DNA from: Chloroflexia bacterium
Lineage (GTDB): Bacteria; Chloroflexota; Chloroflexia; Thermomicrobiales; CADCWN01
Assembly: GCA_039810045.1 (NCBI GenBank)
Contig: JBDHWF010000003.1
Span: forward strand, 1,834-65,833
Direction of reading: 5' to 3'
DNA: 64,000 nt
Part shown: positions 1 to 64,000 of the stretch, in pieces
Position numbering within the stretch: the first letter of the stretch is position 1
Layout of the letters: the number at the start of each line of letters is the position of its first letter
Position numbers and translations under genes: made by a program
The notes under the pieces: generated by a model
Database searches by the model: none
Told to the model about the DNA's origin: nothing
Seen by the model: only the letters and a program-made list of their open reading frames with translations

Positions 1-1
1 A

Positions 2-766
2 ACCGCTGATAATATCGTTGACCTCCCTGGTGCCGGGCAGCCAGAGGAAGCCCTGGAGCAATGGCGAATCCGTTCACGCCGCAGCCCTAGTGAACAGGAT
101 GATCCTATCCTGCTAGCCTGGGCTGATACGCGCGCTCGTTTTGGAATTCCCCAAGGGTTAGCCGAAACCCTGATCGATGGGATCGCGATGGATCTCACCA
201 TCCAGCGCTATCCCACCTTTGCCGCACTTGAACGGTATTGTTACTGCGTGGCTTCGACAGTCGGCCTGATGAGTATGCAAATCATTGGTAGCGCGTGCGC
301 TGATCCACAGCAACTGGAACAGGCCGCACCTTATGCGATCAAGCTGGGGCTGGCGATGCAACTCACGAATATCTTGCGTGATATTGGTGAAGACGCCCGC
401 GCTGGCCGAATCTATCTCCCACAAGCGGAACTGGCAGAAGCAGGGTACAGTGAGGAGGAACTACTCGCCAAGGTGATTAATCCTGCCTGGCGGCGGCTAC
501 TCGACCGCCAGATTGCTCGCGCCAATGCCCTCTATGATGAGAGCCTGCCAGGGATCATGCTCCTCCGTTCGGAGAGTCAATTTAGCGTTGCTACTGCCGC
601 CACAACGTATCGCGGAATTCTGGGCAAGATCATCAACAACAACTATGATGTCTTCAATCACCGGGCGCGACTCTCAACCAGAGAAAAGCTCTGGCTCCTT
701 CCAGGGATCTGGCATAAATTACAGCGGCAACGCACCTACCTCGCAAGGAGTACCAATGCGTGGTGA
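2..766 (+). CDS. crtB: Phytoene synthase, 5' end cut by window edge
   Basis: Frame 2 is open from nt 2 (TADNIVDLPG...). 'YCYCVASTVGLM' and 'QLTNILRDIGEDARAGRIYLP' match squalene/phytoene-synthase family signatures. The TGA stop at 764-766 overlaps the next start (ATG 756). Confidence 0.85.
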   Translation, partial: TADNIVDLPGAGQPEEALEQWRIRSRRSPSEQDDPILLAWADTRARFGIPQGLAETLIDGIAMDLTIQRYPTFAALERYCYCVASTVGLMSMQIIGSACADPQQLEQAAPYAIKLGLAMQLTNILRDIGEDARAGRIYLPQAELAEAGYSEEELLAKVINPAWRRLLDRQIARANALYDESLPGIMLLRSESQFSVATAATTYRGILGKIINNNYDVFNHRARLSTREKLWLLPGIWHKLQRQRTYLARSTNAW

Positions 767-1094
767 GTACTTTCTTCTGCTCAGCGGCTCACTGCTCGCT
801 GTCCTGGTAGTAAATTGGCGTTATCGCTTGCGCGTCCTCCAACAATGGCCTCGGCTACTACTAACCCTCGTTCCAATCACCTGCCTGGTGTTGCTCTGGG
901 ATCTTGTGGGCGTCGAACGCTGGCACTGGCGCTCGAATCAGCGACTACTACTTGGACCGTACAGTTTCGGTGGCAGAATCCCCCTCGAAGAGATCCTCTT
1001 TCCCATCATAGTCGTCATCTGTACGCTCGTAGTCTGGGAACTGGTCAATCTCAGGCAGAGCCGCAGCAAGGCAACTGGTCGGAAAACACGATGA
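756..1094 (+). CDS. Lycopene-cyclase-domain small subunit 1 (CrtYc/CrtYe-like)
   Basis: 112-aa hydrophobic protein starting at an internal ATG of ORF-track entry 513..1094. 'IPLEEILFP' is the PxEE motif typical of lycopene cyclase domains. It overlaps crtB by 11 nt and has an ATGA overlap with the next gene. Confidence 0.7.
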   Translation: MRGEYFLLLSGSLLAVLVVNWRYRLRVLQQWPRLLLTLVPITCLVLLWDLVGVERWHWRSNQRLLLGPYSFGGRIPLEEILFPIIVVICTLVVWELVNLRQSRSKATGRKTR

Positions 1095-1435
1095 TGCGCT
1101 GGGAATACCTGATTGCTGGTATCGTCAGTTGCTTGCTAGCCCTGCTGCTGGATCGCGTGGTACAAACCTCACTCGTTCGACAACGGCGATTCTGGATCTT
1201 TCTTGGCCTGATTCTTTGCTGTCAACTGGTTTTTGATGGTTATCTGACTGCACGACCCGTTACCTTCTATGACCCATGTTGCCACCTGGGGCCACGCCTA
1301 CCAATCCTAGAAATGCCGATTGAGGAGCTTCCCTTTGGGATCATGCTTGCCAGCTTCACCATTATCCTTTGGGAGTGGAGTGGCCGTCTGATCAGCCGGA
1401 AACAGGAGCGGGACAATGGCATTAACCCTACGTGA
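1091..1435 (+). CDS. Lycopene-cyclase-domain small subunit 2 (CrtYd/CrtYf-like)
   Basis: 114-aa hydrophobic protein starting at an internal ATG (MMRWEYLIAG...) of ORF 815..1435. It carries a second PxEE motif, 'MPIEELPFG'. Paired small subunits are the hallmark of heterodimeric carotenoid cyclases. Confidence 0.7.
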   Translation: MMRWEYLIAGIVSCLLALLLDRVVQTSLVRQRRFWIFLGLILCCQLVFDGYLTARPVTFYDPCCHLGPRLPILEMPIEELPFGIMLASFTIILWEWSGRLISRKQERDNGINPT

Positions 1436-2309
1436 GATTGTTCAGGTTTCACGACCAATCTCCTGGTTCAATACTGCTTTTCCTTTTGCTGGTGGGGCCT
1501 TCTACACTGGAGTGCCCTTGTCTACACCGCGTAATCTGCTCGGCATCGCCTACTTTACCCTCCCGTACAACCTCGCGCTCTACGGGATCAACGATATCTG
1601 TGACTACCCGTCGGATCGCCTAAACCCACGCAAGAATTCCATTGAAGGAGGCTTACTACCGCCTGACACCCATCAGCGCATGATCAGCCTGATTACTGGT
1701 CTCAATCTGCCTTTCCTCGCCCTACTCATTGCGCAGGGGAATCGCCGAGCCAACACCGTCTTAGGGGTTCTCCTCTTTACGACGTTCGCCTACAGCGCAC
1801 CACCACTGCGCTATAAAGAGATCCCCTTCCTTGATGCGTTTACCTCAGCAACCCATTTCGTCACGCCCTACCTCTATGGCTTAGTCTTCAATCAGACCAA
1901 GCGTTATCCCAAGAGAGAATTGCTTGGCTACACTGCCTGGTGTATGGCCTCGCAAGCATTTGGCGCAATACAGGATATTCCGTTTGACCAAAGCGTTGGC
2001 TCCCAATCAATCGCCACTGTCCTTGGGCCACGCAAGACGGCGCAATTCTCCACGGTTCTTTACTTGCTTACGAGCGTCCTAGCTCTACTTGGGCAGGGCA
2101 ATCGTGGAGCGCGACGACTGGCGGCCCTGGCGATTCTGCCTTACGCGCTCAATACGGCCCTGTATTTACGCGACCCCCAACCTGCCCTGGCTAATCGCTA
2201 CTGGCGACGCTTTATTTGGCTCAATCTGATCACCGGGGCTATCTATACCAATCTGTTGCTCTGGCAAAAACTTCAGACGAAACGATCAACAAAGAAGGAT
2301 AGAGCTTGA
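1416..2309 (+). CDS. UbiA-family prenyltransferase, lycopene-elongase-like (CrtEb/LyeJ-like)
   Basis: 297-aa polytopic protein. UbiA motif 1 is 'NDICDYPSD' (NDxxDxxxD) and motif 2 is 'QDIPFD' (DxxxD). It sits between the cyclase subunits and crtI, overlapping both neighbours. Confidence 0.7.
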   Translation: MALTLREIVQVSRPISWFNTAFPFAGGAFYTGVPLSTPRNLLGIAYFTLPYNLALYGINDICDYPSDRLNPRKNSIEGGLLPPDTHQRMISLITGLNLPFLALLIAQGNRRANTVLGVLLFTTFAYSAPPLRYKEIPFLDAFTSATHFVTPYLYGLVFNQTKRYPKRELLGYTAWCMASQAFGAIQDIPFDQSVGSQSIATVLGPRKTAQFSTVLYLLTSVLALLGQGNRGARRLAALAILPYALNTALYLRDPQPALANRYWRRFIWLNLITGAIYTNLLLWQKLQTKRSTKKDRA

Positions 2310-3814
2310 TGAGTATGGTCATTGTCATCGGTTCAGGCTTTGCAGGGCTGGCTACCGCAATTCGACTCCAGGCCGCAGGGCATCAGGTCACCATTATTGA
2401 ACAACGGGCAGCCGTTGGCGGGCGGGCGTATCAACTCCGCGATGCAGGCTATATCTTCGATATGGGCCCATCGTTAATCACTGCGCCTGACCTGATTGAT
2501 GATGTCTTTGCCGCAGCGGGGAAGCAGACCGCCGATTACCTCAGTCTGGTACCACTTGATCCATTCTATCGAATCTACTTTGAGGATGGCCGCTATTTTG
2601 ACTATACCGGCGATCAGCAACGAATGGAAGCCGAGATCCGGCGCTTCAACCCCGAAGATGTTCTTGGATACCGCCGCTTCATGGCGGGGATCCAAACGAT
2701 CTATGAACGAGCCTTTGCTGACCTCGCGCATCAGCCATTCCTTAAACGCGCTGACTTTCTCAGTATCTTGCCAGAACTCGTCCGGCTCAAAGCAATTCGC
2801 TCAGTCTATGATTACGTTGCGGCATTCATCACCGATCCACAGCTACGGAAGGTATTTTCGTTCCACCCACTCTTTCTTGGCGGTAATCCGTTTCGCGCCT
2901 CCTCGATCTACGCGATCATCCCCTATCTGGAACGGATCGGCGGCGTCCACTTCGCCCGTGGGGGGATGTACTCAGTTGTGACTGGTTTTGCCAGGGTGTT
3001 TCAGGAGATCGGTGGGACGATCATTACCGATGCCCAAGTAGCGACCATCACCGTGAATGGTGGTCGTGCCACCGGGGTTCAGACCACTGACAATCGTTTC
3101 TTTCAGGCCGATATTGTCGTCTCCAACGCGGATGTCGCCACGACCTACCAACAAATGATCGATCCCATCTGGCGCAGACGTTGGACCGATCAGCGGCTTG
3201 GACGGCTACGCTATTCGATGAGTAGCTTCTTGCTCTATTTTGGACTCAATCGGCGTTATGACAAGCTACGACACCATACCATCATTATTGGCGATCGGTA
3301 TCGTGGGATGATTAACGATATTTTCGCTGGACGCCGCGCCGATGATTTTTCGATCTACCTCCATGCCCCTACCCTGACCGATCCCAGTATGGCCCCGCCC
3401 GGACACGAGAGTATCTATCTGCTGGTGCCAGTCCCACATTTAGGGAACAGCGCCTTTGATTGGGCCACCGAAAGTGACCAATTCCGCGATCGCATTGTCA
3501 ATTATCTCGAGCATGACTTTGGGCTGGCTGGCTTTGCTGAGGCGATCACGGTTGAGCATCGCTTCACGCCACTTGATTTTGCCCAACAGCTTGGCGCACA
3601 CCTTGGTACTGGCTGGCAAATCGAACCAACGCTCTTTCAATCGGCGTATTTCCGCCCGCACAATCGTTCAGAAGACTTGCGCGGCCTCTACATCACTGGG
3701 GCCGGAACACACCCAGGGGCTGGGCTACCGGGTGTACTCCTTTCCGCAGAAATTACGGCAAACCTGGTAATTCGCGATGCACCAAAACTCGCCCGCATCG
3801 CTACAGCGGATTAG
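2306..3814 (+). CDS. crtI: Phytoene desaturase (FAD-dependent, CrtI family)
   Basis: N-terminal dinucleotide fold 'VIVIGSGFAGLATAIRL' and C-terminal 'GAGTHPGAGLPGV' typical of CrtI. The start could be TTG 2306 or ATG 2309; AAGAAGGA lies upstream. Confidence 0.9.
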   Translation: MMSMVIVIGSGFAGLATAIRLQAAGHQVTIIEQRAAVGGRAYQLRDAGYIFDMGPSLITAPDLIDDVFAAAGKQTADYLSLVPLDPFYRIYFEDGRYFDYTGDQQRMEAEIRRFNPEDVLGYRRFMAGIQTIYERAFADLAHQPFLKRADFLSILPELVRLKAIRSVYDYVAAFITDPQLRKVFSFHPLFLGGNPFRASSIYAIIPYLERIGGVHFARGGMYSVVTGFARVFQEIGGTIITDAQVATITVNGGRATGVQTTDNRFFQADIVVSNADVATTYQQMIDPIWRRRWTDQRLGRLRYSMSSFLLYFGLNRRYDKLRHHTIIIGDRYRGMINDIFAGRRADDFSIYLHAPTLTDPSMAPPGHESIYLLVPVPHLGNSAFDWATESDQFRDRIVNYLEHDFGLAGFAEAITVEHRFTPLDFAQQLGAHLGTGWQIEPTLFQSAYFRPHNRSEDLRGLYITGAGTHPGAGLPGVLLSAEITANLVIRDAPKLARIATAD

Positions 3815-3960
3815 CAATACGTTCAGAAAAATCTGGAGAGCCACCAGCGATCAGGTCGTAGACGAAAGCCTGGTTTCTATGCGATAGTTATGGCACTTGC
3901 GCGCTGCCACTACGACAGCGCAACACTCGCCGAGAAGCAAAGCGCAACGAAGGGGGAACA

Positions 3961-4260
3961 ATGCCACTGAACTGGGTGCCACTGCAGCAGACGGTTGTGT
4001 ATTCCGTGGATGGTCACCTGATCGGCAGAGTGGCCGAAGGATGGCCCAGCGAATATGCCAGCAGTCGCGCGGTCGCCAGGGCGGTCGACGAAACGGGGAT
4101 GGGATATTTTCGGATGACTGGCTTCAAGGGTGGCGATCTCTATGTACCGTTCAATGCCATGAGTGATTACACTGACGAGCGGATCAAACTCCGATTCACC
4201 AAAAATCAGATCGCGAAAAAGGGCTGGGGGGAGCGCCCAGCCGAGTTGCCCCCCAGCTAA
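3961..4260 (+). CDS. Small PRC-barrel/DUF2171-like protein
   Basis: 99-aa ORF with the SD-like AAGGGGGA just upstream of the ATG. The pattern 'VYSVDGHLIGRV...YFRM...LYVPFNAM...ERIKL' resembles DUF2171 proteins. The longer antisense ORF 3910..4371 has no motifs. Confidence 0.55.
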   Translation: MPLNWVPLQQTVVYSVDGHLIGRVAEGWPSEYASSRAVARAVDETGMGYFRMTGFKGGDLYVPFNAMSDYTDERIKLRFTKNQIAKKGWGERPAELPPS

Positions 4261-4264
4261 TATT

Positions 4265-5308
4265 TCACCAGCCCTGGTGCACCACTGCGCAGAGCCATTC
4301 GACCAGGGCCTCAATATCCCCCAGGTGGCCCGTTTCAAACGGGCTATGGGTGTACCGGGCAGGGAAGGCAACCAGGGCGGTCGGCAAATCGGCCTTCATC
4401 AACGCAGCGCCATCGCTACCAAACGAGCCAAAGACGGCGTGCTGAATGGGGATCTTCACCCCTGCCGCAATCTGTTCTAACGCTGCGGTCAGCGCATAAT
4501 CGTAATGCACCATCGCATCTTTATGGATCAAGATTGGGCCTGCCCCCAACTTGACTGGCATCGCGCGCGTCGATAGGCTGGGAATATCCCCAGCCATGCC
4601 AATCTCAACGGCAATCGCCGCATCGAACCCACCATCATAGGCAGCCAGGGCTGAGGCCCCAATCAGGCCAACTTCTTCCTGCACCGTGCAGGCCAGCGTC
4701 AGGTCACAGCGCCGCTCGGCGACTGGCACCCGCCGCAGCACCTCCGTAATGACCGCCAGCGGCACGCGATCATCAAGGGCTTTGCCCACGATATGCTGTC
4801 CGAACTGCGCTGTCTCGCTCTGCCAGATAATCCGCGTACCCGCAGTGACACCACGCTCGCTCAGTTCCTGCTGCGATAAGCCCGTATCGACCCAAAAGTC
4901 ATCCCAGGTCAGTTCTTCAGGGTTTTCCTCAAGATTCTGGCTGGCAAGATGCCCAGTAGCCGACGCGATCACGCCAGAAATTGGCCCAGAACGCGCCAGC
5001 ACCAGCACCCGCTGGCCCACAGTGTACCAGTTGCGAATGTCGGTAGTGCGTGTCCACGACTGCCCATTCGCCAGCCAGAGAAATCCGCCATCATCAACAC
5101 TACGCACGAGGTAGCAAAGTTCATCGGCGTGCGCCACCAGCAGCAACCGTTTGCCATTGCCGCCAGCATGGGCGATCAGGTTGCCGATTTTGGTACGTTC
5201 GACTGTTGCGCCTGCGGCAGACCAGAGGGCAGCCATCCGATCAATGACAGCCCCTTCCTGGCCGACTGGCCCCGATAACGCGCAGAGTTCTTTGATGAGT
5301 TCAAACAT
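4265..5308 (-). CDS. M42 family metallopeptidase (FrvX/endoglucanase-like aminopeptidase)
   Basis: The start is moved to the internal ATG at 5308 (MFELIKELCALSGPVGQE...), the typical M42 N-terminus. It carries the conserved 'VAHADE' and 'VQEEVGLIGA' metal-site motifs. The upstream part of ORF 4265..5617 overlaps the GNAT gene. Confidence 0.85.
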   Translation of the reverse strand: MFELIKELCALSGPVGQEGAVIDRMAALWSAAGATVERTKIGNLIAHAGGNGKRLLLVAHADELCYLVRSVDDGGFLWLANGQSWTRTTDIRNWYTVGQRVLVLARSGPISGVIASATGHLASQNLEENPEELTWDDFWVDTGLSQQELSERGVTAGTRIIWQSETAQFGQHIVGKALDDRVPLAVITEVLRRVPVAERRCDLTLACTVQEEVGLIGASALAAYDGGFDAAIAVEIGMAGDIPSLSTRAMPVKLGAGPILIHKDAMVHYDYALTAALEQIAAGVKIPIQHAVFGSFGSDGAALMKADLPTALVAFPARYTHSPFETGHLGDIEALVEWLCAVVHQGW

Positions 5309-5894
5309 TGCCCGTTCCTGCTGTTGGCGAAAGTCCAGCGGTGTCAAAAACCAATTGTTGCTGCTCCTCCGTCTTATACGCCACAAAGCCACGCGCCTGA
5401 TAGTTTGGGATTGCGTGCGGCCCATCCAGCGAGCAAGTGTGCAGCCAAACCCGCGTTGCCCCATCATCGAACGCCCGAGTGACCGCCTGCGCCAGCAGGT
5501 ATTTCCCCAGTCCGCGCCCGTGGTACGCGGGAAAAATCCCAAAGTAGGCGAGTTCTGTGCCCGTTTCCCCTGGTTCATCAGCAACCTGATCCAGCTCGAA
5601 ATAGCCAGCAGGAACACCGCGTAGATAAAGGACCACCAGCGTTACCTCAGGGCGGGCTAAATGTGCCGCCAGCCGTTCGTCAGACCATTGCAGCCGATCT
5701 GTCCACGTAAATTCTCGCCCAACAGCATCGTACAAGTAACGATAAAACTCGACCGTTGGCTCGTGCGCCTCCAGCAACAACAGATCGCGATCATCAAATG
5801 CCACGGGGCGCAACTGCTCCCGCGAGGTCAATTCCAGGTAGGTGACCGTTATCGGAACATAGTGCCCACGCGGCAGCGAAACTGGTTTATCCAT
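5301..5894 (-). CDS. GNAT family N-acetyltransferase
   Basis: The acetyl-CoA motif A 'YHGRGLGKYLL' and the 'ARGF' C-terminal region are present. It overlaps the downstream M42 gene by 8 nt. Confidence 0.8.
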   Translation of the reverse strand: MDKPVSLPRGHYVPITVTYLELTSREQLRPVAFDDRDLLLLEAHEPTVEFYRYLYDAVGREFTWTDRLQWSDERLAAHLARPEVTLVVLYLRGVPAGYFELDQVADEPGETGTELAYFGIFPAYHGRGLGKYLLAQAVTRAFDDGATRVWLHTCSLDGPHAIPNYQARGFVAYKTEEQQQLVFDTAGLSPTAGTGNV

Positions 5895-5992
5895 CCCTAA
5901 CCTTTGTCATCACAGCACAATAGCTGGCAATATCTGTGGCGGCTGACAACAAGCTCAAGAGATCTTCGCCAACCGCCACAGATAACGTTGTC

Positions 5993-7090
5993 TTACTGTT
6001 GATCGAAGATAATCACCGAGCGCAGTGTTTCGCCCCGCTCCATCGCGGCAAACGCTTCCTCAGTCTCTTCCAGTTTGATCGTGCGTGTCACCACCTTATC
6101 CAGGTTCAACTGGCCCTGCTGATACCACGCCGCCAACAGCGGAAAGTCGCGGGTCGGCAAACAGTTGCCATACCAGGAGACGCCAAGATAACCACCAGTG
6201 TCGAAGAACCGTTGCAGATCAAGGTTCAGATTCTTCCCTGGCCCTGGCACCCCAATGAAGATACAGGTACCAGCGAGGTCACGACAGAAGATCGCCTGTT
6301 CCAGCGTCTCGGGTCGCCCTACCGCCTCAAACGAGAAATTGACCCCATTACCGCCGGTCAGTTCTTTGATTTTCGCCACAGGCTCGTGTTCGCGGGAGTT
6401 GACTGTGTGGGTTGCCCCAAACTCTTTCGCCCATTCGAGCTTGCGGGGATCAATATCAACCGCGATAATTGTGGTGGCCCCAGCGAGTTTGGCCCCCGCA
6501 ATGACACTATCACCAACACCACCACAGCCGAAGACCGCGACACTCGACCCAGGCGTCACTTTCCCCTGGTAGAGCGCGGCCCCAACACCAGTCATCACCC
6601 CACAGCCAATCAACGACATCTGCGCCGAAGGGAGATCGTGAGCGATCGGAATCGCCTGCTTTGCGTGAACAAGAGTATGCGTGCAGAACGTACCGATCCC
6701 CAGCACAGGATTGAGCAGAGTGCCATCTTTGTCGCGCATCCGCTTTTCCGCATTCAGGCTATTGGCACAGTAATTTGGTTGCCCAGCCTGACAGAATCGG
6801 CAGTTACCGCAGGGTGCTCGCCAAGCCAAAATCACATGATCGCCAACCTGCGGACTTTCAACCCCTGCCCCAACGGCTTCAACAATTCCCGCTCCTTCGT
6901 GGCCGAGCAGGAACGGAAAACCTTCCGTACCATAGACACCCATCTTCACACCGAGATCGGTATGGCAAACCCCTGACGCCAAAATGCGCACCAACACTTC
7001 ATTCGGGCCGGGATCATCAATCGTGAAATCCTCCACCAATGCTGGGGCACCGGGGGTGCGAGCAATCACGCCACGCGCTTTGGTCACCAT
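5993..7090 (-). CDS. Zn-dependent alcohol dehydrogenase (class III / S-(hydroxymethyl)thiol dehydrogenase-like)
   Basis: 'GVCHTDL', 'GHEGAGIVEAVG' and the structural-Zn Cys cluster 'CGNCRFCQAGQPNYC' are present. The start ATG at 7090 has AGGAGG 7 nt upstream. Confidence 0.85.
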   Translation of the reverse strand: MVTKARGVIARTPGAPALVEDFTIDDPGPNEVLVRILASGVCHTDLGVKMGVYGTEGFPFLLGHEGAGIVEAVGAGVESPQVGDHVILAWRAPCGNCRFCQAGQPNYCANSLNAEKRMRDKDGTLLNPVLGIGTFCTHTLVHAKQAIPIAHDLPSAQMSLIGCGVMTGVGAALYQGKVTPGSSVAVFGCGGVGDSVIAGAKLAGATTIIAVDIDPRKLEWAKEFGATHTVNSREHEPVAKIKELTGGNGVNFSFEAVGRPETLEQAIFCRDLAGTCIFIGVPGPGKNLNLDLQRFFDTGGYLGVSWYGNCLPTRDFPLLAAWYQQGQLNLDKVVTRTIKLEETEEAFAAMERGETLRSVIIFDQQ

Positions 7091-7267
7091 CTGTCTACCT
7101 CCTGCGAAAATACCAAACCTCAGTGCTGCATCACTGCTACCTGATCGGCTCACTGGTATCGTGAACGATCACAGAAGCTTCGTCAAACTTCAATGCCCAG
7201 GCGAACTCTGCTATAAGAAGGCTGACACGAAAATGAACCGCACGAACAATTAGGAAAGGAAGAAACG

Positions 7268-8389
7268 ATGGCAGCGCACTGGCAGGTTGACCAGGAGAAG
7301 GAAGCGATCTTCACCCTCACCGCAGAACTGGCCGCAATCGATGGGCCAGCGGGCTTTGAAGGCCCGGTCGTGCGGCGGTTACTCGAACTCTTTACACCCC
7401 TAGCCGATACCGTGACCGTTGATCGATTTGGCAACGTGATCGCCACCCGCCACGGGCGCGGCGGCCCCGGGAGCGGCCCAAGCCTGATGATCGCCGCCCA
7501 CTCTGACGAAATCGGGGGGATTGTACGCGCCTTTGAACCAGATGGGATGATTCGCTTTGAGCGTCTCGGTGGGGTAGTCGAAACAACGCTTATCGGACGG
7601 CGAGTGCGGATCAATGGCCTGCGCGGCGTCGTTGGTGTCCGCGCCGGTCATGTCCAAACTCCAGATGAACGCCTGAAATCACCCCCCCTGCGTGATCTCT
7701 ACATTGACCTTGGCTTCGATTCCGCTGCAGCAACGCAGGCGGCGGGGATCAAGGTGGGTGACCCGATTGCCTACGAAAGTGAAGTCGTGCGTCTTGCGAA
7801 CCCCGACCGCATTGCGGGAAAAGCGATTGATAATCGGATCGCCTGCGCGATCCTGGTACGGCTGTTTGAGCGATTGCGCGATGTTGAACTGGAGGGCACG
7901 GTATACGGCGTGGTAACGGTCCAAGAGGAAGTCGGCTTACGCGGTGCGCAGGTCGTCACCTACCGGCTGAATCCTGATTATGCCGTTGTCGTTGACACTC
8001 TCCCTGCGGCGGGCACCCCAGACGTGCATTACACCAAAGAACTGGCGATTAACCTGGGGGCGGGGCCAGTCATTCCGCTGCTCAGTGGTGGCGGGGCTGG
8101 GCGCGGCAACATCATGCATCCGGCACTGAAGCGTTTGCTACTGGAAACGGCTGAACAGGTTGGCGTGCCAGTGCAGCCCGCAATCTTTACTCAGGGGAAT
8201 TCCGATGTGGCCGCAGTCCATCTCGTGCGCGAGGGCATCCCCGCTGGCGTAGTCAACATCCCCCGTCGCTACTCGCATACCCCGGTCGAAACTGCTGATC
8301 TCAATGACGCCGCAAACGCCCTGCGCCTGCTTGAAGCAATTGCCCAGAATCATGGAGCAGCTGTCAATCTGGACTTTTTACAGGAGTAA
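7268..8389 (+). CDS. M42 family metallopeptidase (second copy)
   Basis: 'IAAHSDEIG' and 'VQEEVGLRGA' are present, and the full-length architecture matches the 4265..5308 product. Confidence 0.85.
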   Translation: MAAHWQVDQEKEAIFTLTAELAAIDGPAGFEGPVVRRLLELFTPLADTVTVDRFGNVIATRHGRGGPGSGPSLMIAAHSDEIGGIVRAFEPDGMIRFERLGGVVETTLIGRRVRINGLRGVVGVRAGHVQTPDERLKSPPLRDLYIDLGFDSAAATQAAGIKVGDPIAYESEVVRLANPDRIAGKAIDNRIACAILVRLFERLRDVELEGTVYGVVTVQEEVGLRGAQVVTYRLNPDYAVVVDTLPAAGTPDVHYTKELAINLGAGPVIPLLSGGGAGRGNIMHPALKRLLLETAEQVGVPVQPAIFTQGNSDVAAVHLVREGIPAGVVNIPRRYSHTPVETADLNDAANALRLLEAIAQNHGAAVNLDFLQE

Positions 8390-8420
8390 TGATCATCGCC
8401 TATTTTGAATAATCACTCCC

Positions 8421-8460
8421 AGAACCAGTGCAAGATAATCTTGTGCTGGTTCTATTTAGT
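8421..8460 (+). terminator. Intrinsic terminator-like hairpin after the M42 gene
   Basis: A 14-bp stem (agaaccagtgcaag / cttgtgctggttct, with two G:U pairs) and a 5-nt loop, followed by atttagtt. Confidence 0.5.
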
Positions 8461-8609
8461 TAAATGTAACCTTTTTGGTATCAATATTGCGATAAAGAAA
8501 ATGACTTTGGGCACCCCAAAGGTGCAGTTCAAGGGCAGATTTAACAGAATTAAACGCCTGTGTCATCAGCGCTTCAAACTTTTGACACAATCTTTCTTCA
8601 CACTAAGGG

Positions 8610-8637
8610 TGAAACCTGGGTGATATTCTTGCGTATA
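8610..8637 (+). promoter_or_regulatory. ECF-type promoter (TGAAAC-N16-CGTATA) in front of the ECF sigma gene
   Basis: TGAAAC at 8610-8615, a 16-nt spacer, and CGTATA at 8632-8637, lying 19 nt upstream of the ATG at 8656 with AAGGAG between. This matches the AAC-N16-CGT architecture of autoregulated ECF sigma promoters. Confidence 0.5.
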
Positions 8638-8655
8638 TAGGAACAAGGAGCGGCG

Positions 8656-9240
8656 ATGGTCGCATACGGGAGCAACACAGCAGAATCAATCCTGATCGAA
8701 GCCGCGAAAACTGGCGACCAGGAAGCATTTCGCCAGATCGTTGAACGGTATCAAGGGGCTGTCTATAATCTGGCCTATCGTATGCTAGGCACACCTGAGG
8801 AAGCGGAAGACGCTGCACAGGAGATATTCGTGCGGATCTACCGTCAACTTGGTCGCTACGACATGGAGCGCAAGTTTTCAACCTGGACCCTCGCAGTCGC
8901 TACGAACTACTGTATTGACCAATTGCGGCGTCGGCGACTCCAACTTGTGCCTTTGGAAAATATCATTCCCTGGGCCAAAGCACGCGATAGTGGTCCAGAA
9001 GGCGAAGCCCTCAGTCGTGAATCGCGCGATGAGATGCAAAAAGTGCTGATTCGCTTGCCGGAGAAATATCGCGCTCCGCTGGTGTTACGGTATTGGGAAG
9101 ATCTCTCATGTGCCGAGATTGCAGACGTACTCGGTATTCCTGAGGGAACAGTAAAAACACAGATCCACCGAGCACGGAAGCAACTCGGGAAGATGCTGGA
9201 AGGGGCGGAGGAAAGGCAGGATGCGCTGTCGAGAGTGTGA
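8656..9240 (+). CDS. RNA polymerase sigma-70 factor, ECF subfamily
   Basis: Region 2 ('FRQIVERYQGAVYNLAYRML...EDAAQEIFVRIY') and region 4 ('LSCAEIADVLGIPEGTVKTQIHRARKQL') are present. Confidence 0.9.
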   Translation: MVAYGSNTAESILIEAAKTGDQEAFRQIVERYQGAVYNLAYRMLGTPEEAEDAAQEIFVRIYRQLGRYDMERKFSTWTLAVATNYCIDQLRRRRLQLVPLENIIPWAKARDSGPEGEALSRESRDEMQKVLIRLPEKYRAPLVLRYWEDLSCAEIADVLGIPEGTVKTQIHRARKQLGKMLEGAEERQDALSRV

Positions 9241-9754
9241 GTTATTATTATGGGCCTACGTTGATGATGAGCTCCCAGATGATCAGCGCCTGACCGTTGA
9301 GCGCCATCTCGATAGCTGCTCACGTTGCTCTCGCAGCCTCGACCAATTACGTGCATTTCCCATCCAGAAAAATCGGCTACAAGTAATCACCCCTCCACCT
9401 GATTTTACCGTCCGGCTGATGCAGCGGATCACCCCCCTCCCAACACCACAGGAGATCGCCAACCAACGCCAGATTCCCGCAATCTGGCATGGGCCATTAG
9501 GGATGGCTGTGGCCTTGACGACTGCCGCCGCCGCAATCTTCCTGGGCTTGCTAAGCACTGCAGCGATGACGATCAGCAATAATCACCTGGGATTCCGCTC
9601 TGGCGATTCAGCCGAGCGAATCGCCAATGCTATCGGCGAAGGAGTCGTCTTTGCCTTCTGGAATCATCTCACCTGGTCGGTCGCGATCGTCTTCCTTGGC
9701 CTGTTAGCAACGCTCACGCTGCTCTGGGTACGTATCATCGCCACCCGCCACTAA
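9221..9754 (+). CDS. Anti-sigma factor (zf-HC2 type), membrane anchored
   Basis: N-terminal 'CRECELLLWAYVDDEL...HLDSCSRCSRSL' is the H-x3-C-x2-C zinc motif. It has TM helices in the C-terminal half and overlaps the sigma gene by 20 nt. Confidence 0.8.
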   Translation: MRCRECELLLWAYVDDELPDDQRLTVERHLDSCSRCSRSLDQLRAFPIQKNRLQVITPPPDFTVRLMQRITPLPTPQEIANQRQIPAIWHGPLGMAVALTTAAAAIFLGLLSTAAMTISNNHLGFRSGDSAERIANAIGEGVVFAFWNHLTWSVAIVFLGLLATLTLLWVRIIATRH

Positions 9755-9764
9755 GCCTGACCCC

Positions 9765-10571
9765 ATGCCATTCTTGTCGCGGCATCACACCAGCACCGTC
9801 AATCCTGCGCCAACGACGGCTTTGATCACCCTACAGGATGTTGCCCGAGCCTACGAGACAGGGCGCGGCCCTTTACTGGCGCTACAGGCAACGACCCTCA
9901 CGATTGCCGCTGGTGAGACTGTCGCGATCATTGGCCCATCAGGCAGTGGCAAATCAACGTTACTGAACCTGATCGCGGGGATTGATCGCCCCACCAGTGG
10001 GCAACTGCTGATTGGTGGGGTTGATCTCACTGCACTTTCCGAAGAACGGCTGACGCGCTGGCGTGGTGATCACGTGGGTATCGTCTTCCAGTTCTTCCAA
10101 CTGATGCCCACCCTCTCGGCACTCGAAAATATCCTCTTGGCTGGTGAGTTTGGTAGTCGCCGTTTTCGCGCCAGCGAACGTCGGCAACGCGCCCTAACGC
10201 TGCTTGATCAGGTAGGTCTGGCCGACCTTGCCGATCATTTGCCAGCCGAGCTTTCAGGCGGGGAGCAACAGCGGGTGGCCCTGGCACGAGCGCTGATCAA
10301 TGATCCGCCCCTGTTATTAGCTGATGAGCCAACGGGCAATCTTGATTCAACCACCGGGGAGCGGATTATGGCGTTATTAGCCGAGTTTGCCAGCACCAGT
10401 CGCACGCTGATCTATGTCACACATGACCCACTGCTGGCGGCCCAGGCCAGGAGAACGATCCACGTCCGCGATGGGGCAATCGTTGACGATCAGCAGTCGA
10501 CTACGGCAATACCTGCACCCGCTGCCACTGGAGAATCGACTACAGCAAACGCGATTGCCGCTGAAGGTTAA
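9765..10571 (+). CDS. ABC transporter ATP-binding protein (MacB/LolD/FtsE-like)
   Basis: Walker A 'GPSGSGKST', signature '[15 protein letters not shown]' and Walker B '[12 protein letters not shown]' are present. No permease gene is adjacent. Confidence 0.85.
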
Positions 10572-11059
10572 TCACGGATCCGTGCCATGGTGTAGGCATC
10601 AACGTAGGCACCAGCGCGAAAAGCGTATTGCCGCAACGTTCCCTCACACACAAACCCAAATTTTTCATAGAGATGAATCGCCGCCGTATTATCGGTATAC
10701 ACCGTCAGTTCAATCCGGCGTAAATCGAGCCAGTGATCGGCAAGTTCCAGTGCTGCGCCAAGCAACGCCGCGCCAACCCCCTGGCCTTGCAAATCATCGT
10801 GAACTGCCATACCGATACTGCCAACGTGGCGGCGGCGGGGGCGTTGCTCCACCCGCAACCCAAGTTGCCCCACCACCCTGCCGTCAAGGTCGGCCACAAG
10901 AGTGTGGTCACCTACGTTGCGGTGGGCAGCCCGCTCGCGGTGGTCGTCGATGGCGGGATAGGGGATTTGCATCGTCCCATAGACTACGCCAGGGCAGCCC
11001 ATTATTTCAGCAATCGCTGCAAAATCAGTCGCCATACGCGCACGGATAGTGAGCATCAA
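10568..11059 (-). CDS. GNAT family N-acetyltransferase
   Basis: Motif A 'LQGQGVGAALL' and 'LYEKFGF' are present. The gene is convergent with the ABC gene and overlaps it by 4 nt. Confidence 0.8.
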   Translation of the reverse strand: MMLTIRARMATDFAAIAEIMGCPGVVYGTMQIPYPAIDDHRERAAHRNVGDHTLVADLDGRVVGQLGLRVEQRPRRRHVGSIGMAVHDDLQGQGVGAALLGAALELADHWLDLRRIELTVYTDNTAAIHLYEKFGFVCEGTLRQYAFRAGAYVDAYTMARIRD

Positions 11060-11078
11060 TGCACCTTCCCGCTAGACC

Positions 11079-12269
11079 CTACGCCAGATTGGGATGATCT
11101 TTCGTTGCAATCCGCCGCCGCAGCCGCCAACCTACCGCAACAATAACGAACAGGCTCAAGATGAACAGCCCGCCACTGAGCAACCCCTTAGCAGGGCCAT
11201 CAGGCTCAAAAGACAGGTCGCTCTTTGGGGTGGTTACTCCTGCACCAGCCTTGTCTCCACTATAGTTCAGGCTGGCCTTCCACTCGCGATCCAGGCCATC
11301 AGTATCAAAGCCGTAGACCTGCTGCAATGCCTCGTCGTACGATCGCTCCGCCTTGAACGCGCTGAACAGTTCGCCAAGTTTGGCGTCGCCATATTTCGTG
11401 ATCAGATAGTTGACTAAGCTCTCACTCTCGGCGTATGACAACCGCGCCTGATTGGGGTCAAGCGGGAAATTCGAGTTGAGCGCCCGGGTGGGCAACAATG
11501 TACCAGTGGTGATCGCCCGATCAAGCAGCGGCTTCATACTACTATCTGGCGTCTCCTGGTTATAAACAGCTAACCCCTCATCGAGCCAATGTGCCGGACC
11601 ACCATAGGGGTTCTCCGTGGCCTGATAGAGGAGCAAATGACTGACCTCGTGCGGCAGTACTCGCCGGATTTCCGCTGCCGCCCCACTCCCTGGCTGAATC
11701 CCGGTGACAATTAGCCCCAGATCGGGATGCGCCTGCCCGCCGATCCACTCGGCACTATTCGGCGGTAGCGACGAAGCAAAGTCACGATTATTCCCATACA
11801 CAACGATATGGATCGGCTTCGCCCCTTGCACCCCGAAGCGCTGCGCCAACCGCGTGATCGTACGCTGCGTAGTCGCCAGCAGATCCTGCCCAAAATCGTC
11901 ATTGCCCGAATAATAGTAAATCGTGACCTGTCCGCCCTGTACCGTGCGCCAGGAAAACCGTTGATCTTGATAGAGGAACTGCTGCGGTGGTGTAGTGGTG
12001 CGCGTTCCAGCTTCATCGACCAGCACCCAGTAATACTCAATATCAAGACCAGGTGGTAGATAGCGCGCCGCTGTCATATCCAGATTATAGGTAAGCTCTA
12101 CCCGCTGCCCGCGCTTGACTGGCACAATTGCCTGATTCGAGAGATCTGACGCCAGCGGGCGATAAAAAATCTGCGCTTCAACGATTGCTGATCCAGTGCT
12201 TTCAGCAGTGAGCGTGAAGGTAATCTGCTTCGGGAAGTCGGGTTTCACCGCCTGGGCAACGACCTGCAC
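11079..12269 (-). CDS. Peptidase MA-like zinc metalloprotease with C-terminal TM anchor
   Basis: It has the 'HEVSHLL' HExxH motif and the C-terminal TM 'LFILSLFVIVAVGW' followed by RRRR. The annotated start is a GTG; the true N-terminus is uncertain (see finding). Confidence 0.65.
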   Translation of the reverse strand: MQVVAQAVKPDFPKQITFTLTAESTGSAIVEAQIFYRPLASDLSNQAIVPVKRGQRVELTYNLDMTAARYLPPGLDIEYYWVLVDEAGTRTTTPPQQFLYQDQRFSWRTVQGGQVTIYYYSGNDDFGQDLLATTQRTITRLAQRFGVQGAKPIHIVVYGNNRDFASSLPPNSAEWIGGQAHPDLGLIVTGIQPGSGAAAEIRRVLPHEVSHLLLYQATENPYGGPAHWLDEGLAVYNQETPDSSMKPLLDRAITTGTLLPTRALNSNFPLDPNQARLSYAESESLVNYLITKYGDAKLGELFSAFKAERSYDEALQQVYGFDTDGLDREWKASLNYSGDKAGAGVTTPKSDLSFEPDGPAKGLLSGGLFILSLFVIVAVGWRLRRRIATKDHPNLA

Positions 12270-12419
12270 GGTAGACGCCTGCGTTGCTGCGCTGCCCCTG
12301 ACAGGCGCAGTACCTGCTGTTCCCAGCAGCGCGAAACAGAGCAGCCAGGGCCAGAGCTGTGGTCGCCACTACCTACGCTGCTGCCTTCGATCGCCCCGCC
12401 TCATCGCTACCTCTGCGCG

Positions 12420-13542
12420 CTAATTGGCCCCAATAGTCTCGTCAGCCCCGATCTGCGATCGGAGATAGGCTTCGATAAATGGGTCAAGCTCCCCATCAAG
12501 TACCGCCTGAATATTCCCAGTTTGTTCCTCAGTCCGGGCGTCTTTCACCAGCGTATAGGGATGCAGGACATAGGAGCGAATCTGGCTGCCAAACTCAGCG
12601 GCTAACCGCTCGCCTTTCAGTTTTGCCCGCTCCTCGTCGCGCTCCCGCTCGCGCAGTTCAAGCAACTTGGCCCGCAAGATTTTCATTGCTGATTCGCGAT
12701 TTTGCAGTTGCGACCGCTCGTTCTGGCACGTAACGACGATATTCGTTGGGATGTGGGTAATCCGAATCGCCGACGATGTTTTATTCACGTGTTGCCCACC
12801 CGCCCCCGAAGCACGGTAGGTGTCGACGCGCAATTCGTCGTCGTTGATCTCCAGTTCACCCGCTTCCTCTACTTCGGGCATCACTTCGACCTGAGCGAAG
12901 GCAGTGTGGCGCCGATGGGCCTGATCAAATGGCGAGAGCCTGACCAGGCGATGCACGCCTTTTTCACCTTTCATCAACCCATAGGCCGCCGGGCCGCGAA
13001 TCTCAATACTCGCACTCTTAATGCCTGCCTCTTCGCCCTCAGTATAGTCAAGGATCTCGGTCTTAAAGTTGCGGCGTTCAGCCCAGCGCAAATACATTCG
13101 CAAGAGCATTTCGGCCCAATCCTGGGCATCAATACCGCCCGCCCCAGCACTGAAGGTCAGAATGACATCGTGATCATCATAGGGGCCAGCAAGCATCAGG
13201 CGGGTTTCCAGCGCGGCGATTCGTTTGGTCAGGCTTGCCACCTCATCGCCCACTTCCTCAACCACGCTGGCATCGTCTTCTTCAACAGCGAGACTCAGCA
13301 ACTCTTCGGCGTCGGCAATGCCCTGCCCAAACGAACGCCACTCATCAACTTGTTCGCGCAGACCAGTTAGTTTCCGCATTGTGGCCTGCGCCGCTTGTGG
13401 GTTATTCCAAAAGTCTGGATCAGTACTCAGCGTTTCGAGTTCGGTGATCGCCGCTTCTTTCCCCGGTAAGTCAAAGACGCCTCCCGATTTGATCGATGCG
13501 CATCCCGAGTTCTTCTAACGTTGTCCGCAATTGCTCGCTCAT
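12420..13542 (-). CDS. prfB: Peptide chain release factor 2, with programmed +1 frameshift
   Basis: Frame 0 starts at ATG 13542 and encodes MSEQLRTTLEELGMRIDQIGRRL before an in-frame TGA at 13471-13473. The +1 frame continues DLPGKEAAITE... into ORF 12420..13379. The 'SPF' and 'GGQ' motifs are present. Joined length is 373 aa. Confidence 0.93.
13471..13485 (-). other. prfB +1 frameshift site (SD-like GGGAGG - cgu - CUU UGA C)
   Basis: The minus-strand mRNA reads GGGAGGCGUCUUUGAC. This is the same layout as the classical RF2 autoregulatory frameshift site (SD-like element 3 nt before CUU UGA C). Confidence 0.9.
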
Positions 13543-13789
13543 CCTTTGCCGTATCCTCCGCTGCCTGTCACGTTCTCTAGACCAGCAGAAAGTATAGCAT
13601 CGGGTACGCTAAACACCGCTCAAACGACCCTGCAATCATCTCGTATCGTACTGAAACATCCACGAAGCGCATTCGTTATAATCTTCACGAACTTTGTAGC
13701 GCGTGCTTTTGTGCCAATGCAGGACAGCGCATCAGCAGCAAACCAGCAGCAGGATACGATTGAACCGTCAACAGGGCGGGGGTGGCAGC

Positions 13790-14512
13790 GTGAGAGACGA
13801 CCAGACCAAGAACCAGCAGACCGCGCAAGTACAACTACCAGAGCAGGCAGCAGAGATCCCAGAGGTTGTCATTCGCCGCCTACCGATTTATGCCCGCATC
13901 CTCGAAGACTTGCTGACCGCAGGGATCGGCAGTATCGCTTCGAACGACCTCGCCGAACGGATCGGCGTGACTGCGGCGCAGATTCGCCGCGATCTCTCGT
14001 ATTTCGGTCGTTTTGGCAAACAAGGGAAAGGCTACGATATCGCCCTGTTGCTCAGGGCGATCTGGCAGATTCTTAATCTCACTCAAACCTGGCAAGTCGC
14101 CCTGGTTGGCTTTGGGCATCTGGGCCAGGCGATCGCCCACTATCGCGGCTTTCAGGAGAGCAACTTTCAGATTGCGGCGATCTTCGACAATAACCCAGAG
14201 AAGGTCGGTCAGCCAACGGGCATTGCCCAGATGACTGTCCTCCCAGAAGCACAGATCGCAGAGGTTGTCGCCGCCCAGCAGATCAAGATCGGCATCATCG
14301 CCGTGCCCGCCGCTGCGGCCCAACATACTGCTGAGATGCTAATTCAGGGCCAAGTGATCGCGCTGCTCAACTATGCGCCAATTGTCTTGCAGGTGCCAGA
14401 CTCAATCTGCGTGCGCGATATTGATCCAATTACAACCTTGCAGAGTATGGCGTACTATCTCGATAAGCCCTACCACCGCAGCGGCACCAGCGCTACGCTG
14501 GCCGACGACTAG
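13790..14512 (+). CDS. rex: Redox-sensing transcriptional repressor Rex
   Basis: 'VIRRLPIYARILEDL' (winged helix) and 'GFGHLGQAIA' (Rossmann NADH site) are present. The start is uncertain: GTG 13790 follows a G-rich SD-like tract, but the ORF is open back to 13703. Confidence 0.8.
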   Translation: MRDDQTKNQQTAQVQLPEQAAEIPEVVIRRLPIYARILEDLLTAGIGSIASNDLAERIGVTAAQIRRDLSYFGRFGKQGKGYDIALLLRAIWQILNLTQTWQVALVGFGHLGQAIAHYRGFQESNFQIAAIFDNNPEKVGQPTGIAQMTVLPEAQIAEVVAAQQIKIGIIAVPAAAAQHTAEMLIQGQVIALLNYAPIVLQVPDSICVRDIDPITTLQSMAYYLDKPYHRSGTSATLADD

Positions 14513-14537
14513 GTTTCTAGCGCCAGCATCGCGACAC

Positions 14538-14873
14538 TCAAAGAAGATATGGCAATAGCTCACGCAGCAACGTTGCCTTTGGCCGCGTACCAACCAGTTG
14601 CACTACCGGTTGTCCGCTCTTGAACAACAACAGCGTTGGAAAACTCAGCACCCCATAGCGCAGTGCGATCTGCTCATTTTGTTCGACATCAAGTGAGACA
14701 ATTGTCAATCGGTCAGCTTGTTCTACAGCTATCGCCTCCAGGATTGGCACCAACGCATGGCAGGGATGACACCACTCTGCCCAGAAATCGACCAGCACCG
14801 GTGTGGTGGCCTGCAAGACAACTTGCGGAAAGGTTGCGGTAGTTACTGTTGGTATTTGCGACACATGAATCAT
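14538..14873 (-). CDS. Thioredoxin-family protein with atypical WCHPC active site
   Basis: It has the thioredoxin fold pattern '[21 protein letters not shown]...SFPTLLLFKSG', with GGAAGGA upstream of the ATG. The active site is CHPC rather than CGPC. Confidence 0.8.
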   Translation of the reverse strand: MIHVSQIPTVTTATFPQVVLQATTPVLVDFWAEWCHPCHALVPILEAIAVEQADRLTIVSLDVEQNEQIALRYGVLSFPTLLLFKSGQPVVQLVGTRPKATLLRELLPYLL

Positions 14874-14935
14874 CGTTTCGTCCTTCCTGCTACTATTGAT
14901 GATGGGTATTCAGCTACTACCAATCAGTGTAATAG

Positions 14936-14951
14936 TTCAAGTGAACTTGAA
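14936..14951. promoter_or_regulatory. Inverted repeat TTCAAGT-ga-ACTTGAA, candidate MerR-type operator
   Basis: A perfect 7-bp inverted repeat lies in the 98-nt divergent intergenic region between the thioredoxin-like gene and the MerR gene. TACAAT lies 10 nt downstream, only 4 nt before the merR ATG. Confidence 0.35.
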
Positions 14952-14971
14952 GTCAAGAGGATACAATTACG

Positions 14972-15409
14972 ATGACATTGTTGACGATTGGTCAGGTTGC
15001 CCAGCGAGCTGGTATACGCCCTTCAGCGATTCGCTACTATGAGAGCCTGTCACTTCTCCCAAAGGTTCCTCGTCAAAACGGGCAACGGCGCTATCAGCCC
15101 GATGTACTCGACCGTCTGGCATTCATTCAGGTAGCGCAGCAGCTTGGCTTCAGCCTGAAGGAACTCCATCAATTACTGGGGAATGCAGCTGAAGAAAGCC
15201 AACTCGCCACACGCTGGCAGACGCTTGCCAGCCGCAAACTGGCCGAAGTTGAGTTACTCCTTACGCAGGCCCAGACGATGCAACAATTGCTGCACCAGGG
15301 CCTGCGCTGTGGCTGTGCCGACCTCAGCACTTGCCTTGATTGTGTAGTAGCCAACTGTCAACCAATAGGCGAAAAAGGTGCAGGCCGGAAGCGTGTTAGA
15401 ATGCATTAA
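14972..15409 (+). CDS. MerR family transcriptional regulator with C-terminal Cys cluster
   Basis: It has the N-terminal HTH 'LTIGQVAQRAGIRPSAIRYYE', a coiled-coil region, and the C-terminal 'CGCADLSTCLDCVVANC'. Confidence 0.8.
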   Translation: MTLLTIGQVAQRAGIRPSAIRYYESLSLLPKVPRQNGQRRYQPDVLDRLAFIQVAQQLGFSLKELHQLLGNAAEESQLATRWQTLASRKLAEVELLLTQAQTMQQLLHQGLRCGCADLSTCLDCVVANCQPIGEKGAGRKRVRMH

Positions 15410-15451
15410 CACTGGTCACACTGCGACCCAAAGCAATAGAGGAGGAAGATC

Positions 15452-17410
15452 ATGGCGCAGCAAACTGATGCGATCGAGGCCCTATACGGCGAGGATCGGA
15501 AATTCCCACCGCCAGCAGAGTTTCAAGCCAATGCCTTGATCAAGGACCCTGCGATCTACGAACAAGCAGAAGCCGATCCCGAAGCGTTCTGGGCCGAACA
15601 AGCCAAAATGCTCGACTGGTTCAAACCGTGGGACACCGTGCTGGAATGGGAACCGCCCTATGCCAAGTGGTTTATCGGCGGCAAACTCAATGCCTCCTAC
15701 AACTGTCTTGATCGCCACGTCGCGGCAGGGCGGGGCGACAAGGTGGCGTACCACTTTGAAGGGGAGCCAGGTGATCGGCGCAGTGTCACCTATAGTGAAC
15801 TGCTTGCAGAGGTCTGTCGCTGTGCGAATACGCTGAAATCGCTTGGGGTAAAACGGGGCGACCGCGTGGCAATCTATATGCCCATGATCCTTGAACTGCC
15901 AATCGCCATCCTCGCCTGTGCGCGGATCGGCGCGCCGCACACTGTGGTCTTTGGTGGCTTCTCTGCCGAAGCATTGAGAGATCGGATCATCGACGCCGAC
16001 GCCCAGTTTGTCATTACCGCTGATGGTGGTTTCCGCCGCGGCAAACCGTTTGGCTTGAAAGTACAGGCAGACCAGGCGTTGACCGAAACACCTAATGTCA
16101 GAAATGTGCTGGTGGTCAAGCGCACTGGCGAGGACGTACCAATGCAGGAAGGGCGCGATCTATGGTGGCATGATGTTGTCCCGCAACAGAGCAGTGAGTG
16201 TGCGCCAGAGCAGATGGACAGCGAGGATATGCTCTATCTGCTCTACACATCGGGGTCCACTGGTAAGCCAAAGGGGATCCTGCATACCACTGGCGGCTAC
16301 ATGCTTGGTACGGCCTACACCCACAAATATGTCTTCGACCTGCACGATAACGATATTTACTGGTGTGCTGCTGACATTGGCTGGGTGACAGGACACTCCT
16401 ACATCGTCTATGGCCCACTGGCGAACTGCACCACGGGCGTGATCTACGAAGGCACCCCTGATTATCCCGACTTCGACCGCTGGTGGGAAATTATCGAGCG
16501 CTATAAGGTCACGATCCTCTACTGCGCGCCAACGGCGATTCGCGCCCATATGAAGTGGGGGGCGGAACACGCTGCCAAGCACGACCTCACCTCGCTGCGC
16601 GTCCTTGGCTCAGTTGGTGAACCCATTAATCCCGAAGCCTGGATCTGGTATTACAAGAATATCGGCGGCGAACGCTGCCCCGTGGTTGACACCTGGTGGC
16701 AAACCGAAACCGGGGCGATCATGATCACCCCACTGCCAGGGGTGACGACAACCAAACCAGGCTCGGCGACCTTCCCGTTACCAGGAATCGGCGCTGATGT
16801 TGTTGACGAGGAAGGCAACTCTGTGCCGCTCGGTCGTGGTGGTTATCTGGTGCTTACCCGCCCCTGGCCGTCGATGTTGCGCGGTATTTATGGTGATCCC
16901 GACCGCTATCAGGAGACCTACTGGAGCCGCTATCCCGGCAAATACTTCGTTGGTGATGGCTGCAAACGGGACGACGAAGGCTACTACTGGCTCCTCGGGC
17001 GCGTTGACGACGTGATGAATGTCTCTGGTCATCGGATCAGTACGACCGAGATCGAAAGCTCGTTAGTCAGCGACCCAAGAGTGGCAGAAGCCGCAGTTGT
17101 GGGGCAACCTGATCCCGTCACTGGCGAAGCGATCTTCTGCTTTGTCATCTTGCGGGGTGGGGTTGAGGCATCGCCAGACCTCGGCCAGGAGTTGCGCCAA
17201 CACGTCGCCAAACAGATCGGCGCATTTGCTCGCCCGAAGACCGTGATGTTCACTCCTGATCTCCCGAAAACCCGTTCTGGCAAGATCATGCGGCGGTTAT
17301 TGCGCGATGTCGCCAGTGGGCGCAGTCTCGGCGACACCACGACCCTGGCGGATGCTGGTGTGGTTGAGCAGATCCGCGAAGCTTCAGCTTCGGCCAAAGG
17401 TGAAGAATAG
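15452..17410 (+). CDS. acs: Acetyl-CoA synthetase (AMP-forming)
   Basis: 652 aa with '[11 protein letters not shown]', 'WWQTETG' and '[12 protein letters not shown]'. GGAGGA lies upstream. Confidence 0.95.
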
Positions 17411-17439
17411 GAGATGCACGCGGAGCGTGAGAGGAAACG

Positions 17440-18642
17440 ATGAGTAATACAGAGCAACGCGAAGCAGTCATCGTGAGTGCGGTACGCACCCCCATTGGCT
17501 CGTTTGGGGGCGCCCTGACCGAAGTCCCTGCCACAGAGCTTGGTAGCCTCGTGATCAAAGAGGCGCTGCAACGCGCCAAGGTTGCCCCGGAACAGGTTGA
17601 TGAAGTCATCATGGGGATGATTCTTTCGGCAGGGGTGGGGCAAGGCCCAGCGCGGCAGGCGGCGATTAACGCTGGGCTGCCGGTGGAAGTACCAGCCACG
17701 ACGATCAATAAACTGTGTGGTTCTGGGCTAAAGGCGGTTGCCCTGGCGGCTGGCGCAGTGCTGCTGGGCGATGCCGAAGTCGTCGTAGCTGGGGGCATGG
17801 AGAATATGAGCCGCGCCCCCTACGTTCTAGAAAAAGCCCGCTACGGTTATCGCCTGGGCGATGGCACGCTGGTCGATACGATGATGCGCGATGGTCTGGT
17901 CGATGCCTTTCATGGCTACCCAATGGGGATCACCGCAGAGAATATTGCCGAGCAATTCTGCATCAGCCGCGCCAACCAGGATGAATTTGCCACACGCAGC
18001 CAGCAACGCGCGGCACAGGCGATTGCCACAGGCGCATTTGACAAAGAGATCGTCCCCGTCGAGGTGAAATCACGCGGCAAAACCACGACCTTTACCCGCG
18101 ATGAATATGTCAAGCCCGATACCACTGCCGAAGTGCTGGCGGGCCTACGACCAGCATTCAAGCGTGATGGTGGTACTGTCACGGCAGGCAATGCCTCGGG
18201 AATCAATGATGGTGCCGCCGCAGTCGTGGTGATGAGTGCGGCGAAGGCGAACGAACTGGGCCTGACCCCGCTGGCCCGAATTCTTTCGTATGCTTCGGCT
18301 GGCGTCGATCCCAGCATCATGGGAATGGGGCCGCTCCCGGCTAGTCAACGCGCCCTGCAACGCGCTGGATTAACCCTCAATGATATCGATCTGATCGAAC
18401 TAAATGAAGCATTCGCCGCGCAATCGTTGGCCGTCTGTAGCCAGCTTGGGGCAGACCCTGAGAAAACAAATGTCCACGGTGGCGCGATCGCTTTGGGGCA
18501 TCCGATTGGGGCCAGTGGGGCACGGATCCTGACGACCCTGCTCTATTTACTTGAAGCCCGTAAAGCCAAACGTGGTCTCGCCGCCCTCTGCATTGGTGGC
18601 GGTCAGGGAATCGCGATGATCGTTGAACGGACCGACGCCTAA
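17440..18642 (+). CDS. Acetyl-CoA C-acetyltransferase (thiolase II)
   Basis: '[11 protein letters not shown]' (active-site Cys), 'NEAFAAQ', '[14 protein letters not shown]' and 'CIGGGQG' are present. Confidence 0.93.
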
Positions 18643-18668
18643 TCATTCACAAAACACGTACGAGACCA

Positions 18669-18704
18669 GCAACGACGACAGGAAGACTTTCCTGTCGTCG
18701 TTGC
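18669..18704 (+). terminator. Terminator-like hairpin after the thiolase gene
   Basis: A perfect 16-bp stem (gcaacgacgacaggaa / ttcctgtcgtcgttgc) with a 4-nt loop. There is no strong U tract. Confidence 0.5.
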
Positions 18705-18863
18705 AAGCCCGCCTGTACCTGATAATCTGGACAGATTACGGTGCTGTTGTTAGCGGATCGCATGGTAAACTAGGCGGGCGATTCTCTCCCAGCCACCCTG
18801 GGGCATACTCGTTGGTCGCATCGAATGAGCAGCAAGGCGGATTCCACTTATAAGGAGTAGCAA

Positions 18864-19547
18864 TTGCACGGTTTCGAGACAGCAGTTATCAAGTTTGTTC
18901 AGGATCTTTATAACGCGATGGGCTGGGCTGGCGTCGTCGTCGCCATGGCGATTGAGAGCGCCTGTATTCCGCTACCAAGTGAAGTGGTCATGCCACTCGC
19001 TGGGTGGTTCCTGGTCGAGGCCAAAGGAAGCTCATCGATCTGGACCCTGTGGGCGGGCCTGATGGGGGCACTTGGCTGCACAATCGGGTCAGCGATTGCC
19101 TATTGGGTCGGAGCAATCGGGGGCCGCCCATTCATCCTCAAATATGGGCGGTATGTGCTGATCTCACCGCACCATGTTGATCTGGCAGACCGCTGGTTTG
19201 CCCAACGTGGCGAGATTATGGCATTTGTCTCGCGCCTGTTGCCGATCGTGCGGACCTTTATTTCCTTCCCCGCTGGCGTGGCCCGGATGAACTTTGGCAA
19301 ATTTTTGCTCTACTCCTTCCTTGGCTCACTCCCGTGGTGCTGGGCATTGGCCTATGGTGGCTACCACTTTGGGGCGCGTTGGGAGGAACTGCGCGAAAAA
19401 CTACGCCCGTTCGATTATCCGATTGCCGCTGTCATTGTCGCCTTTGGGATCTGGTTCCTCTGGCGTGGCTTTAAGAACCGCAATGCCCATACCCCTGTCC
19501 TCCGCGAGGATACGGCCATTGCCGAAGAACAGACAGAAGCACACTAG
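18864..19547 (+). CDS. DedA family membrane protein
   Basis: A polytopic protein with DedA-like 'IPLPSEVVMPLAG' and 'FISFPAGVARMNF'. It uses a TTG start with AAGGAG 6 nt upstream. Confidence 0.75.
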   Translation: MHGFETAVIKFVQDLYNAMGWAGVVVAMAIESACIPLPSEVVMPLAGWFLVEAKGSSSIWTLWAGLMGALGCTIGSAIAYWVGAIGGRPFILKYGRYVLISPHHVDLADRWFAQRGEIMAFVSRLLPIVRTFISFPAGVARMNFGKFLLYSFLGSLPWCWALAYGGYHFGARWEELREKLRPFDYPIAAVIVAFGIWFLWRGFKNRNAHTPVLREDTAIAEEQTEAH

Positions 19548-19607
19548 CTGCCGATCATTCTTTCCTGCACTATCGGACAAGCGAACGCTACTTATCAGGA
19601 GATCATC

Positions 19608-20831
19608 ATGTATAGCACGCTGACGCACCTTGAATGCACCTTCTGTGGGGCGACTTATGCTGCGAATGAATTACAGACAGTCTGCACTGCCTGCGGCAAA
19701 GTCCTCTATGCGCGGTACGATCTGGGCGCAGCGAAACAAACGCTGACGAAAGCCGCCCTGATCGAACGCCCATTCGATCTCTGGCGCTATCACGAGGTCT
19801 TGCCAGTACTCGATGCAGTCAATGTCGTTTCACTTGGCGAAGGCGGCACTCCCCTCTTACCGCTGCCCCAATTTGGCAAAACGATCGGCTTACCAAAGCT
19901 GCTCGCCAAGGACGAAGGCGGCAACCCGACTGGTTCATTCAAGTCACGCGGGATGGCCCTGGCAATTTCACGAGCCAAAGAGTTGGGAGCCAAAGCGGTC
20001 GCCGCACCGTCAGCGGGAAATGCCGCGTCAGCGATGGCTGCCTATGCCGCCCGCGCTGGCCTCCCGGCCTACGTCTTTATGCCCAAGGACACCCCCCTGA
20101 TTATGCAGGCAGAATGTACAGCGTACGGCGCACACGTCTACCTTGTCGATGGCTTGATCAACGACGCTGGAAAAATCGTGCGCGAGAACAGTGCTGCGCG
20201 GGGTTGGTTCGATGTCTCAACCCTCAAAGAGCCGTATCGGGCCGAGGGAAAGAAAACGATGGGCTACGAGCTAGCCGAGCAACTGCACTGGGAATTGCCT
20301 GATGCAATCATCTACCCCACTGGCGGCGGCACGGGGATTGTGGGGATGTGGAAAGCCTTTGCCGAGATGGAGGAAATGGGGTTAATTGGCGCCAAACGAC
20401 CCAAGATGATCTCCGTGCAATCAACAGGCTGTGCGCCAATCGTTGACGCATTTGAGCGCGGCGATCGGCATGCCCCACTCTTTCCCAACGCCCACACCCT
20501 GGCCCCAGGGATTCGCGTACCAATCGCCATTGGCGACTACCTGATCCTTGACGCTATCCGCGAGAGTGGCGGCACCGCGCTCACCGTTACGGACGAGGAA
20601 ATCCTGGCGGCAACCCGCAAAGTTGCGACGAGCGATGGCCTCTATGGTTCACCTGAATCTGGAGCCACGTTTATCGCCGCACAGAAACTTGCCGCCAATG
20701 GGTTCCTGAACCCTGCGGATCAGGTGGTCGTCTTCAGCACAGGTACGGGGTTAAAGCATAGCGAGTTAATCGATCTCAATCTCCCAATTCTCGATCCCAA
20801 CGATCCAGCAGTTGGGGAACAGATCAGTTAA
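19608..20831 (+). CDS. thrC: Threonine synthase
   Basis: It has the N-terminal zinc ribbon 'CTFCG...CTACG', the PLP-lysine region 'TGSFKSRGMA' and 'PTGGGTG'. Confidence 0.88.
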   Translation: MYSTLTHLECTFCGATYAANELQTVCTACGKVLYARYDLGAAKQTLTKAALIERPFDLWRYHEVLPVLDAVNVVSLGEGGTPLLPLPQFGKTIGLPKLLAKDEGGNPTGSFKSRGMALAISRAKELGAKAVAAPSAGNAASAMAAYAARAGLPAYVFMPKDTPLIMQAECTAYGAHVYLVDGLINDAGKIVRENSAARGWFDVSTLKEPYRAEGKKTMGYELAEQLHWELPDAIIYPTGGGTGIVGMWKAFAEMEEMGLIGAKRPKMISVQSTGCAPIVDAFERGDRHAPLFPNAHTLAPGIRVPIAIGDYLILDAIRESGGTALTVTDEEILAATRKVATSDGLYGSPESGATFIAAQKLAANGFLNPADQVVVFSTGTGLKHSELIDLNLPILDPNDPAVGEQIS

Positions 20832-20980
20832 TGGCCGATCCTCCCTGTTTGTCCCACTAGTAGGGCTCTGGTAGAATGTCGTCAATGTCCCGGGAATTCG
20901 GGGTTAGGGAGTAACGACAATAGTGATCTGCAACGCTCACGCTGGTGGCAGATCGATATGGGTACGAGGAGTCACCAGCG

Positions 20981-21955
20981 ATGCTCGATGCCGCAAACCG
21001 TAAGGGGACGAAGAACGGCGCAGTCGCAACCACATTAGATATTGCCACGCATACCACCCACGAAACACCTGATCTGATCGCTGTTGGCTGGCGACAAAGT
21101 GTTGCGGACTATATTGCGCTGACCAAGCCCAAGATTATCTCCTTGCTGCTGATTACCACGCTCGGCGCAATGATGATCGCAGGCGACGGCTTTCCATCTG
21201 TGTGGATCGTCTTGTGGACGTTACTGGGCGGCGCACTCGCCTCTGGTGGGGCTGGCGCAATCAACCACTTCATTGATCGTGACATTGACAAGAAAATGGG
21301 GCGCACCAAAGGTCGTCCGGTCGTCAATGGTCGCGTGCAACCGTGGCAGGCGCTCACCTTCGGGATCGCGCTAGAAGTCGCCTCGTTCACGCTCCTGACC
21401 CTGGCAGTCAATCTGCTCAGTGCCATTCTGGCGCTCGGTGGGTTCCTGTTCTATGTCGTGATCTACACCCTTTGGCTCAAGCGCACCACGCCGCACAATA
21501 TCGTGATTGGCGGGGCGGCTGGCGCATTTCCGCCCCTGGTTGGTTGGGCGGCCGCTACTGGTTCGCTCTCTCTCGGGGCATGGATTCTCTTTGCCATTAT
21601 CTTCTTCTGGACCCCACCCCATTTCTGGGCGCTGGCACTGCTGATTCGTGGCGACTATGAACGAGCGAACGTGCCAATGTTGCCAGTTGTGCGCGGGGTG
21701 GAGGAAACACGCAAGCAGATCCTGATTTACACCATCATCATGATCGCCACCACCCTACTCCTGGTAGCCGTTGGTACCAGTGGCTGGCTCTATCTGGTTC
21801 TCGCGCTTGGTTTGGGGGGCTGGTTCCTCTATGATGCCATTCTCCTCCTGCGTGAGCAGACCCAGCGCGCCGCCCGCCGCCTCTACCTGTACTCTTTACT
21901 CTACCTGGCACTGCTCTTTCTGGCGATGGTAATCGACCACGCCTTCATCGCCTAA
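20981..21955 (+). CDS. ctaB: Protoheme IX farnesyltransferase (heme O synthase)
   Basis: A UbiA-family protein with 'NHFIDRDIDKKMGRTKGRP' and 'FFWTPPHFWALA'. The ATG at 20981 has GAGGAG 9 nt upstream, and the ORF is open from GTG 20945. Confidence 0.88.
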   Translation: MLDAANRKGTKNGAVATTLDIATHTTHETPDLIAVGWRQSVADYIALTKPKIISLLLITTLGAMMIAGDGFPSVWIVLWTLLGGALASGGAGAINHFIDRDIDKKMGRTKGRPVVNGRVQPWQALTFGIALEVASFTLLTLAVNLLSAILALGGFLFYVVIYTLWLKRTTPHNIVIGGAAGAFPPLVGWAAATGSLSLGAWILFAIIFFWTPPHFWALALLIRGDYERANVPMLPVVRGVEETRKQILIYTIIMIATTLLLVAVGTSGWLYLVLALGLGGWFLYDAILLLREQTQRAARRLYLYSLLYLALLFLAMVIDHAFIA

Positions 21956-21974
21956 CGGTGTTTGCCTACACGAC

Positions 21975-22009
21975 AATAGGTGGGGGCACTAGTAGTGCCC
22001 CCACCTATT
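21975..22009. terminator. Bidirectional terminator-like hairpin between convergent ctaB and copCD
   Basis: A perfect 15-bp palindrome, aataggtgggggcac-tagta-gtgcccccacctatt. Confidence 0.55.
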
Positions 22010-22060
22010 TGTTCTGCCAACCTTGCCGATATCATCTGGCGGAGCTTTGGCCCTCTGCTG

Positions 22061-24349
22061 CTATGGTATCGGTGGTTCAATCGGTGGGATTGCATTGAAG
22101 TCGCTATAAGTACTCTCCATATAATGCCCCACGCTGAACATTCGCTGCCGCCGCACCAGATTATCATCGACCCCGATCCAGAACGTCATCCGGCTGCCAC
22201 TTGGCACATCAAGGAAACTAACCACCCAACACGGCGTACCAGCAATCGTTTCGCGCCCCAATAACGTCACTTCATTGGAGATACTGGCATTATCGAAGAT
22301 CGGCCAGCGATAGCCCGCAGGTTCCGGCCACACACTTTGCACCCAATTCCCACCCGCTGGGCGATCATACCGCTGCTTCCCGACCACGATTGTTTCGCTA
22401 CCAGCCTCTGAGCGCAGGTGCATGCGGTTTGGCGCGACCCACTGGTAATCCGTCGTAATGGGCGCACCGCTACCAGTGATCGTCTGATGTTCGCGCAAAC
22501 CAGTGAGTTGATTCATCGCCAGATCTGATTGTGCCAGTAACGAACGCGCACCACCCGTTGGAAGATCCAGGTTAAACACCGCGCGGTCAGTTCCTCCACC
22601 ACGCGGTGTAACCAACGCTTCGAGTTGCCAATGCCCCGGTTTACCAAGTTCCCCCAACCCCGTATAGCGACCATCCCGCGCTACCAATGGCACCTCTTGC
22701 GGAACCGCCCCATTTGTAGCGGTGAGCCGCAACGTCACAGCAGCATCAGTGAGGCTACCCCCAGCAGAATCTTGCAACGTCACATTCAGCACGGCTGGGC
22801 CAGTGGTCGTTGGTCCAATTGTCAGCGTTACCAGGGTTGGCCCCGCGTTCATTGCCAGCGTCACACTATCAGCAATAGTGGTGTTGGCAGGCGCACTGGC
22901 TGGCGCATCAGCGCTGACGACAGTACGAGCGGGTGGTAATGCCGTCAACAAGCCAACGACCAGCAATACCACCATCCCTATCGTCATTTCACCCCAGAGG
23001 GTCTGCCATAAACGCTGTATTGTCTGCGCCGTCGGCGCATTCGTCTCCCGCACTAGTCGTGGCAGAATCCAGAAGCGATTCATTGCGGCGAACCCCAGCA
23101 ACGGCACCAGGAGGAGGAGTTTCACCAGCAGCGTTCCACCATAGAGGCTTTGCCCCAACGCCAGTGGGCCATCAACGTGGACCCAGGTTTGGTAAAAGCC
23201 AGTCACGATAAGCAGTTGAATGGCAACAAGGGCCAGCGCCGAAAAACGCAAAATGATCCGCAGCAGCGTCTTGAACTGTGCTGTCACTGGTAATGCCCGA
23301 ATCATCCGCGGCAGAACCAGGGCGAGTATCAGCACCCCACCAAGCCAAGCTGACGAGGCCACAAGATGAACCCAATCGACCAGAATTGACAGCAGGATTG
23401 GGTCGGTCGTGGCCGCATGGCCGCTGATACTCGTTACGAGGGCATAGGCCAACCCCGCGATCAATAGCAATAACCAGGCGCGCTGCCCGCTGAGTGAGGC
23501 AATCGGCTCCTCGTCGGCAGCGCGTAGCTCCAACTCAGCACTGAGAATGGGCAAGGTCAGGGCTGGCGCAATCAGAAGGGCTAATCGACTCAGCCAGAGC
23601 GTGCCAAAGCGCCCGGTCAAGGCCCCAAGCAGATTCCCTGGCTGGAGAAACTCGCTGCCACCACCAAAGGCGCTGGCATAGGCGGCACTGATCAACAGGC
23701 AGAGCTGACCAAGGACAACAAGGCCAAATGCCAGCCAGATCCAGCGCACAATCGTTGGTTCAAAAAGGGTGAGGAAGTCATCATAACGCGACCGCTGCCG
23801 CGCTGGCGTGAACAGCAGCAGGCTGAGCCGGAAGGCCAGCGGCCCCAGCCAGAGACTCAGCCCCAGGAGAATTAATCCCCGGGCCAGCGCCTGGAGTAGC
23901 AGGGGTGGGGTCAAACCCGTTGGTTCAGTTTCGGCTGTGCCTAAGAGCAAATCTGCCGGAGCTACCCCCACCCCAAACCGAAACTCTCCAGTGACTGGAT
24001 GGGTATCTGCTGATACCAGCGCATAACGCACGGTATAGACTCCAGTTGAGAGTTCAGGCAGAGAAACCGCCACCGAGAGCGGATCATTGGGGGCAGCGTG
24101 GGCATCGCGCCGATCCACGCGCCGCCCGCCAGTGTCAGTTACGGCGATCTTATCGGCGCGAACCTCCACCCGCTCATTAAATGTCAGGCGCACCTCGCCA
24201 ACCGTTGCCGCCACCACAGTACCAGCCGCAGGTTGGGTCCGTTGCAAAAAGGCGTGGGCAGAAACAAGCGTTGGTGTCAACAGCACACCAGCGGCAAGCA
24301 CCAGGCCAAGCAGAAACCCCAGCACCCACTGTAAATGCCGAATATTCAA
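22061..24349 (-). CDS. CopC-CopD fusion copper transport/resistance protein with extra C-terminal extracytoplasmic domains (YcnJ-like)
   Basis: After a signal peptide comes 'HAFLQRTQPAAG...YALVSADTHPVTGEF' (CopC), then about 8 TM helices (CopD). A beta-rich 'GRYTGLGELGKPGHWQLEALV' module (YtkA/FixH-like) follows, plus about 170 further residues. Confidence 0.75.
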   Translation of the reverse strand: MNIRHLQWVLGFLLGLVLAAGVLLTPTLVSAHAFLQRTQPAAGTVVAATVGEVRLTFNERVEVRADKIAVTDTGGRRVDRRDAHAAPNDPLSVAVSLPELSTGVYTVRYALVSADTHPVTGEFRFGVGVAPADLLLGTAETEPTGLTPPLLLQALARGLILLGLSLWLGPLAFRLSLLLFTPARQRSRYDDFLTLFEPTIVRWIWLAFGLVVLGQLCLLISAAYASAFGGGSEFLQPGNLLGALTGRFGTLWLSRLALLIAPALTLPILSAELELRAADEEPIASLSGQRAWLLLLIAGLAYALVTSISGHAATTDPILLSILVDWVHLVASSAWLGGVLILALVLPRMIRALPVTAQFKTLLRIILRFSALALVAIQLLIVTGFYQTWVHVDGPLALGQSLYGGTLLVKLLLLVPLLGFAAMNRFWILPRLVRETNAPTAQTIQRLWQTLWGEMTIGMVVLLVVGLLTALPPARTVVSADAPASAPANTTIADSVTLAMNAGPTLVTLTIGPTTTGPAVLNVTLQDSAGGSLTDAAVTLRLTATNGAVPQEVPLVARDGRYTGLGELGKPGHWQLEALVTPRGGGTDRAVFNLDLPTGGARSLLAQSDLAMNQLTGLREHQTITGSGAPITTDYQWVAPNRMHLRSEAGSETIVVGKQRYDRPAGGNWVQSVWPEPAGYRWPIFDNASISNEVTLLGRETIAGTPCWVVSFLDVPSGSRMTFWIGVDDNLVRRQRMFSVGHYMESTYSDFNAIPPIEPPIP

Positions 24350-24506
24350 CCAGCCTCCAACCTCTGTAACCCCACATCATCAACGCACTTGCTGAAGTGT
24401 ACTGTGGTCAGGATAAGCCCACAATGGACACGTATGCTGCCAATCGTGGCGTGGCACGCTCCTGATAGTTGCCCTACCAGCCGCTAACCACTATCATTGC
24501 TCTCTT

Positions 24507-25019
24507 ATGACGACACGAACAACCGCGAATGCACAAGCAAAGAACACCATCCACTCGTCAGAGAATGGGGATCGCGTCATTACGACCAATCGTCAGGCGC
24601 GGTTTGAGTATACGATCCTGGAATCAATGGAAGCAGGGATCGCGCTGACTGGTACCGAGATTAAATCGGTGCGTGGTGGTCACGCCAATATCCGCGATAG
24701 TTATGCGCGCATCGAAGCTGGAGAACTCTGGCTGATCAATATGCACATTGCACCCTACGATCAGGCCGGTAGCTACTATCAACACGACCCGATTCGCCCC
24801 AGGAAACTGTTGGTACACCGCCGCGAAATCGCCCGCCTCAAAGCGGAACTCGGGCAAAAGGGACTGACCTTAGTCCCCCTGCGCCTCTATCTCAAACGTG
24901 GCCGTGCAAAAGTAGAAATTGGGCTGGCACGCGGGAAGAAGCTCTATGATAAGCGCGATGCGCTGGCCGAGCGTGACGCCAAACGTGATATTGAGCGCAG
25001 CCTCCGCAATCGCGAGTAG
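24507..25019 (+). CDS. smpB: SsrA-binding protein
   Basis: 'NRQARFEYTILESMEAGIALTGTEIKSVR' and 'LVPLRLYLKRGRAKVEIGLARGKK' are present. The gene lies directly upstream of the tmRNA gene. Confidence 0.93.
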   Translation: MTTRTTANAQAKNTIHSSENGDRVITTNRQARFEYTILESMEAGIALTGTEIKSVRGGHANIRDSYARIEAGELWLINMHIAPYDQAGSYYQHDPIRPRKLLVHRREIARLKAELGQKGLTLVPLRLYLKRGRAKVEIGLARGKKLYDKRDALAERDAKRDIERSLRNRE

Positions 25020-25030
25020 AACATTGGTGC

Positions 25031-25059
25031 TTGCAGTGACCGCAGAGATCATCTATCAT
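25031..25059 (+). promoter_or_regulatory. Candidate sigma-70 promoter for ssrA
   Basis: TTGCAG (25031-36), a 17-nt spacer, and TATCAT (25054-59), lying 22 nt before the mature tmRNA 5' end. A small leader hairpin ggtgac-ctc-gtcacc lies between them. Confidence 0.4.
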
Positions 25060-25081
25060 TAAGCGGTGACCTCGTCACCCT

Positions 25082-25431
25082 GGGGATGTCTGGTTTCGAC
25101 AGGGACGTAGGCGAGGGAATTGCAGGCCGAGGCGCCCGGGTTCCTCGTAAAAACGGGCAATGCCATAACTGGCAACACCGAATACGCTCTGGCTGCCTAG
25201 GTAGCCACGTCCGCGCAGTCCCCACCCCAACGGGATTGTAGTCGGGCGTCACAAAGTTGGGGTGCTGCATTGCCGACTGCGGGCTGAGCAATGCCTAAGA
25301 CCAGCCCACTAGCGCACTAGAGAGGCTGTCGAGAGTCGCTCGGTGAGCAAAAACTAAAATCTCGACTATGTCTGTAGGATATTCCCCGTTGAACTTTCTG
25401 GACGGGGGTTCGACTCCCCCCATCTCCACCA
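25082..25431 (+). ncRNA. ssrA: tmRNA (transfer-messenger RNA)
   Basis: The 5' GGGGAUG pairs with the 3' CAUCUCC, including the G3:U wobble, followed by A-CCA. The T-arm is GGGGGUUCGACUCCCCC. The internal tag ORF ends ...AAC ACC GAA UAC GCU CUG GCU GCC UAG (..NTEYALAA*, 25162/25171-25200); the resume codon is uncertain (GCC or GGC). Confidence 0.95.
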
Positions 25432-25456
25432 AGCAGCGACCCCAACCAGTATTGTG

Positions 25457-25493
25457 AGCAAAGCTGAAGGTAGCACCTGCCTTCAGCTTTGCT
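25457..25493 (+). terminator. Terminator-like hairpin after ssrA
   Basis: A perfect 14-bp stem (agcaaagctgaagg / ccttcagctttgct) with a 9-nt loop. Confidence 0.5.
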
Positions 25494-26014
25494 GATCGCT
25501 TGCCTGACCGCCGCCACTTTGCACTCTCCCCAGATAGTTTTGCAAAGAAAACGTCTCCTATTCTAGCCAAGAAACACCAAAAGTACTACAGACAATAGTC
25601 TTAATAATGGATACGATTGTCTAGAATGATCACGCCCTTTTGTATGACGCCCCTGGGTAACTAGAGGGGTACAGGGGTCGGCCCAAAGGTATTCAATATC
25701 TCGGCACAACCTGCTCAGCACTTCTGCATTGCGATTGCCTACCTCTGCTTGTTCCGTGAGAATTGTGCGCCGTAGCATGACACGGAACGCCGCTGCATCA
25801 ACTGATGCAGAACAGGAATATTCGCCTTGTCGATCACATCGCAGATCGACAAGAAAGGAGGGGGGAGCAGATAGATTCGATAGTCCTGAACCGAAATAGG
25901 AGTTTTGGGTCTTTGCATCATGGTCTGACGCCTTGTACAGTTCCTAGTAGGGTTAGCACAAAGCTGTGCATGAGTGACCAGCATCATGGTCGATCACAGA
26001 AGAAGGAGTATGCA

Positions 26015-26215
26015 ATGAACCTGACTGCGATTGAGATTGTTGTTCGGCGTATTTTCAGCGATGCTGAGTTCCGCGCACGAGCGCTGGCAAATCCAACAAC
26101 GGCGCTTGCTGAATATCAGCTTGCTGCTGCTGAACAGCAAGCATTGACGAAGCTGTGCCTACGCATGGCTGATGGGCAGAACGCGGTTGTCCCGAACTTT
26201 TACTGGTGGCTCTAG
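26015..26215 (+). CDS. 66-aa putative RiPP/pheromone precursor peptide (ComX-like: helical leader plus C-terminal ...NFYWWL)
   Basis: A strong SD, AAGGAG at 26003-26008, lies 6 nt before ATG 26015. The sequence is MNLTAIEIVVRRIFSDAEFRARALANPTTALAEYQLAAAEQQALTKLCLRMADGQNAVVPNFYWWL. The N-terminal 50 aa resemble helical leader peptides (DxxFRxxxxxxPxxALxEY). It lies immediately upstream of a prenyl-synthetase-fold gene. Confidence 0.6.
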   Translation: MNLTAIEIVVRRIFSDAEFRARALANPTTALAEYQLAAAEQQALTKLCLRMADGQNAVVPNFYWWL

Positions 26216-26290
26216 GTCGGGCGCGATCAACAGATACGGCGTGTAGCTACCTAGCAGGAAGCACCAGCGAACCTTGAGGAGTTAGGCGGC

Positions 26291-27190
26291 GTGCCCGATA
26301 CAGAACGGTTCGCTATTGTCAGGCAGCTACTCGAAGAGGCAGTGGAGCGCACGCCGCTCCCCGCCTCTTCTCAGCCGTTTCTCCGTATTCCCCTACAGCA
26401 GCCAGGAAAACTTCTCGGCGGTGCAGAACAACCACTTTGGCCAGCCACCGTCTTGGCCGTTTGTGCCGCAAGTGGTGCCGATCAGCGGCTCGGCAGTAAA
26501 GTTGCGGCGGCAGTCGAACTCTTTATGGCCAGTCTCGATATTCTCGATGAGCTTGAAGATGGTGATCGGTCACCGCTTGCGGAAACAGTTGGCCCCGCAC
26601 GTGCCCTCAATATTTCCACGATGCTTCTCTTTCTGGCCCAAAGCTTGCTTCAGAGTTTACACGAAGATGGTTTACCAGCAGAACGAGTTCTACAACTGAC
26701 CAAAACGCTTACTACGTTTGGCATCGAAGCAACTGTTGGACAAGATCGCGATTTACAAAGTGCCAATGCCGAAGCTCTTTCGTATGACGAAGCCCTGACG
26801 ATTGCCCAGATGAAAGCGGGCGCATTAGTCGCGTGTGCTTGTACGATCAGTGCCCTGCTTGCCACCGATGACCCATATCTGCTCAAACTCTATGGTGACT
26901 GGGGCAGACATTACGGCACCGCCGCGCAACTGGCGAATGATTTACATGACGCAACAAATGCCAACAAGAGTGATCTGGCCCAACAAAAAGGAACACTGCC
27001 ACTCCTCTACGAGCGCACGACGAATGACGGGGCTGTATCCCCGCCCGCCGTAGCAACAAGTGGCGCACTTCATTTTACCTGGGTAGTGCTAGAAATGGAA
27101 CGGCAACAGTGTGCCGAGCTTGCGACCATGCTGACAGCACACGGACAGGCGGCAAGGCATTTACAAACCTTACCTGGGGCAGTTGAGTGA
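26291..27190 (+). CDS. Polyprenyl-synthetase-fold protein with degenerate Asp-rich motifs (ComQ-like putative peptide prenyltransferase)
   Basis: 299 aa; GTG start with GAGGAG 9 nt upstream. The family landmarks 'GQDRDL', 'KAGAL' and 'KSDLAQQKGTLPLL' are present. However, the first Asp-rich motif is 'LDILDELEDGD' and the second is 'AQLANDLHD' (NDxxD) instead of DDxxD. Confidence 0.65.
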   Translation: MPDTERFAIVRQLLEEAVERTPLPASSQPFLRIPLQQPGKLLGGAEQPLWPATVLAVCAASGADQRLGSKVAAAVELFMASLDILDELEDGDRSPLAETVGPARALNISTMLLFLAQSLLQSLHEDGLPAERVLQLTKTLTTFGIEATVGQDRDLQSANAEALSYDEALTIAQMKAGALVACACTISALLATDDPYLLKLYGDWGRHYGTAAQLANDLHDATNANKSDLAQQKGTLPLLYERTTNDGAVSPPAVATSGALHFTWVVLEMERQQCAELATMLTAHGQAARHLQTLPGAVE

Positions 27191-30100
27191 TCACGACGAG
27201 CCAACCACCTCATCGATCAACACTCCACCCCGCCAGACCATTTCGGCTGGCATTATTCATCCTGATCCCAATCTTCATTGCCTGTCTCATTGTTGCCCAG
27301 CATGATGCAAAGCGTGCGCCTACTCTGGGGATAACGGTCACGCAAACCGAGCTAGGTGGCCCCTGGCTCGTCAGTAACGTGTCCTTTGGGAGCAGAGCCA
27401 ACTATCTGGGCATTGAGCCTGGGAATCAGATAGTACGCATTGACGGTAATGCGGTACAACGGGATCAGGCACCAGATCCTGTACTGATTCAGCAAGCGAC
27501 CCAACTGGTTATTACGAATGCCGATGGTTCAAAAACACGCACCTTCGATCTGGCTGGATTACAGTCAGGACCATTGAATCTAACCCCCTATCTGGTGATG
27601 AGCACCATCTTCTTCACTGTGGGGTTTATTACGCTATTGTTTGGTCAAGGGGCAGCACCGCGTGCGCTAGCCCTCCTCACCATGAGTGGGGCACTTGAAG
27701 CAGTCGCCATCCCCCTGAGCTTACGGGCAACAAACTGGGCGATTATTGCGAATGGGGTCTGTGTTCCCATCTTTATTGGTAGCTTCGCCTATCTCTTTCT
27801 TGTATTCCCGCGTCGCCGTCTGTTGCACGTCGGAAAGAAGCGCTTTCCACCAGAGTTAATCCTGCTGCCGATCATTCCCACCTTCATTACATATATGTTC
27901 TCTATCGCGACAAGTCATGCCGCAGTTATTATGGTTGGCCGAGTACTGGGCTACCCCTACTTCCTCGCTTGCTTTATCGGGGGGATTCTGGCCCTGATCC
28001 TCAGTTGGCGACAAGCACGCCCAGGGCGTGAAAAGACCCAACTCCGTACAGTAACGCTGGCAAGTATCGCCGCAATCACGCCATTTCTCTTGATCAACTT
28101 CTTCCCTCAGATCACCTTTGGCAATACCTTCCTCTCCGCCGACTACACGATCTTGCCTATGGCCTTAATTCCCCTCGCGTTCGGCTACGCCATCTTGCGT
28201 TATCAACTGATGAATATGCACCTCTATCTGCGGCGTGGGGTTGGCTATTCGATTCTTGGGGTTGGCATTACGGGAGTCTACACCTTAGGGCTGGCGATTG
28301 CCTCCATTACTATTCGTAACCAAACGGCCAGTAGTTTGCTCATCACGGCAATCATGATGACTATCGTCGTGCTGCTCGGCGACCATCTCCGTACAAAAAT
28401 CCAACACCATGTTGATCATCTCTTTGACCGTAAGGGGTATGACTATCGCCGCCAATTACTTGAGTTTAGTCAGCAGATGAATACGATCCTTGATCCTGAT
28501 GAACTTGCCGAATCAACCGTTGGCCTGATCGAACAGACCATGAGTTCATACTATGTGCGGCTGTATATCTACGACCGCGCAACCAGCACCTTCCACCTTT
28601 GGGCGCATGCAGGGACGCCCGTACCAAGCACCGAGCAAACACTGCCCCCTGAACACCCCACCAGTATGAAGATGCGCAACGCTGGCTGGGAAATTGTGCA
28701 ACATCTGGAAGTACAAGCTGATCAAGATGTTCTACTTGTACCACTGACCAATAAAGGCCAACCAGTCGCTATGCTTGTCCTGGGCGCAAAGCGATCAGAA
28801 CTGCCATATTCAAGCGAAGACCTTGTCTTGCTCAGTACTGTCGCCAGCCAACTGGCGATCTCGACGGAAAACGCCCAACTGTATGGGCGAATGCGCGATC
28901 TCTACCTCTCTGGGATTCGCACACTCGCAGCAACGGTTGATGCCAAAGATTCCTATACCCACGGTCATTCCGAGCGGGTCGCGGGGTATGCCCGCGCCCT
29001 GGCGATCGCGCTGAATTTGCCACAAATCGAAGTCGAAACCATTGAATTAGCGGGGTTATTGCACGATATTGGCAAAATTGGTATTCCTGATGCGGTACTC
29101 CAAAAACCTGGAAAGCTCGCCCCAGATGAACGGGCATTGATCGAACAGCACACCGAAATTGGGGCCCGGATCCTCGCTGATAATCCTGCGCTCCAGGCCC
29201 TTGTTCCGCTTGTACGGCATCATCACGAACGCTGGGACGGCAAAGGATATCCTGATCAGCTTCGTGGTGAAGCGATTCCCCTGGGGGCAGCAATTATCTG
29301 CGTGGCCGACACATTCGACACAATGACGACCAACCGCCCATATCGTCAGGCACCAGGATATGAACAAGCCTACCTGGAAATCCTGCGCCAGCGTGGGCAG
29401 CAATTTTCTCCTCGGGTGGTCGAGGCATTTATTCGGGTCGACTTTTCTCAGGGCAACTGCTCGACAGCAAACCAAAAAACCACTGCGCTACAGTCGCGGA
29501 TGGCCCTGGCGGAACAAGCTACTGCTACCAACAACCGCGCAATGCGCATTGTCTATCAAATTGCCCAACTGCTGAGTACCGCCAAAGAGTTAGATGTGTT
29601 CTTACAACGGGTGATCGAACTCTTACAAAATGAACTTGCGACCAATACTGTTGACTTCTTCATTATCGATGAAGAAACACAAACGCTCTACAATCGCCCC
29701 AGTACGCAAAGTAGCTTAGGCCAAATACAGCTTCCACTCGGCCAAGGTCTGGTAGGCTGGGTTGCTCAGCACCAGACGGCTGTCTGTATTGATGATATTC
29801 GCACTGATGATCGCGCAGTGATTGCGAACGGTTGGGATGGCCGAGCAGAACTCGCTGTGCCTCTGATTAGCAGTGGGAAGACGATTGGCGTACTGAATGT
29901 TGAGAGTACGCGCGTGGCCGCATTCACCGATGAGGACACCAAACTCCTGACCATCATTGCGGGACAACTGGCCCAGGTTATTGAAGTGACACAATTACAT
30001 CTGGACGCCCGTAAGGCCGCAGGCCTCGATAGCCTCACCAAGATTGCCAATCATCGGCAATTTTACAACCGTCTGGAAATGGCAATCGCGGCAACCCAAC

Positions 30101-30564
30101 AGCACCACAGTGCCCTGGCCCTCGCCATTATCGATGTTGATAACCTGAAATATATCAACGATACCTTTGGTCATTTAGCAGGTGATTCTGTTCTCTATAC
30201 GCTGGCTCAACACCTTGAAGCCCACGCCCAGGCTGAGGAATTTGTCGCGCGCTACGGTGGTGATGAGTTTGCAATCATCTTCCCCAACACCACTGATACC
30301 CAAGCAAAAGCACGAATCGAGGCACTCAGGGTCTACCTGCAAGAAGCGGCAACGCTCACAATCGACAATCAACAATTACCCCTCCCCGAACTCTCGGTAG
30401 GCGTTGCTGCTTTTGATCCAGAAACGATGACCCTGAGTGCGCTGATCAACGCTGCCGACAAAAAGATGTATGAACAGAAACGCGCCCACCGCAAGCACCG
30501 ACAACGCCCAACTCCGCCAGCAAGCCCCTTGGCAATTACTACGCCAATCGCCTATGATCGATAA
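27187..30564 (+). CDS. Polytopic membrane receptor: TM, PDZ-like loop, multi-TM, GAF, HD-GYP, GAF, GGDEF (c-di-GMP turnover)
   Basis: 1125 aa with a GTGA overlap with the upstream gene. aa 20-40 form a TM helix. aa ~60-125 'GIEPGNQIVRIDGNAV' are PDZ-like. aa ~130-400 carry about 9 TM helices ending in 'AILRYQLMNMHLYLRR'. The HD-GYP domain has 'HGHSERV', 'LLHDIGK' and 'HHERWDGKGYP' (aa ~575-750). The GGDEF domain has 'RYGGDEFAIIF' (aa ~945-1100). GAF-like modules flank the HD-GYP domain. Confidence 0.85.
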   Translation: MITTSQPPHRSTLHPARPFRLALFILIPIFIACLIVAQHDAKRAPTLGITVTQTELGGPWLVSNVSFGSRANYLGIEPGNQIVRIDGNAVQRDQAPDPVLIQQATQLVITNADGSKTRTFDLAGLQSGPLNLTPYLVMSTIFFTVGFITLLFGQGAAPRALALLTMSGALEAVAIPLSLRATNWAIIANGVCVPIFIGSFAYLFLVFPRRRLLHVGKKRFPPELILLPIIPTFITYMFSIATSHAAVIMVGRVLGYPYFLACFIGGILALILSWRQARPGREKTQLRTVTLASIAAITPFLLINFFPQITFGNTFLSADYTILPMALIPLAFGYAILRYQLMNMHLYLRRGVGYSILGVGITGVYTLGLAIASITIRNQTASSLLITAIMMTIVVLLGDHLRTKIQHHVDHLFDRKGYDYRRQLLEFSQQMNTILDPDELAESTVGLIEQTMSSYYVRLYIYDRATSTFHLWAHAGTPVPSTEQTLPPEHPTSMKMRNAGWEIVQHLEVQADQDVLLVPLTNKGQPVAMLVLGAKRSELPYSSEDLVLLSTVASQLAISTENAQLYGRMRDLYLSGIRTLAATVDAKDSYTHGHSERVAGYARALAIALNLPQIEVETIELAGLLHDIGKIGIPDAVLQKPGKLAPDERALIEQHTEIGARILADNPALQALVPLVRHHHERWDGKGYPDQLRGEAIPLGAAIICVADTFDTMTTNRPYRQAPGYEQAYLEILRQRGQQFSPRVVEAFIRVDFSQGNCSTANQKTTALQSRMALAEQATATNNRAMRIVYQIAQLLSTAKELDVFLQRVIELLQNELATNTVDFFIIDEETQTLYNRPSTQSSLGQIQLPLGQGLVGWVAQHQTAVCIDDIRTDDRAVIANGWDGRAELAVPLISSGKTIGVLNVESTRVAAFTDEDTKLLTIIAGQLAQVIEVTQLHLDARKAAGLDSLTKIANHRQFYNRLEMAIAATQQHHSALALAIIDVDNLKYINDTFGHLAGDSVLYTLAQHLEAHAQAEEFVARYGGDEFAIIFPNTTDTQAKARIEALRVYLQEAATLTIDNQQLPLPELSVGVAAFDPETMTLSALINAADKKMYEQKRAHRKHRQRPTPPASPLAITTPIAYDR

Positions 30565-30629
30565 GTGCGCGGTGGGGTCTACCCAGCGTTCATTCGATCG
30601 GATCAGCACACTGTATTGAGGAGTGAAGC

Positions 30630-31220
30630 GTGCCCCGTAAACCCAAAGCAGCCCAACCAGCCCAGGCCGCCCCACTGGCCGAACCGATCGTCGCCGAGCC
30701 AGCCCCAGAGCGCGGGATGTCGCACATTGACGAAACATTGGTCAACATGGTTGCAGCGCAAGCATCGGCAAGCGCCATGCAAGCCACTACCGAAGATACG
30801 ACTGAAGAACCGCTCGATCCGTTTGCCACATTTTGGACCGAGCTTGATCTCCACTGTCGCGACTGCCAGATTATTCACTATGTACCAATCTGCCTCTTTC
30901 TCAATGCTGAAGAATCGCCCGCCCTGGTACAGCGGATTATTTCTGGTCATTTCAACAACAAACGCTGCCCAGTCTGCCACAAAATCGAGTTTGTCGAACA
31001 CCCCTATAGCTTCTACGATCCCGCCCGAAAGCTCATCGTGCAAGTACGCCCAGAATGGGAATGGCACGCAGGCGGCGGGGACGAATGGTATGCCGCCCGC
31101 CTCGAAGATCTTTTCGATAAGTGGGCTGAATACGATGTCCAGATTGAAGTGGTCTTTGGTCAGCAACAACTGATTGATCGCTTCCTCCAGGCAGTCTCAC
31201 CACCACCTGCTCGTCGCTGA
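30630..31220 (+). CDS. CpXC-domain protein (uncharacterised zinc-ribbon-like)
   Basis: GTG start with GAGGAG 6 nt upstream. It has an acidic/Ala-rich N-terminus, then 'CRDCQ...' and 'CPVCH' Cys pairs about 50 aa apart, as in CpXC proteins. The nearly co-extensive antisense ORF 30603..31169 has no motifs. Confidence 0.55.
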   Translation: MPRKPKAAQPAQAAPLAEPIVAEPAPERGMSHIDETLVNMVAAQASASAMQATTEDTTEEPLDPFATFWTELDLHCRDCQIIHYVPICLFLNAEESPALVQRIISGHFNNKRCPVCHKIEFVEHPYSFYDPARKLIVQVRPEWEWHAGGGDEWYAARLEDLFDKWAEYDVQIEVVFGQQQLIDRFLQAVSPPPARR

Positions 31221-31248
31221 GATCAATGCACATTCCTGCAAATACCAG

Positions 31249-31280
31249 CAGGCCACCAACGTAGCGCGGTTGGTGGCCTG
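31249..31280 (+). terminator. Terminator-like hairpin after the CpXC gene
   Basis: A perfect 12-bp stem (caggccaccaac / gttggtggcctg) with an 8-nt loop, followed by cttag. Confidence 0.5.
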
Positions 31281-31569
31281 CTTAGACGCGGTCAGGCAAT
31301 TGGTATGGAGCTATCGTCAGGTCCCTTTGCAGAATGAATACACTTGCGCCAGCAAGATCGCCTCAGTACACTTGCGCCATCACGATACACCCCTTGGCAT
31401 ATATGCTGCAGCAGATCGCAAGGCCAGAGATTCCTGGCCTCCGAAACACTGAACCTGGCAATGACGTTTGATACTATGACTGTGTAGTGGCATCGTTCAA
31501 CGATCTGGACGTTCGACCAGGCGGCACTCATTCTCTATTAGGGGTAGTACATAGGGGATAACAAGCACT

Positions 31570-33318
31570 ATGAGTGTCCCATTTCGCCTTCGCGTCAGTA
31601 GCGGACCAAATGCCGGAGAGAGCTTCATCCTCACCGACAATGGGGCAACCATTGGGCGGCAAGATGGCAACACTATCGTTCTCGACGATAGTCGCTTATC
31701 GCGCCAACACGCCCGCATTGATCTCGGCCCTGGTGGGCTCACTTTAACCGATCTTGGCTCCGCTAATGGTACCCTGGTCAATGGGCAGCGAGTCAGTGGC
31801 ACCCGAATCTTGCAACGCGGCGACCAGATTCAGCTTGGGGAGACGACGCTGATCCTTGAAGGAGGGGCACCGGCGAACAATCGTCTCGCCACGGTGGTAC
31901 CAAAGCCCGAAAATATCGTTACCACCCCTATCTCGGCGAATGCTGCTCGCTTAGTACAGCAAGTGGGTGGGCAAATCTACCCATTGAACCAGCCCGAAAT
32001 CGTTATTGGGCGTGAGGTAGGCGCGGAAATCGCCCTTGATGATTCCCAGATATCGCGTCGCCACGCCCGCCTGACGATAACGGGGAATACCGTCACCATC
32101 GCTGATCTTGGCTCAGCAAACGGTACGTTCGTCAACGGCAGGAAGATCGCTGGCCCAACTTCATTACAAGAAGGCGATCGGATCCGTATTGGTACCCACG
32201 ATTTTCGGATCGAGGGTCTGGCGCCCCCTGCCACGGCACCGCAACTAGCAGATGCGAACGATGCCACAGTCGCAGGGATCGCGCCTTTCCCTGCCGCTAC
32301 ACCGCTCAGGCCACTCCCGCCAGCAGGCACTGCCCCCTTACCGCCGCTAGGCAACGCGCCGGGGCCACCAGCCTTTGGGGCTAACCAACCGTCATTAGCG
32401 CCTGGACAGCCCTGGAATCCTCCAGCATCGCCATACGGCTCGGTGGGGATGCCCCCACCATCACCCGCAAAACGCCGTTCAACCTCACCGATCCTGATCG
32501 GCGGTTGTGTAGTTCTCTTCCTGTTACTCTGTATCGGCGGCGGCATTGGCGGGGCAGTCGTCATCCGTAACCGTAACAACGACGCCACCCCAACCGTGGT
32601 GACGAATAGCACTGCTGTCCCAGGCGGCGGTGGCAGTAACCCCGCCCCATCACCACCAACCCCTGGCGGTGCGCTACCGCCCACCACTCAGCCAACGGCG
32701 ACGCTAGTTGCCCTCTTGCCGCCAACCACGCCCACAGCACCGGCAACGGCAACGTCAGCGCCGCTTCCCACATTGGCGGCACCGCCACCAACAACTGCGC
32801 CAACTCGCCGCCCGACCAATCAGGTCGCGCCAACGGTGGCGGCTACCCGTCCACCAGCGAACGGCAACACCACGATTACAGTTGATGCAGTGGGGTTGAC
32901 GTTCATCTTACCTACTGGTTGGACCCAGGAACGGGATGAGGCGGGCCAGGCCACCTTTCTGGCCCCAGACCAACGCGCGCAAATTACCGTACGGTGGAGC
33001 CAACAGGCCCCTGCGGGGCTGACCGCCCAACGGTTGATTCAGGATGAATTACAGCGAACTGCTAATGAAGATAGTAGCTTCGTCCCCAGCAACACCCAAA
33101 TCGGCGCGCTCACCTTTGGCGGGCACCCCGGCTATGGTTCGGAACCATATACCTACAATCTGCAAAGCGGTACGCGCCTGACTGAAGCTGACCGTGCTGT
33201 CGTACTCAGCGGGCGCGCCCAATACTTCTTTGGATTTACTGCCATTGCCACAGATTTTGATCGTTATCGATCGATCTTCGATAGTATCATCAATACTGTC
33301 GTCATTACTGGCCCTTAA
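31570..33318 (+). CDS. Double-FHA-domain membrane protein with extracytoplasmic C-terminal domain
   Basis: It has two FHA modules ('IGRQDGNTIVLDDSRLSRQHARI...GSANGTLVNG' and 'IGREVGAEIALDDSQISRRHARL...GSANGTFVNG'). A Pro-rich linker, the TM 'ILIGGCVVLFLLLCIGGGIGGAVVI', a PT-rich spacer and a ~150-aa globular C-terminus follow. Confidence 0.85.
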   Translation: MSVPFRLRVSSGPNAGESFILTDNGATIGRQDGNTIVLDDSRLSRQHARIDLGPGGLTLTDLGSANGTLVNGQRVSGTRILQRGDQIQLGETTLILEGGAPANNRLATVVPKPENIVTTPISANAARLVQQVGGQIYPLNQPEIVIGREVGAEIALDDSQISRRHARLTITGNTVTIADLGSANGTFVNGRKIAGPTSLQEGDRIRIGTHDFRIEGLAPPATAPQLADANDATVAGIAPFPAATPLRPLPPAGTAPLPPLGNAPGPPAFGANQPSLAPGQPWNPPASPYGSVGMPPPSPAKRRSTSPILIGGCVVLFLLLCIGGGIGGAVVIRNRNNDATPTVVTNSTAVPGGGGSNPAPSPPTPGGALPPTTQPTATLVALLPPTTPTAPATATSAPLPTLAAPPPTTAPTRRPTNQVAPTVAATRPPANGNTTITVDAVGLTFILPTGWTQERDEAGQATFLAPDQRAQITVRWSQQAPAGLTAQRLIQDELQRTANEDSSFVPSNTQIGALTFGGHPGYGSEPYTYNLQSGTRLTEADRAVVLSGRAQYFFGFTAIATDFDRYRSIFDSIINTVVITGP

Positions 33319-33335
33319 TAGATCAGGATTATTTT

Positions 33336-35255
33336 ATGAGTGATAGTACTACCACAGCAGATTCATTTGATAATCGTAACCAGATTGGCGCAGGGCAGGA
33401 AGAAACTGCGCACGCCCGCGGCGGCCTCACGGCAACAGCCTTTGGGCTCAGTGATATTGGCTGCCAGCGCTCGGTCAATCAGGATACCCTCGGTAATCGG
33501 CTCAGTCAGTTTCCCACCCAACTCCATGATCGGGGATTACTCTATGCCATTGCTGATGGAATGGGCGGCCATGCCCACGGCGAGATCGCCAGTGCCCTCG
33601 CGATCGACGAACTGTTCACCCGCTTCTATCAGATCGATCCCAGTCTCCCGCCACAAACAGCCCTGACCCAGGTGATGCAAGAACTGAATGCTGCGGTGCA
33701 TCAGGCGGGGCGGGATGCGGGCGGCGGATCGATGGGTACCACGCTGACGATAGTGCTCTTACGCGATAACATCCTCTATGTTGGCAACATTGGCGACAGT
33801 CGCACCTATCTAATTCGGGGCGGGAAGATCAAGCAACTGAGCCAGGATCATTCGCTGATCGGTGAGCAAATACGCAGCGGTACCCTGACCGAAGCCGACG
33901 CCCGTACCAGTGCAATTCGTAATGTGATTACCCGGGCGGTTGGCTATCGAGAAACTGTCGAACCAGAAACGTTTGCGTTTACCGTCCACCCCGGCGACAT
34001 CCTCTTACTCTGCTCGGATGGCTTGCATGGCCTGGTCGAAAATGAGGAACTGGCGCAAATCCTGAGTACACAAACGCTATCAGACGCCACAACCAACTTG
34101 ATCGCCCTGGCGCGTGAGCGTGGCGGGCCAGATAATATTACCGCACTCGTAGTGCGTGTCGATCAGCTTGGTGCAGCAGGCACGGCCAACGCCACACAGC
34201 AGATTACTGCCAGTGATAGTGACGCTGCTGATGACGCCACCAAGCCAATGCCAATGATCGCGCCAGATCGTACCGAAGAGATCCTCCTCCCAGCAACCGA
34301 AAATGAAGAGCAAGCAGCAACAACACTCCCAATGATCACCACACCAAAAGCTGCCCCCAATGCTCCAAGGCCAACAGTAGCCCCAGCGTCAATGCCCGCA
34401 CCAGCCCCAACCGTCGCCGATCTCGCCCGTCCAGCAGCCCGCCCGCCGCTCTGGCTGTTTATCGTGATCCCATTACTGTTAATCGGGCTGATTGCGGCGG
34501 GAGTGTTGCTCTTTACGCGAAACCTAAACACGACACCAACGCCTCCAGCAGTTGTTACGGTAGTGGCTACAGCAACGGTAGCACCAGCACCCTCGGCCAC
34601 GGCTGCTGTCGCCACTGCACCAGTTGTCGCTGCTGGCAGTATTGCGCCGACCGCACAACCAACTGCCACCTTACCCCCCAAAACACCACCAGCCAGCGCC
34701 CCAGCACAATCTAGCGGCGGCAGTAACCCCGCCGCCCCGATAGTACCGCGTCCCAATACTCCCTCAGCGATAGCAGCCGGGAATAGTGGGGCAACGCAAC
34801 GGATCAAGGTAAGCGGCACCGTGCGCTTTGCCGAAACACTAGCGATTCCCGCAGGATTCCCAAATGATTGGGCAGTATTGCTCTATGCACAACGTGACTT
34901 TCAGCAGCAACAGCAGGCGGCCCCAATCAAAGCACAATCCGCACTAACAGTCCTCCCCTTTCGCGAAGAGTACGGGTTTGTCCTTGATCTTGAGCTTGCC
35001 ACTGGGAATCAACAAGGAGAGCTATTCACCATTCAGCTACAGGATCTGGAAAATGACCAAATCGCCGTACTTGATCCCGGTGAGATTCGCATCGATCGCA
35101 CTGGTCGCCCAATTACTGTGCGCGTAACCAGTATTACTGAGCAACCAGAACCTCGGCCATCAGGCAACGTATCGCCGCGCACGCCAGCGATCTTCCTCAC
35201 AGACGACAAGATTCAGCGCGCTGTAGCAGTATTCCTACAGCAAGTCAGGCGCTAA
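33336..35255 (+). CDS. PP2C-family Ser/Thr phosphatase, membrane anchored
   Basis: 'YAIADGMGGHAHGEIAS', 'LLLCSDGLHG' and 'GGPDNITALVV' are present. The TM 'LWLFIVIPLLLIGLIAAGVLLF' and an extracytoplasmic A/P/T-rich region plus domain follow. Confidence 0.88.
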   Translation: MSDSTTTADSFDNRNQIGAGQEETAHARGGLTATAFGLSDIGCQRSVNQDTLGNRLSQFPTQLHDRGLLYAIADGMGGHAHGEIASALAIDELFTRFYQIDPSLPPQTALTQVMQELNAAVHQAGRDAGGGSMGTTLTIVLLRDNILYVGNIGDSRTYLIRGGKIKQLSQDHSLIGEQIRSGTLTEADARTSAIRNVITRAVGYRETVEPETFAFTVHPGDILLLCSDGLHGLVENEELAQILSTQTLSDATTNLIALARERGGPDNITALVVRVDQLGAAGTANATQQITASDSDAADDATKPMPMIAPDRTEEILLPATENEEQAATTLPMITTPKAAPNAPRPTVAPASMPAPAPTVADLARPAARPPLWLFIVIPLLLIGLIAAGVLLFTRNLNTTPTPPAVVTVVATATVAPAPSATAAVATAPVVAAGSIAPTAQPTATLPPKTPPASAPAQSSGGSNPAAPIVPRPNTPSAIAAGNSGATQRIKVSGTVRFAETLAIPAGFPNDWAVLLYAQRDFQQQQQAAPIKAQSALTVLPFREEYGFVLDLELATGNQQGELFTIQLQDLENDQIAVLDPGEIRIDRTGRPITVRVTSITEQPEPRPSGNVSPRTPAIFLTDDKIQRAVAVFLQQVRR

Positions 35256-35284
35256 ACGACAGCAACATTCTGCATATTGAGGTC

Positions 35285-37564
35285 GTGATGAGGAGCCAGA
35301 GGCGGTGGACACAGTATAGTTGCATACGGTGTGGAGTCCTGGCTATCGTCCTCTGTTTGGCCGCCTGCTCCCTCACCAACCCAACGCCTACTCCCATACC
35401 ACCCAGGGTAGCCACCCCTGGCAGCGCCCTGCCCAGCGACCCTAATCTCAAGATTGATTCGGCCTTACTGGAGATCGCTACAATCTACCAGCGCGAAGGA
35501 CAGCAGGCAGCCGAAGCCCAGGCCCGTGCTACGGGGCTATTGGATAAGCAGAATGAACTTCATCTCACCCTGATCCTGGCTGATACCAACACCCAACCGA
35601 TTGTTGATAAAGTCACCAAAAATGGTGGCAGAGTTGGTACTGTCTCCGACAATATGGTTGATATTATTATCCCGCTAAGCGTGCTCAGCACAGCTGTCAA
35701 TGAGCAGAACACTACCCTATTGCAAGAACTTGCTGCCTTGAACACAGTACGCGAGATTCAGATTACGCGGCGCGCCCAGGCAGAAGATTTGATCCTGCCA
35801 TCTACGCTATCGCCCACAGAGCGCCAGGCCCTGAGTGCCGCGCGCATTACCGAAGGGGTCGCGCTTACTGGTGCTGATAAGTGGCATGATGCGGGGATTA
35901 CCGGGCAAGGCGTCAAGGTGGGCATCATCGATATTGGCTTTGCCGGATATGAAACCTTACTCGGCACAACACTGCCACAAAAGGTGACGTTTCGCTCATT
36001 CGCTAGCGAGGAAGACGACGATGAACACGGCACAGCCGTAGCGGAGATCGTGCATGCAATGGCTCCCGACGCCGAGCTTTTTCTCTGCCCATTCGATAGT
36101 CAGGCTGGTTTTGCCCAGGCAGTGCGTTATCTGACTGATGAAGCCAAGGTACAAATCATTCAGATGTCATTTGGCTGGCATGATTCCCGTGGTGATGGCA
36201 CAGGATACACCCAAAAACAACTCGACTATGCCCGGTCGAAAGGAGTGCTACCAATTAAGTCAGCGGGCAATGAAGGGGATAGCCATTACACCGCCCTGTT
36301 CAATCCGAATAGTACGGGCCAGCACCAGTTTGCAGCGAACAAAACCCGCCTGAAAGTCTCCCAAGAGGATGGTGACATTCTGCTCTACCTGATCTGGGAT
36401 GCCTGGGACACCGAGAAAGTTGACTACAATCTTTACCTTGAAGATGAGCGTGGGACACGAGTAGCGAAATCAGAGAACGCGCAGTCAGCGAAAACGCCGT
36501 ATGAACGGATTGCCTACTCAGGCAAAGCAAAGACCAATTATTATGTTGTGATTGAGGCAAAAGGCACGCAACCAGCCAAACGTCTTGATCTTTTCGGCAA
36601 AGATACCACTGTCGAAACGATCGCGAATGGTAGTACGCCCGCGACGAGTATCTCCGCCCCAGGCGATGCCCGCAGTGCCTTCACCGTTGGCGCAACCAAT
36701 GTGAAGGATGACAAACTCGAAGTCTATAGTTCACAGGGGCCAACCCTTGATGGTCGCCAGAAGCCAGATATCAGCGCCCCCACCCGTGTCACAACTGCGA
36801 TCTATAAAGGGCGAGCATTCTTCGGCACTTCGGCGTCAACCCCGCATGTAAGCGGGGCAGCAGCGCTCGTCTTCAATGCTCAACCTGGCGCTACAGCAGA
36901 TCAGGTGCAGGCATTTCTGGTTAGTGCTGCCAAAGATGTCGATCTCCCTGGCCCAGAAAGCAGGACTGGCGCTGGGCGACTCGCCATGGGGGCCGTTGAT
37001 ACCGCCCGCACGACAGCCAACCCTGCCGCAGGCTCAGGGGGTGCCGCCTTCAACGACCCGCTTACGAGTGAACAAATGGGATTGCCCTCAACCAACGAAG
37101 GACGCTATACCAGTGCTGGTTATCTGCTCGCTCCCAATGCCAACAACCACGCTACCTGGGCGACGTATGGCACAAATTACACTGATCTTACGGTAGCGGT
37201 CACTGTCACCCTTGCTGGCGCGAGCGGAGCGGCGGGCATCATCTTCTGGCAGAGGAGTGCCGATGATTACTATCTCTTTGCCATCACCCCCAATGGCTAC
37301 TATCAAGTGACCCACTATCAGCAGGGGCAGTGGCTTACCTTGCACCCCTGGACCAAAAATACGGTGATCAGTCAGCAGCCGATCAATCGTCTACAATTGC
37401 ACATCATTGGCAGCCAGATCGATATTGGGGTCAATGACCTGGCGCTCGCCTCCGTCAAAGTCCCCACCAGCAACAATGGACGGATCGGCCTCCTGGCAGC
37501 AGCGTTCACACAACCAGGCTTTAGCGCAACATTCAGTGATCTCACGCTTGCCGCAACACCGTAG
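35285..37564 (+). CDS. S8 (subtilisin-like) serine peptidase lipoprotein with C-terminal LamG/DUF1080-like domain
   Basis: It has the lipobox 'VLCLAAC'. The catalytic triad contexts are 'VGIIDIGF' (Asp), 'HGTAVAEIV' (His) and 'GTSASTPHVSGAAAL' (Ser). The C-terminal ~190 aa ('AGIIFWQRSADDYYLFAITPNGYY...') are jelly-roll-like. Confidence 0.85.
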   Translation: MMRSQRRWTQYSCIRCGVLAIVLCLAACSLTNPTPTPIPPRVATPGSALPSDPNLKIDSALLEIATIYQREGQQAAEAQARATGLLDKQNELHLTLILADTNTQPIVDKVTKNGGRVGTVSDNMVDIIIPLSVLSTAVNEQNTTLLQELAALNTVREIQITRRAQAEDLILPSTLSPTERQALSAARITEGVALTGADKWHDAGITGQGVKVGIIDIGFAGYETLLGTTLPQKVTFRSFASEEDDDEHGTAVAEIVHAMAPDAELFLCPFDSQAGFAQAVRYLTDEAKVQIIQMSFGWHDSRGDGTGYTQKQLDYARSKGVLPIKSAGNEGDSHYTALFNPNSTGQHQFAANKTRLKVSQEDGDILLYLIWDAWDTEKVDYNLYLEDERGTRVAKSENAQSAKTPYERIAYSGKAKTNYYVVIEAKGTQPAKRLDLFGKDTTVETIANGSTPATSISAPGDARSAFTVGATNVKDDKLEVYSSQGPTLDGRQKPDISAPTRVTTAIYKGRAFFGTSASTPHVSGAAALVFNAQPGATADQVQAFLVSAAKDVDLPGPESRTGAGRLAMGAVDTARTTANPAAGSGGAAFNDPLTSEQMGLPSTNEGRYTSAGYLLAPNANNHATWATYGTNYTDLTVAVTVTLAGASGAAGIIFWQRSADDYYLFAITPNGYYQVTHYQQGQWLTLHPWTKNTVISQQPINRLQLHIIGSQIDIGVNDLALASVKVPTSNNGRIGLLAAAFTQPGFSATFSDLTLAATP

Positions 37565-37698
37565 TATTCCAATTGCCAGAAGATCAGTATACTGAGAAAC
37601 TGATGCTACGCTTTAGACGTTCAGGTAGGCAGAAGTAGACACGGCGCATATCGCAGACAGCTTTGGAATAGCGAACGAAGGAAGGGGAGCGACAGACG

Positions 37699-38508
37699 AT
37701 GGATGCATTCTTGATTGTGCAGCGTGGCGAGGACATTGGACGAAGGTTTGATCTCGACAACAATCAACTTACTATTGGTCGGGGATCAGATAACGATCTC
37801 GTCTTAAATGATCCAATGGTTTCGCGTTATCATGCCGTCCTCAAACAACAGGGGAATCGTTACTCGCTGATCGACCTTGGTAGCTCCAACCCTGTGGTCA
37901 TCAATGATCAGCCACTGGAGCCAGGGACACCCCAACAACTGACGCACCGGGATGTGGTCTTCATTGGCAAAACGGTCTTCTCATTCCAAAATCGTGCCGC
38001 TGGCATCAGCCACGCCGCATCCGCGCAGCCAGAGAAACACGAAGCAACCCAGGTTATCAGCAATCGCGATCATGACCCGTCGACACCACTGCCAGCGTCG
38101 CGCAGCAGTGCAACGTCCAGCAACACCCCTGCTGCCAGTAGGGCTACGGCACCAATGGGCCAACAGGAGGCCGGAAGCACGAAGCCCGCCGTAGTATCAC
38201 CACCAGAACGCCCAGCCCAGGAAGCAGCAACGCAGATTATTGAACCTGCCGACAAAGGGGCGAAGGAGGAGGATAACGACAAGACACTGATTGGGAGCGG
38301 GGCAACGTCCGCCCCACCGCCGCCAGTCTTCGCCCCGCCTCCACCACCAACGGCAGTGAAGTTCGACGACGAAGAAACGAATGCCTCGATCAAGATGCCG
38401 CCACCGCCACCATTCGGCACACCATCTACCCTCGGGGATAAGCAACCGAATACCGCCGACAATGATGAGGATGGCGACCTGCCAACCCAGATCATTCCCC
38501 GCCGCTAA
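37699..38508 (+). CDS. FHA-domain protein with Pro-rich disordered tail
   Basis: 'IGRGSDNDLVLNDPMVSRYHAVL...GSSNPVVIND' is an FHA domain. The C-terminal 170 aa are low-complexity (PPPP runs). Confidence 0.8.
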   Translation: MDAFLIVQRGEDIGRRFDLDNNQLTIGRGSDNDLVLNDPMVSRYHAVLKQQGNRYSLIDLGSSNPVVINDQPLEPGTPQQLTHRDVVFIGKTVFSFQNRAAGISHAASAQPEKHEATQVISNRDHDPSTPLPASRSSATSSNTPAASRATAPMGQQEAGSTKPAVVSPPERPAQEAATQIIEPADKGAKEEDNDKTLIGSGATSAPPPPVFAPPPPPTAVKFDDEETNASIKMPPPPPFGTPSTLGDKQPNTADNDEDGDLPTQIIPRR

Positions 38509-38523
38509 TCAGGGACTATTCCA

Positions 38524-38547
38524 GCGGGTCCGCAATTGCGGACCCGC
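38524..38547 (+). terminator. Hairpin after the FHA gene
   Basis: A perfect 10-bp GC-rich stem, gcgggtccgc-aatt-gcggacccgc. There is no clear U tract, so it could be an attenuator or processing element rather than a full terminator. Confidence 0.4.
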
Positions 38548-38623
38548 CAGATATTCGCTATTTCATCACCGCAGCGCGTAACTCATTTACTCAGGCGATT
38601 ACGGTTGTTGATGGGGAGTATTA

Positions 38624-41128
38624 TTGAGCATGCAAAACGCCAATCCAGCCTCGCCCTTCCCTGAAGAATCAGCGGCGATCACTGGACCACGCCTCTGTGT
38701 CGTTTCGAATGATCAAAAGGGCCGGATTTATCCCCTGGGGAATCACCTTTCCATTGGGCGCGGGGCCAATAATGATATTGTCACCGCGGATCAACGGGCC
38801 TCCAGACTCCATGCTGAAATTGATCAGATTGGGGCCAATGGTGGCTGGGTCTTGCGCGATCATGGCAGCACCAATGGCACCTATGTCAATGGTCAACCGA
38901 TCAGCCAGGTCGAGCTACGCGATGGCGATCTGATTCAGATTGGCGATTTCGCCGTGGTGGTCGAGTTTACCGCGATCAATCATCACGATGATCAGCACGC
39001 TGGCACGATGATCGGCGTCAGCATTCAGCCGCCACCAGTAGGGGCAATCCCTGATACGCTGGACCTTCGAGCGCAGACAACCGTCACCATTGGTCGTGAT
39101 CCTGGCAATACACTCGCGCTTGATCATCCCCAAATCTCTCGCTACCATGCCCGTTTAGAATTACTGCCCGATGGCAATTTGCGCGTAATTGACCTGAATA
39201 GCACCAATGGTACATTCATCAACGGGCAACAACTGCGTGGCGGCACCGCTATCCCGTCTGGTACGACGATCTCGTTTGGCCCCTTTCATCTGGTGTATCA
39301 GAACGGCCAACTACTCAAGAGTACTGATGAAGGGACAGTGCGGATCGACTGCCTTCACCTCTCGAAAACGGTAGCTGGGGGCAAAGTCCTGCTCAATGAC
39401 CTGACCTTCTCGATCTTACCGCGCGAGTTTGTTTGCCTGGTTGGTGGATCTGGGGCGGGGAAATCGACGCTGCTTGATGCCCTCAGCGGGGTGCGACCGG
39501 CAAATGGCGGCGAAGTGCGCTACAACGGGGCCGAATACTACAGCCGGATGGATGCCTACCGCAGTGCGATTGGCTATGTCCCACAAGACGATATTGTCCC
39601 GACTGAATTGCCCGTTGAAAGTGCGCTCTACTATGCAGCCAAGCTCCGGCTGCCACCCGACACAGCAGAGAGCGAGGTCAAAGCCCGCGTCGAAGAAGTG
39701 ATGGACGACCTGGGGCTCACTGCTCGCCGCGATGTACCAATCAAAAATCTGTCGGGCGGACAACGGAAACGGGTGTCGATTGGGGCCGAACTGATCTCAA
39801 AGCCAACCCTCTTTTTCCTGGACGAGCCAACCAGCGGCCTTGATCCAGGGTTGGAAGGGCGGATGATGCAGCTCCTGCGGAAGCTCGCTGATCAGGGCCG
39901 CACCGTGATTTTGATTACCCATGCCACCCAAAATGTTGACCTTTGCGACAACATCGCTTTCCTGGCACCTGGGGGCTACCTTGCCTACTATGGTCCACCC
40001 AAAGAAGCCCTGACGTATTTTGGGGCGGAGAAATTCGCTGATATCTATACCACGATTGAATCAGAAAGTGCGATGGATATCTGGCATCGTCGCTTTATGA
40101 ATACCCAACAGTTCCAGGATAATGTCGTCGCGCGCCTGACTTCGGCAGGGCTTGGCCTTAATCAAGGGAATGCCCAAAGTGCGCCAGTGGCGCTACCGAC
40201 CAGCACACAGTCGCGCCCGCCCGCCAGTCGGCGCGAATCAGGCTTCCGGCAGTTCAGAATTTTGACCAGTCGCTATTTTGAGACAGTCCGCCGCGACCGC
40301 AGCAACCTGCTGACCTTGTTGTTGGTGCAAGCACCATTGATCGCGTTACTGATCACCATCGCCTTTCGAGGCGATCTCTTTAGTACCGCGCCGTTCATTG
40401 GTGACTGGAGCAAAGGGCGCACACTGGCCTTTCTCCTGGCAATGGTGGCTGTCTGGTTTGGCACCTCCAATGCCGCCCGCGAAATCGTCAAAGAGATGGC
40501 AATGTATGCCCGCGAACGCCGGATCAACTTACGGATCGCTCCGTATATTGCTTCCAAGTTCGTTGTGCTCTTAGGAATCAGTATTTTCCAGAATATCATC
40601 CTTCTGGTGCCTTTCCTCTTTACTGGGGCGGGGCTTGGCCGCCTGCCAATGCTCTATACCTCGCTGGTCTTCGGATCAATCGCGGGGATCGCGATGGGGC
40701 TCCTAATCTCAGCGTTGGCCCCAAACCCCGACCGCGCCAGTATCCTGGTGCCCATGGTTTTGATCCCGCAGATTATCTTTGGTGGCCCCCTGATCAGTAC
40801 TGGTGGGAATATCATTGTTCGCGGGATCGCGCAGTTGATGGTGACAAAGTGGACCTGGCGTTCGCTTGGCTCTACCTTACGGGTTGATGACGTACCGACA
40901 CAACCAGTACATCTGGAGGGGTTTACCGCCGATCAGATTGCCCAACTGACTCAGCAAAATACCAACCCCAATGTGGTCAATCGTGACGGAGAGTTATATT
41001 ACATCGCGCAGGTAGGACGCGATTTCAATCTCATTCCCCCAGTCTACCTGGCAATTCTCGTAATCTTTATCATTATCTTTCTGATCATGGTCGCAGTATT
41101 TCTGAGGCGGAAGGATATCGTGCGCTAA
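38624..41128 (+). CDS. ABC transporter (NBD plus ABC-2 permease) with two N-terminal FHA domains (Rv1747-like)
   Basis: It has two FHA modules ('IGRGANNDIVTADQRASRLHAEI' and 'IGRDPGNTLALDHPQISRYHARL'). Walker A 'GGSGAGKSTLL', signature 'LSGGQRKRVSIG' and Walker B 'LFFLDEPTSGLD' are present. Six TM helices lie in the C-terminal third. Confidence 0.88.
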   Translation: MSMQNANPASPFPEESAAITGPRLCVVSNDQKGRIYPLGNHLSIGRGANNDIVTADQRASRLHAEIDQIGANGGWVLRDHGSTNGTYVNGQPISQVELRDGDLIQIGDFAVVVEFTAINHHDDQHAGTMIGVSIQPPPVGAIPDTLDLRAQTTVTIGRDPGNTLALDHPQISRYHARLELLPDGNLRVIDLNSTNGTFINGQQLRGGTAIPSGTTISFGPFHLVYQNGQLLKSTDEGTVRIDCLHLSKTVAGGKVLLNDLTFSILPREFVCLVGGSGAGKSTLLDALSGVRPANGGEVRYNGAEYYSRMDAYRSAIGYVPQDDIVPTELPVESALYYAAKLRLPPDTAESEVKARVEEVMDDLGLTARRDVPIKNLSGGQRKRVSIGAELISKPTLFFLDEPTSGLDPGLEGRMMQLLRKLADQGRTVILITHATQNVDLCDNIAFLAPGGYLAYYGPPKEALTYFGAEKFADIYTTIESESAMDIWHRRFMNTQQFQDNVVARLTSAGLGLNQGNAQSAPVALPTSTQSRPPASRRESGFRQFRILTSRYFETVRRDRSNLLTLLLVQAPLIALLITIAFRGDLFSTAPFIGDWSKGRTLAFLLAMVAVWFGTSNAAREIVKEMAMYARERRINLRIAPYIASKFVVLLGISIFQNIILLVPFLFTGAGLGRLPMLYTSLVFGSIAGIAMGLLISALAPNPDRASILVPMVLIPQIIFGGPLISTGGNIIVRGIAQLMVTKWTWRSLGSTLRVDDVPTQPVHLEGFTADQIAQLTQQNTNPNVVNRDGELYYIAQVGRDFNLIPPVYLAILVIFIIIFLIMVAVFLRRKDIVR

Positions 41129-41203
41129 CACGCTATACCACAAGCGTATCCCCCAGATACTGCGTGGCACAAGCCCAACCAGGCAGCAGTAGCTTGAGGA
41201 ATC

Positions 41204-43966
41204 ATGAGCATTGGCGAAGCTGGCCGAATCGGCCCATACGAAGTACGAAGCATTTTAGGGCGCGGTGGCTCAGCAATTGTCTATCGTGCTTATGACCCTG
41301 CGCTGAACCGTGAAGTGGCGATTAAAGCCCTGACCCTCAGGCCGAACGAAGAAGAACTCCTGCGAAAACGCTTTCAACGAGAATCGCTGGCGATCGCCCG
41401 TCTGCGCCACCCGAATATCCTCACGATCTACTCTACGGGCGAAGAATATGGCGTACCGTATATCGTCATGGAGTATTACACCGCAGGCTCCCTGACGCGC
41501 CGATTAGGCCAACCACTCGCACTCACTGACGCCGCTAGGGTAGTACAGCATATTGGATCAGCTCTTGATTATGCCCACGACCAGGGCTTGCTGCATCGTG
41601 ATGTGAAACCAGCCAATATCTTCATTGAAGGAGATCGGGCGATTCTGGCTGACTTTGGGATCGTCAAGGCGATCACTGGCGATGTGCAAACCAACCTCAC
41701 CCAAACGGGCCTCACCGTTGGCACTCCCGAATATATTGCCCCAGAACAGGCACTTGGTGAACGGCTTGATGGGCGGGCTGATCTCTACGCCCTGGCAGTC
41801 GTGCTATATGAGATGGTGACTGGCACTCCACCATTCACCGGCAGACCATTTGATGTGTTGAATGCTCACGTCGAAGGCAAAATCCCTGACCCCCGACTCC
41901 ATAACCCCCGGCTCACTGCGGCAGTGAGCCGCGTACTGTTGAAGGCCCTGGGCCGTTACCCCGAAGGGCGCTATCCCACTGGAGCGGCGCTCGCCAAAGC
42001 CCTCGATCAAGCGATCACGCAAGGGGATCTACCAGGGAGTCAGCCATTACCACTGGCCGCTGATCGTGAGGCGCGCACAAGGATTATCGATCTGCCCCCC
42101 GAGCGACTCACCGATACGCACCCAGAGGTCGTCCAGCCACGCTTGCAGGGTGCCGATACACAAAGCCCAGCAGCCATCCGCCCACTGACAGGAAATACTG
42201 ATTCTACCCTACCACCGTTGCCAGACCTGACGCCGGCATCGGGGACACCCACTATAGCGGCTCCAGAAAATCTTTCCGCTACTCCTGGTGCTACTGAATC
42301 TGTTCAGGAGTGGCAGCCGCCAACCGAAATTGCCACGCCAGCCCCAGGGATCGCCACGTCGGCTCCACCCAGCACCAATAATCCAGTGGAGCCAATCAGG
42401 GCCGTGCCATATATCGGCGCAACACCGCCTGCACCGCCCAGGCCCCCCTGGTGGCTTTTTGGGATCATTGGGGTAGTGGTCCTGCTCCTGCTAGGGGGGG
42501 GCGGTTGGTTAGCCCTACGGCAATTCAGCGCAACGACCACGCCAACCGCCACCACGGTGGCGAACGCTGGCACAGCCGTACCTACTAGCCCTGTCGTTGG
42601 TATTGCCGCCACGCCAACGAGCAAAGCTGTAGGCACACCCGCGATCAGCACCCCCGCTGATCCCGCCGCCGCCCAGATCGCCGCTGGGGATCAGGCATTA
42701 CAAGACGGCAAGTTCACCGAGGCAGTTGCCAGTTACCGCGCAGCCCTGGAAACCAACCCCAATAGCGCGGCAGCCAATCGCCAACTTGGGCTAACCCTCT
42801 GGATCTGGAATCACGAAGCAGGGGAAATCGACTATCTTGACCGGGCAACCAAACTCGATCCCAATGATGCTCTGGCCTGGGCCTATCTTTCCTTCTCGGC
42901 GGTCGATACGCATCAGGTAGAACGTGCCTATGCCGCAGCTCAACAGGCGGTACGGGTCAACCCAGAGGCGGCGGAGGGCTTTGCTGCCGTCGCAAATACG
43001 TATTTGCGTTATCCCCCAGATACCAGTGACCCTACCGCCAGCTTACACTCAGCCGAAGAAGCGATTAATCGGGCGCGAGCCCTTGACCCCAAGAACCTCT
43101 GGACCCTCTGGTTCTATTGCCAGTTCTTGCAGGAAAAAGACCAGAACCAAGAAGCCCTTGGCCCCATCGACGAAATGATTGTCCAGCGGCCCAATTGGGC
43201 AACACTCTACTATGCCAAAGGAGGGATCTATCGCAGCCTCGACCAAGATCCCGAAGCTCGCTTGTGGCAGGAGCGTGCATTAGCGCTCGATCCTGAATAC
43301 CCTTACGCGCTCACTGAAATGGGCTGGCTGGAATATGATGCAAAGAATTATCAGCGAGCAATTGAACTGTTCCAACAGGCATTGAACAATACAGACGATA
43401 CCAACAACTATGCCCACGTTGGTTTAGGGTGGACCCTGGCGGCTCTGGGTGATTATGCACACGCCATCCCCCATTGTGAACGGGCCATCCAAATCGATAG
43501 CCGCTCTCCCATCGGCTATGAATGCCTCGGCTCGGCCTATCTGGAAGGGATGAACAACTATGCGTCAGCCAACACCAACTATCGCAAGGTGATCGAACTG
43601 CGACCACAGTGGGAATCGGGCTATATCGGGATCGCCCGCGTGTATAACGCACAGAAAAACTATGCGGAGTCCGAAGCAATCTTGCGCCAGGGCCTACAAA
43701 AAATCACCACCCCACGCTATATTAACTACTGGCTGGGATTAGCACTCTATCGGCAGCAACACTATGACCGCGCCCAACCAGAATTTGAACGAGCAGTACA
43801 GCTAAAACCTGAGAATGCTGTGCTACAATATTGGCTCGGCGCAAACCTGGAACAGTTGGGGCGGTACGCCGAAGCTCGCACAGCCTATGAGCGTGCGCTG
43901 GCCCTCGACCCCAACTATCAGGATCCTAAAGACGCTTTAGAACGGCTCCGTACCCAAGGACATTGA
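41204..43966 (+). CDS. Ser/Thr protein kinase with TM and extracytoplasmic TPR array
   Basis: 'VAIKAL', 'HRDVKPANIF', 'DFGIVK' and 'GTPEYIAPE' are present. The TM is 'WWLFGIIGVVVLLLLGGGGWLAL'. The C-terminal ~430 aa are TPR repeats. Confidence 0.9.
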   Translation: MSIGEAGRIGPYEVRSILGRGGSAIVYRAYDPALNREVAIKALTLRPNEEELLRKRFQRESLAIARLRHPNILTIYSTGEEYGVPYIVMEYYTAGSLTRRLGQPLALTDAARVVQHIGSALDYAHDQGLLHRDVKPANIFIEGDRAILADFGIVKAITGDVQTNLTQTGLTVGTPEYIAPEQALGERLDGRADLYALAVVLYEMVTGTPPFTGRPFDVLNAHVEGKIPDPRLHNPRLTAAVSRVLLKALGRYPEGRYPTGAALAKALDQAITQGDLPGSQPLPLAADREARTRIIDLPPERLTDTHPEVVQPRLQGADTQSPAAIRPLTGNTDSTLPPLPDLTPASGTPTIAAPENLSATPGATESVQEWQPPTEIATPAPGIATSAPPSTNNPVEPIRAVPYIGATPPAPPRPPWWLFGIIGVVVLLLLGGGGWLALRQFSATTTPTATTVANAGTAVPTSPVVGIAATPTSKAVGTPAISTPADPAAAQIAAGDQALQDGKFTEAVASYRAALETNPNSAAANRQLGLTLWIWNHEAGEIDYLDRATKLDPNDALAWAYLSFSAVDTHQVERAYAAAQQAVRVNPEAAEGFAAVANTYLRYPPDTSDPTASLHSAEEAINRARALDPKNLWTLWFYCQFLQEKDQNQEALGPIDEMIVQRPNWATLYYAKGGIYRSLDQDPEARLWQERALALDPEYPYALTEMGWLEYDAKNYQRAIELFQQALNNTDDTNNYAHVGLGWTLAALGDYAHAIPHCERAIQIDSRSPIGYECLGSAYLEGMNNYASANTNYRKVIELRPQWESGYIGIARVYNAQKNYAESEAILRQGLQKITTPRYINYWLGLALYRQQHYDRAQPEFERAVQLKPENAVLQYWLGANLEQLGRYAEARTAYERALALDPNYQDPKDALERLRTQGH

Positions 43967-44108
43967 GCCCAGATGTAACCAATCACAGGGCTGAGGCGTT
44001 ATTGATTCCGGTGATAAAGAACGGGTGGTTGTACGGATTAAGCCTGCTATCTCCAACAAGCTTACCTTATAGAAGGCGAAGCCTACTGCACAATACAAGA
44101 AGGAATGG

Positions 44109-45431
44109 ATGACAACCGCAACACAGCCCGCCAAACCCGGCTTGAGTCGTCGCGCAAAGATCGCGCTATCAACACTCGCAATTCTCCTGATCATTGGCGT
44201 CACTGGCGGACTCTATCTGAACTATCGAGTCAATCGTTTTGTCAATACCACCTTCCGCCCCGATAATACCACCCCGCTCACCCAAAGCGGCACCACTCAG
44301 CCCACCTTGCCGATTGCCCAGGCGACAACCAGCGCAACAGCCCTATCGGGCGTTACCCCTAATCCCTCAGTGCCAGGCGCAGCCGCACCAATAACAACGC
44401 CAACCGCCGCAGTACCACCAACGGCAACCCCAATCCCGTATGGCAATTCGCCGATTATTCGTCGGCTACAAGAGGGGCAGCGCGTCAACGTACTCCTGAT
44501 CGGCTTTGGTGGCCCAGGACACGATGGTGGTTATCTGACTGACACCCTACAGGTGATGAGCTTCGAGCCGAAAACAGGCGCAGTCACCCTGATCAGTGTG
44601 CCACGCGATCTCTGGGTACTGCTGCCGCAATATCAAGGACGAGGCGGCTATTGGGGGCGAATCAATGAGGCCTATGTAATCGGCATGGGCCAGGTTGACC
44701 GCAACGATATGAATGTACCCTATAGCAAACACGACGCTGGCGGCCAAATGGCGATGAAGGCCGTTTCCGAAGTTCTGGGGATTCAACTGGACTATTGGGT
44801 TAGTCTCGACTTTGTGGGTTTTCGGCAATTCGTCGATGCGATCGGTGGCGTCGATGTGAATGTCGAAAAAACCTTTACCGACACCCAATACCCCAATAAC
44901 GACGATGCTAATGAGGATCCCAGCTATCGGACGATTCACTTTGATGCTGGTATGCAGCATATGGATGGCGCAACGGCGATTGCTTTTGTTCGCTCACGCT
45001 ATTCACCACAAGATGGCAGCGACTTTGGTCGAGCACGTCGCCAGCAATTGTTCATGAGTGCTGTCAAAGAGAAGGTCGTATCAGTTGAAGTCATCCCCAA
45101 ACTCTTCGGGATTCTCGATGCGCTCGAAGGGCATATTCGGATGAGTTTTTCCTTCACCGAGGCCAAAGATCTGCTGGGGTGGGGACAGGAACAAGCGGCG
45201 GCGAAGCGCAAATTTGCCGTCAATACTGGCGTGATCGATTCAGATCGCCTGCTCTATGGCGCAACCTCAAGTGGCGGGGCCTCAATCCTGCTGCCCCGTG
45301 CTGGCCAGGGCAACTATCGGGAGATTCAAAGCTGGGTGCGTGATCTCCTGGCAGCAAGTACGGCAACGCCGACCAGCGGTACGCCCACCCTCACGACAAC
45401 ACCAACCGTTCCTGGCACTCCCACGCGCTAA
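44109..45431 (+). CDS. LytR-CpsA-Psr (LCP) family cell-envelope glycopolymer transferase
   Basis: It has an N-terminal TM and a PT-rich linker. 'VNVLLIGFGG...DTLQVMSF...ISVPRDLWV' and 'AFVRSRY...DFGRARRQQ' are typical LCP motifs. Confidence 0.85.
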   Translation: MTTATQPAKPGLSRRAKIALSTLAILLIIGVTGGLYLNYRVNRFVNTTFRPDNTTPLTQSGTTQPTLPIAQATTSATALSGVTPNPSVPGAAAPITTPTAAVPPTATPIPYGNSPIIRRLQEGQRVNVLLIGFGGPGHDGGYLTDTLQVMSFEPKTGAVTLISVPRDLWVLLPQYQGRGGYWGRINEAYVIGMGQVDRNDMNVPYSKHDAGGQMAMKAVSEVLGIQLDYWVSLDFVGFRQFVDAIGGVDVNVEKTFTDTQYPNNDDANEDPSYRTIHFDAGMQHMDGATAIAFVRSRYSPQDGSDFGRARRQQLFMSAVKEKVVSVEVIPKLFGILDALEGHIRMSFSFTEAKDLLGWGQEQAAAKRKFAVNTGVIDSDRLLYGATSSGGASILLPRAGQGNYREIQSWVRDLLAASTATPTSGTPTLTTTPTVPGTPTR

Positions 45432-46264
45432 TGAGTACCCAGGAAACGCCAGCACTGCTGCTTGACGATCACCCCGCACTGGCCCCACTCGCGCTGGCGA
45501 TCGAGCAAGGCTGGGGCACTCTGCCAATCTCCGTGCGCGTAGTAGCCAACCTCAACGCGCACACCGTACAGGAGTATCCTGCGGCCTTGGCATGCCTGCC
45601 CCTGGCGGAATACGCCGACCTCCAAACAACTCATACGATTGTGCCAGACCTTGCGGCTGGGGATCAGCACGATGCAGGAACATTACTGGTTGCTGACCGC
45701 CGCCTGGATGAAGTCGATCAGGTCATCGTTGATCTGGGCGCAACCTCACGAACCAGCGAATTACTCACGCGGGCGACTCTGCTAAAGTTTTATGGCATCA
45801 CGGCGGTTGCCTGGACACGCGACGAACCACTACCAGAGGAAACCCAGCAAGTGATCGCGATTCGTGATGGCGGTGAAGCGCTCTACCTGCGCGATACGGC
45901 TGCCAACCGCATCCTCTCTGACTTAGGGCGGGCGTGGTTCATCTTGAGTGGATTACCCCCAGTTTCGCACCTGTTACTTGCGCCGAATAATGCGCTCACC
46001 GCTCCCTGGCTGACGGAAACGCGGGCGGCAATCCCTGATCTTCTCGCGGTAGTTGCCTCCCGCCGCCGCGAATTAAGGCGCACCCTGGCTGAACGCTATG
46101 GTGTGTCACGAGAGCTTTTACACCAATACTATAGCGGTCAATTTCTCACGCTCACTGGCGACGCCCAGAAAAGTATTCTCGCCCTTTTTCCTGAGGGGGC
46201 GTGGGAGATGAACCTCCCAACCGTATCACGCCTGAATCTTGCACCCTGGGCGAAACGCGCCTGA
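45431..46264 (+). CDS. MqnA/MqnD-family (DUF178, periplasmic-binding-fold) protein, putative
   Basis: It has a TAATG overlap with the LCP gene. 'LPLAEYADLQTTHTIVPDLAAG' and 'DLGRAWFILSGLPPVSHLLLA' resemble the chorismate dehydratase MqnA pattern. The assignment is by eye only. Confidence 0.4.
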   Translation: MSTQETPALLLDDHPALAPLALAIEQGWGTLPISVRVVANLNAHTVQEYPAALACLPLAEYADLQTTHTIVPDLAAGDQHDAGTLLVADRRLDEVDQVIVDLGATSRTSELLTRATLLKFYGITAVAWTRDEPLPEETQQVIAIRDGGEALYLRDTAANRILSDLGRAWFILSGLPPVSHLLLAPNNALTAPWLTETRAAIPDLLAVVASRRRELRRTLAERYGVSRELLHQYYSGQFLTLTGDAQKSILALFPEGAWEMNLPTVSRLNLAPWAKRA

Positions 46265-46268
46265 GCGC

Positions 46269-46835
46269 CTATTCTTCGGCGGCCCCACGCACGCGATAAC
46301 TCTTGGCTAACGCTGCATAGCGGTCTGCGCCCAGATGATGCAAAAGCTGACCATGTTCTTCCTCAGTCTGCCAGAAGCCGTCGAACGCCTGATCATCAAC
46401 CGTCATTGCCAATGGCTGACCGATAAAAAGGTCGTGGTCGCCAAGGCGAATCCGCTCGACCACCCCGCATTCAATATGGGCGAGGCATTCGGCGATCAGC
46501 GGTGGATCAACTTCGGTCGCCAGTTCCAGCGTCAGGCCCGTAATCGCAAACTTATCTTCCTCACGCCCAGAGATCATGCCGCACTGATGCGTGGCGGTGA
46601 TCAGCTCCAGGTGTGGGATATTGAGCACAAATTGCTCGGTCTTCTGGACAAACTCGTGCGTCAGCCGTCCTGGATAAATCGCCACACTCACCAGCGGGGG
46701 ATCAAGCGATACGGGCGCAACCCACGCCGCCGCCATCACATTTGGTTGGCCCCGATATTGTGATGTGAGCAACGACACTGGGCCAGGACTCAACACACGA
46801 TGCATCTGCCGCAAATCAAGAGGTTGCTTCGGCAT
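46269..46835 (-). CDS. Flavin reductase-like FMN-binding domain protein
   Basis: 'VSLLTSQYRGQPNVMAAAWVAPVS' is present and the layout is flavin-reductase-like. The ATG at 46835 has AAGGAG 6 nt upstream. Confidence 0.75.
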   Translation of the reverse strand: MPKQPLDLRQMHRVLSPGPVSLLTSQYRGQPNVMAAAWVAPVSLDPPLVSVAIYPGRLTHEFVQKTEQFVLNIPHLELITATHQCGMISGREEDKFAITGLTLELATEVDPPLIAECLAHIECGVVERIRLGDHDLFIGQPLAMTVDDQAFDGFWQTEEEHGQLLHHLGADRYAALAKSYRVRGAAEE

Positions 46836-46880
46836 GGGTACTCCTTCCCCCCACCTATCACCCAACAGGCATCGCCCAGC

Positions 46881-48029
46881 TTAGCGCGGTGCCTGTCCCA
46901 GCATGGTGCGATAAAGCTGCGCGTACTGGGCTGCAACACCAGCCCAGGTATAGTGGGTAAGGGCGCGTTTACGCCCGGCGCTGGCAAACGCCCGCCGCCG
47001 TGGCTCATCGTCAATGAGCAACTGGAGCGCAGCGGCCAACGCCACTGGATTGTTCTCTGGCACAATCAACCCGCTCTCGCCAATCACCTGTGGAATCTCC
47101 CCAGAGTCTGAGCCAACTACTGGCACCTGCGCCGCCATCGCCTCAATAATCACCCGCCCAAATTGCTCCTTCCAAGTGGATGTGGTCAGTGAAGGCACCG
47201 CCAGCGCATCAAACCCCGCCAGCAATGCTGGCACCTCGCTTGATGGCACCAATGGGACAAACTCTACCCGTTCGGTCAACCCTAATTGTGCTGCCTGACT
47301 GCGCAGATTCGCTTCTTCGACGCCCCCGCCAACGATCTGCACGCGCCAATCGCCATGCAATTGCGCTGCCGCATCGATCAGGATGTGCGCGCCTTTTTCC
47401 CGCACCAATCGCCCCAGAAAGCCAATCGTGAACGGTTGTGGCGATTGCGCTGGCGCAGTGAACTCGCGTGGTTGATAGAGATCTGGATCAATGGCCAGTG
47501 GCACGATCTCTGTGACACCATGATAGCCACGCCGCTGCAAGATTGCCTGGGCATCAGTGTTCCCTACAATCGCCGCCGCCGCATGGCGATGTGTATACCG
47601 TTCAAAGAGGCTGAATGGCGGGGGATAGTTCCGATAGACTGTTGCCCAGGTGACAAACAGGGCGCGGGCGCCCACCCGCTGCGCGTGCCAGAAAGCCTGG
47701 GCCGTAGCCAGATTGAACGGCTCTTCATCGACATGAAAAATATCTGGGCGTATGCGGCGCACAATTGACCCCAGGGTGGGGTAGAAATGCGTGTGATGAT
47801 GCCCGTTGAAGACAATGGGCGCGACAACCAAGGCATAGCCGTTGGTGTGGGCGCGTTCGAGTGGCTGACGCCCAGAACGCGCCTCGTTCCACGATGGCGG
47901 AACAACAACGGTGAGATCGATATCTGGAAGGGCGGCAAGCGCTTCGGCCTTCTTCTGATAAGCACCATTGACCAGGGCCTTATGAAGCATCAGCACTTTC
48001 ACCGAACGACACCCCACCAACGATCGCAA
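46881..48029 (-). CDS. Glycosyltransferase family 4 (GT-B)
   Basis: The C-terminal 'PSLTTSTWKEQFGRVIIEAMAAQVPVVGS' (E-x7-E) is present. The start is uncertain: GTG 48002 ('VKVLMLHKA') or upstream. Confidence 0.8.
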   Translation of the reverse strand: MRSLVGCRSVKVLMLHKALVNGAYQKKAEALAALPDIDLTVVVPPSWNEARSGRQPLERAHTNGYALVVAPIVFNGHHHTHFYPTLGSIVRRIRPDIFHVDEEPFNLATAQAFWHAQRVGARALFVTWATVYRNYPPPFSLFERYTHRHAAAAIVGNTDAQAILQRRGYHGVTEIVPLAIDPDLYQPREFTAPAQSPQPFTIGFLGRLVREKGAHILIDAAAQLHGDWRVQIVGGGVEEANLRSQAAQLGLTERVEFVPLVPSSEVPALLAGFDALAVPSLTTSTWKEQFGRVIIEAMAAQVPVVGSDSGEIPQVIGESGLIVPENNPVALAAALQLLIDDEPRRRAFASAGRKRALTHYTWAGVAAQYAQLYRTMLGQAPR

Positions 48030-48042
48030 CCAGGTCGTTCAC

Positions 48043-49230
48043 TCATGAAGAACCCTGCGGCGAGCGCGATGCTTGGGACTGGACATCACGTTGATAGACC
48101 TCCGTATAGGCCGCCAGCGTCAGGCGGGCGGTCTCCTCCCAGGAGAAGCGCGCGGCCTGCATTCGCCCCCGCTCACGAAGTGCGGCAGCCAGCGCAGGCG
48201 ATCCCAGAACATCGACCATTGCTTCACCAATCGCTGCAGGTGTTGGTTCCACCAGCAGGCCACCATCGCCAACGACTTCGGACAGGCTGGAACAATTCGC
48301 GGCAATCGTGGGCGTACCACACTGCATCGCCTCCAATGGCGAAAGTCCGAACCCTTCGTAGAGGGAAGGATCAACGTAGAGCGCAGCAGCATTCAACAGC
48401 GCCACTTTCTCTTCATCGCTGACGCGGCCAGTAAAGACGGTATGCTCCCCTACCCCCGCCTCGGCGACCACCGCCGCCAGATCAGGGTAGCGATCGGGAT
48501 GCTTGCTGTGGGCAGCCCCGCCAATCACCAGGCGGGTATCGGGGGGCAATTGCGCACGTACCTGCCCAAAAGCACGAATCAGCGTGGTCTGGTTCTTCCG
48601 CACATCCAGCCCCGAAATATTGAAGATAAACGGCCCAGTCAACCCAAAACGCGCCCGGACAGCAACAACCTGCGGATCATCAGGCGGGAGCGGCTGATAA
48701 CGACTGGCTGCCGCCAGGGGAATCGGGCGAATCCGCTCGCGCGGTACGCGCAAATATCGTTCAATGTCGCGGGCCGAGTGCTGCGAATCGGTCAGAATCA
48801 GATTAGCGCGAGCAGCAGTAAAGCACGCTAACCGATAATAGAGTTTCATCGGCAACGAATTCATATAGACGGGATAGGCGAGTGGCACCAGGTCGTGAAT
48901 CGTTACCAGATACGGACGATCGCGCCGCAGCGGGGCAGAATGATACGACACATGTACCAGATCAACGCTGGCGCGGCGCACAGCCTGTGGCAAGCCAACT
49001 TGCTCCCACCAGAGTTTTCGGGCCTTCCCCGTAGCAAAGCGGCGTGGTGGCTCGGTCACCAGCACCTCACCCGCAGGCAATTCGGGCAAGGTTGCCTGTG
49101 GCCCTGGCAATAAGAGTACTGGAGTAACTGCCGAGGGGGCCAGGGTGAACTGCTGCCAGAGGGCATGCACATACTGGCCGACACCAGTCGCCGGCTCCAG
49201 ATAAGCAGTTCCATCATAACCAACGCGCAT
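48043..49230 (-). CDS. Glycosyltransferase family 4 (GT-B)
   Basis: 'PSLYEGFGLSPLEAMQCGTPTIA' (E-x7-E) is present. The ATG at 49230 (MRVGYDG...) has GGAG 6 nt upstream. Confidence 0.8.
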   Translation of the reverse strand: MRVGYDGTAYLEPATGVGQYVHALWQQFTLAPSAVTPVLLLPGPQATLPELPAGEVLVTEPPRRFATGKARKLWWEQVGLPQAVRRASVDLVHVSYHSAPLRRDRPYLVTIHDLVPLAYPVYMNSLPMKLYYRLACFTAARANLILTDSQHSARDIERYLRVPRERIRPIPLAAASRYQPLPPDDPQVVAVRARFGLTGPFIFNISGLDVRKNQTTLIRAFGQVRAQLPPDTRLVIGGAAHSKHPDRYPDLAAVVAEAGVGEHTVFTGRVSDEEKVALLNAAALYVDPSLYEGFGLSPLEAMQCGTPTIAANCSSLSEVVGDGGLLVEPTPAAIGEAMVDVLGSPALAAALRERGRMQAARFSWEETARLTLAAYTEVYQRDVQSQASRSPQGSS

Positions 49231-49461
49231 CACGTACTCCACACCAGCAACAGCACCGTTCCATTATCGCGATCAGCCCCTACCAGTTCAAGGCACAACC
49301 TGAAAATACGCTGATCTACGGGCAAACAAAGCAGGCGGTATAGTTTGTGCGATAATGGGAATAGAGAGGGTTGGCCCTCCGTTATCACCGATGTAGCATT
49401 CGCCTTCAGGGTGAATGTCCAATAATCAGAGCTGGCAACAGCGTAGAAGGGAGTAACAATA

Positions 49462-49788
49462 ATGGCCAAACCACAGCCAGTAACCGATGCCACATTTACC
49501 GAAAAGGTTTCCCAGGCCAAGGGACACGTTCTAGTCGACTTCTGGGCCGAATGGTGTGGTCCTTGCCGCGCCGTCGCCCCAGTGTTGGATGAGATTGCCA
49601 ACGAGCAGGCCGACAAGCTGACCATCCTGAAGCTCGATATTGACGAGAATCAGCAGGTAGCGGGCCAGTTCGGGGTGATGAGCATCCCCACCATGATCCT
49701 GTTCAAGGACGGTCAGCCCGTGAAGCAGATCGTTGGGGCCAAGCCCAAGGCAGCGCTGATGCGCGACCTCGCCCCATTCCTTGGCTAA
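49462..49788 (+). CDS. trxA: Thioredoxin
   Basis: 108 aa with '[18 protein letters not shown]' and '[13 protein letters not shown]'. Confidence 0.93.
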
Positions 49789-49806
49789 ACCTGTTATTAC
49801 GCACAA

Positions 49807-49845
49807 AAAATGCGCCTGCGGAGTTTTTCTCCGCAGGCGCATTTT
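49807..49845. terminator. Bidirectional intrinsic terminator
   Basis: A 17-bp stem aaaatgcgcctgcggag / ctccgcaggcgcatttt with a ttttt loop and A/T runs on both sides. It lies between the convergent trxA and gene 49863..51107. Confidence 0.8.
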
Positions 49846-49862
49846 GCTGGATAGCGTAGCGC

Positions 49863-51107
49863 TCAGGCAGCGAGACGCCGCCGCAGCGATCGGACAATCA
49901 ATAAGCCCACTGCCCCAGCAATTGCGGCCACCGCACTCCGCCGCACTGCCACCACCCGAACCAGTTCAGTCAAACCTGCTTGGGGATTGGTAAACAGACT
50001 GACTGTCGAGGCGATAAAGGCGGTGCCTGGTTCGGCAAATGGTCGTTGCGTCACCGCCAGCACCGTCGTAGGATCATCGCGATCCAGTGCGCCAAAGCCC
50101 CGATATTGATAGCGGTTCTGCGCCAGATCAAAATGCACAATATTCTCAGCGGCTTCTTCTGGCGAGGGATGGCTGGGATCATAGACCTGTACCTGCGCCG
50201 TGGTGTCATTAATCTGCGCGAAGGCATAGGGCACAATCGTATGCCCCTGCGTTACCAGTCGCTGAAATAGCGCTGGCCATTCGCGGGGGTTCCACGACCA
50301 GCGCGCGATCCCCACATCAAATGCCACCGTTCCTTCACCACTTGTCAGCACCTGATTACGAAAGTGGCGAAAAGAGCGTGCAGCATCAGGCTTCAGGAAT
50401 TGCTGTGCCGCAGCCAACAACGCCGCATCAGTCAGTTGGCGACCGTGCCAGATTTCGACGACATCGCGCACCTGAGAGGCAAATGGGCGAATTCCCGTCA
50501 GACTCGTGCCAAGCGCATAGCGGGCCATCCCAGTACAAAGCCCACCACCACCACGGGCATCTGGCCCAGCAGCCAGAAAGACAATATCGCGGTAAAGGCC
50601 CTGAAAAAATGCACCTGGAAGAATCATACCCCACGGCTTATAGGTACGGGCAAAGAGATCGCGTTGTGGTTCAACTGCACCAATGTCAGCAGCAGAGTTG
50701 CGGAACGGCGCAATATCGCGCACAGGGTTAAATGTTGTCTCACCCTGGAGAGTGACTGGCAGGAGATGATCCCAGGCGGCAATACCCGTATCTCCGGCCA
50801 GGATCTCACAGGAGATCTGCTCCTGGCACGCAGCGGGAATCCCACCTGGCACAATCGTCCAGGTCAGCGTTGCGGTCTCTGCCGTAATCGGCTGCTCATT
50901 GGCACCTTGCACTGACCAATGCTCAGGTAGGTGGAGCCGCGCGCCACCAAGGATCGGATAGCGCGCCCGTAGGGGTGCCAGTGATGCCGTGATGGTCAGG
51001 CTGGTCGGATGATAATGAAAGACGCTGCCATGGCTATTACTGTAAATCAGTGGTTGCCCATTCAGCGAATCAGCAAGGAATCCTTCCAGCTGCTGTGGAA
51101 CACTCAT
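49863..51107 (-). CDS. Hypothetical tail-anchored protein (no family recognised)
   Basis: 414 aa with a strong SD (AGGAGGGG) 6 nt before ATG 51107. A single C-terminal TM 'AVAAIAGAVGLLIV' is followed by RSLRRRL. It carries an internal 'GGGGLCTGMA' (GxCxG) motif. Confidence 0.6.
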   Translation of the reverse strand: MSVPQQLEGFLADSLNGQPLIYSNSHGSVFHYHPTSLTITASLAPLRARYPILGGARLHLPEHWSVQGANEQPITAETATLTWTIVPGGIPAACQEQISCEILAGDTGIAAWDHLLPVTLQGETTFNPVRDIAPFRNSAADIGAVEPQRDLFARTYKPWGMILPGAFFQGLYRDIVFLAAGPDARGGGGLCTGMARYALGTSLTGIRPFASQVRDVVEIWHGRQLTDAALLAAAQQFLKPDAARSFRHFRNQVLTSGEGTVAFDVGIARWSWNPREWPALFQRLVTQGHTIVPYAFAQINDTTAQVQVYDPSHPSPEEAAENIVHFDLAQNRYQYRGFGALDRDDPTTVLAVTQRPFAEPGTAFIASTVSLFTNPQAGLTELVRVVAVRRSAVAAIAGAVGLLIVRSLRRRLAA

Positions 51108-51318
51108 CCCAAACCCCTCCTACATGGGTAAAGCTACTTCAGCCAGATCTCTGGGCCACACTACGACTGACAACGGCCCAGATCAGCCAGTCAATCAGGC
51201 AAACACCCTGTGCAGTATCTCATACCACCCAACAGGAATGACAATTACTACAGCTGCTATGTCAGCAAGTTGCCTTTGCGGCAACCATCATGCCTGGGGA
51301 AATCTGCCAACCAACAAA

Positions 51319-51349
51319 GCAGTGGCGGGCTCAATGAGCCCGCCACTGC
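51319..51349 (-). terminator. Intrinsic terminator after gene 51370..52734
   Basis: A perfect 14-bp stem (gcagtggcgggctc / gagcccgccactgc) with a 3-nt loop, followed on the minus strand by tttgttggttgg. Confidence 0.65.
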
Positions 51350-51369
51350 ACGCTACTTGTTGTTGCTGA

Positions 51370-52734
51370 CTATCCTTCGGAGACCTGAGCGGCAACGATC
51401 TTCCAGCTACCATTCTCAGGGGCGAGCGTGTAGCTGCCCTTATACGTCTTGGTAGAGCCATCGGTTTGGGAAGCAGCAAGTACCAGTGTTACCGTATACC
51501 CTGGTCGTTGCTGATTCACCGAAGCGATCACGATCGTATGGGGAATCACCTTCTCGGTCGTCGCATAGCCAGCAGCAAAATCATCATAGCTTTGCTGAGC
51601 CTGCAAATCAGCACCCAGAGCAGCATAGGCAGCATGGTAGTCCTTAGCACCAATTGAACCAAAGTAGCCCATTAGCACATTGGCTACCGCTTCACCTTGC
51701 GGCCCGCTTGTAAATCCCGTGTAACGGAACGTAGAGGGCTGCGTTTCACCCAGACAAGGTGGCACACTCACGCCGGTTGTCGCCTTCACTTCCCCACCAC
51801 CTGGCAGCGTGACACGCAGCGACGCAGGGCCGGGATCGGCACCACAATAGTTGCTCCACCACACAGGAACCGTGATCATCTGACCACGCCCAGCCGCGGC
51901 AATCCCCACGGTTTCCGTGCCGGTTGGACCTTCGACCTTCACCTCAAGGACGTTGCCCTGCTGGTCAAGGATTTCGATCTCTGGCGCACCACGCAGTGAG
52001 CAGGACGTTGTCCCGGTGTTGATCAGGTGTAGATTACCCTCACGCGCCCCAGCCGCGCCCATCATCATCAGGTCAGCACGGAGGACGCCAGCATCACACG
52101 GCGCAACAACCTGATTGCTGGCCGAGCCATAAATCTGGCGCCCAAATTGCCCCAACAAGACATTGTACGGTGCCGCATTTTCGGGATGAGCCTCAAACCT
52201 GGCCCGCTCAAAGTACTGCACCTGATAGGTATTTCCGTCCTCTAGTTGCTCGGAGATTACCTCGCTCAGCGGGTAGCCAAACTGCGCGAGATCACCATTC
52301 GCCTGCCAATAGGTCAGAAAGTCTCCCGAGACATTATGGCCCGTTTCGGGGAAAAATCGCGCCCCAGCTTGCTCGGTTACTGGCGGATCGGCAGGGTGAA
52401 TCTGCCGCCCAAATTGCCCAAGTAGCACGCGACTCCCCTTGTCATTCTCTGGATGATACTCAAACCGCGACCGCTCGAAATATTGCACGGTATATGGCTG
52501 ACCAATCGCGAGATCCTGCACGATCTCATCACTGATCGGATAGCCATTGATCGCTAACCCACCATGCTCTTGCCAGTAGGCCAGAAATAGGGGATTCACA
52601 CATTTGCCCGTTTCGGGGAAACAATACGCTTCTGCAGCACGTGTCGCCCCAGGTTGCCACAACAGGCACGTGCCTGCGAGCAATACGCCCAGTAGGGCTG
52701 TAGTCAAGCCCCGCTGCATCACACTACGAAACAT
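51370..52734 (-). CDS. Secreted protein with two tandem ~80-aa repeat modules and C-terminal beta-rich domains
   Basis: A signal peptide (MFRSVMQRGLTTALLGVLLAGTCLLW...AAEA) and the SD AAGGAGGG are present. The repeated module is 'FPETG..V...FL.YWQ..G.LA..GYP.S......L..G..Y.VQYFER.RFE.HPEN......VLLGQFGRQI'. Confidence 0.7.
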   Translation of the reverse strand: MFRSVMQRGLTTALLGVLLAGTCLLWQPGATRAAEAYCFPETGKCVNPLFLAYWQEHGGLAINGYPISDEIVQDLAIGQPYTVQYFERSRFEYHPENDKGSRVLLGQFGRQIHPADPPVTEQAGARFFPETGHNVSGDFLTYWQANGDLAQFGYPLSEVISEQLEDGNTYQVQYFERARFEAHPENAAPYNVLLGQFGRQIYGSASNQVVAPCDAGVLRADLMMMGAAGAREGNLHLINTGTTSCSLRGAPEIEILDQQGNVLEVKVEGPTGTETVGIAAAGRGQMITVPVWWSNYCGADPGPASLRVTLPGGGEVKATTGVSVPPCLGETQPSTFRYTGFTSGPQGEAVANVLMGYFGSIGAKDYHAAYAALGADLQAQQSYDDFAAGYATTEKVIPHTIVIASVNQQRPGYTVTLVLAASQTDGSTKTYKGSYTLAPENGSWKIVAAQVSEG

Positions 52735-52815
52735 TTACCCTCCTTACTATACCCTTTATAGTGGAAATTGTTACAACTACTGATTACCCAATTTCCACAT
52801 TTTATCAATAATACC

Positions 52816-52851
52816 ATAGAGGGCGTGACTGGATCCAGTCACGCCCTCTAT
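52816..52851 (-). terminator. Terminator-like hairpin after ftsZ
   Basis: A perfect 36-nt palindrome, atagagggcgtgactgga|tccagtcacgccctctat, lying 35 nt past the ftsZ stop. Confidence 0.6.
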
Positions 52852-52886
52852 CGGGTTGCTCTTTGTTTGATCAGGATCAGCTGAAT

Positions 52887-54122
52887 CTAGCGATCCCGCA
52901 TCCGGCGAATAAACGGTGGAAAATCATACTCTTCACCGCGCTGCGCTGGGCCTTGCGGGCGATCCATCCCCTGACCTTGTTGATCCCCAGTCTGTGGCTG
53001 CTGCCGCTCTGGTTGCGTCTCCTGTCGCTCTTGTGGGGCCATTTGTGGCCGTACGGGAGGCAGGTTGCCCCCAAAGCTCGTGGAGAATGGCTGATTGAAC
53101 CCGGTGCCAGTGCGGCCTCCACCGCTCCCGGCGCTGCCAATCGAACGCACCTTCCCACGCGCTTCATCAAAACCAGTGGCGATCAACGTAATCTGAACAT
53201 CCTGGCCCATCGACTCATCAATCGTCGCGCCAAAGATGATATTGGCATCAGGATCAGCAGCCTCGGCAATGATCCGTGCTGCTTCGTCCAGTTCAACCAT
53301 GCCCAGATCAAGACCGCCCGTCACGTTGTAGAGGACGCCCGTAGCGCCATCGATGGAGATTTCCAGCAGTGGGCTCTCAATCGCCATCCGGGCAGCATCG
53401 ACCATCCGCGAATCGCCAGACCCACGCCCAATCGCCATCAGAGCCGAGCCAGCCTCTTCCATGATACTCTTCACATCAGCAAAGTCGAGGTTGATAATCC
53501 CCGTCTTGGTGATCAAGTCAGAGATCCCTTGAATACCTTGCCGCAGAACATCATCCGCATGGCCGAATGCCTGGAGGAACGGGGTATTCTTATCGACCAG
53601 TTGCAGCAACCGTTGATTGGGGATCGTGATCAGGGTATCAACGTGCTCTTTCAGCATCGAGATCCCCTGTTCGGCAATGGCCTTACGGCGGTTCCCCTCA
53701 AACTCAAATGGCTTGGTGACAACACCTACGGTTAGCGCCCCAACCTCGCGGGCGATCTGCGCGATGATTGGTGAAGCGCCAGTACCAGTGCCACCGCCCA
53801 TCCCAGCAGTCACGAAGATCATATCGGCCCCACGCAACGAATCGTAGAGCGACTCGCTACTTTCCTCGGCGGCCTTCGAACCAACCTGCGGATTTCCACC
53901 CGCCCCAAGGCCCTTGGTCAGCTTATCGCCAATCCGCAACGAGACTGGCGCGCGGGAATGGACTAACGCCTGAGCGTCAGTGTTCACCGTAATGAACTCA
54001 ACGCCCTGTACGCCAGCCTCGATCATGCGGTTGACCGCGTTGCTGCCGCCGCCCCCGACGCCGATTACTTTAATGTGGGCGAAATTTTCGATGTCGCCGA
54101 ACGCGAATGACGATCCGTACAT
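52887..54122 (-). CDS. ftsZ: Cell division protein FtsZ
   Basis: '[13 protein letters not shown]', '[10 protein letters not shown]' and the C-terminal 'DFPPFIRR' peptide are present. The ATG at 54122 has GGAGGG 7 nt upstream, and the ORF is open to GTG 54167. Confidence 0.95.
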
Positions 54123-54234
54123 ACGCGGCCCTCCTGACACTTTCTTACTCCCTGTTCTCTTGCTCACGCAATGCCCCAGTCCTGCTACAGATGCTTACAG
54201 CCGACCGGTAAGCATCTCTGGCAATGCTTGTGCA

Positions 54235-55518
54235 TCATGGTAACAACTCCCGCAGCCAACCAGTCAGGCCGCCTGTACCACGCCGTTGCTTTCGTGATGC
54301 TCGTTGGCTACGCCGGGCTGTTTCGGCTGAACGCTGCTGGATCAACCCCCACTGCGCCAACCCAACAGTCGCCGCAAACGCTGGCCCACTCAGTGATTCC
54401 CCTAGGCCAGCAAGACGCCGTGGCGTACCAATTCGCGCACGAACGCCCACCACCTGACGCGTCAACTCGGCGATCTCTGGTAATAACGCTGTCCCACCAG
54501 TCAGGACAATGCCTCCTGGTAGGGCTCCATCGTAGCCCGATTCGCGTAACTCCTTTCGCACCAGCGTGAGTAGCTGTTCCAGCCGCGCCTCAATCACTTC
54601 GTGGGCCACACGGCGAGAAACCTGCTGCATTGCCCCATCAAACCCTTCGACTTCCAACCGTTGATCGTCGCCTTCACCAGCTTTATCAGCAACACCAGGG
54701 AGCGGCATTGCTCGCCCAGCGGTAATTTTCAATTGCTCCGCCGCCTCAAACGGAATCTGCAAAACAATGGAGAGGTCATTTGAGAGGTGATTGCCGCCAA
54801 TGGGCAAAGCCGCCGTATGCCAGACGGCATTCTCGACAAAAACGGCGATGTCAGTAGTGCCAGCGCCAATATCCACCAGTGCCACGCCCATCGCTCGTTC
54901 AGCTGGAGTTAGGGCGGCCTCAGCGGCGCACAATGGCTCTGGCACAAGTTCGTCAATCGCAATGCCCGCCCGTTCCAGCACGGTGCTGACATTGCGAATA
55001 GCGGTTGACGAGCCACTAACAACGTGGGCCTCTACCTCCAGGCGAGAGCCAACCATGCCCAGTGGATCAACCACGCCCTCCTGCCCATCTAAGGTATAGG
55101 TACGCGGTAACACGTGGAGCAGTTCATCATTCACGGCAGCGGGCATGACGCTCGCAGCGGCCAACACGCGCGAAACTTCGGCATCGCTAATCTCAACGTG
55201 GGGGCGGGGCAAGGCGACCATCCCATGCCCATTGGCTGATTTCAGGTGGGCCCCGGAAATGCTGACATAGGCCGAAAGAATCCGATAGCCCGAGTTGCGC
55301 TCGGCCCGCTCAATCGCCCGGGCTACGGTAGCGGTGGCGTCATCAAGGTCCGTCACCACCCCTTTCGCCATCCCCTGCGCTGGGCAGAGGCCAACCCCAA
55401 CAATCGCCGTGCGTCCATCTGCCAGCAGCTCTGCTACCAGCGCACAGGCTTTGCTCGTTCCCAGATCAACGGCTACGACCGCGTGACCGCTTGGCATCCG
55501 GTCGCTCTCGCTTTCCAC
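54235..55518 (-). CDS. ftsA: Cell division protein FtsA
   Basis: It has the actin-like ATPase motifs 'VAVDLGTSK' and 'VDIGAGTTDIAV' and a C-terminal amphipathic tail. The alternative start is ATG 55497. Confidence 0.9.
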   Translation of the reverse strand: MESESDRMPSGHAVVAVDLGTSKACALVAELLADGRTAIVGVGLCPAQGMAKGVVTDLDDATATVARAIERAERNSGYRILSAYVSISGAHLKSANGHGMVALPRPHVEISDAEVSRVLAAASVMPAAVNDELLHVLPRTYTLDGQEGVVDPLGMVGSRLEVEAHVVSGSSTAIRNVSTVLERAGIAIDELVPEPLCAAEAALTPAERAMGVALVDIGAGTTDIAVFVENAVWHTAALPIGGNHLSNDLSIVLQIPFEAAEQLKITAGRAMPLPGVADKAGEGDDQRLEVEGFDGAMQQVSRRVAHEVIEARLEQLLTLVRKELRESGYDGALPGGIVLTGGTALLPEIAELTRQVVGVRARIGTPRRLAGLGESLSGPAFAATVGLAQWGLIQQRSAETARRSQRASRKQRRGTGGLTGWLRELLP

Positions 55519-55764
55519 CTAGGCTGAAGGGCGGCAAAGCACCACTGCCACCATCCAGCGCCTACGCCCAATTGCAGTATAGCATAGATATGTCTAGTCA
55601 CCATGCACGTCCATAGTGTTCGTACGCATTGTAACGTACACTTTCGTGGGAATCAACTGTTTTGATGGAATTTGGCGGGATTACGCTGATAGCAACCTTC
55701 TATAGCCCAACGTTTTACACGTCAGCCTCGATCAGTCACTGGAGAGTGAACGTACACTACAGAA

Positions 55765-56682
55765 TCATGGGCGGGCTGATGGTTGGGGGGTTGGCGTGGG
55801 AGCAGGTGGGAAAAAGGGACGGTCGGGATCATGGACATTCAACGTTGTCCATTGCTGATCTGTACGTACAATCTCCGCAGCAACGGCCAGTTTCTCCTCT
55901 AACCGCTCGGTTGAACCGAGCAGGATTCGGCGCGGTGGGGCTGATGTTGGGCCTGCTAATACCAGCACCAACCCTTCTTTCGGCACCACCTCAAGCGTTT
56001 GGAACGCGAGGCCCAAGGCGGCTGCCCGGGTGTTGATCGTCAGTCCAGCCTGCAAAATTGTTTGCTCAACCTTCCCCCCAACGACGGGGGTATCCCCTTC
56101 CCGAACAATGATGACCGGCAGTTGGGGCATCGTGGCCTGGGGTGGGCTTTGCTGAACCACAGTGCCGTTGGCATCCAGTAGATACCGTTCTTCGCCAAAT
56201 TGCCAGACCAACACTGGCTGGCGCTCCACAATACGCACGATCAGGCGGTTGGGTAATTCACTCCAGACCTGGGCCTCGCGGATGGTGGGCAACAGCAATA
56301 AACGCTCGGCTGTCATCTGCGGATCAACAGTGAAGATATTATGTCCACTTACACCGCTTTGCGCGACAACTTCCTCTGGCTTCGTCAGGGTCGTACCCGC
56401 GAGATCCACCTGCTGCACCTGCCATTGCGCGGTCGTTAGCAAATAGGCGATCGCCCCACCACAGAGCAACGCCAGCACTAACGCCAGCAGTTGCCCGCTG
56501 GCCCACACCGCGTGGAAGCGATCAGACAGCGGGGCGCTGGAGGACGTTGGGCGTGCGCCTCGCCCAACCGTGTGTGGTCGGGCAGCGGTTGGGGGTGGGG
56601 CTTGTTTACGCGTGGCAGGGGCCTTCGCCTTGCCAGCAGTACGCACGGCACCACGGCGGCGGGTGGTCTCAGAGTTCGCCAT
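55765..56682 (-). CDS. ftsQ: Cell division protein FtsQ/DivIB (POTRA domain)
   Basis: It has a basic N-terminal tail, the single TM 'LLALVLALLCGGAIAYLL', then POTRA-like 'VQQVDLAGTTLTKPEEV'. It sits between ddl and ftsA. Confidence 0.8.
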   Translation of the reverse strand: MANSETTRRRGAVRTAGKAKAPATRKQAPPPTAARPHTVGRGARPTSSSAPLSDRFHAVWASGQLLALVLALLCGGAIAYLLTTAQWQVQQVDLAGTTLTKPEEVVAQSGVSGHNIFTVDPQMTAERLLLLPTIREAQVWSELPNRLIVRIVERQPVLVWQFGEERYLLDANGTVVQQSPPQATMPQLPVIIVREGDTPVVGGKVEQTILQAGLTINTRAAALGLAFQTLEVVPKEGLVLVLAGPTSAPPRRILLGSTERLEEKLAVAAEIVRTDQQWTTLNVHDPDRPFFPPAPTPTPQPSARP

Positions 56683-56718
56683 TGGTCAGTCCACCTGCAC
56701 CATAATCGCCATCGTGCA

Positions 56719-57840
56719 TCATAAGCGATCCTGCTTTTCCTGGTGTCGATCAACTGCCAGTTCAATCAACCGCTCAACCAACTGCTTGAATGGTAAGCCG
56801 CTTGCCTCCCACATCTTGGGATATTGGCTGATCGACGTGAAGCCTGGAATTGTGTTGATCTCATTGAGCAGCAGCCGATCCGTGCCACGTTCAAGGAAGA
56901 AATCAACGCGGGCCATCCCCGCGCAATCGATCGCCCGATAAGCAGCCAGCGCCAGGGCGCGTAACGCGGCGGCCTGCTCAGCGGTAATTTTGGCGGGCAG
57001 AGTGAACGTCGCCCCATCCTCATCAACATATTTAGCGGTGTAATCGTAGAACTCACCTTTCGGCTCAATCTCACTAATCGCCGAAGCAATTGGCTCGTCA
57101 TTGCCAAGAACACTGATCTCTAGCTCCCGCGCATCGATCCCCGCTTCAATCACCAACTTACGGTCGTAGCTCGCCGCCAGGGCGATCGCCGCCGCTAACT
57201 CCGTTGGATCTTTGACCTTAGTAATCCCCACACTTGAGCCCATATTGGCTGGTTTGACAAAACACGGGAAGCCCAGGTCACGTTCAACTCGTTCAGTGAC
57301 CGCCACAGGGTCGCGCTCCCACTCCCGCTTGAGGAGCGTCAGCCACGGCGCTTGCGGAATCCCCGCCTGGGCCAGCACCACTTTCGTCAGCGCCTTATCC
57401 ATCGCCACTGCCGAAGCCAACACCCCAGCCCCAACGTAGGGAATATCGGCCAGTTCAAGCAGCCCCTGCATCGTGCCATCTTCGCCGCGTGGGCCGTGCA
57501 GCACTGGGAAGATAACATCAATCGCCCCAGCGCCACCCGTCTCACTATTCGTCAGCAGGGGCGGCTGCGCTGTTGTTTGCGTCACCAAGGCTGTGTCAGG
57601 TTCGTCGTCAGTGGAAGTGGCCCGTCCTTCGAGTCGCGCCAATTCCGAGCCGGATTCCAACTGCTGAAGTGGGTCGCCCCCGGTGAGCCAGCGGCCTTCC
57701 CGCGTGATCCCCAACGGCACCACCTCATAGCGGGTGGGGTCGAGCGCGTCCATCACCGCTCGCGCCGAGCGCAACGACACATCATGTTCGCCTGATTTCC
57801 CACCGAAGATCACGCCAACGCGGATTTTCCGACCACCCAT
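56719..57840 (-). CDS. ddl: D-alanine--D-alanine ligase
   Basis: 'VGVIFGGKSGEHDVSL', 'FPVLHGPRGEDGTMQGLLE' and the ATP-grasp C-terminal 'EINTIPGFT' are present. The ATG at 57840 has GGAG 6 nt upstream. Confidence 0.92.
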   Translation of the reverse strand: MGGRKIRVGVIFGGKSGEHDVSLRSARAVMDALDPTRYEVVPLGITREGRWLTGGDPLQQLESGSELARLEGRATSTDDEPDTALVTQTTAQPPLLTNSETGGAGAIDVIFPVLHGPRGEDGTMQGLLELADIPYVGAGVLASAVAMDKALTKVVLAQAGIPQAPWLTLLKREWERDPVAVTERVERDLGFPCFVKPANMGSSVGITKVKDPTELAAAIALAASYDRKLVIEAGIDARELEISVLGNDEPIASAISEIEPKGEFYDYTAKYVDEDGATFTLPAKITAEQAAALRALALAAYRAIDCAGMARVDFFLERGTDRLLLNEINTIPGFTSISQYPKMWEASGLPFKQLVERLIELAVDRHQEKQDRL

Positions 57841-57880
57841 CAACAACTCCATCGCCGCATGAAACCGCGGCAGCAATACC

Positions 57881-58897
57881 TTACTTGTGCACCTCAGGCC
57901 ACTCGCCGATAAATTCGACCTCAGTCTCCAACAGGATACCAGTCTGGGCGCGCACCGTCTGCTGAATATGCCGAATCACGGCCTGGACATCAGCCCCAGT
58001 GGCCTGCCCCACCTTGACATTGACCAGAAAGTTGGCATGAAGCGGCGAAACCTGCACGCCGCCAACTTGATAACCCTTCAGGCCCGCCTGCTCGATCAAG
58101 AGGCCAGCATAGGTGCCAGGTGGGTTCTTGAAGATTGAGCCGGCACAGGGCTGGCGCGGCTGATGTTTTTTGCGCCATTCGGCATGATCATCCGCCAGCG
58201 CCAGAAGTTGGTCACGATCCCCACGCGCCAAACGCAATTGCACCGCGACAATAATGGTTCCTGCTGGTCGTTCAGCAAGGTCGGGGGAGCGCAGAATCGT
58301 GTGCCGATAACGGGCGTGTAGCCACTCGCGTGGATGGGTCTGCACAGTGCCATCTGGCCCCATCACCGTTACTGCTTCCAGGATATCGATCATCTCTGTG
58401 CCATGTGCGCCAGCATTATTTGCCGTCGCCCCGCCAACGGTACCGGGCAACCCAACCGCCCAATCAAGGCCCGCCCAACCCTGTTCGCAGCACCAGCGCG
58501 CCACGCCCGAAAGCATCCGCTGGGCAGGTACCCGCAGCAGCACAGTCTCCCCTTCCTCAAGAATCTCGACTGGCACCCGCATCGCCCGAAACGCAATCGC
58601 CAATCCGCGCACACCACGATCAGCGCAGATCAGGTTGCTGCCACCACCAATGACCGTGACAGGCAGGTGGGCTTCGTTGGCCCAGGCCAGCGCCCGCGCT
58701 AACGCCGCCTCATCAGCGGGACGCGCAAGGTAATCAGCAGGGCCACCAATCCGAAAACTGGTATAGCGAGCGATCGGCTCGTCGCGCAAAATCTCCAGTT
58801 CATCAGGCGGATTGGCGTCGCTGATCGGCTCCCACGCCGGATCGAGGGTCGCCTCACTGCCAATCTGTCGATCCTGGTGATTAGCTCTGGAGGTCAT
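57881..58897 (-). CDS. murB: UDP-N-acetylenolpyruvoylglucosamine reductase
   Basis: The FAD-binding 'FRIGGPADY' and 'GGGSNL' motifs and the C-terminal 'AGSIFKNP' are present. The start ATG at 58897 overlaps the murC end by 17 nt. Confidence 0.9.
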   Translation of the reverse strand: MTSRANHQDRQIGSEATLDPAWEPISDANPPDELEILRDEPIARYTSFRIGGPADYLARPADEAALARALAWANEAHLPVTVIGGGSNLICADRGVRGLAIAFRAMRVPVEILEEGETVLLRVPAQRMLSGVARWCCEQGWAGLDWAVGLPGTVGGATANNAGAHGTEMIDILEAVTVMGPDGTVQTHPREWLHARYRHTILRSPDLAERPAGTIIVAVQLRLARGDRDQLLALADDHAEWRKKHQPRQPCAGSIFKNPPGTYAGLLIEQAGLKGYQVGGVQVSPLHANFLVNVKVGQATGADVQAVIRHIQQTVRAQTGILLETEVEFIGEWPEVHK

Positions 58898-60305
58898 CAA
58901 GCACCATCGCTCCCACTTCGGTGACATCGCCTGCCCCAAGGGTCAGCACGACGGTGCCTGCGAATAACTGTCCGGCACGGTGTTGCTCAATTAAGCGGGC
59001 AGCAGCCTCCGCCGGTCGAGCCGCCCGCAATACCGTCGCTGGCTCAGGCAATAAGGCCACCAGATCATCGGCACCGACGCCCAGCGTATCAGTTTCGCGG
59101 GCAGCGTAAATATCAAGCACCAGCACACGATCTGCCTCCGCCAGGGCCGCCGCAAACTCAGCCAGTAATAGCTTGGTACGCGAATAGGTGTGTGGCTGAA
59201 AGACCACCCAGATTGGCTGATTAGGAAATCGCTCGCGAGCTGCCCGAATATTGACCGCGACCTCGGTGGGGTGGTGGGCATAATCATCGATCACGGTGAT
59301 CCCCTGCACCTCACCTTTCCACTCAAACCGTCGCCCAATACCCGTGAATCCAGCCAGGGCCGCTGCCGCCGTTGTCGGCGCAATCCCCACTGCAGCAGCA
59401 ACGACCAACGCCCCCAGCGCATTCGTGCGGTTATGCTCACCAGCTACTTGCAGCTGCAGTGTCGCGACGATCTGGTCTTTCGTCACCACCGCATCACCAG
59501 CATTGGTTGGCACAATCCGCCAGGTGGCCCCCGCAGTGCGACCATACGTTTCCACCCGTACACCTGCGGCAAGCGTCAGCGCACGTGCTAACGCCACACA
59601 GCCCGGATCATCAGCAGATAACACAATCACGCCACCAGGGCGTACCTGTGCCAAAAACTCCTGATAGGCTGCAAACATCTCCTCGTAGGTTGGATAAATA
59701 TCTGGGTGGTCATGCTCCAGCGTAGTGACAATCGCCACCTGTGGAAAAAGTTGGAGGAACGAACGGTCGTATTCATCGGCCTCGACCACCACCAGATCGC
59801 CGCTGCCAGGGCGGGCATTCGTCCCGTATTCATGCAAGATCGCGCCAACAAAAAAGCTGGGGTCGCGTCCGGCCTCCATACAGATTTTCGCCAGCATTGC
59901 GCTCGTCGTCGACTTACCGTGGGTGCCAGCAACTGCCAACGCAGCGCGCGCATTGGCGATTAGCCCTAGTAATGCTGCACGCTTCACCGTTGGGATCCCC
60001 GCAGCATGGGCGGCGGCAAGTTCAGGATTCTCCTCGCGCACAGCGGCGGTATATACCACCAGATCTGCGCCCTGCACCGCCTCAGCCCGATGACCAACCG
60101 TCACGCCGATCCCTTCTGCGGCCAGCGTAGCCGTCAGCGGCGAAGCGTTGGCGTCGCTCCCTGTCACCCGATAGCCCCAATGCGCCAGCACGCGGGCCAG
60201 CGCACTCGTACCGATCCCGCCAATGCCAATAAAGTGGATGGCACTGCCACGCGGCGGCAAAGCCAGTGCTTCGCTTACATTATGCGGGTCACGCCCGACA
60301 GCCAT
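58881..60305 (-). CDS. murC: UDP-N-acetylmuramate--L-alanine ligase
   Basis: 'IHFIGIGGIGTSALA', 'AGTHGKSTT' and 'DDYAHHPTE' are present. Confidence 0.93.
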   Translation of the reverse strand: MAVGRDPHNVSEALALPPRGSAIHFIGIGGIGTSALARVLAHWGYRVTGSDANASPLTATLAAEGIGVTVGHRAEAVQGADLVVYTAAVREENPELAAAHAAGIPTVKRAALLGLIANARAALAVAGTHGKSTTSAMLAKICMEAGRDPSFFVGAILHEYGTNARPGSGDLVVVEADEYDRSFLQLFPQVAIVTTLEHDHPDIYPTYEEMFAAYQEFLAQVRPGGVIVLSADDPGCVALARALTLAAGVRVETYGRTAGATWRIVPTNAGDAVVTKDQIVATLQLQVAGEHNRTNALGALVVAAAVGIAPTTAAAALAGFTGIGRRFEWKGEVQGITVIDDYAHHPTEVAVNIRAARERFPNQPIWVVFQPHTYSRTKLLLAEFAAALAEADRVLVLDIYAARETDTLGVGADDLVALLPEPATVLRAARPAEAAARLIEQHRAGQLFAGTVVLTLGAGDVTEVGAMVLDDLQS

Positions 60306-60377
60306 TGGCTAGCTCCATCATGTATCAGATCACTGTAGTACGTTCCTGGTATTGGGCAGCGCCAAATATCAGCCGGA

Positions 60378-60995
60378 CTAGGTACTCTTTGATTTACCAC
60401 GCGCTCGCGAGATCAGGAAGAAGAACAGGATCACGACCATGATAATACTCAACCACCCCTGCCAGGAGTTGAGTAGCGCTGTCGAAGCAGACGTGCCTAG
60501 TACCACCTGCGCGCCATCAAACGAGGGGATCGTCAGGCGAATGCTGCCATCAGCAGTGCGATCAAAGAGAAAGTTATTGGCAAGCCAGCCAAGCGTCAAC
60601 AGGAGATTGAATGCACCAAGCAGCGCAGCCAGCATCGACCACAACCCTTTACTTTTCTCCCCTTTACCAAGCAATTGCCCGACAGAATAGGCCAGCGCAA
60701 CGAAGAGTAAGAAGGCAAAGAACTGCGCCACTGGCCTGGTATTATCCTCAAACTGAAAAGCGGGGCCGCTTGAATCCTGCCCTAATAGGGCCTGCCCAGC
60801 CCGCTGGAAAGCACTGATCAGTCGTTCCAGGGTCGGCAAGAGCATTGATTCAGGCTGAGAAATCACCAACAACATCAGCATCAGGATCGCCGCAGTCCAG
60901 GCTTCATTTTTCCACCCACGCTGCAACCCAATCCAGGCACCCAGAATCAGTAACGGAATCAACACAATCAGGGGGGGAACAGTCAATGTCGACAT
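60378..60995 (-). CDS. Hypothetical polytopic membrane protein in the dcw cluster
   Basis: 205 aa with about 5 TM helices. Its ATG lies 2 nt after the ftsW stop. No family is recognised with confidence (possibly CvpA-like). Confidence 0.6.
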   Translation of the reverse strand: MSTLTVPPLIVLIPLLILGAWIGLQRGWKNEAWTAAILMLMLLVISQPESMLLPTLERLISAFQRAGQALLGQDSSGPAFQFEDNTRPVAQFFAFLLFVALAYSVGQLLGKGEKSKGLWSMLAALLGAFNLLLTLGWLANNFLFDRTADGSIRLTIPSFDGAQVVLGTSASTALLNSWQGWLSIIMVVILFFFLISRARGKSKST

Positions 60996-60997
60996 GA

Positions 60998-62338
60998 TTA
61001 CCTCTCAGAATGAACAACAGGCGATCGTGGAGATACTGCGGACCGATGACGCGGTTTTGCTGTTGCCTGCTGCGGCGCATTTGATCTGCCCCGGCCCTTT
61101 GGCGGGGTGAGCGGGCGCTCATCAGTCTGGCGCGAGATATTAATCAGCACCCCGGTAATCCCCAGCACAACCATTAACGACGTACCACCGTATGAGATGA
61201 AGGGCAGTGGTACACCAGTAAACGGAATGGTCGTCGTAATCCCGCCAATATTGATCAAGGCCTGGAAGACAATCCAGGAGACAATGCCCGTTGCCAGCAA
61301 CGCGCCAAAGGGATCGGGAGCGCGAAAGGCCACCCGATAGCCGCGAATCGCCAGCATCAGAAAGAGAGCCAGCAGACAGGCACAGCCCAGCAAGCCGAGT
61401 TCTTCGCCAACGACAGCAAAGATCGCATCAGTGTGCGCGGCAGGCAGCCACCCATATTTCAGCCGACTTGCGCCCAGCCCTACGCCAAATAAACCGCCAG
61501 AACCGAACGAAAGTCGCGCCTGAATCAACTGCCAGCCACCAGCCACTGTCCAGAGATCTTCTTCTGGCTTCAGAAAAAGCATCAGGCGATCACGGCGATA
61601 GGACGCCGAAAATGCCAGCACGATAAAGGCGAGCGCACCACTCCCCAGAAAAAGTGCAAACTGTTTCAGGTTTGCGCCAGCAACCAGGAGCATCGTGATC
61701 CCGATAATCGCCAGCACCGACGACGTACCCAGATCTGGCTCCAACATCACCAGAAAGATCATTCCGCCCAGGATGACGGCGAACGGGAATAATCCCGTGC
61801 GCCAGTTCTGCAAACGTGGGCCACGCTTCGTCAACCAATCAGCGATATAGAGGATCAGGGCAGCCTTCGCCACCTCGCTTGGCTGGAATTGGGGCAATGG
61901 TCCCAGATTCAGCCAGCGACTGGCTCCGCCGCCTTCCACCCCAACGTGTGGCAGCAAGACCAAAATCAGCGTCAGAATCGAGCCAACCAGCACGGGAATC
62001 GACCACTGTCGCCAGAAGTGGTAATCGATCCGCGAAACGAAAAAGCAGGCGATACCCCCAACTGCCACCCAAGCCGCCTGACGCATCAAGTAGCTAAATG
62101 CGCCACCGCCATCGGGCAGATTGATCGCAAAGGTAGCGCTGAAAATGATCACCGTACCAAAAACGACCAGTGCCACCAGCGTCGTAATCAGCCAGTAATC
62201 AGGCGCATGATACTTGACCGCCCTGGCCCGCGCCTTACCAGCCTGTGCCAACTGCACCACTCGTGATTGCTGGGGAGACCGCGTAGCCACGGCACTTGGT
62301 TTGGGCTGTCGCCCCGTTTCCCGTACCCCGATAGCCAT
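60998..62338 (-). CDS. ftsW: SEDS-family peptidoglycan polymerase FtsW
   Basis: It has 10-TM SEDS features ('QPSEVAKAALILY', 'HTDAIFAVVGEELG', 'PFISYGGTS'). Its ATG overlaps the murD stop (ATGA-type coupling). Confidence 0.9.
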   Translation of the reverse strand: MAIGVRETGRQPKPSAVATRSPQQSRVVQLAQAGKARARAVKYHAPDYWLITTLVALVVFGTVIIFSATFAINLPDGGGAFSYLMRQAAWVAVGGIACFFVSRIDYHFWRQWSIPVLVGSILTLILVLLPHVGVEGGGASRWLNLGPLPQFQPSEVAKAALILYIADWLTKRGPRLQNWRTGLFPFAVILGGMIFLVMLEPDLGTSSVLAIIGITMLLVAGANLKQFALFLGSGALAFIVLAFSASYRRDRLMLFLKPEEDLWTVAGGWQLIQARLSFGSGGLFGVGLGASRLKYGWLPAAHTDAIFAVVGEELGLLGCACLLALFLMLAIRGYRVAFRAPDPFGALLATGIVSWIVFQALINIGGITTTIPFTGVPLPFISYGGTSLMVVLGITGVLINISRQTDERPLTPPKGRGRSNAPQQATAKPRHRSAVSPRSPVVHSER

Positions 62339-63753
62339 CAGCGATCCTTTTCTGCTGCCGCCAGTGTGGCGAATGCCGCGCGAAAGGCGTCGCCCCGATG
62401 AAACTCATTGCGGAACATACCGAAAGAGGCACAGGCAGGCGAGAGCAAGATCACATCCCCAGGCACCGCCAATTGCTGGGCCTGCGCTACCCCCTCATCC
62501 ATACTGTTGTACGGGCCAAAGAGGGCCGACGATGCCAGCCCGGCCTGTAGCAGGTTGTCGGTCAGGCGGGGGGTCGAATCACCGCGTAAGGTGACGACAG
62601 CCTTCACGCGTGGGGCAACCGTAGCGGCGAAATCGGCGAAATCGGTCTGTTTCTCCGAACCCCCAGCGATCAGGATCGTGGGACGGTTCATCGCGCTCAC
62701 GGCAGCAGCAGCAGCGGCAGGCGCGGTTGCGGTCGTGTCATTGATATAGGTGACACCACCGATCTTACCGAGTGGTTCCATGCGGTCTTTGACCCCCTGA
62801 AACCCAGCCAGACCAGCCTCGACAGCCGCAAATGACGCACCCAGCGCCAGCGCGGCCATTCCCGCTGCCAGGGCGTTGAGCGCATTGTGTACCCCCAAGA
62901 GGCGCAAGGTAGTGCGCGGGGTGCGATACTCCTGCCCGGCGAAAGACCAGCAGAGCGTATCGCCAGCCAGCCAGGCACTATCGCCACCCTGCGCGGTCGA
63001 GGCAAATGGCAAGATCTGCGCGGGCGTGGCGTTTCGAAAAGCCCACACGAGCGGATCATCGGCATTGAGGATCGCATAATCCTGCCCACCCTGCTCCTCA
63101 ACAATTCCACGCTTTGCCGCTGCGTAGGTCTCCATCGTGCTATAGCGATTAAGGTGGTCTGGGGAGAGGTTCGTCACTACTGCGATATGTGGACTGCGCC
63201 CGTAGGCAGCCAAGCCCTCGAGTTGCCAACTTGACAACTCGATCACCACTGGCGTTGTTGGCGTGATCTGTGGCAACTGTTCCAACGCCGAGACCCCCAT
63301 ATTGCCCGCAATGACGGTATCCGCCCGCCACGATGAGAGGATCGCCCCACAAAGACTGGCCGTGGTCGTCTTCCCTTTGGTGCCAGTAATCCCGATAATC
63401 GGGGCGGGGCAAAGCCGAAAGAACAGGCTCATCTCCATTTCGACTGGCACCCCGGCTGCCTGCGCCGCCGCCAACAATGGTGATTCACGCGGGACAGCGG
63501 GATTCCGCACCACCAGATCCGCAGTGGTAAAATCGCTTTCGCGGTGTTCACCCAGCACATACTGAATCGGCAGATCAGCGAGTTGCCGCATTGGTTCAGC
63601 CAGTTGCGCGGCGTCGCGCAGGTCAGTGACCGTCACCAACGCCCCTTGCTGCGCCAGAAAACGCGCCACACCCAAGCCGCCACCATGGACCCCCAGGCCC
63701 ATCACTAACGCTCGTTTGCCCGCAAATGCCGCTGTTTGACGCTGATCAGTCAT
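62338..63753 (-). CDS. murD: UDP-N-acetylmuramoylalanine--D-glutamate ligase
   Basis: 'ALVMGLGVHGGG' and 'GITGTKGKTTT' are present. The ATG at 63753 is preferred over the ORF-track start at 63837. Confidence 0.9.
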   Translation of the reverse strand: MTDQRQTAAFAGKRALVMGLGVHGGGLGVARFLAQQGALVTVTDLRDAAQLAEPMRQLADLPIQYVLGEHRESDFTTADLVVRNPAVPRESPLLAAAQAAGVPVEMEMSLFFRLCPAPIIGITGTKGKTTTASLCGAILSSWRADTVIAGNMGVSALEQLPQITPTTPVVIELSSWQLEGLAAYGRSPHIAVVTNLSPDHLNRYSTMETYAAAKRGIVEEQGGQDYAILNADDPLVWAFRNATPAQILPFASTAQGGDSAWLAGDTLCWSFAGQEYRTPRTTLRLLGVHNALNALAAGMAALALGASFAAVEAGLAGFQGVKDRMEPLGKIGGVTYINDTTATAPAAAAAAVSAMNRPTILIAGGSEKQTDFADFAATVAPRVKAVVTLRGDSTPRLTDNLLQAGLASSALFGPYNSMDEGVAQAQQLAVPGDVILLSPACASFGMFRNEFHRGDAFRAAFATLAAAEKDR

Positions 63754-63882
63754 TTCTTGCCTTCTTGTCACAGCACCAACAGTGATCATGGCCGCAATGT
63801 ACGTACAGATTGTAGCCCGATAACCCAGGCTGTGCAACCTGGAATAGCTGAGCGCAGTGCTGTCAGGAAAGAGGATGAGTAC

Positions 63883-64000
63883 TTAGAGCAGGGCGAGGGC
63901 AACCCCAAACAGGCCGGCCATCATGCCAACCAACCAGAAGCGCATCGTCACCTGCGTTTCTGACCAGCCAATGATCTCGAAGTGGTGGTGGAGTGGAGTC
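63883..64000 (-). CDS. mraY: Phospho-N-acetylmuramoyl-pentapeptide transferase, 3' end only (continues beyond window)
   Basis: The minus-strand translation ...[38 protein letters not shown] is the conserved MraY C-terminus (PxHHHFE..GW.E). Confidence 0.85.

Follow-up and report, generated by a model that had tools for sequence, protein, structure and literature searches.

What does a membrane protein that carries domains for both making and degrading c-di-GMP respond to, and what does it do with the signal? This question is raised by a gene at 27187..30564 (+) of a 64,000-nucleotide stretch of Chloroflexia DNA (the window, to which all positions refer). The gene starts with GTG, and in its 1125-aa product a ComP-type sensor module is fused to GAF, HD-GYP, GAF, and GGDEF domains. 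The preliminary description, whose coordinates for this ORF proved exact, labeled the product a receptor for c-di-GMP. We reject that label; the protein is instead a signal receptor with a c-di-GMP-metabolizing output. Our preferred reading, to which we assign a probability of roughly two in three, is that it is the receptor gene of a ComQXP-type three-gene peptide-pheromone cassette whose output was swapped from a phosphorelay to direct c-di-GMP turnover. If so, cell density would set c-di-GMP turnover directly, with no response regulator in between. For this cassette, we infer rather than show secretion, binding of the ligand, the two enzyme activities, and the direction in which the output switches.

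Results

We characterized the membrane part of the receptor. Hydropathy and the positive-inside rule placed the N-terminus inside and the C-terminal part in the cytoplasm, with 10 transmembrane (TM) helices, bearing out the proposed layout of TM1, a loop, and about nine further helices. TM1 (residues 19-37; 27241..27297, +; hydropathy peak 2.74) follows an Arg-rich, inside N-terminus and corresponds to helix 16-41 of an AF2 model of moderate confidence (pLDDT 68). The loop, put earlier at ~95 aa, is 92 aa long (residues 38-129). TM2-TM10 (residues 135-153, 161-179, 190-208, 222-242, 250-271, 288-306, 315-337, 356-374, and 380-398) lie in a bundle (residues 130-398; 27574..28380, +) that includes a conserved cytoplasmic segment, AILRYQLMNMHLYLRR (residues 335-350; 28189..28236, +). 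This segment had been taken as the end of the membrane region, but it is a cytoplasmic stretch after TM8 and is followed by TM9 and TM10.

The bundle had no transporter match and no meaningful solved structural neighbor, and this sensor-type module is also found on kinases, PP2C phosphatases, and HD-GYP and GGDEF proteins. A transporter-family reading of the N-terminal domain is ruled out, as the module is a sensor input common to varied signaling proteins. The receptor is not a member of the 7TM/HisKA_7TM group, with no Pfam match to PF16927 at E<=1. In hhalign, the N-terminal 400 aa matched authentic Bacillus ComP sensor domains (97%, E 1.2e-10, 320 columns) with a score of 83.3, compared to maxima of 20.3 for column-shuffled and 44.9 for block-shuffled controls and 18.0 for the reversed control. 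Aligned separately, the PDZ and TM parts also matched ComP (TM region alone, E 3.5e-6). The N-terminus was thus rightly called ComP-like and, on these profile comparisons, the sensor module is homologous to the Bacillus ComP sensor.

The loop (27298..27573, +) had been described as PDZ-like. The receptor's own Pfam PDZ matches were sub-threshold (E 0.03-0.17), yet the assignment to an extracytoplasmic PDZ domain is firm, because a 12-sequence loop profile matched the PDZ domains of DegP, RseP, and DegQ (E 1.3e-10 to 1e-8), 40 of 57 relatives had significant PDZ_6 calls, five orthologues carried PF17820, and the AF2 model of the loop superposed on the PDZ domains of CtpA, DegQ, HtrA, and syntenin (~82 columns, rmsd 2.4-3.3 A). 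Residues 46-49 form a carboxylate-binding-loop motif, T/S-L-G-[ILV], that is conserved.

Two genes that the preliminary description missed, one ComX-like and one ComQ-like, lie directly upstream and probably point to the receptor's ligand. The order is precursor peptide, prenyltransferase, and receptor, with good ribosome-binding sites. The precursor gene (26015..26215, +; GAAGGAG, 7 nt ahead of ATG) encodes a 66-aa StheX/ComX-like RiPP precursor ending in FYWWL. Its leader (residues 1-54; 26015..26176, +), with final residues ..ADG, precedes a core, QNAVVPNFYWWL (26177..26212, +), that is hypervariable compared to the leader (23% versus 64% conserved). Trp65, second from the C-terminus (26207..26209, +), is homologous to the farnesylated Trp of StheX, and Trp occupied position -2 in 15/16 further precursors. 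The peptide matched Pfam Frankia_peptide (E 9e-6) and, below cut-off, an NCBIfam NHLP-clan leader model (E 5.8e-9). The leader is of this NHLP/Frankia_peptide type and did not resemble the ComX Pfam family; the peptide may be analogous rather than homologous to ComX.

The next gene (26291..27190, +; 299 aa) encodes a ComQ/StheQ-family peptide tryptophan prenyltransferase (Pfam polyprenyl_synt, E 1.6e-15; hhalign to authentic Bacillus ComQ, 98.5%, E 2e-15). Its invariant residues comprise a first Asp-rich motif (D86/D90/D92; 26546..26566, +), K175, Q213, and a pseudo-second motif (N216-D217..D220; 26936..26950, +). They match StheQ D85, D89, D91, K174, Q212, N215, D216, and D219, such that every residue named functional in StheQ is present. 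The second-best PDB match was the indole prenyltransferase Ord1 (9v4g).

Since members of the NHLP RiPP clan are mostly natural-product precursors, the prenylated peptide could be mainly an antimicrobial or surfactant RiPP, with the receptor sensing it for autoinduction or immunity, in the way that NisK senses lantibiotics, rather than for quorum sensing. Membrane activity is known for prenylated peptides (review PMC13290415), and one relative (L112) has a precursor with two cores, which is typical of natural-product RiPPs. We consider this unlikely, as neither this locus nor the orthologous loci contain immunity, transporter, or further tailoring genes in the cassette, and the minimal trio or quartet architecture fits ComQXP(A). 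The sensing mechanism and the c-di-GMP output would be unchanged under either view.

We determined how tightly the genes are linked. The prenyltransferase stop overlaps the receptor start by 4 nt. The trio was kept in 6/6 orthologous loci examined, even with differing flanks, and precursor homologues lay upstream of every orthologous receptor. Among 40 independent metagenomic ComQ-like loci, the next gene encoded the sensor module in 37 (20 kinase, 5 HD-GYP+GGDEF, 11 truncated, and 1 frameshifted). Conversely, a Q-like gene was directly upstream for all four sensor-module proteins sampled. The module usually sits on a ComP-type kinase accompanied by a ComA-like regulator: kinase-type versions consist of PDZ, HisKA_3, and HATPase_c, followed by a REC+GerE regulator, making them equivalents of ComP and ComA. 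HD-GYP+GGDEF outputs occur in the receptor's clade.

Divergence was graded. Within the receptor, the PDZ domain diverged fastest (32% mean pairwise identity), compared to 23% for the peptide core and 85% for HD-GYP. On sequence grounds, this receptor/peptide gradient appears pherotype-like. ComX and the ComP N-terminus show the same pattern (Dogsa 2014).

These data bear on whether the PDZ/TM part of a generic dual-domain c-di-GMP enzyme senses something other than the neighboring peptide, such as unfolded or cleaved C-termini of envelope proteins (as the DegS and RseP PDZ domains do), membrane state, or isoprenoid pools, with gene linkage reflecting only co-regulation. The PDZ domains of DegS, DegP, and RseP, which the loop matches most closely in sequence, do sense protein C-termini, and linkage was checked in only a few members of a large sensor family (4,211 representatives at E<=1e-10). 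Nonetheless, we give this explanation little weight: in either direction the linkage is almost obligate; it includes start/stop overlaps and survives change of all other flanking genes; divergence is fastest in the sensing parts and the peptide core together; and the module is homologous to ComP, the genetically established ComX receptor.

In many tandem c-di-GMP proteins, one domain serves merely as a regulator. The cytoplasmic part of the receptor begins with GAF domain 1 (residues 436-562; 28492..28872, +; Pfam GAF_3), and the TM-to-GAF junction is also present in kinase-type relatives. The HD-GYP domain (residues 581-744; 28927..29418, +; Pfam HD_5, the HD-GYP model, E 6.8e-38) is followed by GAF domain 2 (residues 800-933; 29584..29985, +; Pfam GAF_2, whole-protein E 1.1e-26 across both GAF stretches) and the GGDEF domain (residues 947-1103; 30025..30495, +; Pfam E 4.2e-40, profile positions 3-160 of 161). 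A GAF-like module before each catalytic domain had been predicted correctly. Incomplete catalytic residues would have refuted the claim that HD-GYP and GGDEF are intact; we looked for this and found them complete. The HD-GYP motifs (HGH, HDIGK, QHT, HHERWDGKGYP, and ADTFD) and the GGDEF motifs (DVD..K..N..D and RYGGDEF, with GGDEF at residues 1024-1028) are kept in essentially all of ~25 orthologues.

The binuclear metal-ligand set of HD-GYP is complete, and Tyr590 replaces the third-metal Glu (E185 of PmGH). Under the Glu/Tyr rule (Galperin and Chou, 2021), the domain is of the binuclear class, and its product is thus probably pGpG. The best PDB match was the c-di-GMP phosphodiesterase PmGH (4mcw, E 1.2e-40), followed by the cGAMP-specific V-cGAP3 (5z7c, E 2.3e-37). 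V-cGAP3 also shares the N-terminal motif VDAK..YT.GHSERVA, with Tyr at the E185 position, raising the question of whether HD-GYP acts on 3'3'-cGAMP or another cyclic dinucleotide and the two catalytic domains serve different messengers. Substrate specificity is not readable from sequence. As the best match is to a c-di-GMP enzyme and the domain is fused to an intact GGDEF domain, which favors one common messenger, we regard this as very unlikely.

The position of the RxxD I-site reads QAEE (residues 1015-1018; 30229..30240, +), as first described. Based on this alignment the site is absent, because QAEE sits exactly opposite RKSD, RESD, and RSSD of the reference cyclases compared (DgcR, TpbB, and others).

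Switching between cyclase and phosphodiesterase is assumed from motif integrity alone, and both activities are inferred. It remains possible, though we doubt it, that the prenylated peptide is sensed but that the real output comes from just one catalytic domain, with no true make/degrade toggle. HD-GYP could be regulated while GGDEF is a constitutive source or GTP-sensing regulator, or the converse. Many GGDEF-EAL tandems employ one domain for regulation. HD-GYP, the most conserved receptor domain, is conserved far above GGDEF (85% versus 60%); in one locus (L109) sensor-GAF-HD-GYP and GAF-GGDEF are split between two genes; and HD-GYP is the only one of the two catalytic domains in some relatives (P0076). 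However, drift would be expected of an inactive regulatory domain, and the GGDEF substrate and metal residues are all intact in the ~25 orthologues, including clades with reversed domain order.

Discussion

A model for the peptide-pheromone cassette begins with prenylation of the 66-aa precursor on its penultimate Trp, a step demonstrated with the Sphaerobacter homologues and only inferred in this cassette. The NHLP-type leader would be cut off near the ..ADG|Q junction, and a lipopeptide of roughly 12 residues would exit the cell, build up with cell density, and bind the outside face of the receptor. There, PDZ would hold its free C-terminus, with prenyl-Trp at the canonical P-2 position, while the lipid may dock on the TM bundle. 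The signal would pass from TM8 through the conserved cytoplasmic segment and TM9-10 to GAF1, a path whose equivalent in kinase-type relatives would drive a ComP-like HisKA_3 kinase. The predicted output is an altered balance between the HD-GYP phosphodiesterase and a GGDEF cyclase without an I-site. By analogy to RpfR, RpfC/RpfG, and ScrC, our guess is that ligand binding favors the phosphodiesterase.

The receptor resembles ComP in its N-in/C-in topology, 10 TM helices, PDZ-fold first extracytoplasmic loop, and cytoplasmic output from near residue 400. Published modeling of ComP likewise gives 10 TM helices, with the PDZ loop joining TM1 to TM2, and its PDZ-ComX contact is a modeling proposal only (PMC9620489). 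Both receptor genes adjoin genes for a ComQ-family prenyltransferase and for a short precursor that has a Trp near its C-terminus, both proteins diverge fast in the sensing part with a conserved cytoplasmic part, and neither cassette contains a dedicated leader protease or exporter gene. In contrast to the HisKA_3-HATPase_c of ComP, the output here is GAF, HD-GYP, GAF, and GGDEF, and there is no ComA-type regulator. The genes run X-Q-P instead of Q-X-P-A, the leader is of NHLP type and not of the ComX family, the Trp lies at -2 instead of about -3, and the host is from Chloroflexota rather than Firmicutes. With the Q proteins and ComQ sharing only about 19-25% identity, the cassette is only distantly related to the Bacillus system.

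The closest characterized pair is StheQ/StheX of Sphaerobacter thermophilus, orthologues of the cassette's enzyme and peptide with all named catalytic residues kept. StheX and the cassette peptides have 66-69 aa and Trp at -2 and -3. StheQ farnesylates the StheX Trp second from the C-terminus; the biological role of the product is stated to be unknown, and a receptor is never mentioned (2026 bioRxiv preprint 10.64898/2026.08.29.745113). What our analysis adds to that preprint is the receptor gene adjoining a StheQ/StheX-type pair. The preprint places stheX downstream of stheQ, whereas the peptide gene was upstream in all loci here. The trio also occurs in a Sphaerobacter MAG locus (L003), with a 1109-aa receptor ORF that begins on the base after the stheQ-like stop.

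Other systems couple density signals to c-di-GMP. Vibrio parahaemolyticus ScrC (ScrABC), a membrane GGDEF-EAL protein, changes from cyclase to phosphodiesterase as a self-made signal builds up; it requires a separate periplasmic binding protein, and the signal is a small molecule. In Xanthomonas RpfC/RpfG, a density signal acts on an HD-GYP phosphodiesterase, but RpfG is a separate response regulator that needs phosphorylation by a kinase. Only two one-component quorum-signal-to-c-di-GMP receptors have direct evidence: RpfR and an AI-2-binding dCACHE cyclase (2022 review PMC8846402). Like them, our receptor is predicted to bind an autoinducer and couple it straight to c-di-GMP turnover. RpfR, the BDSF receptor (PAS-GGDEF-EAL), and the dCACHE cyclase sense a fatty acid and AI-2 through a cytoplasmic PAS and a periplasmic dCACHE domain, respectively, while the ligand predicted here is a prenylated peptide of ribosomal origin that a PDZ and 10-TM module would sense, and the phosphodiesterase is HD-GYP rather than the EAL of RpfR.

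The GAF-HD-GYP unit resembles PmGH, and the output order HD-GYP, GAF, GGDEF is already catalogued in MASE9-HD-GYP-GAF-GGDEF proteins (Galperin and Chou, 2021). The receptor's sensor had no MASE match in Pfam; MASE9 has eight TM helices, short periplasmic loops, and no PDZ, compared to 10 TM helices and a 92-aa PDZ here. Unlike the MASE9 proteins, the receptor is genetically tied to a peptide-prenylation pair.

Architecture of the receptor

The receptor ORF lies exactly where the preliminary description had placed it, at 27187..30564 (+), starting with GTG and encoding 1125 aa. Hydropathy and the positive-inside rule put the Arg-rich N terminus inside, followed by TM1 (residues 19-37), an outside loop of 92 aa (38-129), and nine further TM helices, the last of which ends at residue 398. 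Loops 209-219, 272-287, and 338-355 are strongly basic, and all three are on the cytoplasmic side. In this topology, 'AILRYQLMNMHLYLRR', previously taken as the end of the membrane region, is instead the cytoplasmic TM8-TM9 segment. Pfam detects two GAF domains, GAF_3 at residues 436-562 and GAF_2 at residues 800-933. Named orthologues come from Chloroflexota, Thermomicrobiales, and Sphaerobacter.

The outside loop, initially called PDZ-like, is a PDZ domain. With the receptor alone, PDZ matches were sub-threshold in Pfam (E 0.03-0.17); the assignment is secure from a loop profile, from relatives, from Pfam calls in orthologues, and from model superposition. A profile of 12 loop sequences matched the PDZ domains of DegP, RseP, DegQ, and NHERF in the PDB (best DegP, E 1.3e-10), and its top matches were PDZ proteins without exception. 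PDZ_6 was significant in 40 of 57 relatives, and PF17820 was present in several orthologues. Using Foldseek, the loop of an AlphaFold receptor model (pLDDT 68) superposed on the PDZ domains of CtpA, DegQ, HtrA, and syntenin at 2.4-3.3 A over ~82 columns. The carboxylate-binding loop (x-Phi-G-Phi) reads T/S-L-G-[ILV] in the receptor family and is kept in most orthologues.

The N-terminal module had been guessed to be a ComP-like sensor. To obtain authentic comQ-comX-comP loci, we turned to Bacillus genomes and a degenerate form of a primer printed in a recent preprint (10.64898/2026.08.29.745113). We then compared a profile of the receptor module (8 orthologues) with three Bacillus ComP N-termini. 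Supporting the guess, the two aligned over 320 collinear columns that span TM1, the PDZ domain, and the helices up to TM9 (hhalign 97%, E 1.2e-10). The score of this alignment was 83.3, while controls reached at most 20.3 (column-shuffled), 18.0 (reversed), and at most 44.9 (shuffled in 22-column blocks). TM1 plus PDZ and the TM helices alone also matched ComP separately, with E values of 4.5e-7 and 3.5e-6, respectively.

Two other family assignments were considered and rejected. For HisKA_7TM (PF16927)/7TMR, neither the receptor (Pfam, E<=1) nor authentic ComP gave a match, and the model was found only on distant relatives (P0005 and P0034-37). For PrsK (TIGR02916), a weak match was confined to the junction between TM8 and GAF and reflects that this junction is shared, not family membership.

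A word-indexed protein search with the N-terminal module returned only 5 matches, as hydrophobic words saturated the index, and an exhaustive profile search was needed. This search recovered 19,121 representatives of the sensor-module family at E<=1e-3 and 4,211 at E<=1e-10. In a Pfam census of 57 relatives, we found HATPase_c in 37, GAF in 31, HD-GYP in 11, SpoIIE in 7, GGDEF in 5, and EAL in 1. An N-terminal domain from a transporter family would have refuted the sensor assignment. Since the module is common to kinases, phosphatases, and c-di-GMP proteins, this alternative failed, and the mix of outputs indicates that the sensor is a shared input module.

Both c-di-GMP domains are intact

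The HD-GYP domain (Pfam HD_5, residues 581-744, E 6.8e-38) has PmGH (4mcw, E 1.2e-40) and V-cGAP3 as its best solved relatives. Alignment to PmGH, V-cGAP3, and PA4781 revealed the complete set of metal ligands (H..HD..H..HH..D) and the GYP motif, and these motifs are invariant or nearly so among about 25 orthologues. Thus, the domain is intact, as had been proposed. In the alignment with PmGH, Tyr590 of the receptor takes the place of the third-metal Glu (E185 of PmGH), and all orthologues also have Tyr. Domains with Tyr in place of this Glu are binuclear, and their reaction ends with pGpG, while Glu-type domains such as PmGH are trinuclear and hydrolyze onward to GMP (Galperin & Chou, 10.1101/2021.11.05.467447).

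The GGDEF domain (residues 947-1103, Pfam E 4.2e-40) matches its model end to end and reads IIDVDNLKYINDTFGHLAGD...ARYGGDEF. In alignments with solved cyclases and with orthologues, D-x-D...K..N...D and R-x-GGDEF are kept. The D, K, N, D, and R residues, whose metal- and substrate-binding roles we take to be those assigned in PleD, are therefore all present, and this domain is also intact. The suggestion that the inhibitory I-site (RxxD) is absent held up, as QAEE aligns precisely with RKSD, RESD, and RSSD of solved cyclases; canonical product inhibition is thus absent. Among orthologues, RxxD occurs at the I-site only in three deeper-branching proteins (P0024, P0025, and P0031), while RxxE is seen in several others. 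No other part of the receptor is as conserved as HD-GYP, at a mean pairwise identity of 85%; GGDEF reaches 60%.

The receptor gene follows genes for a precursor peptide and a ComQ-like enzyme

The preliminary description overlooked the context 5′ of the receptor. A gene with a strong RBS at 26015..26215 encodes a 66-aa precursor peptide ending in ...NFYWWL. The precursor matches the Frankia_peptide RiPP family in Pfam and NHLP-clan leader models in NCBIfam; no match to the ComX family (PF05952) was found, as Frankia_peptide was the only Pfam match and NCBIfam gave NHLP-clan leaders. The precursor is nevertheless ComX-like in format, with a length in the 52-73 aa range, a Trp close to its end, and a C terminus that varies. 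In orthologous peptides, a leader of ~54 aa (64% identity), with GG, DG, or NG at its end, precedes a hypervariable core of ~12 aa (23% identity), and Trp is at position -2 in all peptides of orthologous loci. The predicted C-terminal core of the window peptide, ~12 residues, is QNAVVPNFYWWL or close to it.

Between the precursor and receptor genes, a polyprenyl-synthase-like gene (26291..27190) encodes a 299-aa enzyme, and its TGA overlaps the receptor GTG (GTGA). The enzyme has a first Asp-rich motif, LDILDELEDGD, and a pseudo-second motif, QLANDLHD, which is Asn-initial (NDxxx) in an IPPS fold; canonical synthases have DD where the enzyme has ND, as seen in an alignment with 3nf2. Comparison with authentic Bacillus ComQ gave hhalign 98.5%, E 2e-15, and 25% identity over 166 columns. 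Because all IPPS enzymes are related, the motif test is more specific than this homology. The enzyme and ComQ have in common D-x-x-D-[DE]-x-E-D-x-D and Q-x-x-N-D. The second-best solved relative of the enzyme is the indole prenyltransferase Ord1 (9v4g).

StheQ of Sphaerobacter thermophilus is a ComQ-family enzyme described in an August 2026 preprint (10.64898/2026.08.29.745113). Its named residues are D85, D89, and D91 in the first Asp-rich motif (FARM), K174, Q212, and N215, D216, and D219 in the pseudo-second motif (pseudo-SARM) (10.64898/2026.08.29.745113). With an offset of one, these correspond to invariant columns of our orthologue alignment (D86, D90, D92, K175, Q213, N216, D217, and D220). 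Farnesylation of Trp(-2) was demonstrated for StheQ (10.64898/2026.08.29.745113). Only this Sphaerobacter homologue has such proof, and prenylation of the window peptide is inferred. The role of its peptide, StheX, "remains unknown" according to the authors, and the preprint contains neither "receptor" nor "histidine kinase" and no mention of GGDEF or diguanylate (10.64898/2026.08.29.745113).

We retrieved six orthologous loci, and the precursor-enzyme-receptor trio was present in 6/6, including a Sphaerobacter MAG (L003), where the full receptor ORF starts on the base right after the enzyme stop, and a locus with other flanking genes (L006). A promoter and terminator scan of 25400..31300 gave counts at or below shuffled expectation, and RNA folding was insignificant for the intergenic regions between peptide and enzyme genes (z -1.1) and after the receptor (z -2.0). 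With no support from promoter, terminator, or folding signals, we call the operon from synteny, the RBSs, and the overlap of enzyme and receptor genes.

No leader peptidase or exporter (C39-ABC) was found in the window. A subtilase (35285..37564) and an FHA-ABC transporter fusion (38624..41128) lie 5-8 kb downstream in a Ser/Thr-signaling cluster. We did not count them as cassette components, since other genes lie downstream of the receptor in L003 and L006.

Genomic surroundings

Directly upstream of the cassette are smpB (24507..25019) and tmRNA (25082..25431, tag GNTEYALAA); ~580 nt of non-coding DNA separates these genes from the cassette. In comparison loci L001, L004, L005, and L006, smpB is again the upstream neighbor, whereas L003, from Sphaerobacter, does not have it there. 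As tmRNA genes are frequent integration sites of mobile elements, the cassette could be an island acquisition. In an Rfam search of the whole window, tmRNA was the only match and no c-di-GMP riboswitch was found.

Further upstream, 22061..24349 (-) encodes a 762-aa CopC-CopD fusion of the copper resistance type with a FixH-like C-terminal region; a CopC/CopD gene is also at the upstream edge of L004. A UbiA-family prenyltransferase gene (20945..21955) lies ~4 kb upstream of the cassette, and L001 also has an upstream UbiA gene. The window gene is probably related to menaquinone or other quinones and not part of the cassette, with VitK2_biosynth at 45431..46264. In the region downstream of the receptor (30630..45431), a CpXC zinc-ribbon protein (30630..31220) precedes the Ser/Thr-signaling cluster, which also encodes a double-FHA protein, a PP2C phosphatase, an FHA protein, an STK-TPR kinase, and LytR_CpsA_Psr. 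L001 and L004 likewise have CpXC, double-FHA, and PP2C genes after the receptor.

ComQ-like enzymes and the sensor module are linked in other bacteria

We collected 50 ComQ/StheQ-like loci from metagenomes, 40 of which had at least 300 nt downstream. The sensor module was in the next gene in 37/40. The output was a kinase in 20 of these, HD-GYP plus GGDEF in 5, cut by the contig end in 11, and frameshifted in 1. Conversely, all four sensor-module proteins that we chose from the exhaustive search had a Q-like gene directly upstream. Upstream peptides were recognized in 16 ComQ-like loci, with Trp at -2 in 15.

Kinase versions consist of PDZ, HisKA_3, and HATPase_c, which is the kinase class of authentic ComP in Pfam, and are followed by a REC+GerE regulator, giving complete ComQXPA-like sets, with contig GC as high as 67%. 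Seven loci (L074, L080, L083, L087, L103, L107, and L110) have the whole set, from the peptide and the ComQ-like enzyme to the ComP-like kinase and its REC+GerE regulator, with the first four contigs at 65-67% GC and one complete set in MAG GCA_016190715.1. The published census found ComQXPA only in Firmicutes (PMC4008528). ComQXPA-like systems appear to be widespread outside low-GC Firmicutes, beyond that census. Our survey points to a wide distribution of ComQXP(A)-like cassettes among environmental bacteria that have high GC and are not Firmicutes.

In a rough NJ tree of sensor modules, the main clade with c-di-GMP output, including the window receptor, formed a single group within the kinase-output sensors. 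In two receptors linked to ComQ-like genes (L067:1945-4881 and L079:1504-4998), the order is reversed to GAF, GGDEF, HD-GYP, and these branch apart from the main clade. More than one output swap may have occurred, although the tree lacks support values and is only a hint.

Other arrangements were also seen. At L109:434-3660, two abutting genes encode sensor-GAF-HD-GYP (720 aa) and GAF-GGDEF (354 aa); with contig coverage of 1.2x, either a genuine split or a frameshift may explain this. At L112:2219-2530, a 103-aa precursor has a duplicated core (GPMGTWFAPVPFS, twice) with no Trp near its C terminus. It is followed by a ComQ-like gene and by a hybrid kinase (PAS-HisKA-HATPase-REC) with the same sensor module.

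A model for the cassette

Having established anatomy, conservation, synteny, and ComP and ComQ homology, we infer a mechanism in which the leader would be removed and the lipopeptide exported. By inference, the lipopeptide may then bind the PDZ/TM sensor. Binding could change how strongly the predicted phosphodiesterase (HD-GYP) acts relative to the predicted cyclase (GGDEF without an I-site). That ligand binding would favor degradation is a guess, by analogy with RpfR, RpfC/RpfG, and ScrC. PDZ domains recognize a free C terminus, with position -2 a key determinant, which fits a ligand in which nothing is conserved but a modified Trp at -2. Divergence is fastest in the PDZ loop and the peptide core, and the same pattern is reported for ComX and the ComP N terminus (PMC4008528).

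A reading that accommodates these data, to which we assign slightly less than even odds (roughly 0.45), is that the receptor is the first of the peptide-pheromone type to convert cell density directly into a c-di-GMP signal. The free C terminus of a Trp-prenylated StheX-family RiPP would bind the ComP-type PDZ/10-TM sensor and toggle the HD-GYP/GGDEF pair between degrading and making c-di-GMP; ComQXP-type cassettes would extend well beyond Firmicutes, with outputs swapped between kinases and c-di-GMP enzymes more than once.

If true, ribosomal lipopeptide pheromones would be among the very few quorum signals that c-di-GMP enzymes sense directly. To our knowledge, recognition of prenylated peptides by ComP-type sensors has never been resolved. 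The conserved Trp at -2 and the PDZ domain suggest a specific binding mode, open to mutation tests, and the enzyme output (GTP to c-di-GMP to pGpG) would be far easier to assay in vitro than a phosphorelay. Until now this system consisted of an enzyme and a peptide, both characterized only in August 2026; the receptor supplies the third component, and a concrete, testable function for a peptide whose role the preprint authors called unknown. In a 2022 census, one-component quorum receptors with c-di-GMP output responded to BDSF (RpfR) and AI-2 (one cyclase) only, and PDZ and peptide pheromones were both unmentioned (PMC8846402). In full-text searches, no paper connected HD-GYP or GGDEF with ComX, StheX, or a ComP-type sensor.

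Comparison with known systems

The dual output is not new in itself, since it is known behind other N-termini. HD-GYP-GAF-GGDEF has been catalogued behind MASE9, a sensor with 8 TM segments and short periplasmic loops that lies N-terminal to HD-GYP(-GAF-GGDEF) (Galperin & Chou 2021). The receptor has 10 TM helices, a 92-aa PDZ loop, and no Pfam MASE match; this comparison does not rest on a direct sequence alignment with MASE9. Fusions of HD-GYP/GGDEF to HisKA_7TM or AAA/TPR N-termini also exist. Proteins P0039-P0054, ~1570-aa AAA/NB-ARC-TPR proteins ending in HD-GYP and GGDEF with named members from Gemmatimonadaceae, are another large sensor fused to this dual output.

Bacillus ComP is a parallel on the sensor side. 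BaComP has 10 TM helices and an 85-aa loop at 27-111 (PMC9620489), and the receptor has the same plan: N-in/C-in, about 10 TM helices, and a first extracytoplasmic loop of large size. As in ComQXPA, its gene adjoins comQ-like and comX-like genes. However, the receptor lacks HisKA_3 and HATPase_c in Pfam, and its downstream neighbor encodes the CpXC protein and not a ComA-type (REC + LuxR HTH) regulator; its kinase-type relatives do have HisKA_3 and HATPase_c with such a regulator. Without a kinase or ComA, the receptor is a ComP-type sensor but not a ComP orthologue, and without a PF05952 match, the peptide is outside the ComX Pfam family. The trio is most aptly classed as a pheromone cassette of the ComQXP type whose output is c-di-GMP.

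Follow-up and report, generated by a model that had tools for sequence, protein, structure and literature searches.

A cluster of eight genes near the middle of the window (the whole 64,000-nucleotide stretch of DNA analyzed here) is reasonably likely to encode a system in which a Ser/Thr kinase and PP2C phosphatase pair, together with three FHA-domain proteins, controls an Rv1747-like, ABCG-type exporter that is co-encoded with outward-facing envelope enzymes. From the spacing of the genes, we infer that the source, an uncultured, Thermomicrobiales-like member of the Chloroflexota, co-transcribes g1–g8 (31570–46264) as one operon. The cluster, its candidate regulatory elements, and its downstream neighbors are as follows.

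31247..31282, + strand: GC-rich hairpin with a 14-bp stem (AGCAGGCCACCAAC...GTTGGTGGCCTGCT), 3' of a CpXC gene (30630–31220)
31570..33318, + strand: g1, double-FHA membrane protein, 582 aa (Pfam FHA x2, 146 bits)
33336..35255, + strand: g2, membrane PP2C phosphatase, 639 aa (Pfam PP2C)
35285..37564, + strand: g3, S8 subtilase lipoprotein, 759 aa (Pfam Peptidase_S8)
37699..38508, + strand: g4, soluble FHA adaptor, 269 aa (Pfam FHA, single and N-terminal)
38524..38547, + strand: GC hairpin in the g4–g5 intergenic region, 10-bp stem GCGGGTCCGC-AATT-GCGGACCCGC
38624..41128, + strand: g5, FHA-FHA-ABC half-transporter, 834 aa (Pfam FHA x2, ABC_tran, and ABC2_membrane)
41204..43966, + strand: g6, Hanks Ser/Thr kinase, 920 aa (Pfam Pkinase and TPR)
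44109..45431, + strand: g7, LCP (LytR-CpsA-Psr) glycopolymer transferase, 440 aa (Pfam LytR_cpsA_psr)
45431..46264, + strand: g8, cytoplasmic PF02621 (MqnA/MqnD-like) protein, 277 aa (Pfam, 40.7 bits, cut-off 26)
46269..46865, − strand: flavin reductase (Pfam), convergent to g8
46881..48029, − strand: GT4 glycosyltransferase (Pfam)
48043..49242, − strand: GT4 glycosyltransferase (Pfam)

The ORF list and the Pfam search bear out the original prediction of seven consecutive same-strand genes with these domains, including the tally of FHA domains (five, spread over three proteins), a single Hanks kinase, and a single PP2C phosphatase. The predicted span of 31570–45431 was right for g1–g7 but ended one gene short, as g8 is also a member of the cluster and its start codon shares one base (45431) with the last base of the g7 stop codon. 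The gaps from g1 through g8 are 17, 29, 134, 115, 75, 142, and −1 nt, and a scan found no terminator-like site in any of them. The cluster is bordered upstream by the hairpin at 31247..31282, which likely marks the end of the upstream transcription unit, and downstream by the convergent flavin reductase gene. The 349-nt gap between the CpXC gene and g1 is likely the operon promoter and leader region, and a sigma-70 consensus scan gave no informative signal. The g4–g5 intergenic RNA has a predicted fold of −44.6 kcal/mol (z −3.9), which none of 200 shuffled sequences equaled in stability. The same gap in four relatives (L001, L002, L006, and L007) also forms stable stems, but these are unrelated. 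The strong hairpin at 38524..38547 is possibly a partial terminator or an mRNA-stability element that sets the ratio of g1–g4 to g5–g8, and could divide the g1–g8 transcription unit.

The analysis directly shows which genes are present and their synteny, the intact state of the domains, the topology, the conserved motifs, and the assigned folds. The catalytic motifs of the g2 phosphatase, g3 S8 protease, g5 ABC ATPase, g6 kinase, and g7 LCP domains are all intact. A topology scan identified exactly one hydrophobic segment each in g1, g2, g6, and g7 and no TM segment in g4. Outer-side stretches rich in Pro and Thr (P+T ≥ 35%) occupy aa 341–450 of g1, 391–480 of g2, 441–480 of g6, and 41–120 of g7. 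The earlier description of almost every protein as bitopic was overstated: g1, g2, and g6 have the full design of a cytoplasmic module, TM, stalk, and outside domain, whereas the cytoplasmic tail of g7 has just 17 residues and the remaining three are a lipoprotein (g3), a soluble protein (g4), and a polytopic one (g5).

The transporter g5 starts at a TTG (38624) or an ATG (38630) codon and consists of two FHA domains (aa ~22–115 and ~148–228), a nucleotide-binding domain with Walker A (GGSGAGKST), signature (LSGGQ), and Walker B (FFLDEPT) motifs, and a membrane domain of the ABCG type (aa ~540–834). The linker of ~30 aa between the FHA domains carries a conserved AGTMIGV motif (aa 126–132). 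The best full-length NCBIfam match of g5 is the ABCG/White subfamily (TIGR00955, 200 bits), and the best 50 Foldseek hits of its membrane domain model (pLDDT 92.6) are all ABCG transporters (TMq 0.62–0.74); none of these 50 is a TarG or Wzm polymer exporter. Since the membrane domain models as ABCG-type, export of the LCP substrate becomes less probable and a lipid or glycolipid envelope component is most likely the cargo.

The closest characterized system is pknF-Rv1747 of M. tuberculosis, which was absent from the original prediction. The inter-FHA linker of Rv1747 is ~100 aa long with two acceptor threonines, and this phospho-acceptor linker is said to lie within the transporter itself. Both Rv1747 and g5 are single polypeptides in which a pair of N-terminal FHA domains is joined to an NBD and an ABC-2/ABCG-type membrane domain, and both adjoin a Hanks kinase gene in an operon-like unit. 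The pThr-binding residues of the FHA domains are canonical in both, and among solved structures the FHA region of g5 is matched best by Rv1747 FHA-2 (6cah, 3e-10). Unlike in pknF-Rv1747, however, the kinase gene is located downstream of the transporter gene and encodes a large extracytoplasmic TPR array, and the short g5 linker has one conserved Thr. Comparison with an actinobacterial homologue (L033) gave only ~32% sequence identity. The present cluster further adds the g4 FHA adaptor with its conserved TQ motifs, the double-FHA membrane protein g1, a membrane PP2C, the S8 lipoprotein, LCP, and an MqnA-like gene. In M. tuberculosis, PknF phosphorylates the Rv1747 linker threonines and thereby activates the transporter (PMC3138270), for which a role in PIM export was suggested (PMC5549992). 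According to a review that refers to Heinkel 2019, Rv1747 clusters and phase-separates in a manner tuned by kinases (PMC8573418).

All five FHA domains retain the Gly-Arg, Ser-Arg-x-His, and Ser-x-Asn residues on alignment with the solved domains of Rv1747, GarA, and FhaA, so that the Arg, Ser, and His residues for pThr binding are present throughout; in g4, the Asn is kept and "SSNP" stands where "NGT" is expected. The protein g1 has FHA domains with canonical GR/SRxH/SxN residues at aa ~8–97 and ~128–213, followed by a Pro-rich linker, a TM (aa 308–332), a Pro/Thr-rich stalk, and an ectodomain of PsbP/Mog1 fold (aa ~435–582; nt 32872–33315). A Foldseek search with the AF2 model of this ectodomain (pLDDT 88.6) matched CyanoP (2xb3, E 1e-7, TM 0.64) as well as Mtb Apa, MTC28, LpqN, and DcrB, and its family is very small, with 24 clusters in a set of 1.84 billion representatives.

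In g4, the FHA domain is followed by a disordered, Pro/Ser/Thr-rich tail of 170 aa with three TQ[VI]I motifs: EATQVIS (nt 38041–38061), AATQIIE (nt 38224–38244), and the C-terminal DLPTQIIPRR (nt 38476–38505). None of 100000 shuffled versions of the tail contained three such motifs. Orthologues conserve a post-FHA [DG]ATQ and a C-terminal acidic-xPTQI[IV]PRR, and DxPT[AS]x[IV] is kept in g4 homologues of the clade whose ABC protein is 46–47% identical. Small and soluble, with a single FHA domain and conserved Thr motifs in a disordered extension, g4 resembles GarA/OdhI and scores against the OdhI model and the GarA/OdhI structures, an analogy that would allow an intramolecular or intermolecular pThr-FHA switch. 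In contrast to the N-terminal ETTS motif of GarA/OdhI, the TQ motifs are C-terminal. The tail measures at least 170 aa and reaches ~800 aa in distant homologues, and the partner that stays constant in the genomic context is an ABC exporter rather than TCA-cycle enzymes.

The kinase domain of g6 carries the motifs VAIK, HRDVKPAN, and DFG, with TQT in its activation loop, and its best solved relatives are PknB (3orm/1mru, 3e-53) and PknE. A juxtamembrane linker with a conserved ARTRIID motif (aa 290–296; nt 42071–42091) leads to a TM (aa 416–438) and the extracytoplasmic TPR array (~aa 485–915). The phosphatase g2 has a catalytic domain (aa ~39–275) with ADGMGGH, GDSR, CSDGL, and GPDNIT motifs, a linker with the conserved Thr motif DDATKPMPMI (aa 299–308), a TM (aa 372–393), a PT/A-rich stalk, and an ectodomain (~aa 480–639) that gave no Pfam match and is poorly conserved. 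It scores 223 bits against the NCBIfam Stp1/IreP model, under the cut-off of 230, and its solved relatives are Stp1 (2pk0, 7e-38), PppA, and PstP. The conserved Thr motifs of g2, g4, g5, and g6 stand within otherwise divergent disordered linkers and carry Ile/Val at +2/+3, but TMIG in g5 has no +3 hydrophobic residue.

Among the envelope genes, g3 has a lipobox (LAAC, Cys28) conserved in five orthologues, catalytic residues Asp216, His248, Asn329, and Ser516 by alignment to subtilisin BPN', and an insert of ~115 aa between aa 335 and 452. Its C-terminal domain of ~175 aa weakly resembles the 3-keto-disaccharide hydrolase/DUF1080 (concanavalin-like) family; PF06439 is matched by three of the seven orthologous domains (best E 2e-4), with no match for the domain in the window itself. 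The LCP protein g7 consists of a short basic N-terminus, a TM (aa 18–37), a PT-rich stalk, and an LCP domain outside, with conserved Arg residues within FVRSRY and FGRARRQQ, and scores 119 bits against TIGR00350 (cut-off 62). It matches the ligases TagV, TagU, TagT, and Cps2A and shares with them the LCP domain outside a single N-terminal TM and the conserved Arg. However, its PT-rich stalk is long, its gene lies within a kinase/FHA operon in translational coupling with an MqnA-like gene, and its unit has no teichoic-acid or capsule synthesis genes. Similarity of g8 to the chorismate dehydratase MqnA is remote (E 0.0016), and no NCBIfam model matched g8. The best NCBIfam match of the GT4 pair is HpsO-like (221 bits, below the cut-off of 575), with distant matches only to MshA, PimA, and PimB'. 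The two GT4 enzymes and the flavin reductase may supply an exported or attached glycoconjugate.

Five related MAGs (L001, L006, L007, L008, and, without the S8 gene, L005) have the genes in the same order, and L002 has the PP2C, S8, FHA, FHA2-ABC, LCP, and g8 genes with no adjacent kinase. Given this recurrence, the cluster is more than a chance arrangement. A core of the FHA adaptor, FHA2-ABC, and kinase-TPR is kept at 46–47% identity in L003, L004, and L009, where the flanking genes differ. Of 32 loci with a full-length FHA2-ABC, 22 have a Hanks kinase gene within 10 kb, 11 have a PP2C gene, and 6, all in the closest clade, have a linked LCP gene. The loci that pair FHA2-ABC with a Hanks kinase occur in Chloroflexota, Armatimonadota, Bacteroidota, Acidobacteriota, Actinomycetota, and others. 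In 6/6 relatives, g8 comes after the LCP gene, and the flavin reductase and GT4 genes (46269..49242) adjoin the cluster in all six close relatives. This LCP, g8, and GT4 synteny is confined to close relatives (ABC ≥ 58% identical) with flanking genes in common and may reflect shared ancestry instead of selection. The genes are co-conserved in relatives, and neither this nor the retained pThr-binding residues of the FHA domains refutes the earlier view of a same-strand phospho-Ser/Thr signaling cluster with envelope effectors, which the synteny upholds.

The role originally proposed for the cluster, export or attachment of an envelope polymer, appears unlikely. Here, g5 would export a polyprenyl-diphosphate-linked wall glycopolymer made by the GT4 enzymes in the manner of TagGH or Wzm-Wzt, g7 would ligate it to peptidoglycan, and the kinase would gate the process. 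The LCP, GT4, and exporter genes are neighbors in the six close relatives, the PF01061 ABC2_membrane family also includes TagG and Wzm, and the S8 C-terminal domain is possibly lectin-like. Lipid-linked polymers are the substrates of LCP enzymes (PMC7831098). Against these points stand the ABCG assignments of g5 by both fold and full-length sequence, the lack of an LCP gene beside FHA2-ABC outside the closest clade, and the lack of a priming phosphoglycosyltransferase or polymerase in the cluster by Pfam. Control of division and peptidoglycan synthesis through the nearby dcw genes, with the ABC, S8, and LCP genes as passengers, seems distinctly improbable, even though the original analogy with the actinobacterial fhaA-fhaB-pstP-rodA-pbpA-pknA-pknB operon holds for several parts. 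These include the PknB-like kinase domain with its TQT loop, whose nearest relatives are PknB and PknE, a PP2C that matches Stp1, PppA, and PstP and, like PstP, is anchored in the membrane and has a domain outside, several FHA proteins per operon, and an envelope/division setting, as dcw genes (FtsZ, FtsA, FtsQ, Ddl, MurB, MurC, FtsW, and MurD, at 52887–63837) lie ~7 kb away and FtsZ is near the cluster in L005 and L008. The analogy fails for the SEDS and PBP genes (RodA and PbpA), which are absent from the operon, and for the kinase ectodomain, which is TPR instead of PASTA. The effectors also differ (ABCG exporter, S8 protease, and LCP), and g1, in which a pair of FHA domains is joined through a TM to a PsbP-like ectodomain, is unlike FhaA or FhaB, exceeding the NCBIfam FhaB cut-off only through the sum of two FHA hits. 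Moreover, the deepest conserved linkage joins kinase-TPR, FHA2-ABC, and the g4-type adaptor rather than dcw, and ftsZ does not adjoin the cluster in L001.

There is only a slim chance that the genes are merely neighbors by descent in a few close genomes and act independently. The flavin reductase and GT4 flanks are collinear in the same relatives, the promoter and terminator scans were uninformative, and S8 and the kinase are missing in L005 and L002, respectively. On the other hand, kinase (22/32), PP2C (11/32), and FHA genes accompany FHA2-ABC across phyla, the core is kept despite different flanks, the genes share one strand with tight spacing and the g7/g8 overlap, and the FHA reader domains are complementary to the conserved Thr motifs. 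A role in phage defense or conflict, as a kinase/phosphatase system like PD-T4-6 or a TerY-P-like triad, is highly implausible: the g6 kinase domain matches many PADLOC PD-T4-6 models (best 272 bits), and in L016 a relative's FHA2-ABC is located among vWA, zinc-ribbon, PP2C, and kinase genes, but the matches are confined to the generic Hanks kinase domain, the window has no vWA gene, effector nuclease/toxin, or defense-island context, and the envelope enzymes and dcw neighborhood suggest housekeeping envelope biology.

For the favored reading of a kinase-controlled Rv1747-like exporter, we infer who phosphorylates whom, the activation by clustering, and the cargo as follows. The bitopic kinase g6, by means of the TPR array on its outer side, would detect a cue from the envelope, autophosphorylate on the TQT activation loop and the conserved juxtamembrane Thr (ARTRIID), and phosphorylate the TQ motifs of g4, the linker Thr of g2, and, in g5, the Thr of the short linker between the FHA domains. 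Binding of these phosphothreonines by the canonical FHA domains, five in all across g1, g4, and g5, would build a multivalent, membrane-proximal assembly in which the homodimeric exporter g5 is activated or clustered, and the membrane PP2C g2 would reverse this state. Because the g5 inter-FHA linker is only ~30 aa, the in-cis mechanism of Rv1747 is not directly transferable. The candidate acceptor motifs are mostly in trans, on g4. The putative cargo is a lipid or glycolipid component of the envelope, and g3, g7, g8, and the neighboring GT4 enzymes may provide clade-specific, co-regulated envelope functions without being obligate partners of the exporter. The gene arrangement is new, although the underlying type of system is already known.

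The window encodes a phospho-Ser/Thr signalling and envelope cluster on the forward strand, and the observation made in the original prediction is confirmed, with one gene added. The seven consecutive genes expected between 31570 and 45431 were all present as open reading frames with the proposed boundaries, and their Pfam content matched the claimed domains exactly. An eighth gene also belongs to the unit: g8 starts at 45431, the final base of the stop codon of g7, and is coupled in translation to the LCP gene. The gene after g8 (46269-46865) is convergent. The unit consists of:

31570-33318, + strand, g1, membrane protein with two FHA domains
33336-35255, + strand, g2, PP2C phosphatase
35285-37564, + strand, g3, S8 lipoprotein protease (Peptidase_S8)
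37699-38508, + strand, g4, soluble adaptor with one FHA domain
38624-41128, + strand, g5, FHA-FHA-ABC protein (two FHA domains, ABC_tran, ABC2_membrane)
41204-43966, + strand, g6, Hanks kinase with a TPR ectodomain (Pkinase and many TPR models)
44109-45431, + strand, g7, LCP protein (LytR_cpsA_psr)
45431-46264, + strand, g8, MqnA/MqnD-like protein of 277 aa (PF02621)

A script based on hydropathy and composition predicted one transmembrane segment each in g1, g2, g6, and g7 and about six in g5, whereas g4 lacks any; Pro/Thr-rich stretches lie directly outside the membrane in g1, g2, g6, and g7. The bitopic design proposed for almost every protein (cytoplasmic module, membrane segment, stalk, outside domain) describes g1, g2, and g6 fully and g7 in part, and is not applicable to g3, g4, and g5. 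The N-terminus of g3 has a basic n-region and a hydrophobic core followed by a lipobox (LAAC, Cys28), which is kept in five orthologues and followed each time by a PT-rich stretch.

The catalytic and binding residues of the cluster are intact. In an alignment with the solved FHA domains of Rv1747 (FHA-2), GarA, and FhaA, the Gly-Arg, Ser-Arg-x-His, and Ser-x-Asn motifs were invariant in all five FHA domains; the phosphothreonine-binding Arg, Ser, and His residues, whose loss had been named as grounds against the signalling role, are therefore retained in five of five. The kinase g6 aligns with Mycobacterium tuberculosis PknB (3e-53) and PknE and has the VAIK, HRDVKPAN, and DFG motifs and the TQT activation-loop threonines. 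The phosphatase g2 (PP2C, one transmembrane segment, ectodomain) aligns with Stp1, PppA, and PstP with its metal-binding Asp motifs in place, and the S8 domain of g3 keeps the Asp, His, Asn, and Ser of subtilisin BPN' around an insert of ~115 aa. The Walker A, signature, and Walker B motifs of g5 are all present. The LCP domain of g7 (PF03816, 132 bits against a cut-off of 24.6; TIGR00350, 119 bits against 62) lies outside a single N-terminal transmembrane segment (aa 18-37, behind a basic N-terminus) and aligns with TagV, TagU, TagT, and Cps2A, including the Arg-rich segment with its conserved Arg. For g8, a divergent member of PF02621, there was no NCBIfam match, and chorismate dehydratase structures were matched only at E 0.0016.

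The C-terminal domains of g1, g2, and g3 and the N-terminal region of g3 had no credible match in Pfam at E values up to 10. The g1 ectodomain (~435-582) gave a confident structural model (pLDDT 88.6) with a PsbP/Mog1 fold, matching CyanoP (E 1e-7, TM 0.64), DcrB, and the M. tuberculosis proteins Apa, MTC28, and LpqN. Its family is very small, with 24 clusters among 1.84 billion representatives; in nearly every case the domain is C-terminal in a protein of 550-620 aa, and a word-indexed protein search returned four matches only. The same type of search returned zero matches for the C-terminal domain of g3, which is conserved and weakly matches PF06439 (DUF1080, concanavalin-like) in three of seven orthologues.

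The gaps between successive genes from g1 to g8 are 17, 29, 134, 115, 75, 142, and -1 nt. Scans for sigma-70 promoters (10 sites, 9.5 in shuffled sequence) and intrinsic terminators (14, 14.3 in shuffled sequence) found no site in any intergenic gap and, as the counts equal those of shuffles, are uninformative on operon structure. Two hairpins were found:

31247-31282, + strand, 14-bp hairpin behind the upstream CpXC gene
38524-38547, + strand, strong GC hairpin of 10 bp in the g4-g5 gap (z -3.9)

Co-transcription of g1-g8 is plausible, and there may be attenuation after g4. Among the numbered loci of other genomes with a g5 homologue, L001, L002, L006, and L007 have different, equally stable stems in the g4-g5 gap, unrelated to that of the window; the stem of L002 is made of tandem CGAACGTCGAA-type repeats forming a long palindrome.

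The nearest named relatives are uncultured Thermomicrobiales and Chloroflexia MAGs, in which the ABC protein is 80-81% identical. Open reading frames were called in the loci and compared by BLASTP against single-domain queries taken from the window proteins, and precomputed Pfam neighbourhoods were also used. The expected co-conservation was borne out: the full g1-g8 order recurs in L001 and L007 (two S8 paralogues each), in L006 and L008 (whose contigs end inside g2), and, without the S8 gene, in L005. The more distant L002 (ABC protein 58% identical) keeps PP2C, S8, g4, g5, LCP, and g8, lacks the adjacent kinase, and has g1 as FHA fragments only. At 46-47% identity (L003, L004, and L009), the core consists of a long g4-type FHA protein, the FHA-FHA-ABC (FHA2-ABC) protein, a kinase-TPR protein, and two small ORFs, the second of which encodes an FHA protein. 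The 32 loci that have FHA2-ABC at full length come from Chloroflexota, Armatimonadota, Bacteroidota, Acidobacteriota, Cyanobacteria, Actinomycetota, Planctomycetota, and other phyla; a Hanks kinase lies within 10 kb of the exporter gene in 22 of them, and a PP2C is present in 11. These cross-phylum counts and the core retained at 46-47% identity indicate that the deep, selected linkage comprises the kinase (with or without PP2C), the FHA adaptor(s), and FHA2-ABC.

The remaining partners are more restricted. LCP and g8 adjoin FHA2-ABC only in the six closest of the 32 loci, with the g8 homologue directly behind the LCP gene in 6/6, and a g3-like S8 gene adjoins in five of these six and in the Anaerolineae-like L016. 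The S8, LCP, and g8 genes, a convergent flavin reductase gene, and two GT4 genes are conserved only in relatives that share the flanks too, and the conservation of this block may partly reflect common descent. The S8 gene occupies the most fluid position of the cluster: it is duplicated in tandem in L001 (3960-8886) and L007 (4809-9755), where both copies have the lipobox and C-terminal domain, absent from L005, and split in L002, where the C-terminal domain is a separate ORF. L016 (1-20800, Chloroflexi bacterium RBG_16_57_11) carries the FHA-FHA-ABC gene inside a larger array, in the order FHA, zinc-ribbon-PP2C, vWA, FHA, FHA, PP2C, kinase with LysM and FGE-sulfatase ectodomains, FHA2-ABC, zinc-ribbon protein, vWA, vWA, unknown gene, and a g3-like S8 that ends in zinc ribbons. 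In this array the same core takes a vWA/PP2C/kinase (TerY-P-like) form.

The original prediction likened the cluster to the actinobacterial pknB division and wall operon. The likeness lies in the membrane-anchored, PstP-like PP2C with an ectodomain (g2) adjoining the FHA proteins g1 and g4, and the nearby dcw cluster gives the analogy some support. This cluster lies ~6.6 kb from the end of the signalling operon and is convergent with it (52887-63837, - strand):

52887-54167, - strand, FtsZ
54235-55518, - strand, FtsA
55765-56682, - strand, FtsQ-POTRA
56719-57876, - strand, Ddl
57881-58939, - strand, MurB
58881-60305, - strand, MurC-like ligase
60378-60995, - strand, short ORF
60998-62338, - strand, FtsW
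62338-63837, - strand, MurD

FtsZ is also close to the cluster in L005 and L008, and not in L001. The actinobacterial operon has SEDS and PBP genes and a PASTA kinase, and their absence from g1-g8 counts against the division-and-wall analogy: Pfam searches found neither RodA (SEDS) nor class B PBP genes among g1-g8, the nearest FtsW/RodA-family gene being that of the separate dcw cluster, and only TPR repeats, without PASTA, in the g6 ectodomain (PknB_PASTA_kin model, 272 bits against a cut-off of 450). Closest among the known systems is instead pknF-Rv1747, which had gone unnamed. Rv1747 FHA-2 is the nearest solved structure to the FHA region of g5 (6cah, 3e-10), followed by GarA, FhaA, OdhI, and Rv1747 FHA-1 (6ccd, 2e-6). 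Rv1747, an FHA-FHA-ABC exporter, shares its two-gene operon with the Hanks kinase PknF, which phosphorylates two threonines of the Rv1747 linker; both FHA domains bind these phosphothreonines, and the phosphorylation positively regulates the transporter in vivo (PMC3138270). A review citing Heinkel 2019 describes kinase-tuned multivalent clustering and phase separation of Rv1747 (PMC8573418). The protein g5 shares with Rv1747 the two FHA domains with phosphothreonine-competent residues, the NBD, the ABCG membrane domain, and a kinase gene in the same operon-like unit (g6 begins 75 nt past g5 on the same strand). Rv1747 has a long disordered inter-FHA linker with the acceptor threonines; that of g5 is ~30 aa and has one conserved Thr. 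Among the papers searched, none describes the Chloroflexota cluster.

Other assignments were rejected. The FhaB/FipA equivalog model NF049868 scored g1 at 143 bits (curated cut-off 125), but this score sums two FHA-domain matches, each confined to the FHA part of the model; automatic annotation could give g1 the wrong name FhaB in this way. A type VII mycosin reading (TIGR03921, 58 bits) and a type VI Fha-PpkA-PppA reading (TIGR03354, 74 bits) fell far below their cut-offs (279 and 120), and no EccC/EssC or Tss gene was found among the scanned ORFs of the window. The PADLOC matches behind a kinase-based anti-phage reading concern only generic kinase, subtilase, and ABC-ATPase domains. A vWA gene is absent from the window cluster by Pfam, and no system-specific partner of an anti-phage system or TerY-P triad, such as vWA/TerY or an effector, was found.

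The type of transporter bears on the likely cargo. The single g5 polypeptide carries two N-terminal FHA domains, an NBD, and an ABC-2/ABCG membrane domain, and TIGR00955, the model of the ABCG/White subfamily, is its best full-length NCBIfam match (residues 249-726; 200 bits, short of the equivalog cut-off). In the PDB, the top 50 matches to the AlphaFold2 model of the membrane domain (mean pLDDT 92.6, built on 63 homologues) were all ABCG proteins (ABCG5/G8, ABCG25, ABCG2, ABCG1, and ABCG16; TMq 0.62-0.74), with no TarG or Wzm chain among them. These matches favour a cargo of lipid or glycolipid type, in line with Rv1747, for which a role in phosphatidylinositol mannoside export has been suggested (PMC5549992). 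They weaken the proposal that g5 exports the polyprenyl-linked polymer of the LCP enzyme; of the envelope role originally predicted, the signalling and envelope character of the cluster stands, and polymer export is weak. A link to the proposed Rv1747 cargo through the GT4 pair, read as PimA/PimB'-like, was unsupported: PimA/PimB' were distant solved matches, MshA-like and sucrose-phosphate-synthase-like enzymes scored higher, and the best NCBIfam model, HpsO, was far below its cut-off. Between the GT4 genes and ftsZ lie a 414-aa ORF with no Pfam or NCBIfam match (49863-51107, - strand) and a 454-aa DUF4232 protein (51370-52734, - strand). Upstream of the cluster, the end of a polyprenyl-synthetase-like gene (26291-27190, + strand) and the start of a gene for a 1125-aa GAF-HD-GAF-GGDEF protein (27187-30564, + strand) overlap by 4 nt, with only the CpXC gene between this pair and g1; the GGDEF gene was not found upstream of the cluster in L005. 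A tmRNA gene (25082-25431, + strand; tag peptide GNTEYALAA) was identified by ARAGORN as well as by Rfam (174 bits).

Short Thr motifs are conserved within disordered cytoplasmic linkers whose sequences diverge elsewhere. In g4, [DG]-A-T-Q-[VMF]-[IMF] lies ~25-40 residues past the FHA domain and is kept even in the 46%-identity clade, and at the C-terminus x-P-T-Q-I-[IV]-P-R-R comes after an acidic stretch (D-x-P-T-[AS]-x-[IV] in the distant clade). The tail of the window g4 contains three TQ[VI]I motifs, a count reached in 0 of 100000 tail shuffles. Further candidates are A-R-T-[RL]-I-I-D in the g6 juxtamembrane region (QTMVLD and TPTLFLD in relatives), [DE][DE]-A-x-T-[KR]-P-[MLF] in the g2 linker, and A-G-T-[ML]-I-G-V in the inter-FHA linker of g5, where T128 (AGTMIGV) is conserved in orthologues at least 74% identical. 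FHA domains generally prefer pT-x-x-(I/L/V), which candidate sites with Ile/Val at Thr +2/+3 would fit, and the acidic-x-P-T-Q-I-I-P-R tail of g4 presumably resembles the site preferences of mycobacterial STPKs. Most candidate acceptor motifs lie on g4, in trans to g5, and the short in-cis linker of g5 combined with a motif-rich, dedicated adaptor suggests a phospho-acceptor scaffold that acts in trans.

Taken jointly, these features could describe a Chloroflexota-specific "in-trans Rv1747" signalosome for the export of an envelope glycolipid or glycopolymer, assembled at the membrane by phosphothreonine binding with its acceptor scaffold outside the transporter, a reading that is speculative and in its entirety rather doubtful. 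The disordered g4, with its FHA domain and conserved TQ motifs, including the invariant C-terminal PTQI[IV]PRR, would serve as the scaffold, and g1 would connect the cytoplasmic FHA network with a PsbP/LpqN-like ligand-binding domain on the outside. Clustering of the exporter would in that case answer two inputs from outside, one through the TPR kinase and one through the PsbP-fold adaptor, and assembly would be spatially tied to LCP-mediated wall attachment.

The interest of the cluster lies in the in-trans adaptor g4 with its conserved TQ motifs, the transmembrane double-FHA protein g1 with its PsbP-fold ectodomain, and the clade-specific link with S8, LCP, and MqnA-like genes; nothing established is overturned by it. 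FHA-FHA-ABC exporters are very abundant (>8000 homologues at E ≤ 1e-20 in a protein search), with full-length copies in many phyla, but to our knowledge studies exist only for Rv1747, whose cargo and gating are not yet settled. The Chloroflexota version places a whole circuit in one operon, namely a sensor kinase, the phosphatase that opposes it, two additional FHA adaptors, and the exporter, and its short conserved Thr motifs yield directly testable predictions of phosphosites and FHA ligands. It could help decide whether phosphothreonine-driven clustering gates ABCG-type exporters generally, and it offers a handle on the building and regulation of the envelope in monoderm Chloroflexota, whose envelope is poorly known.
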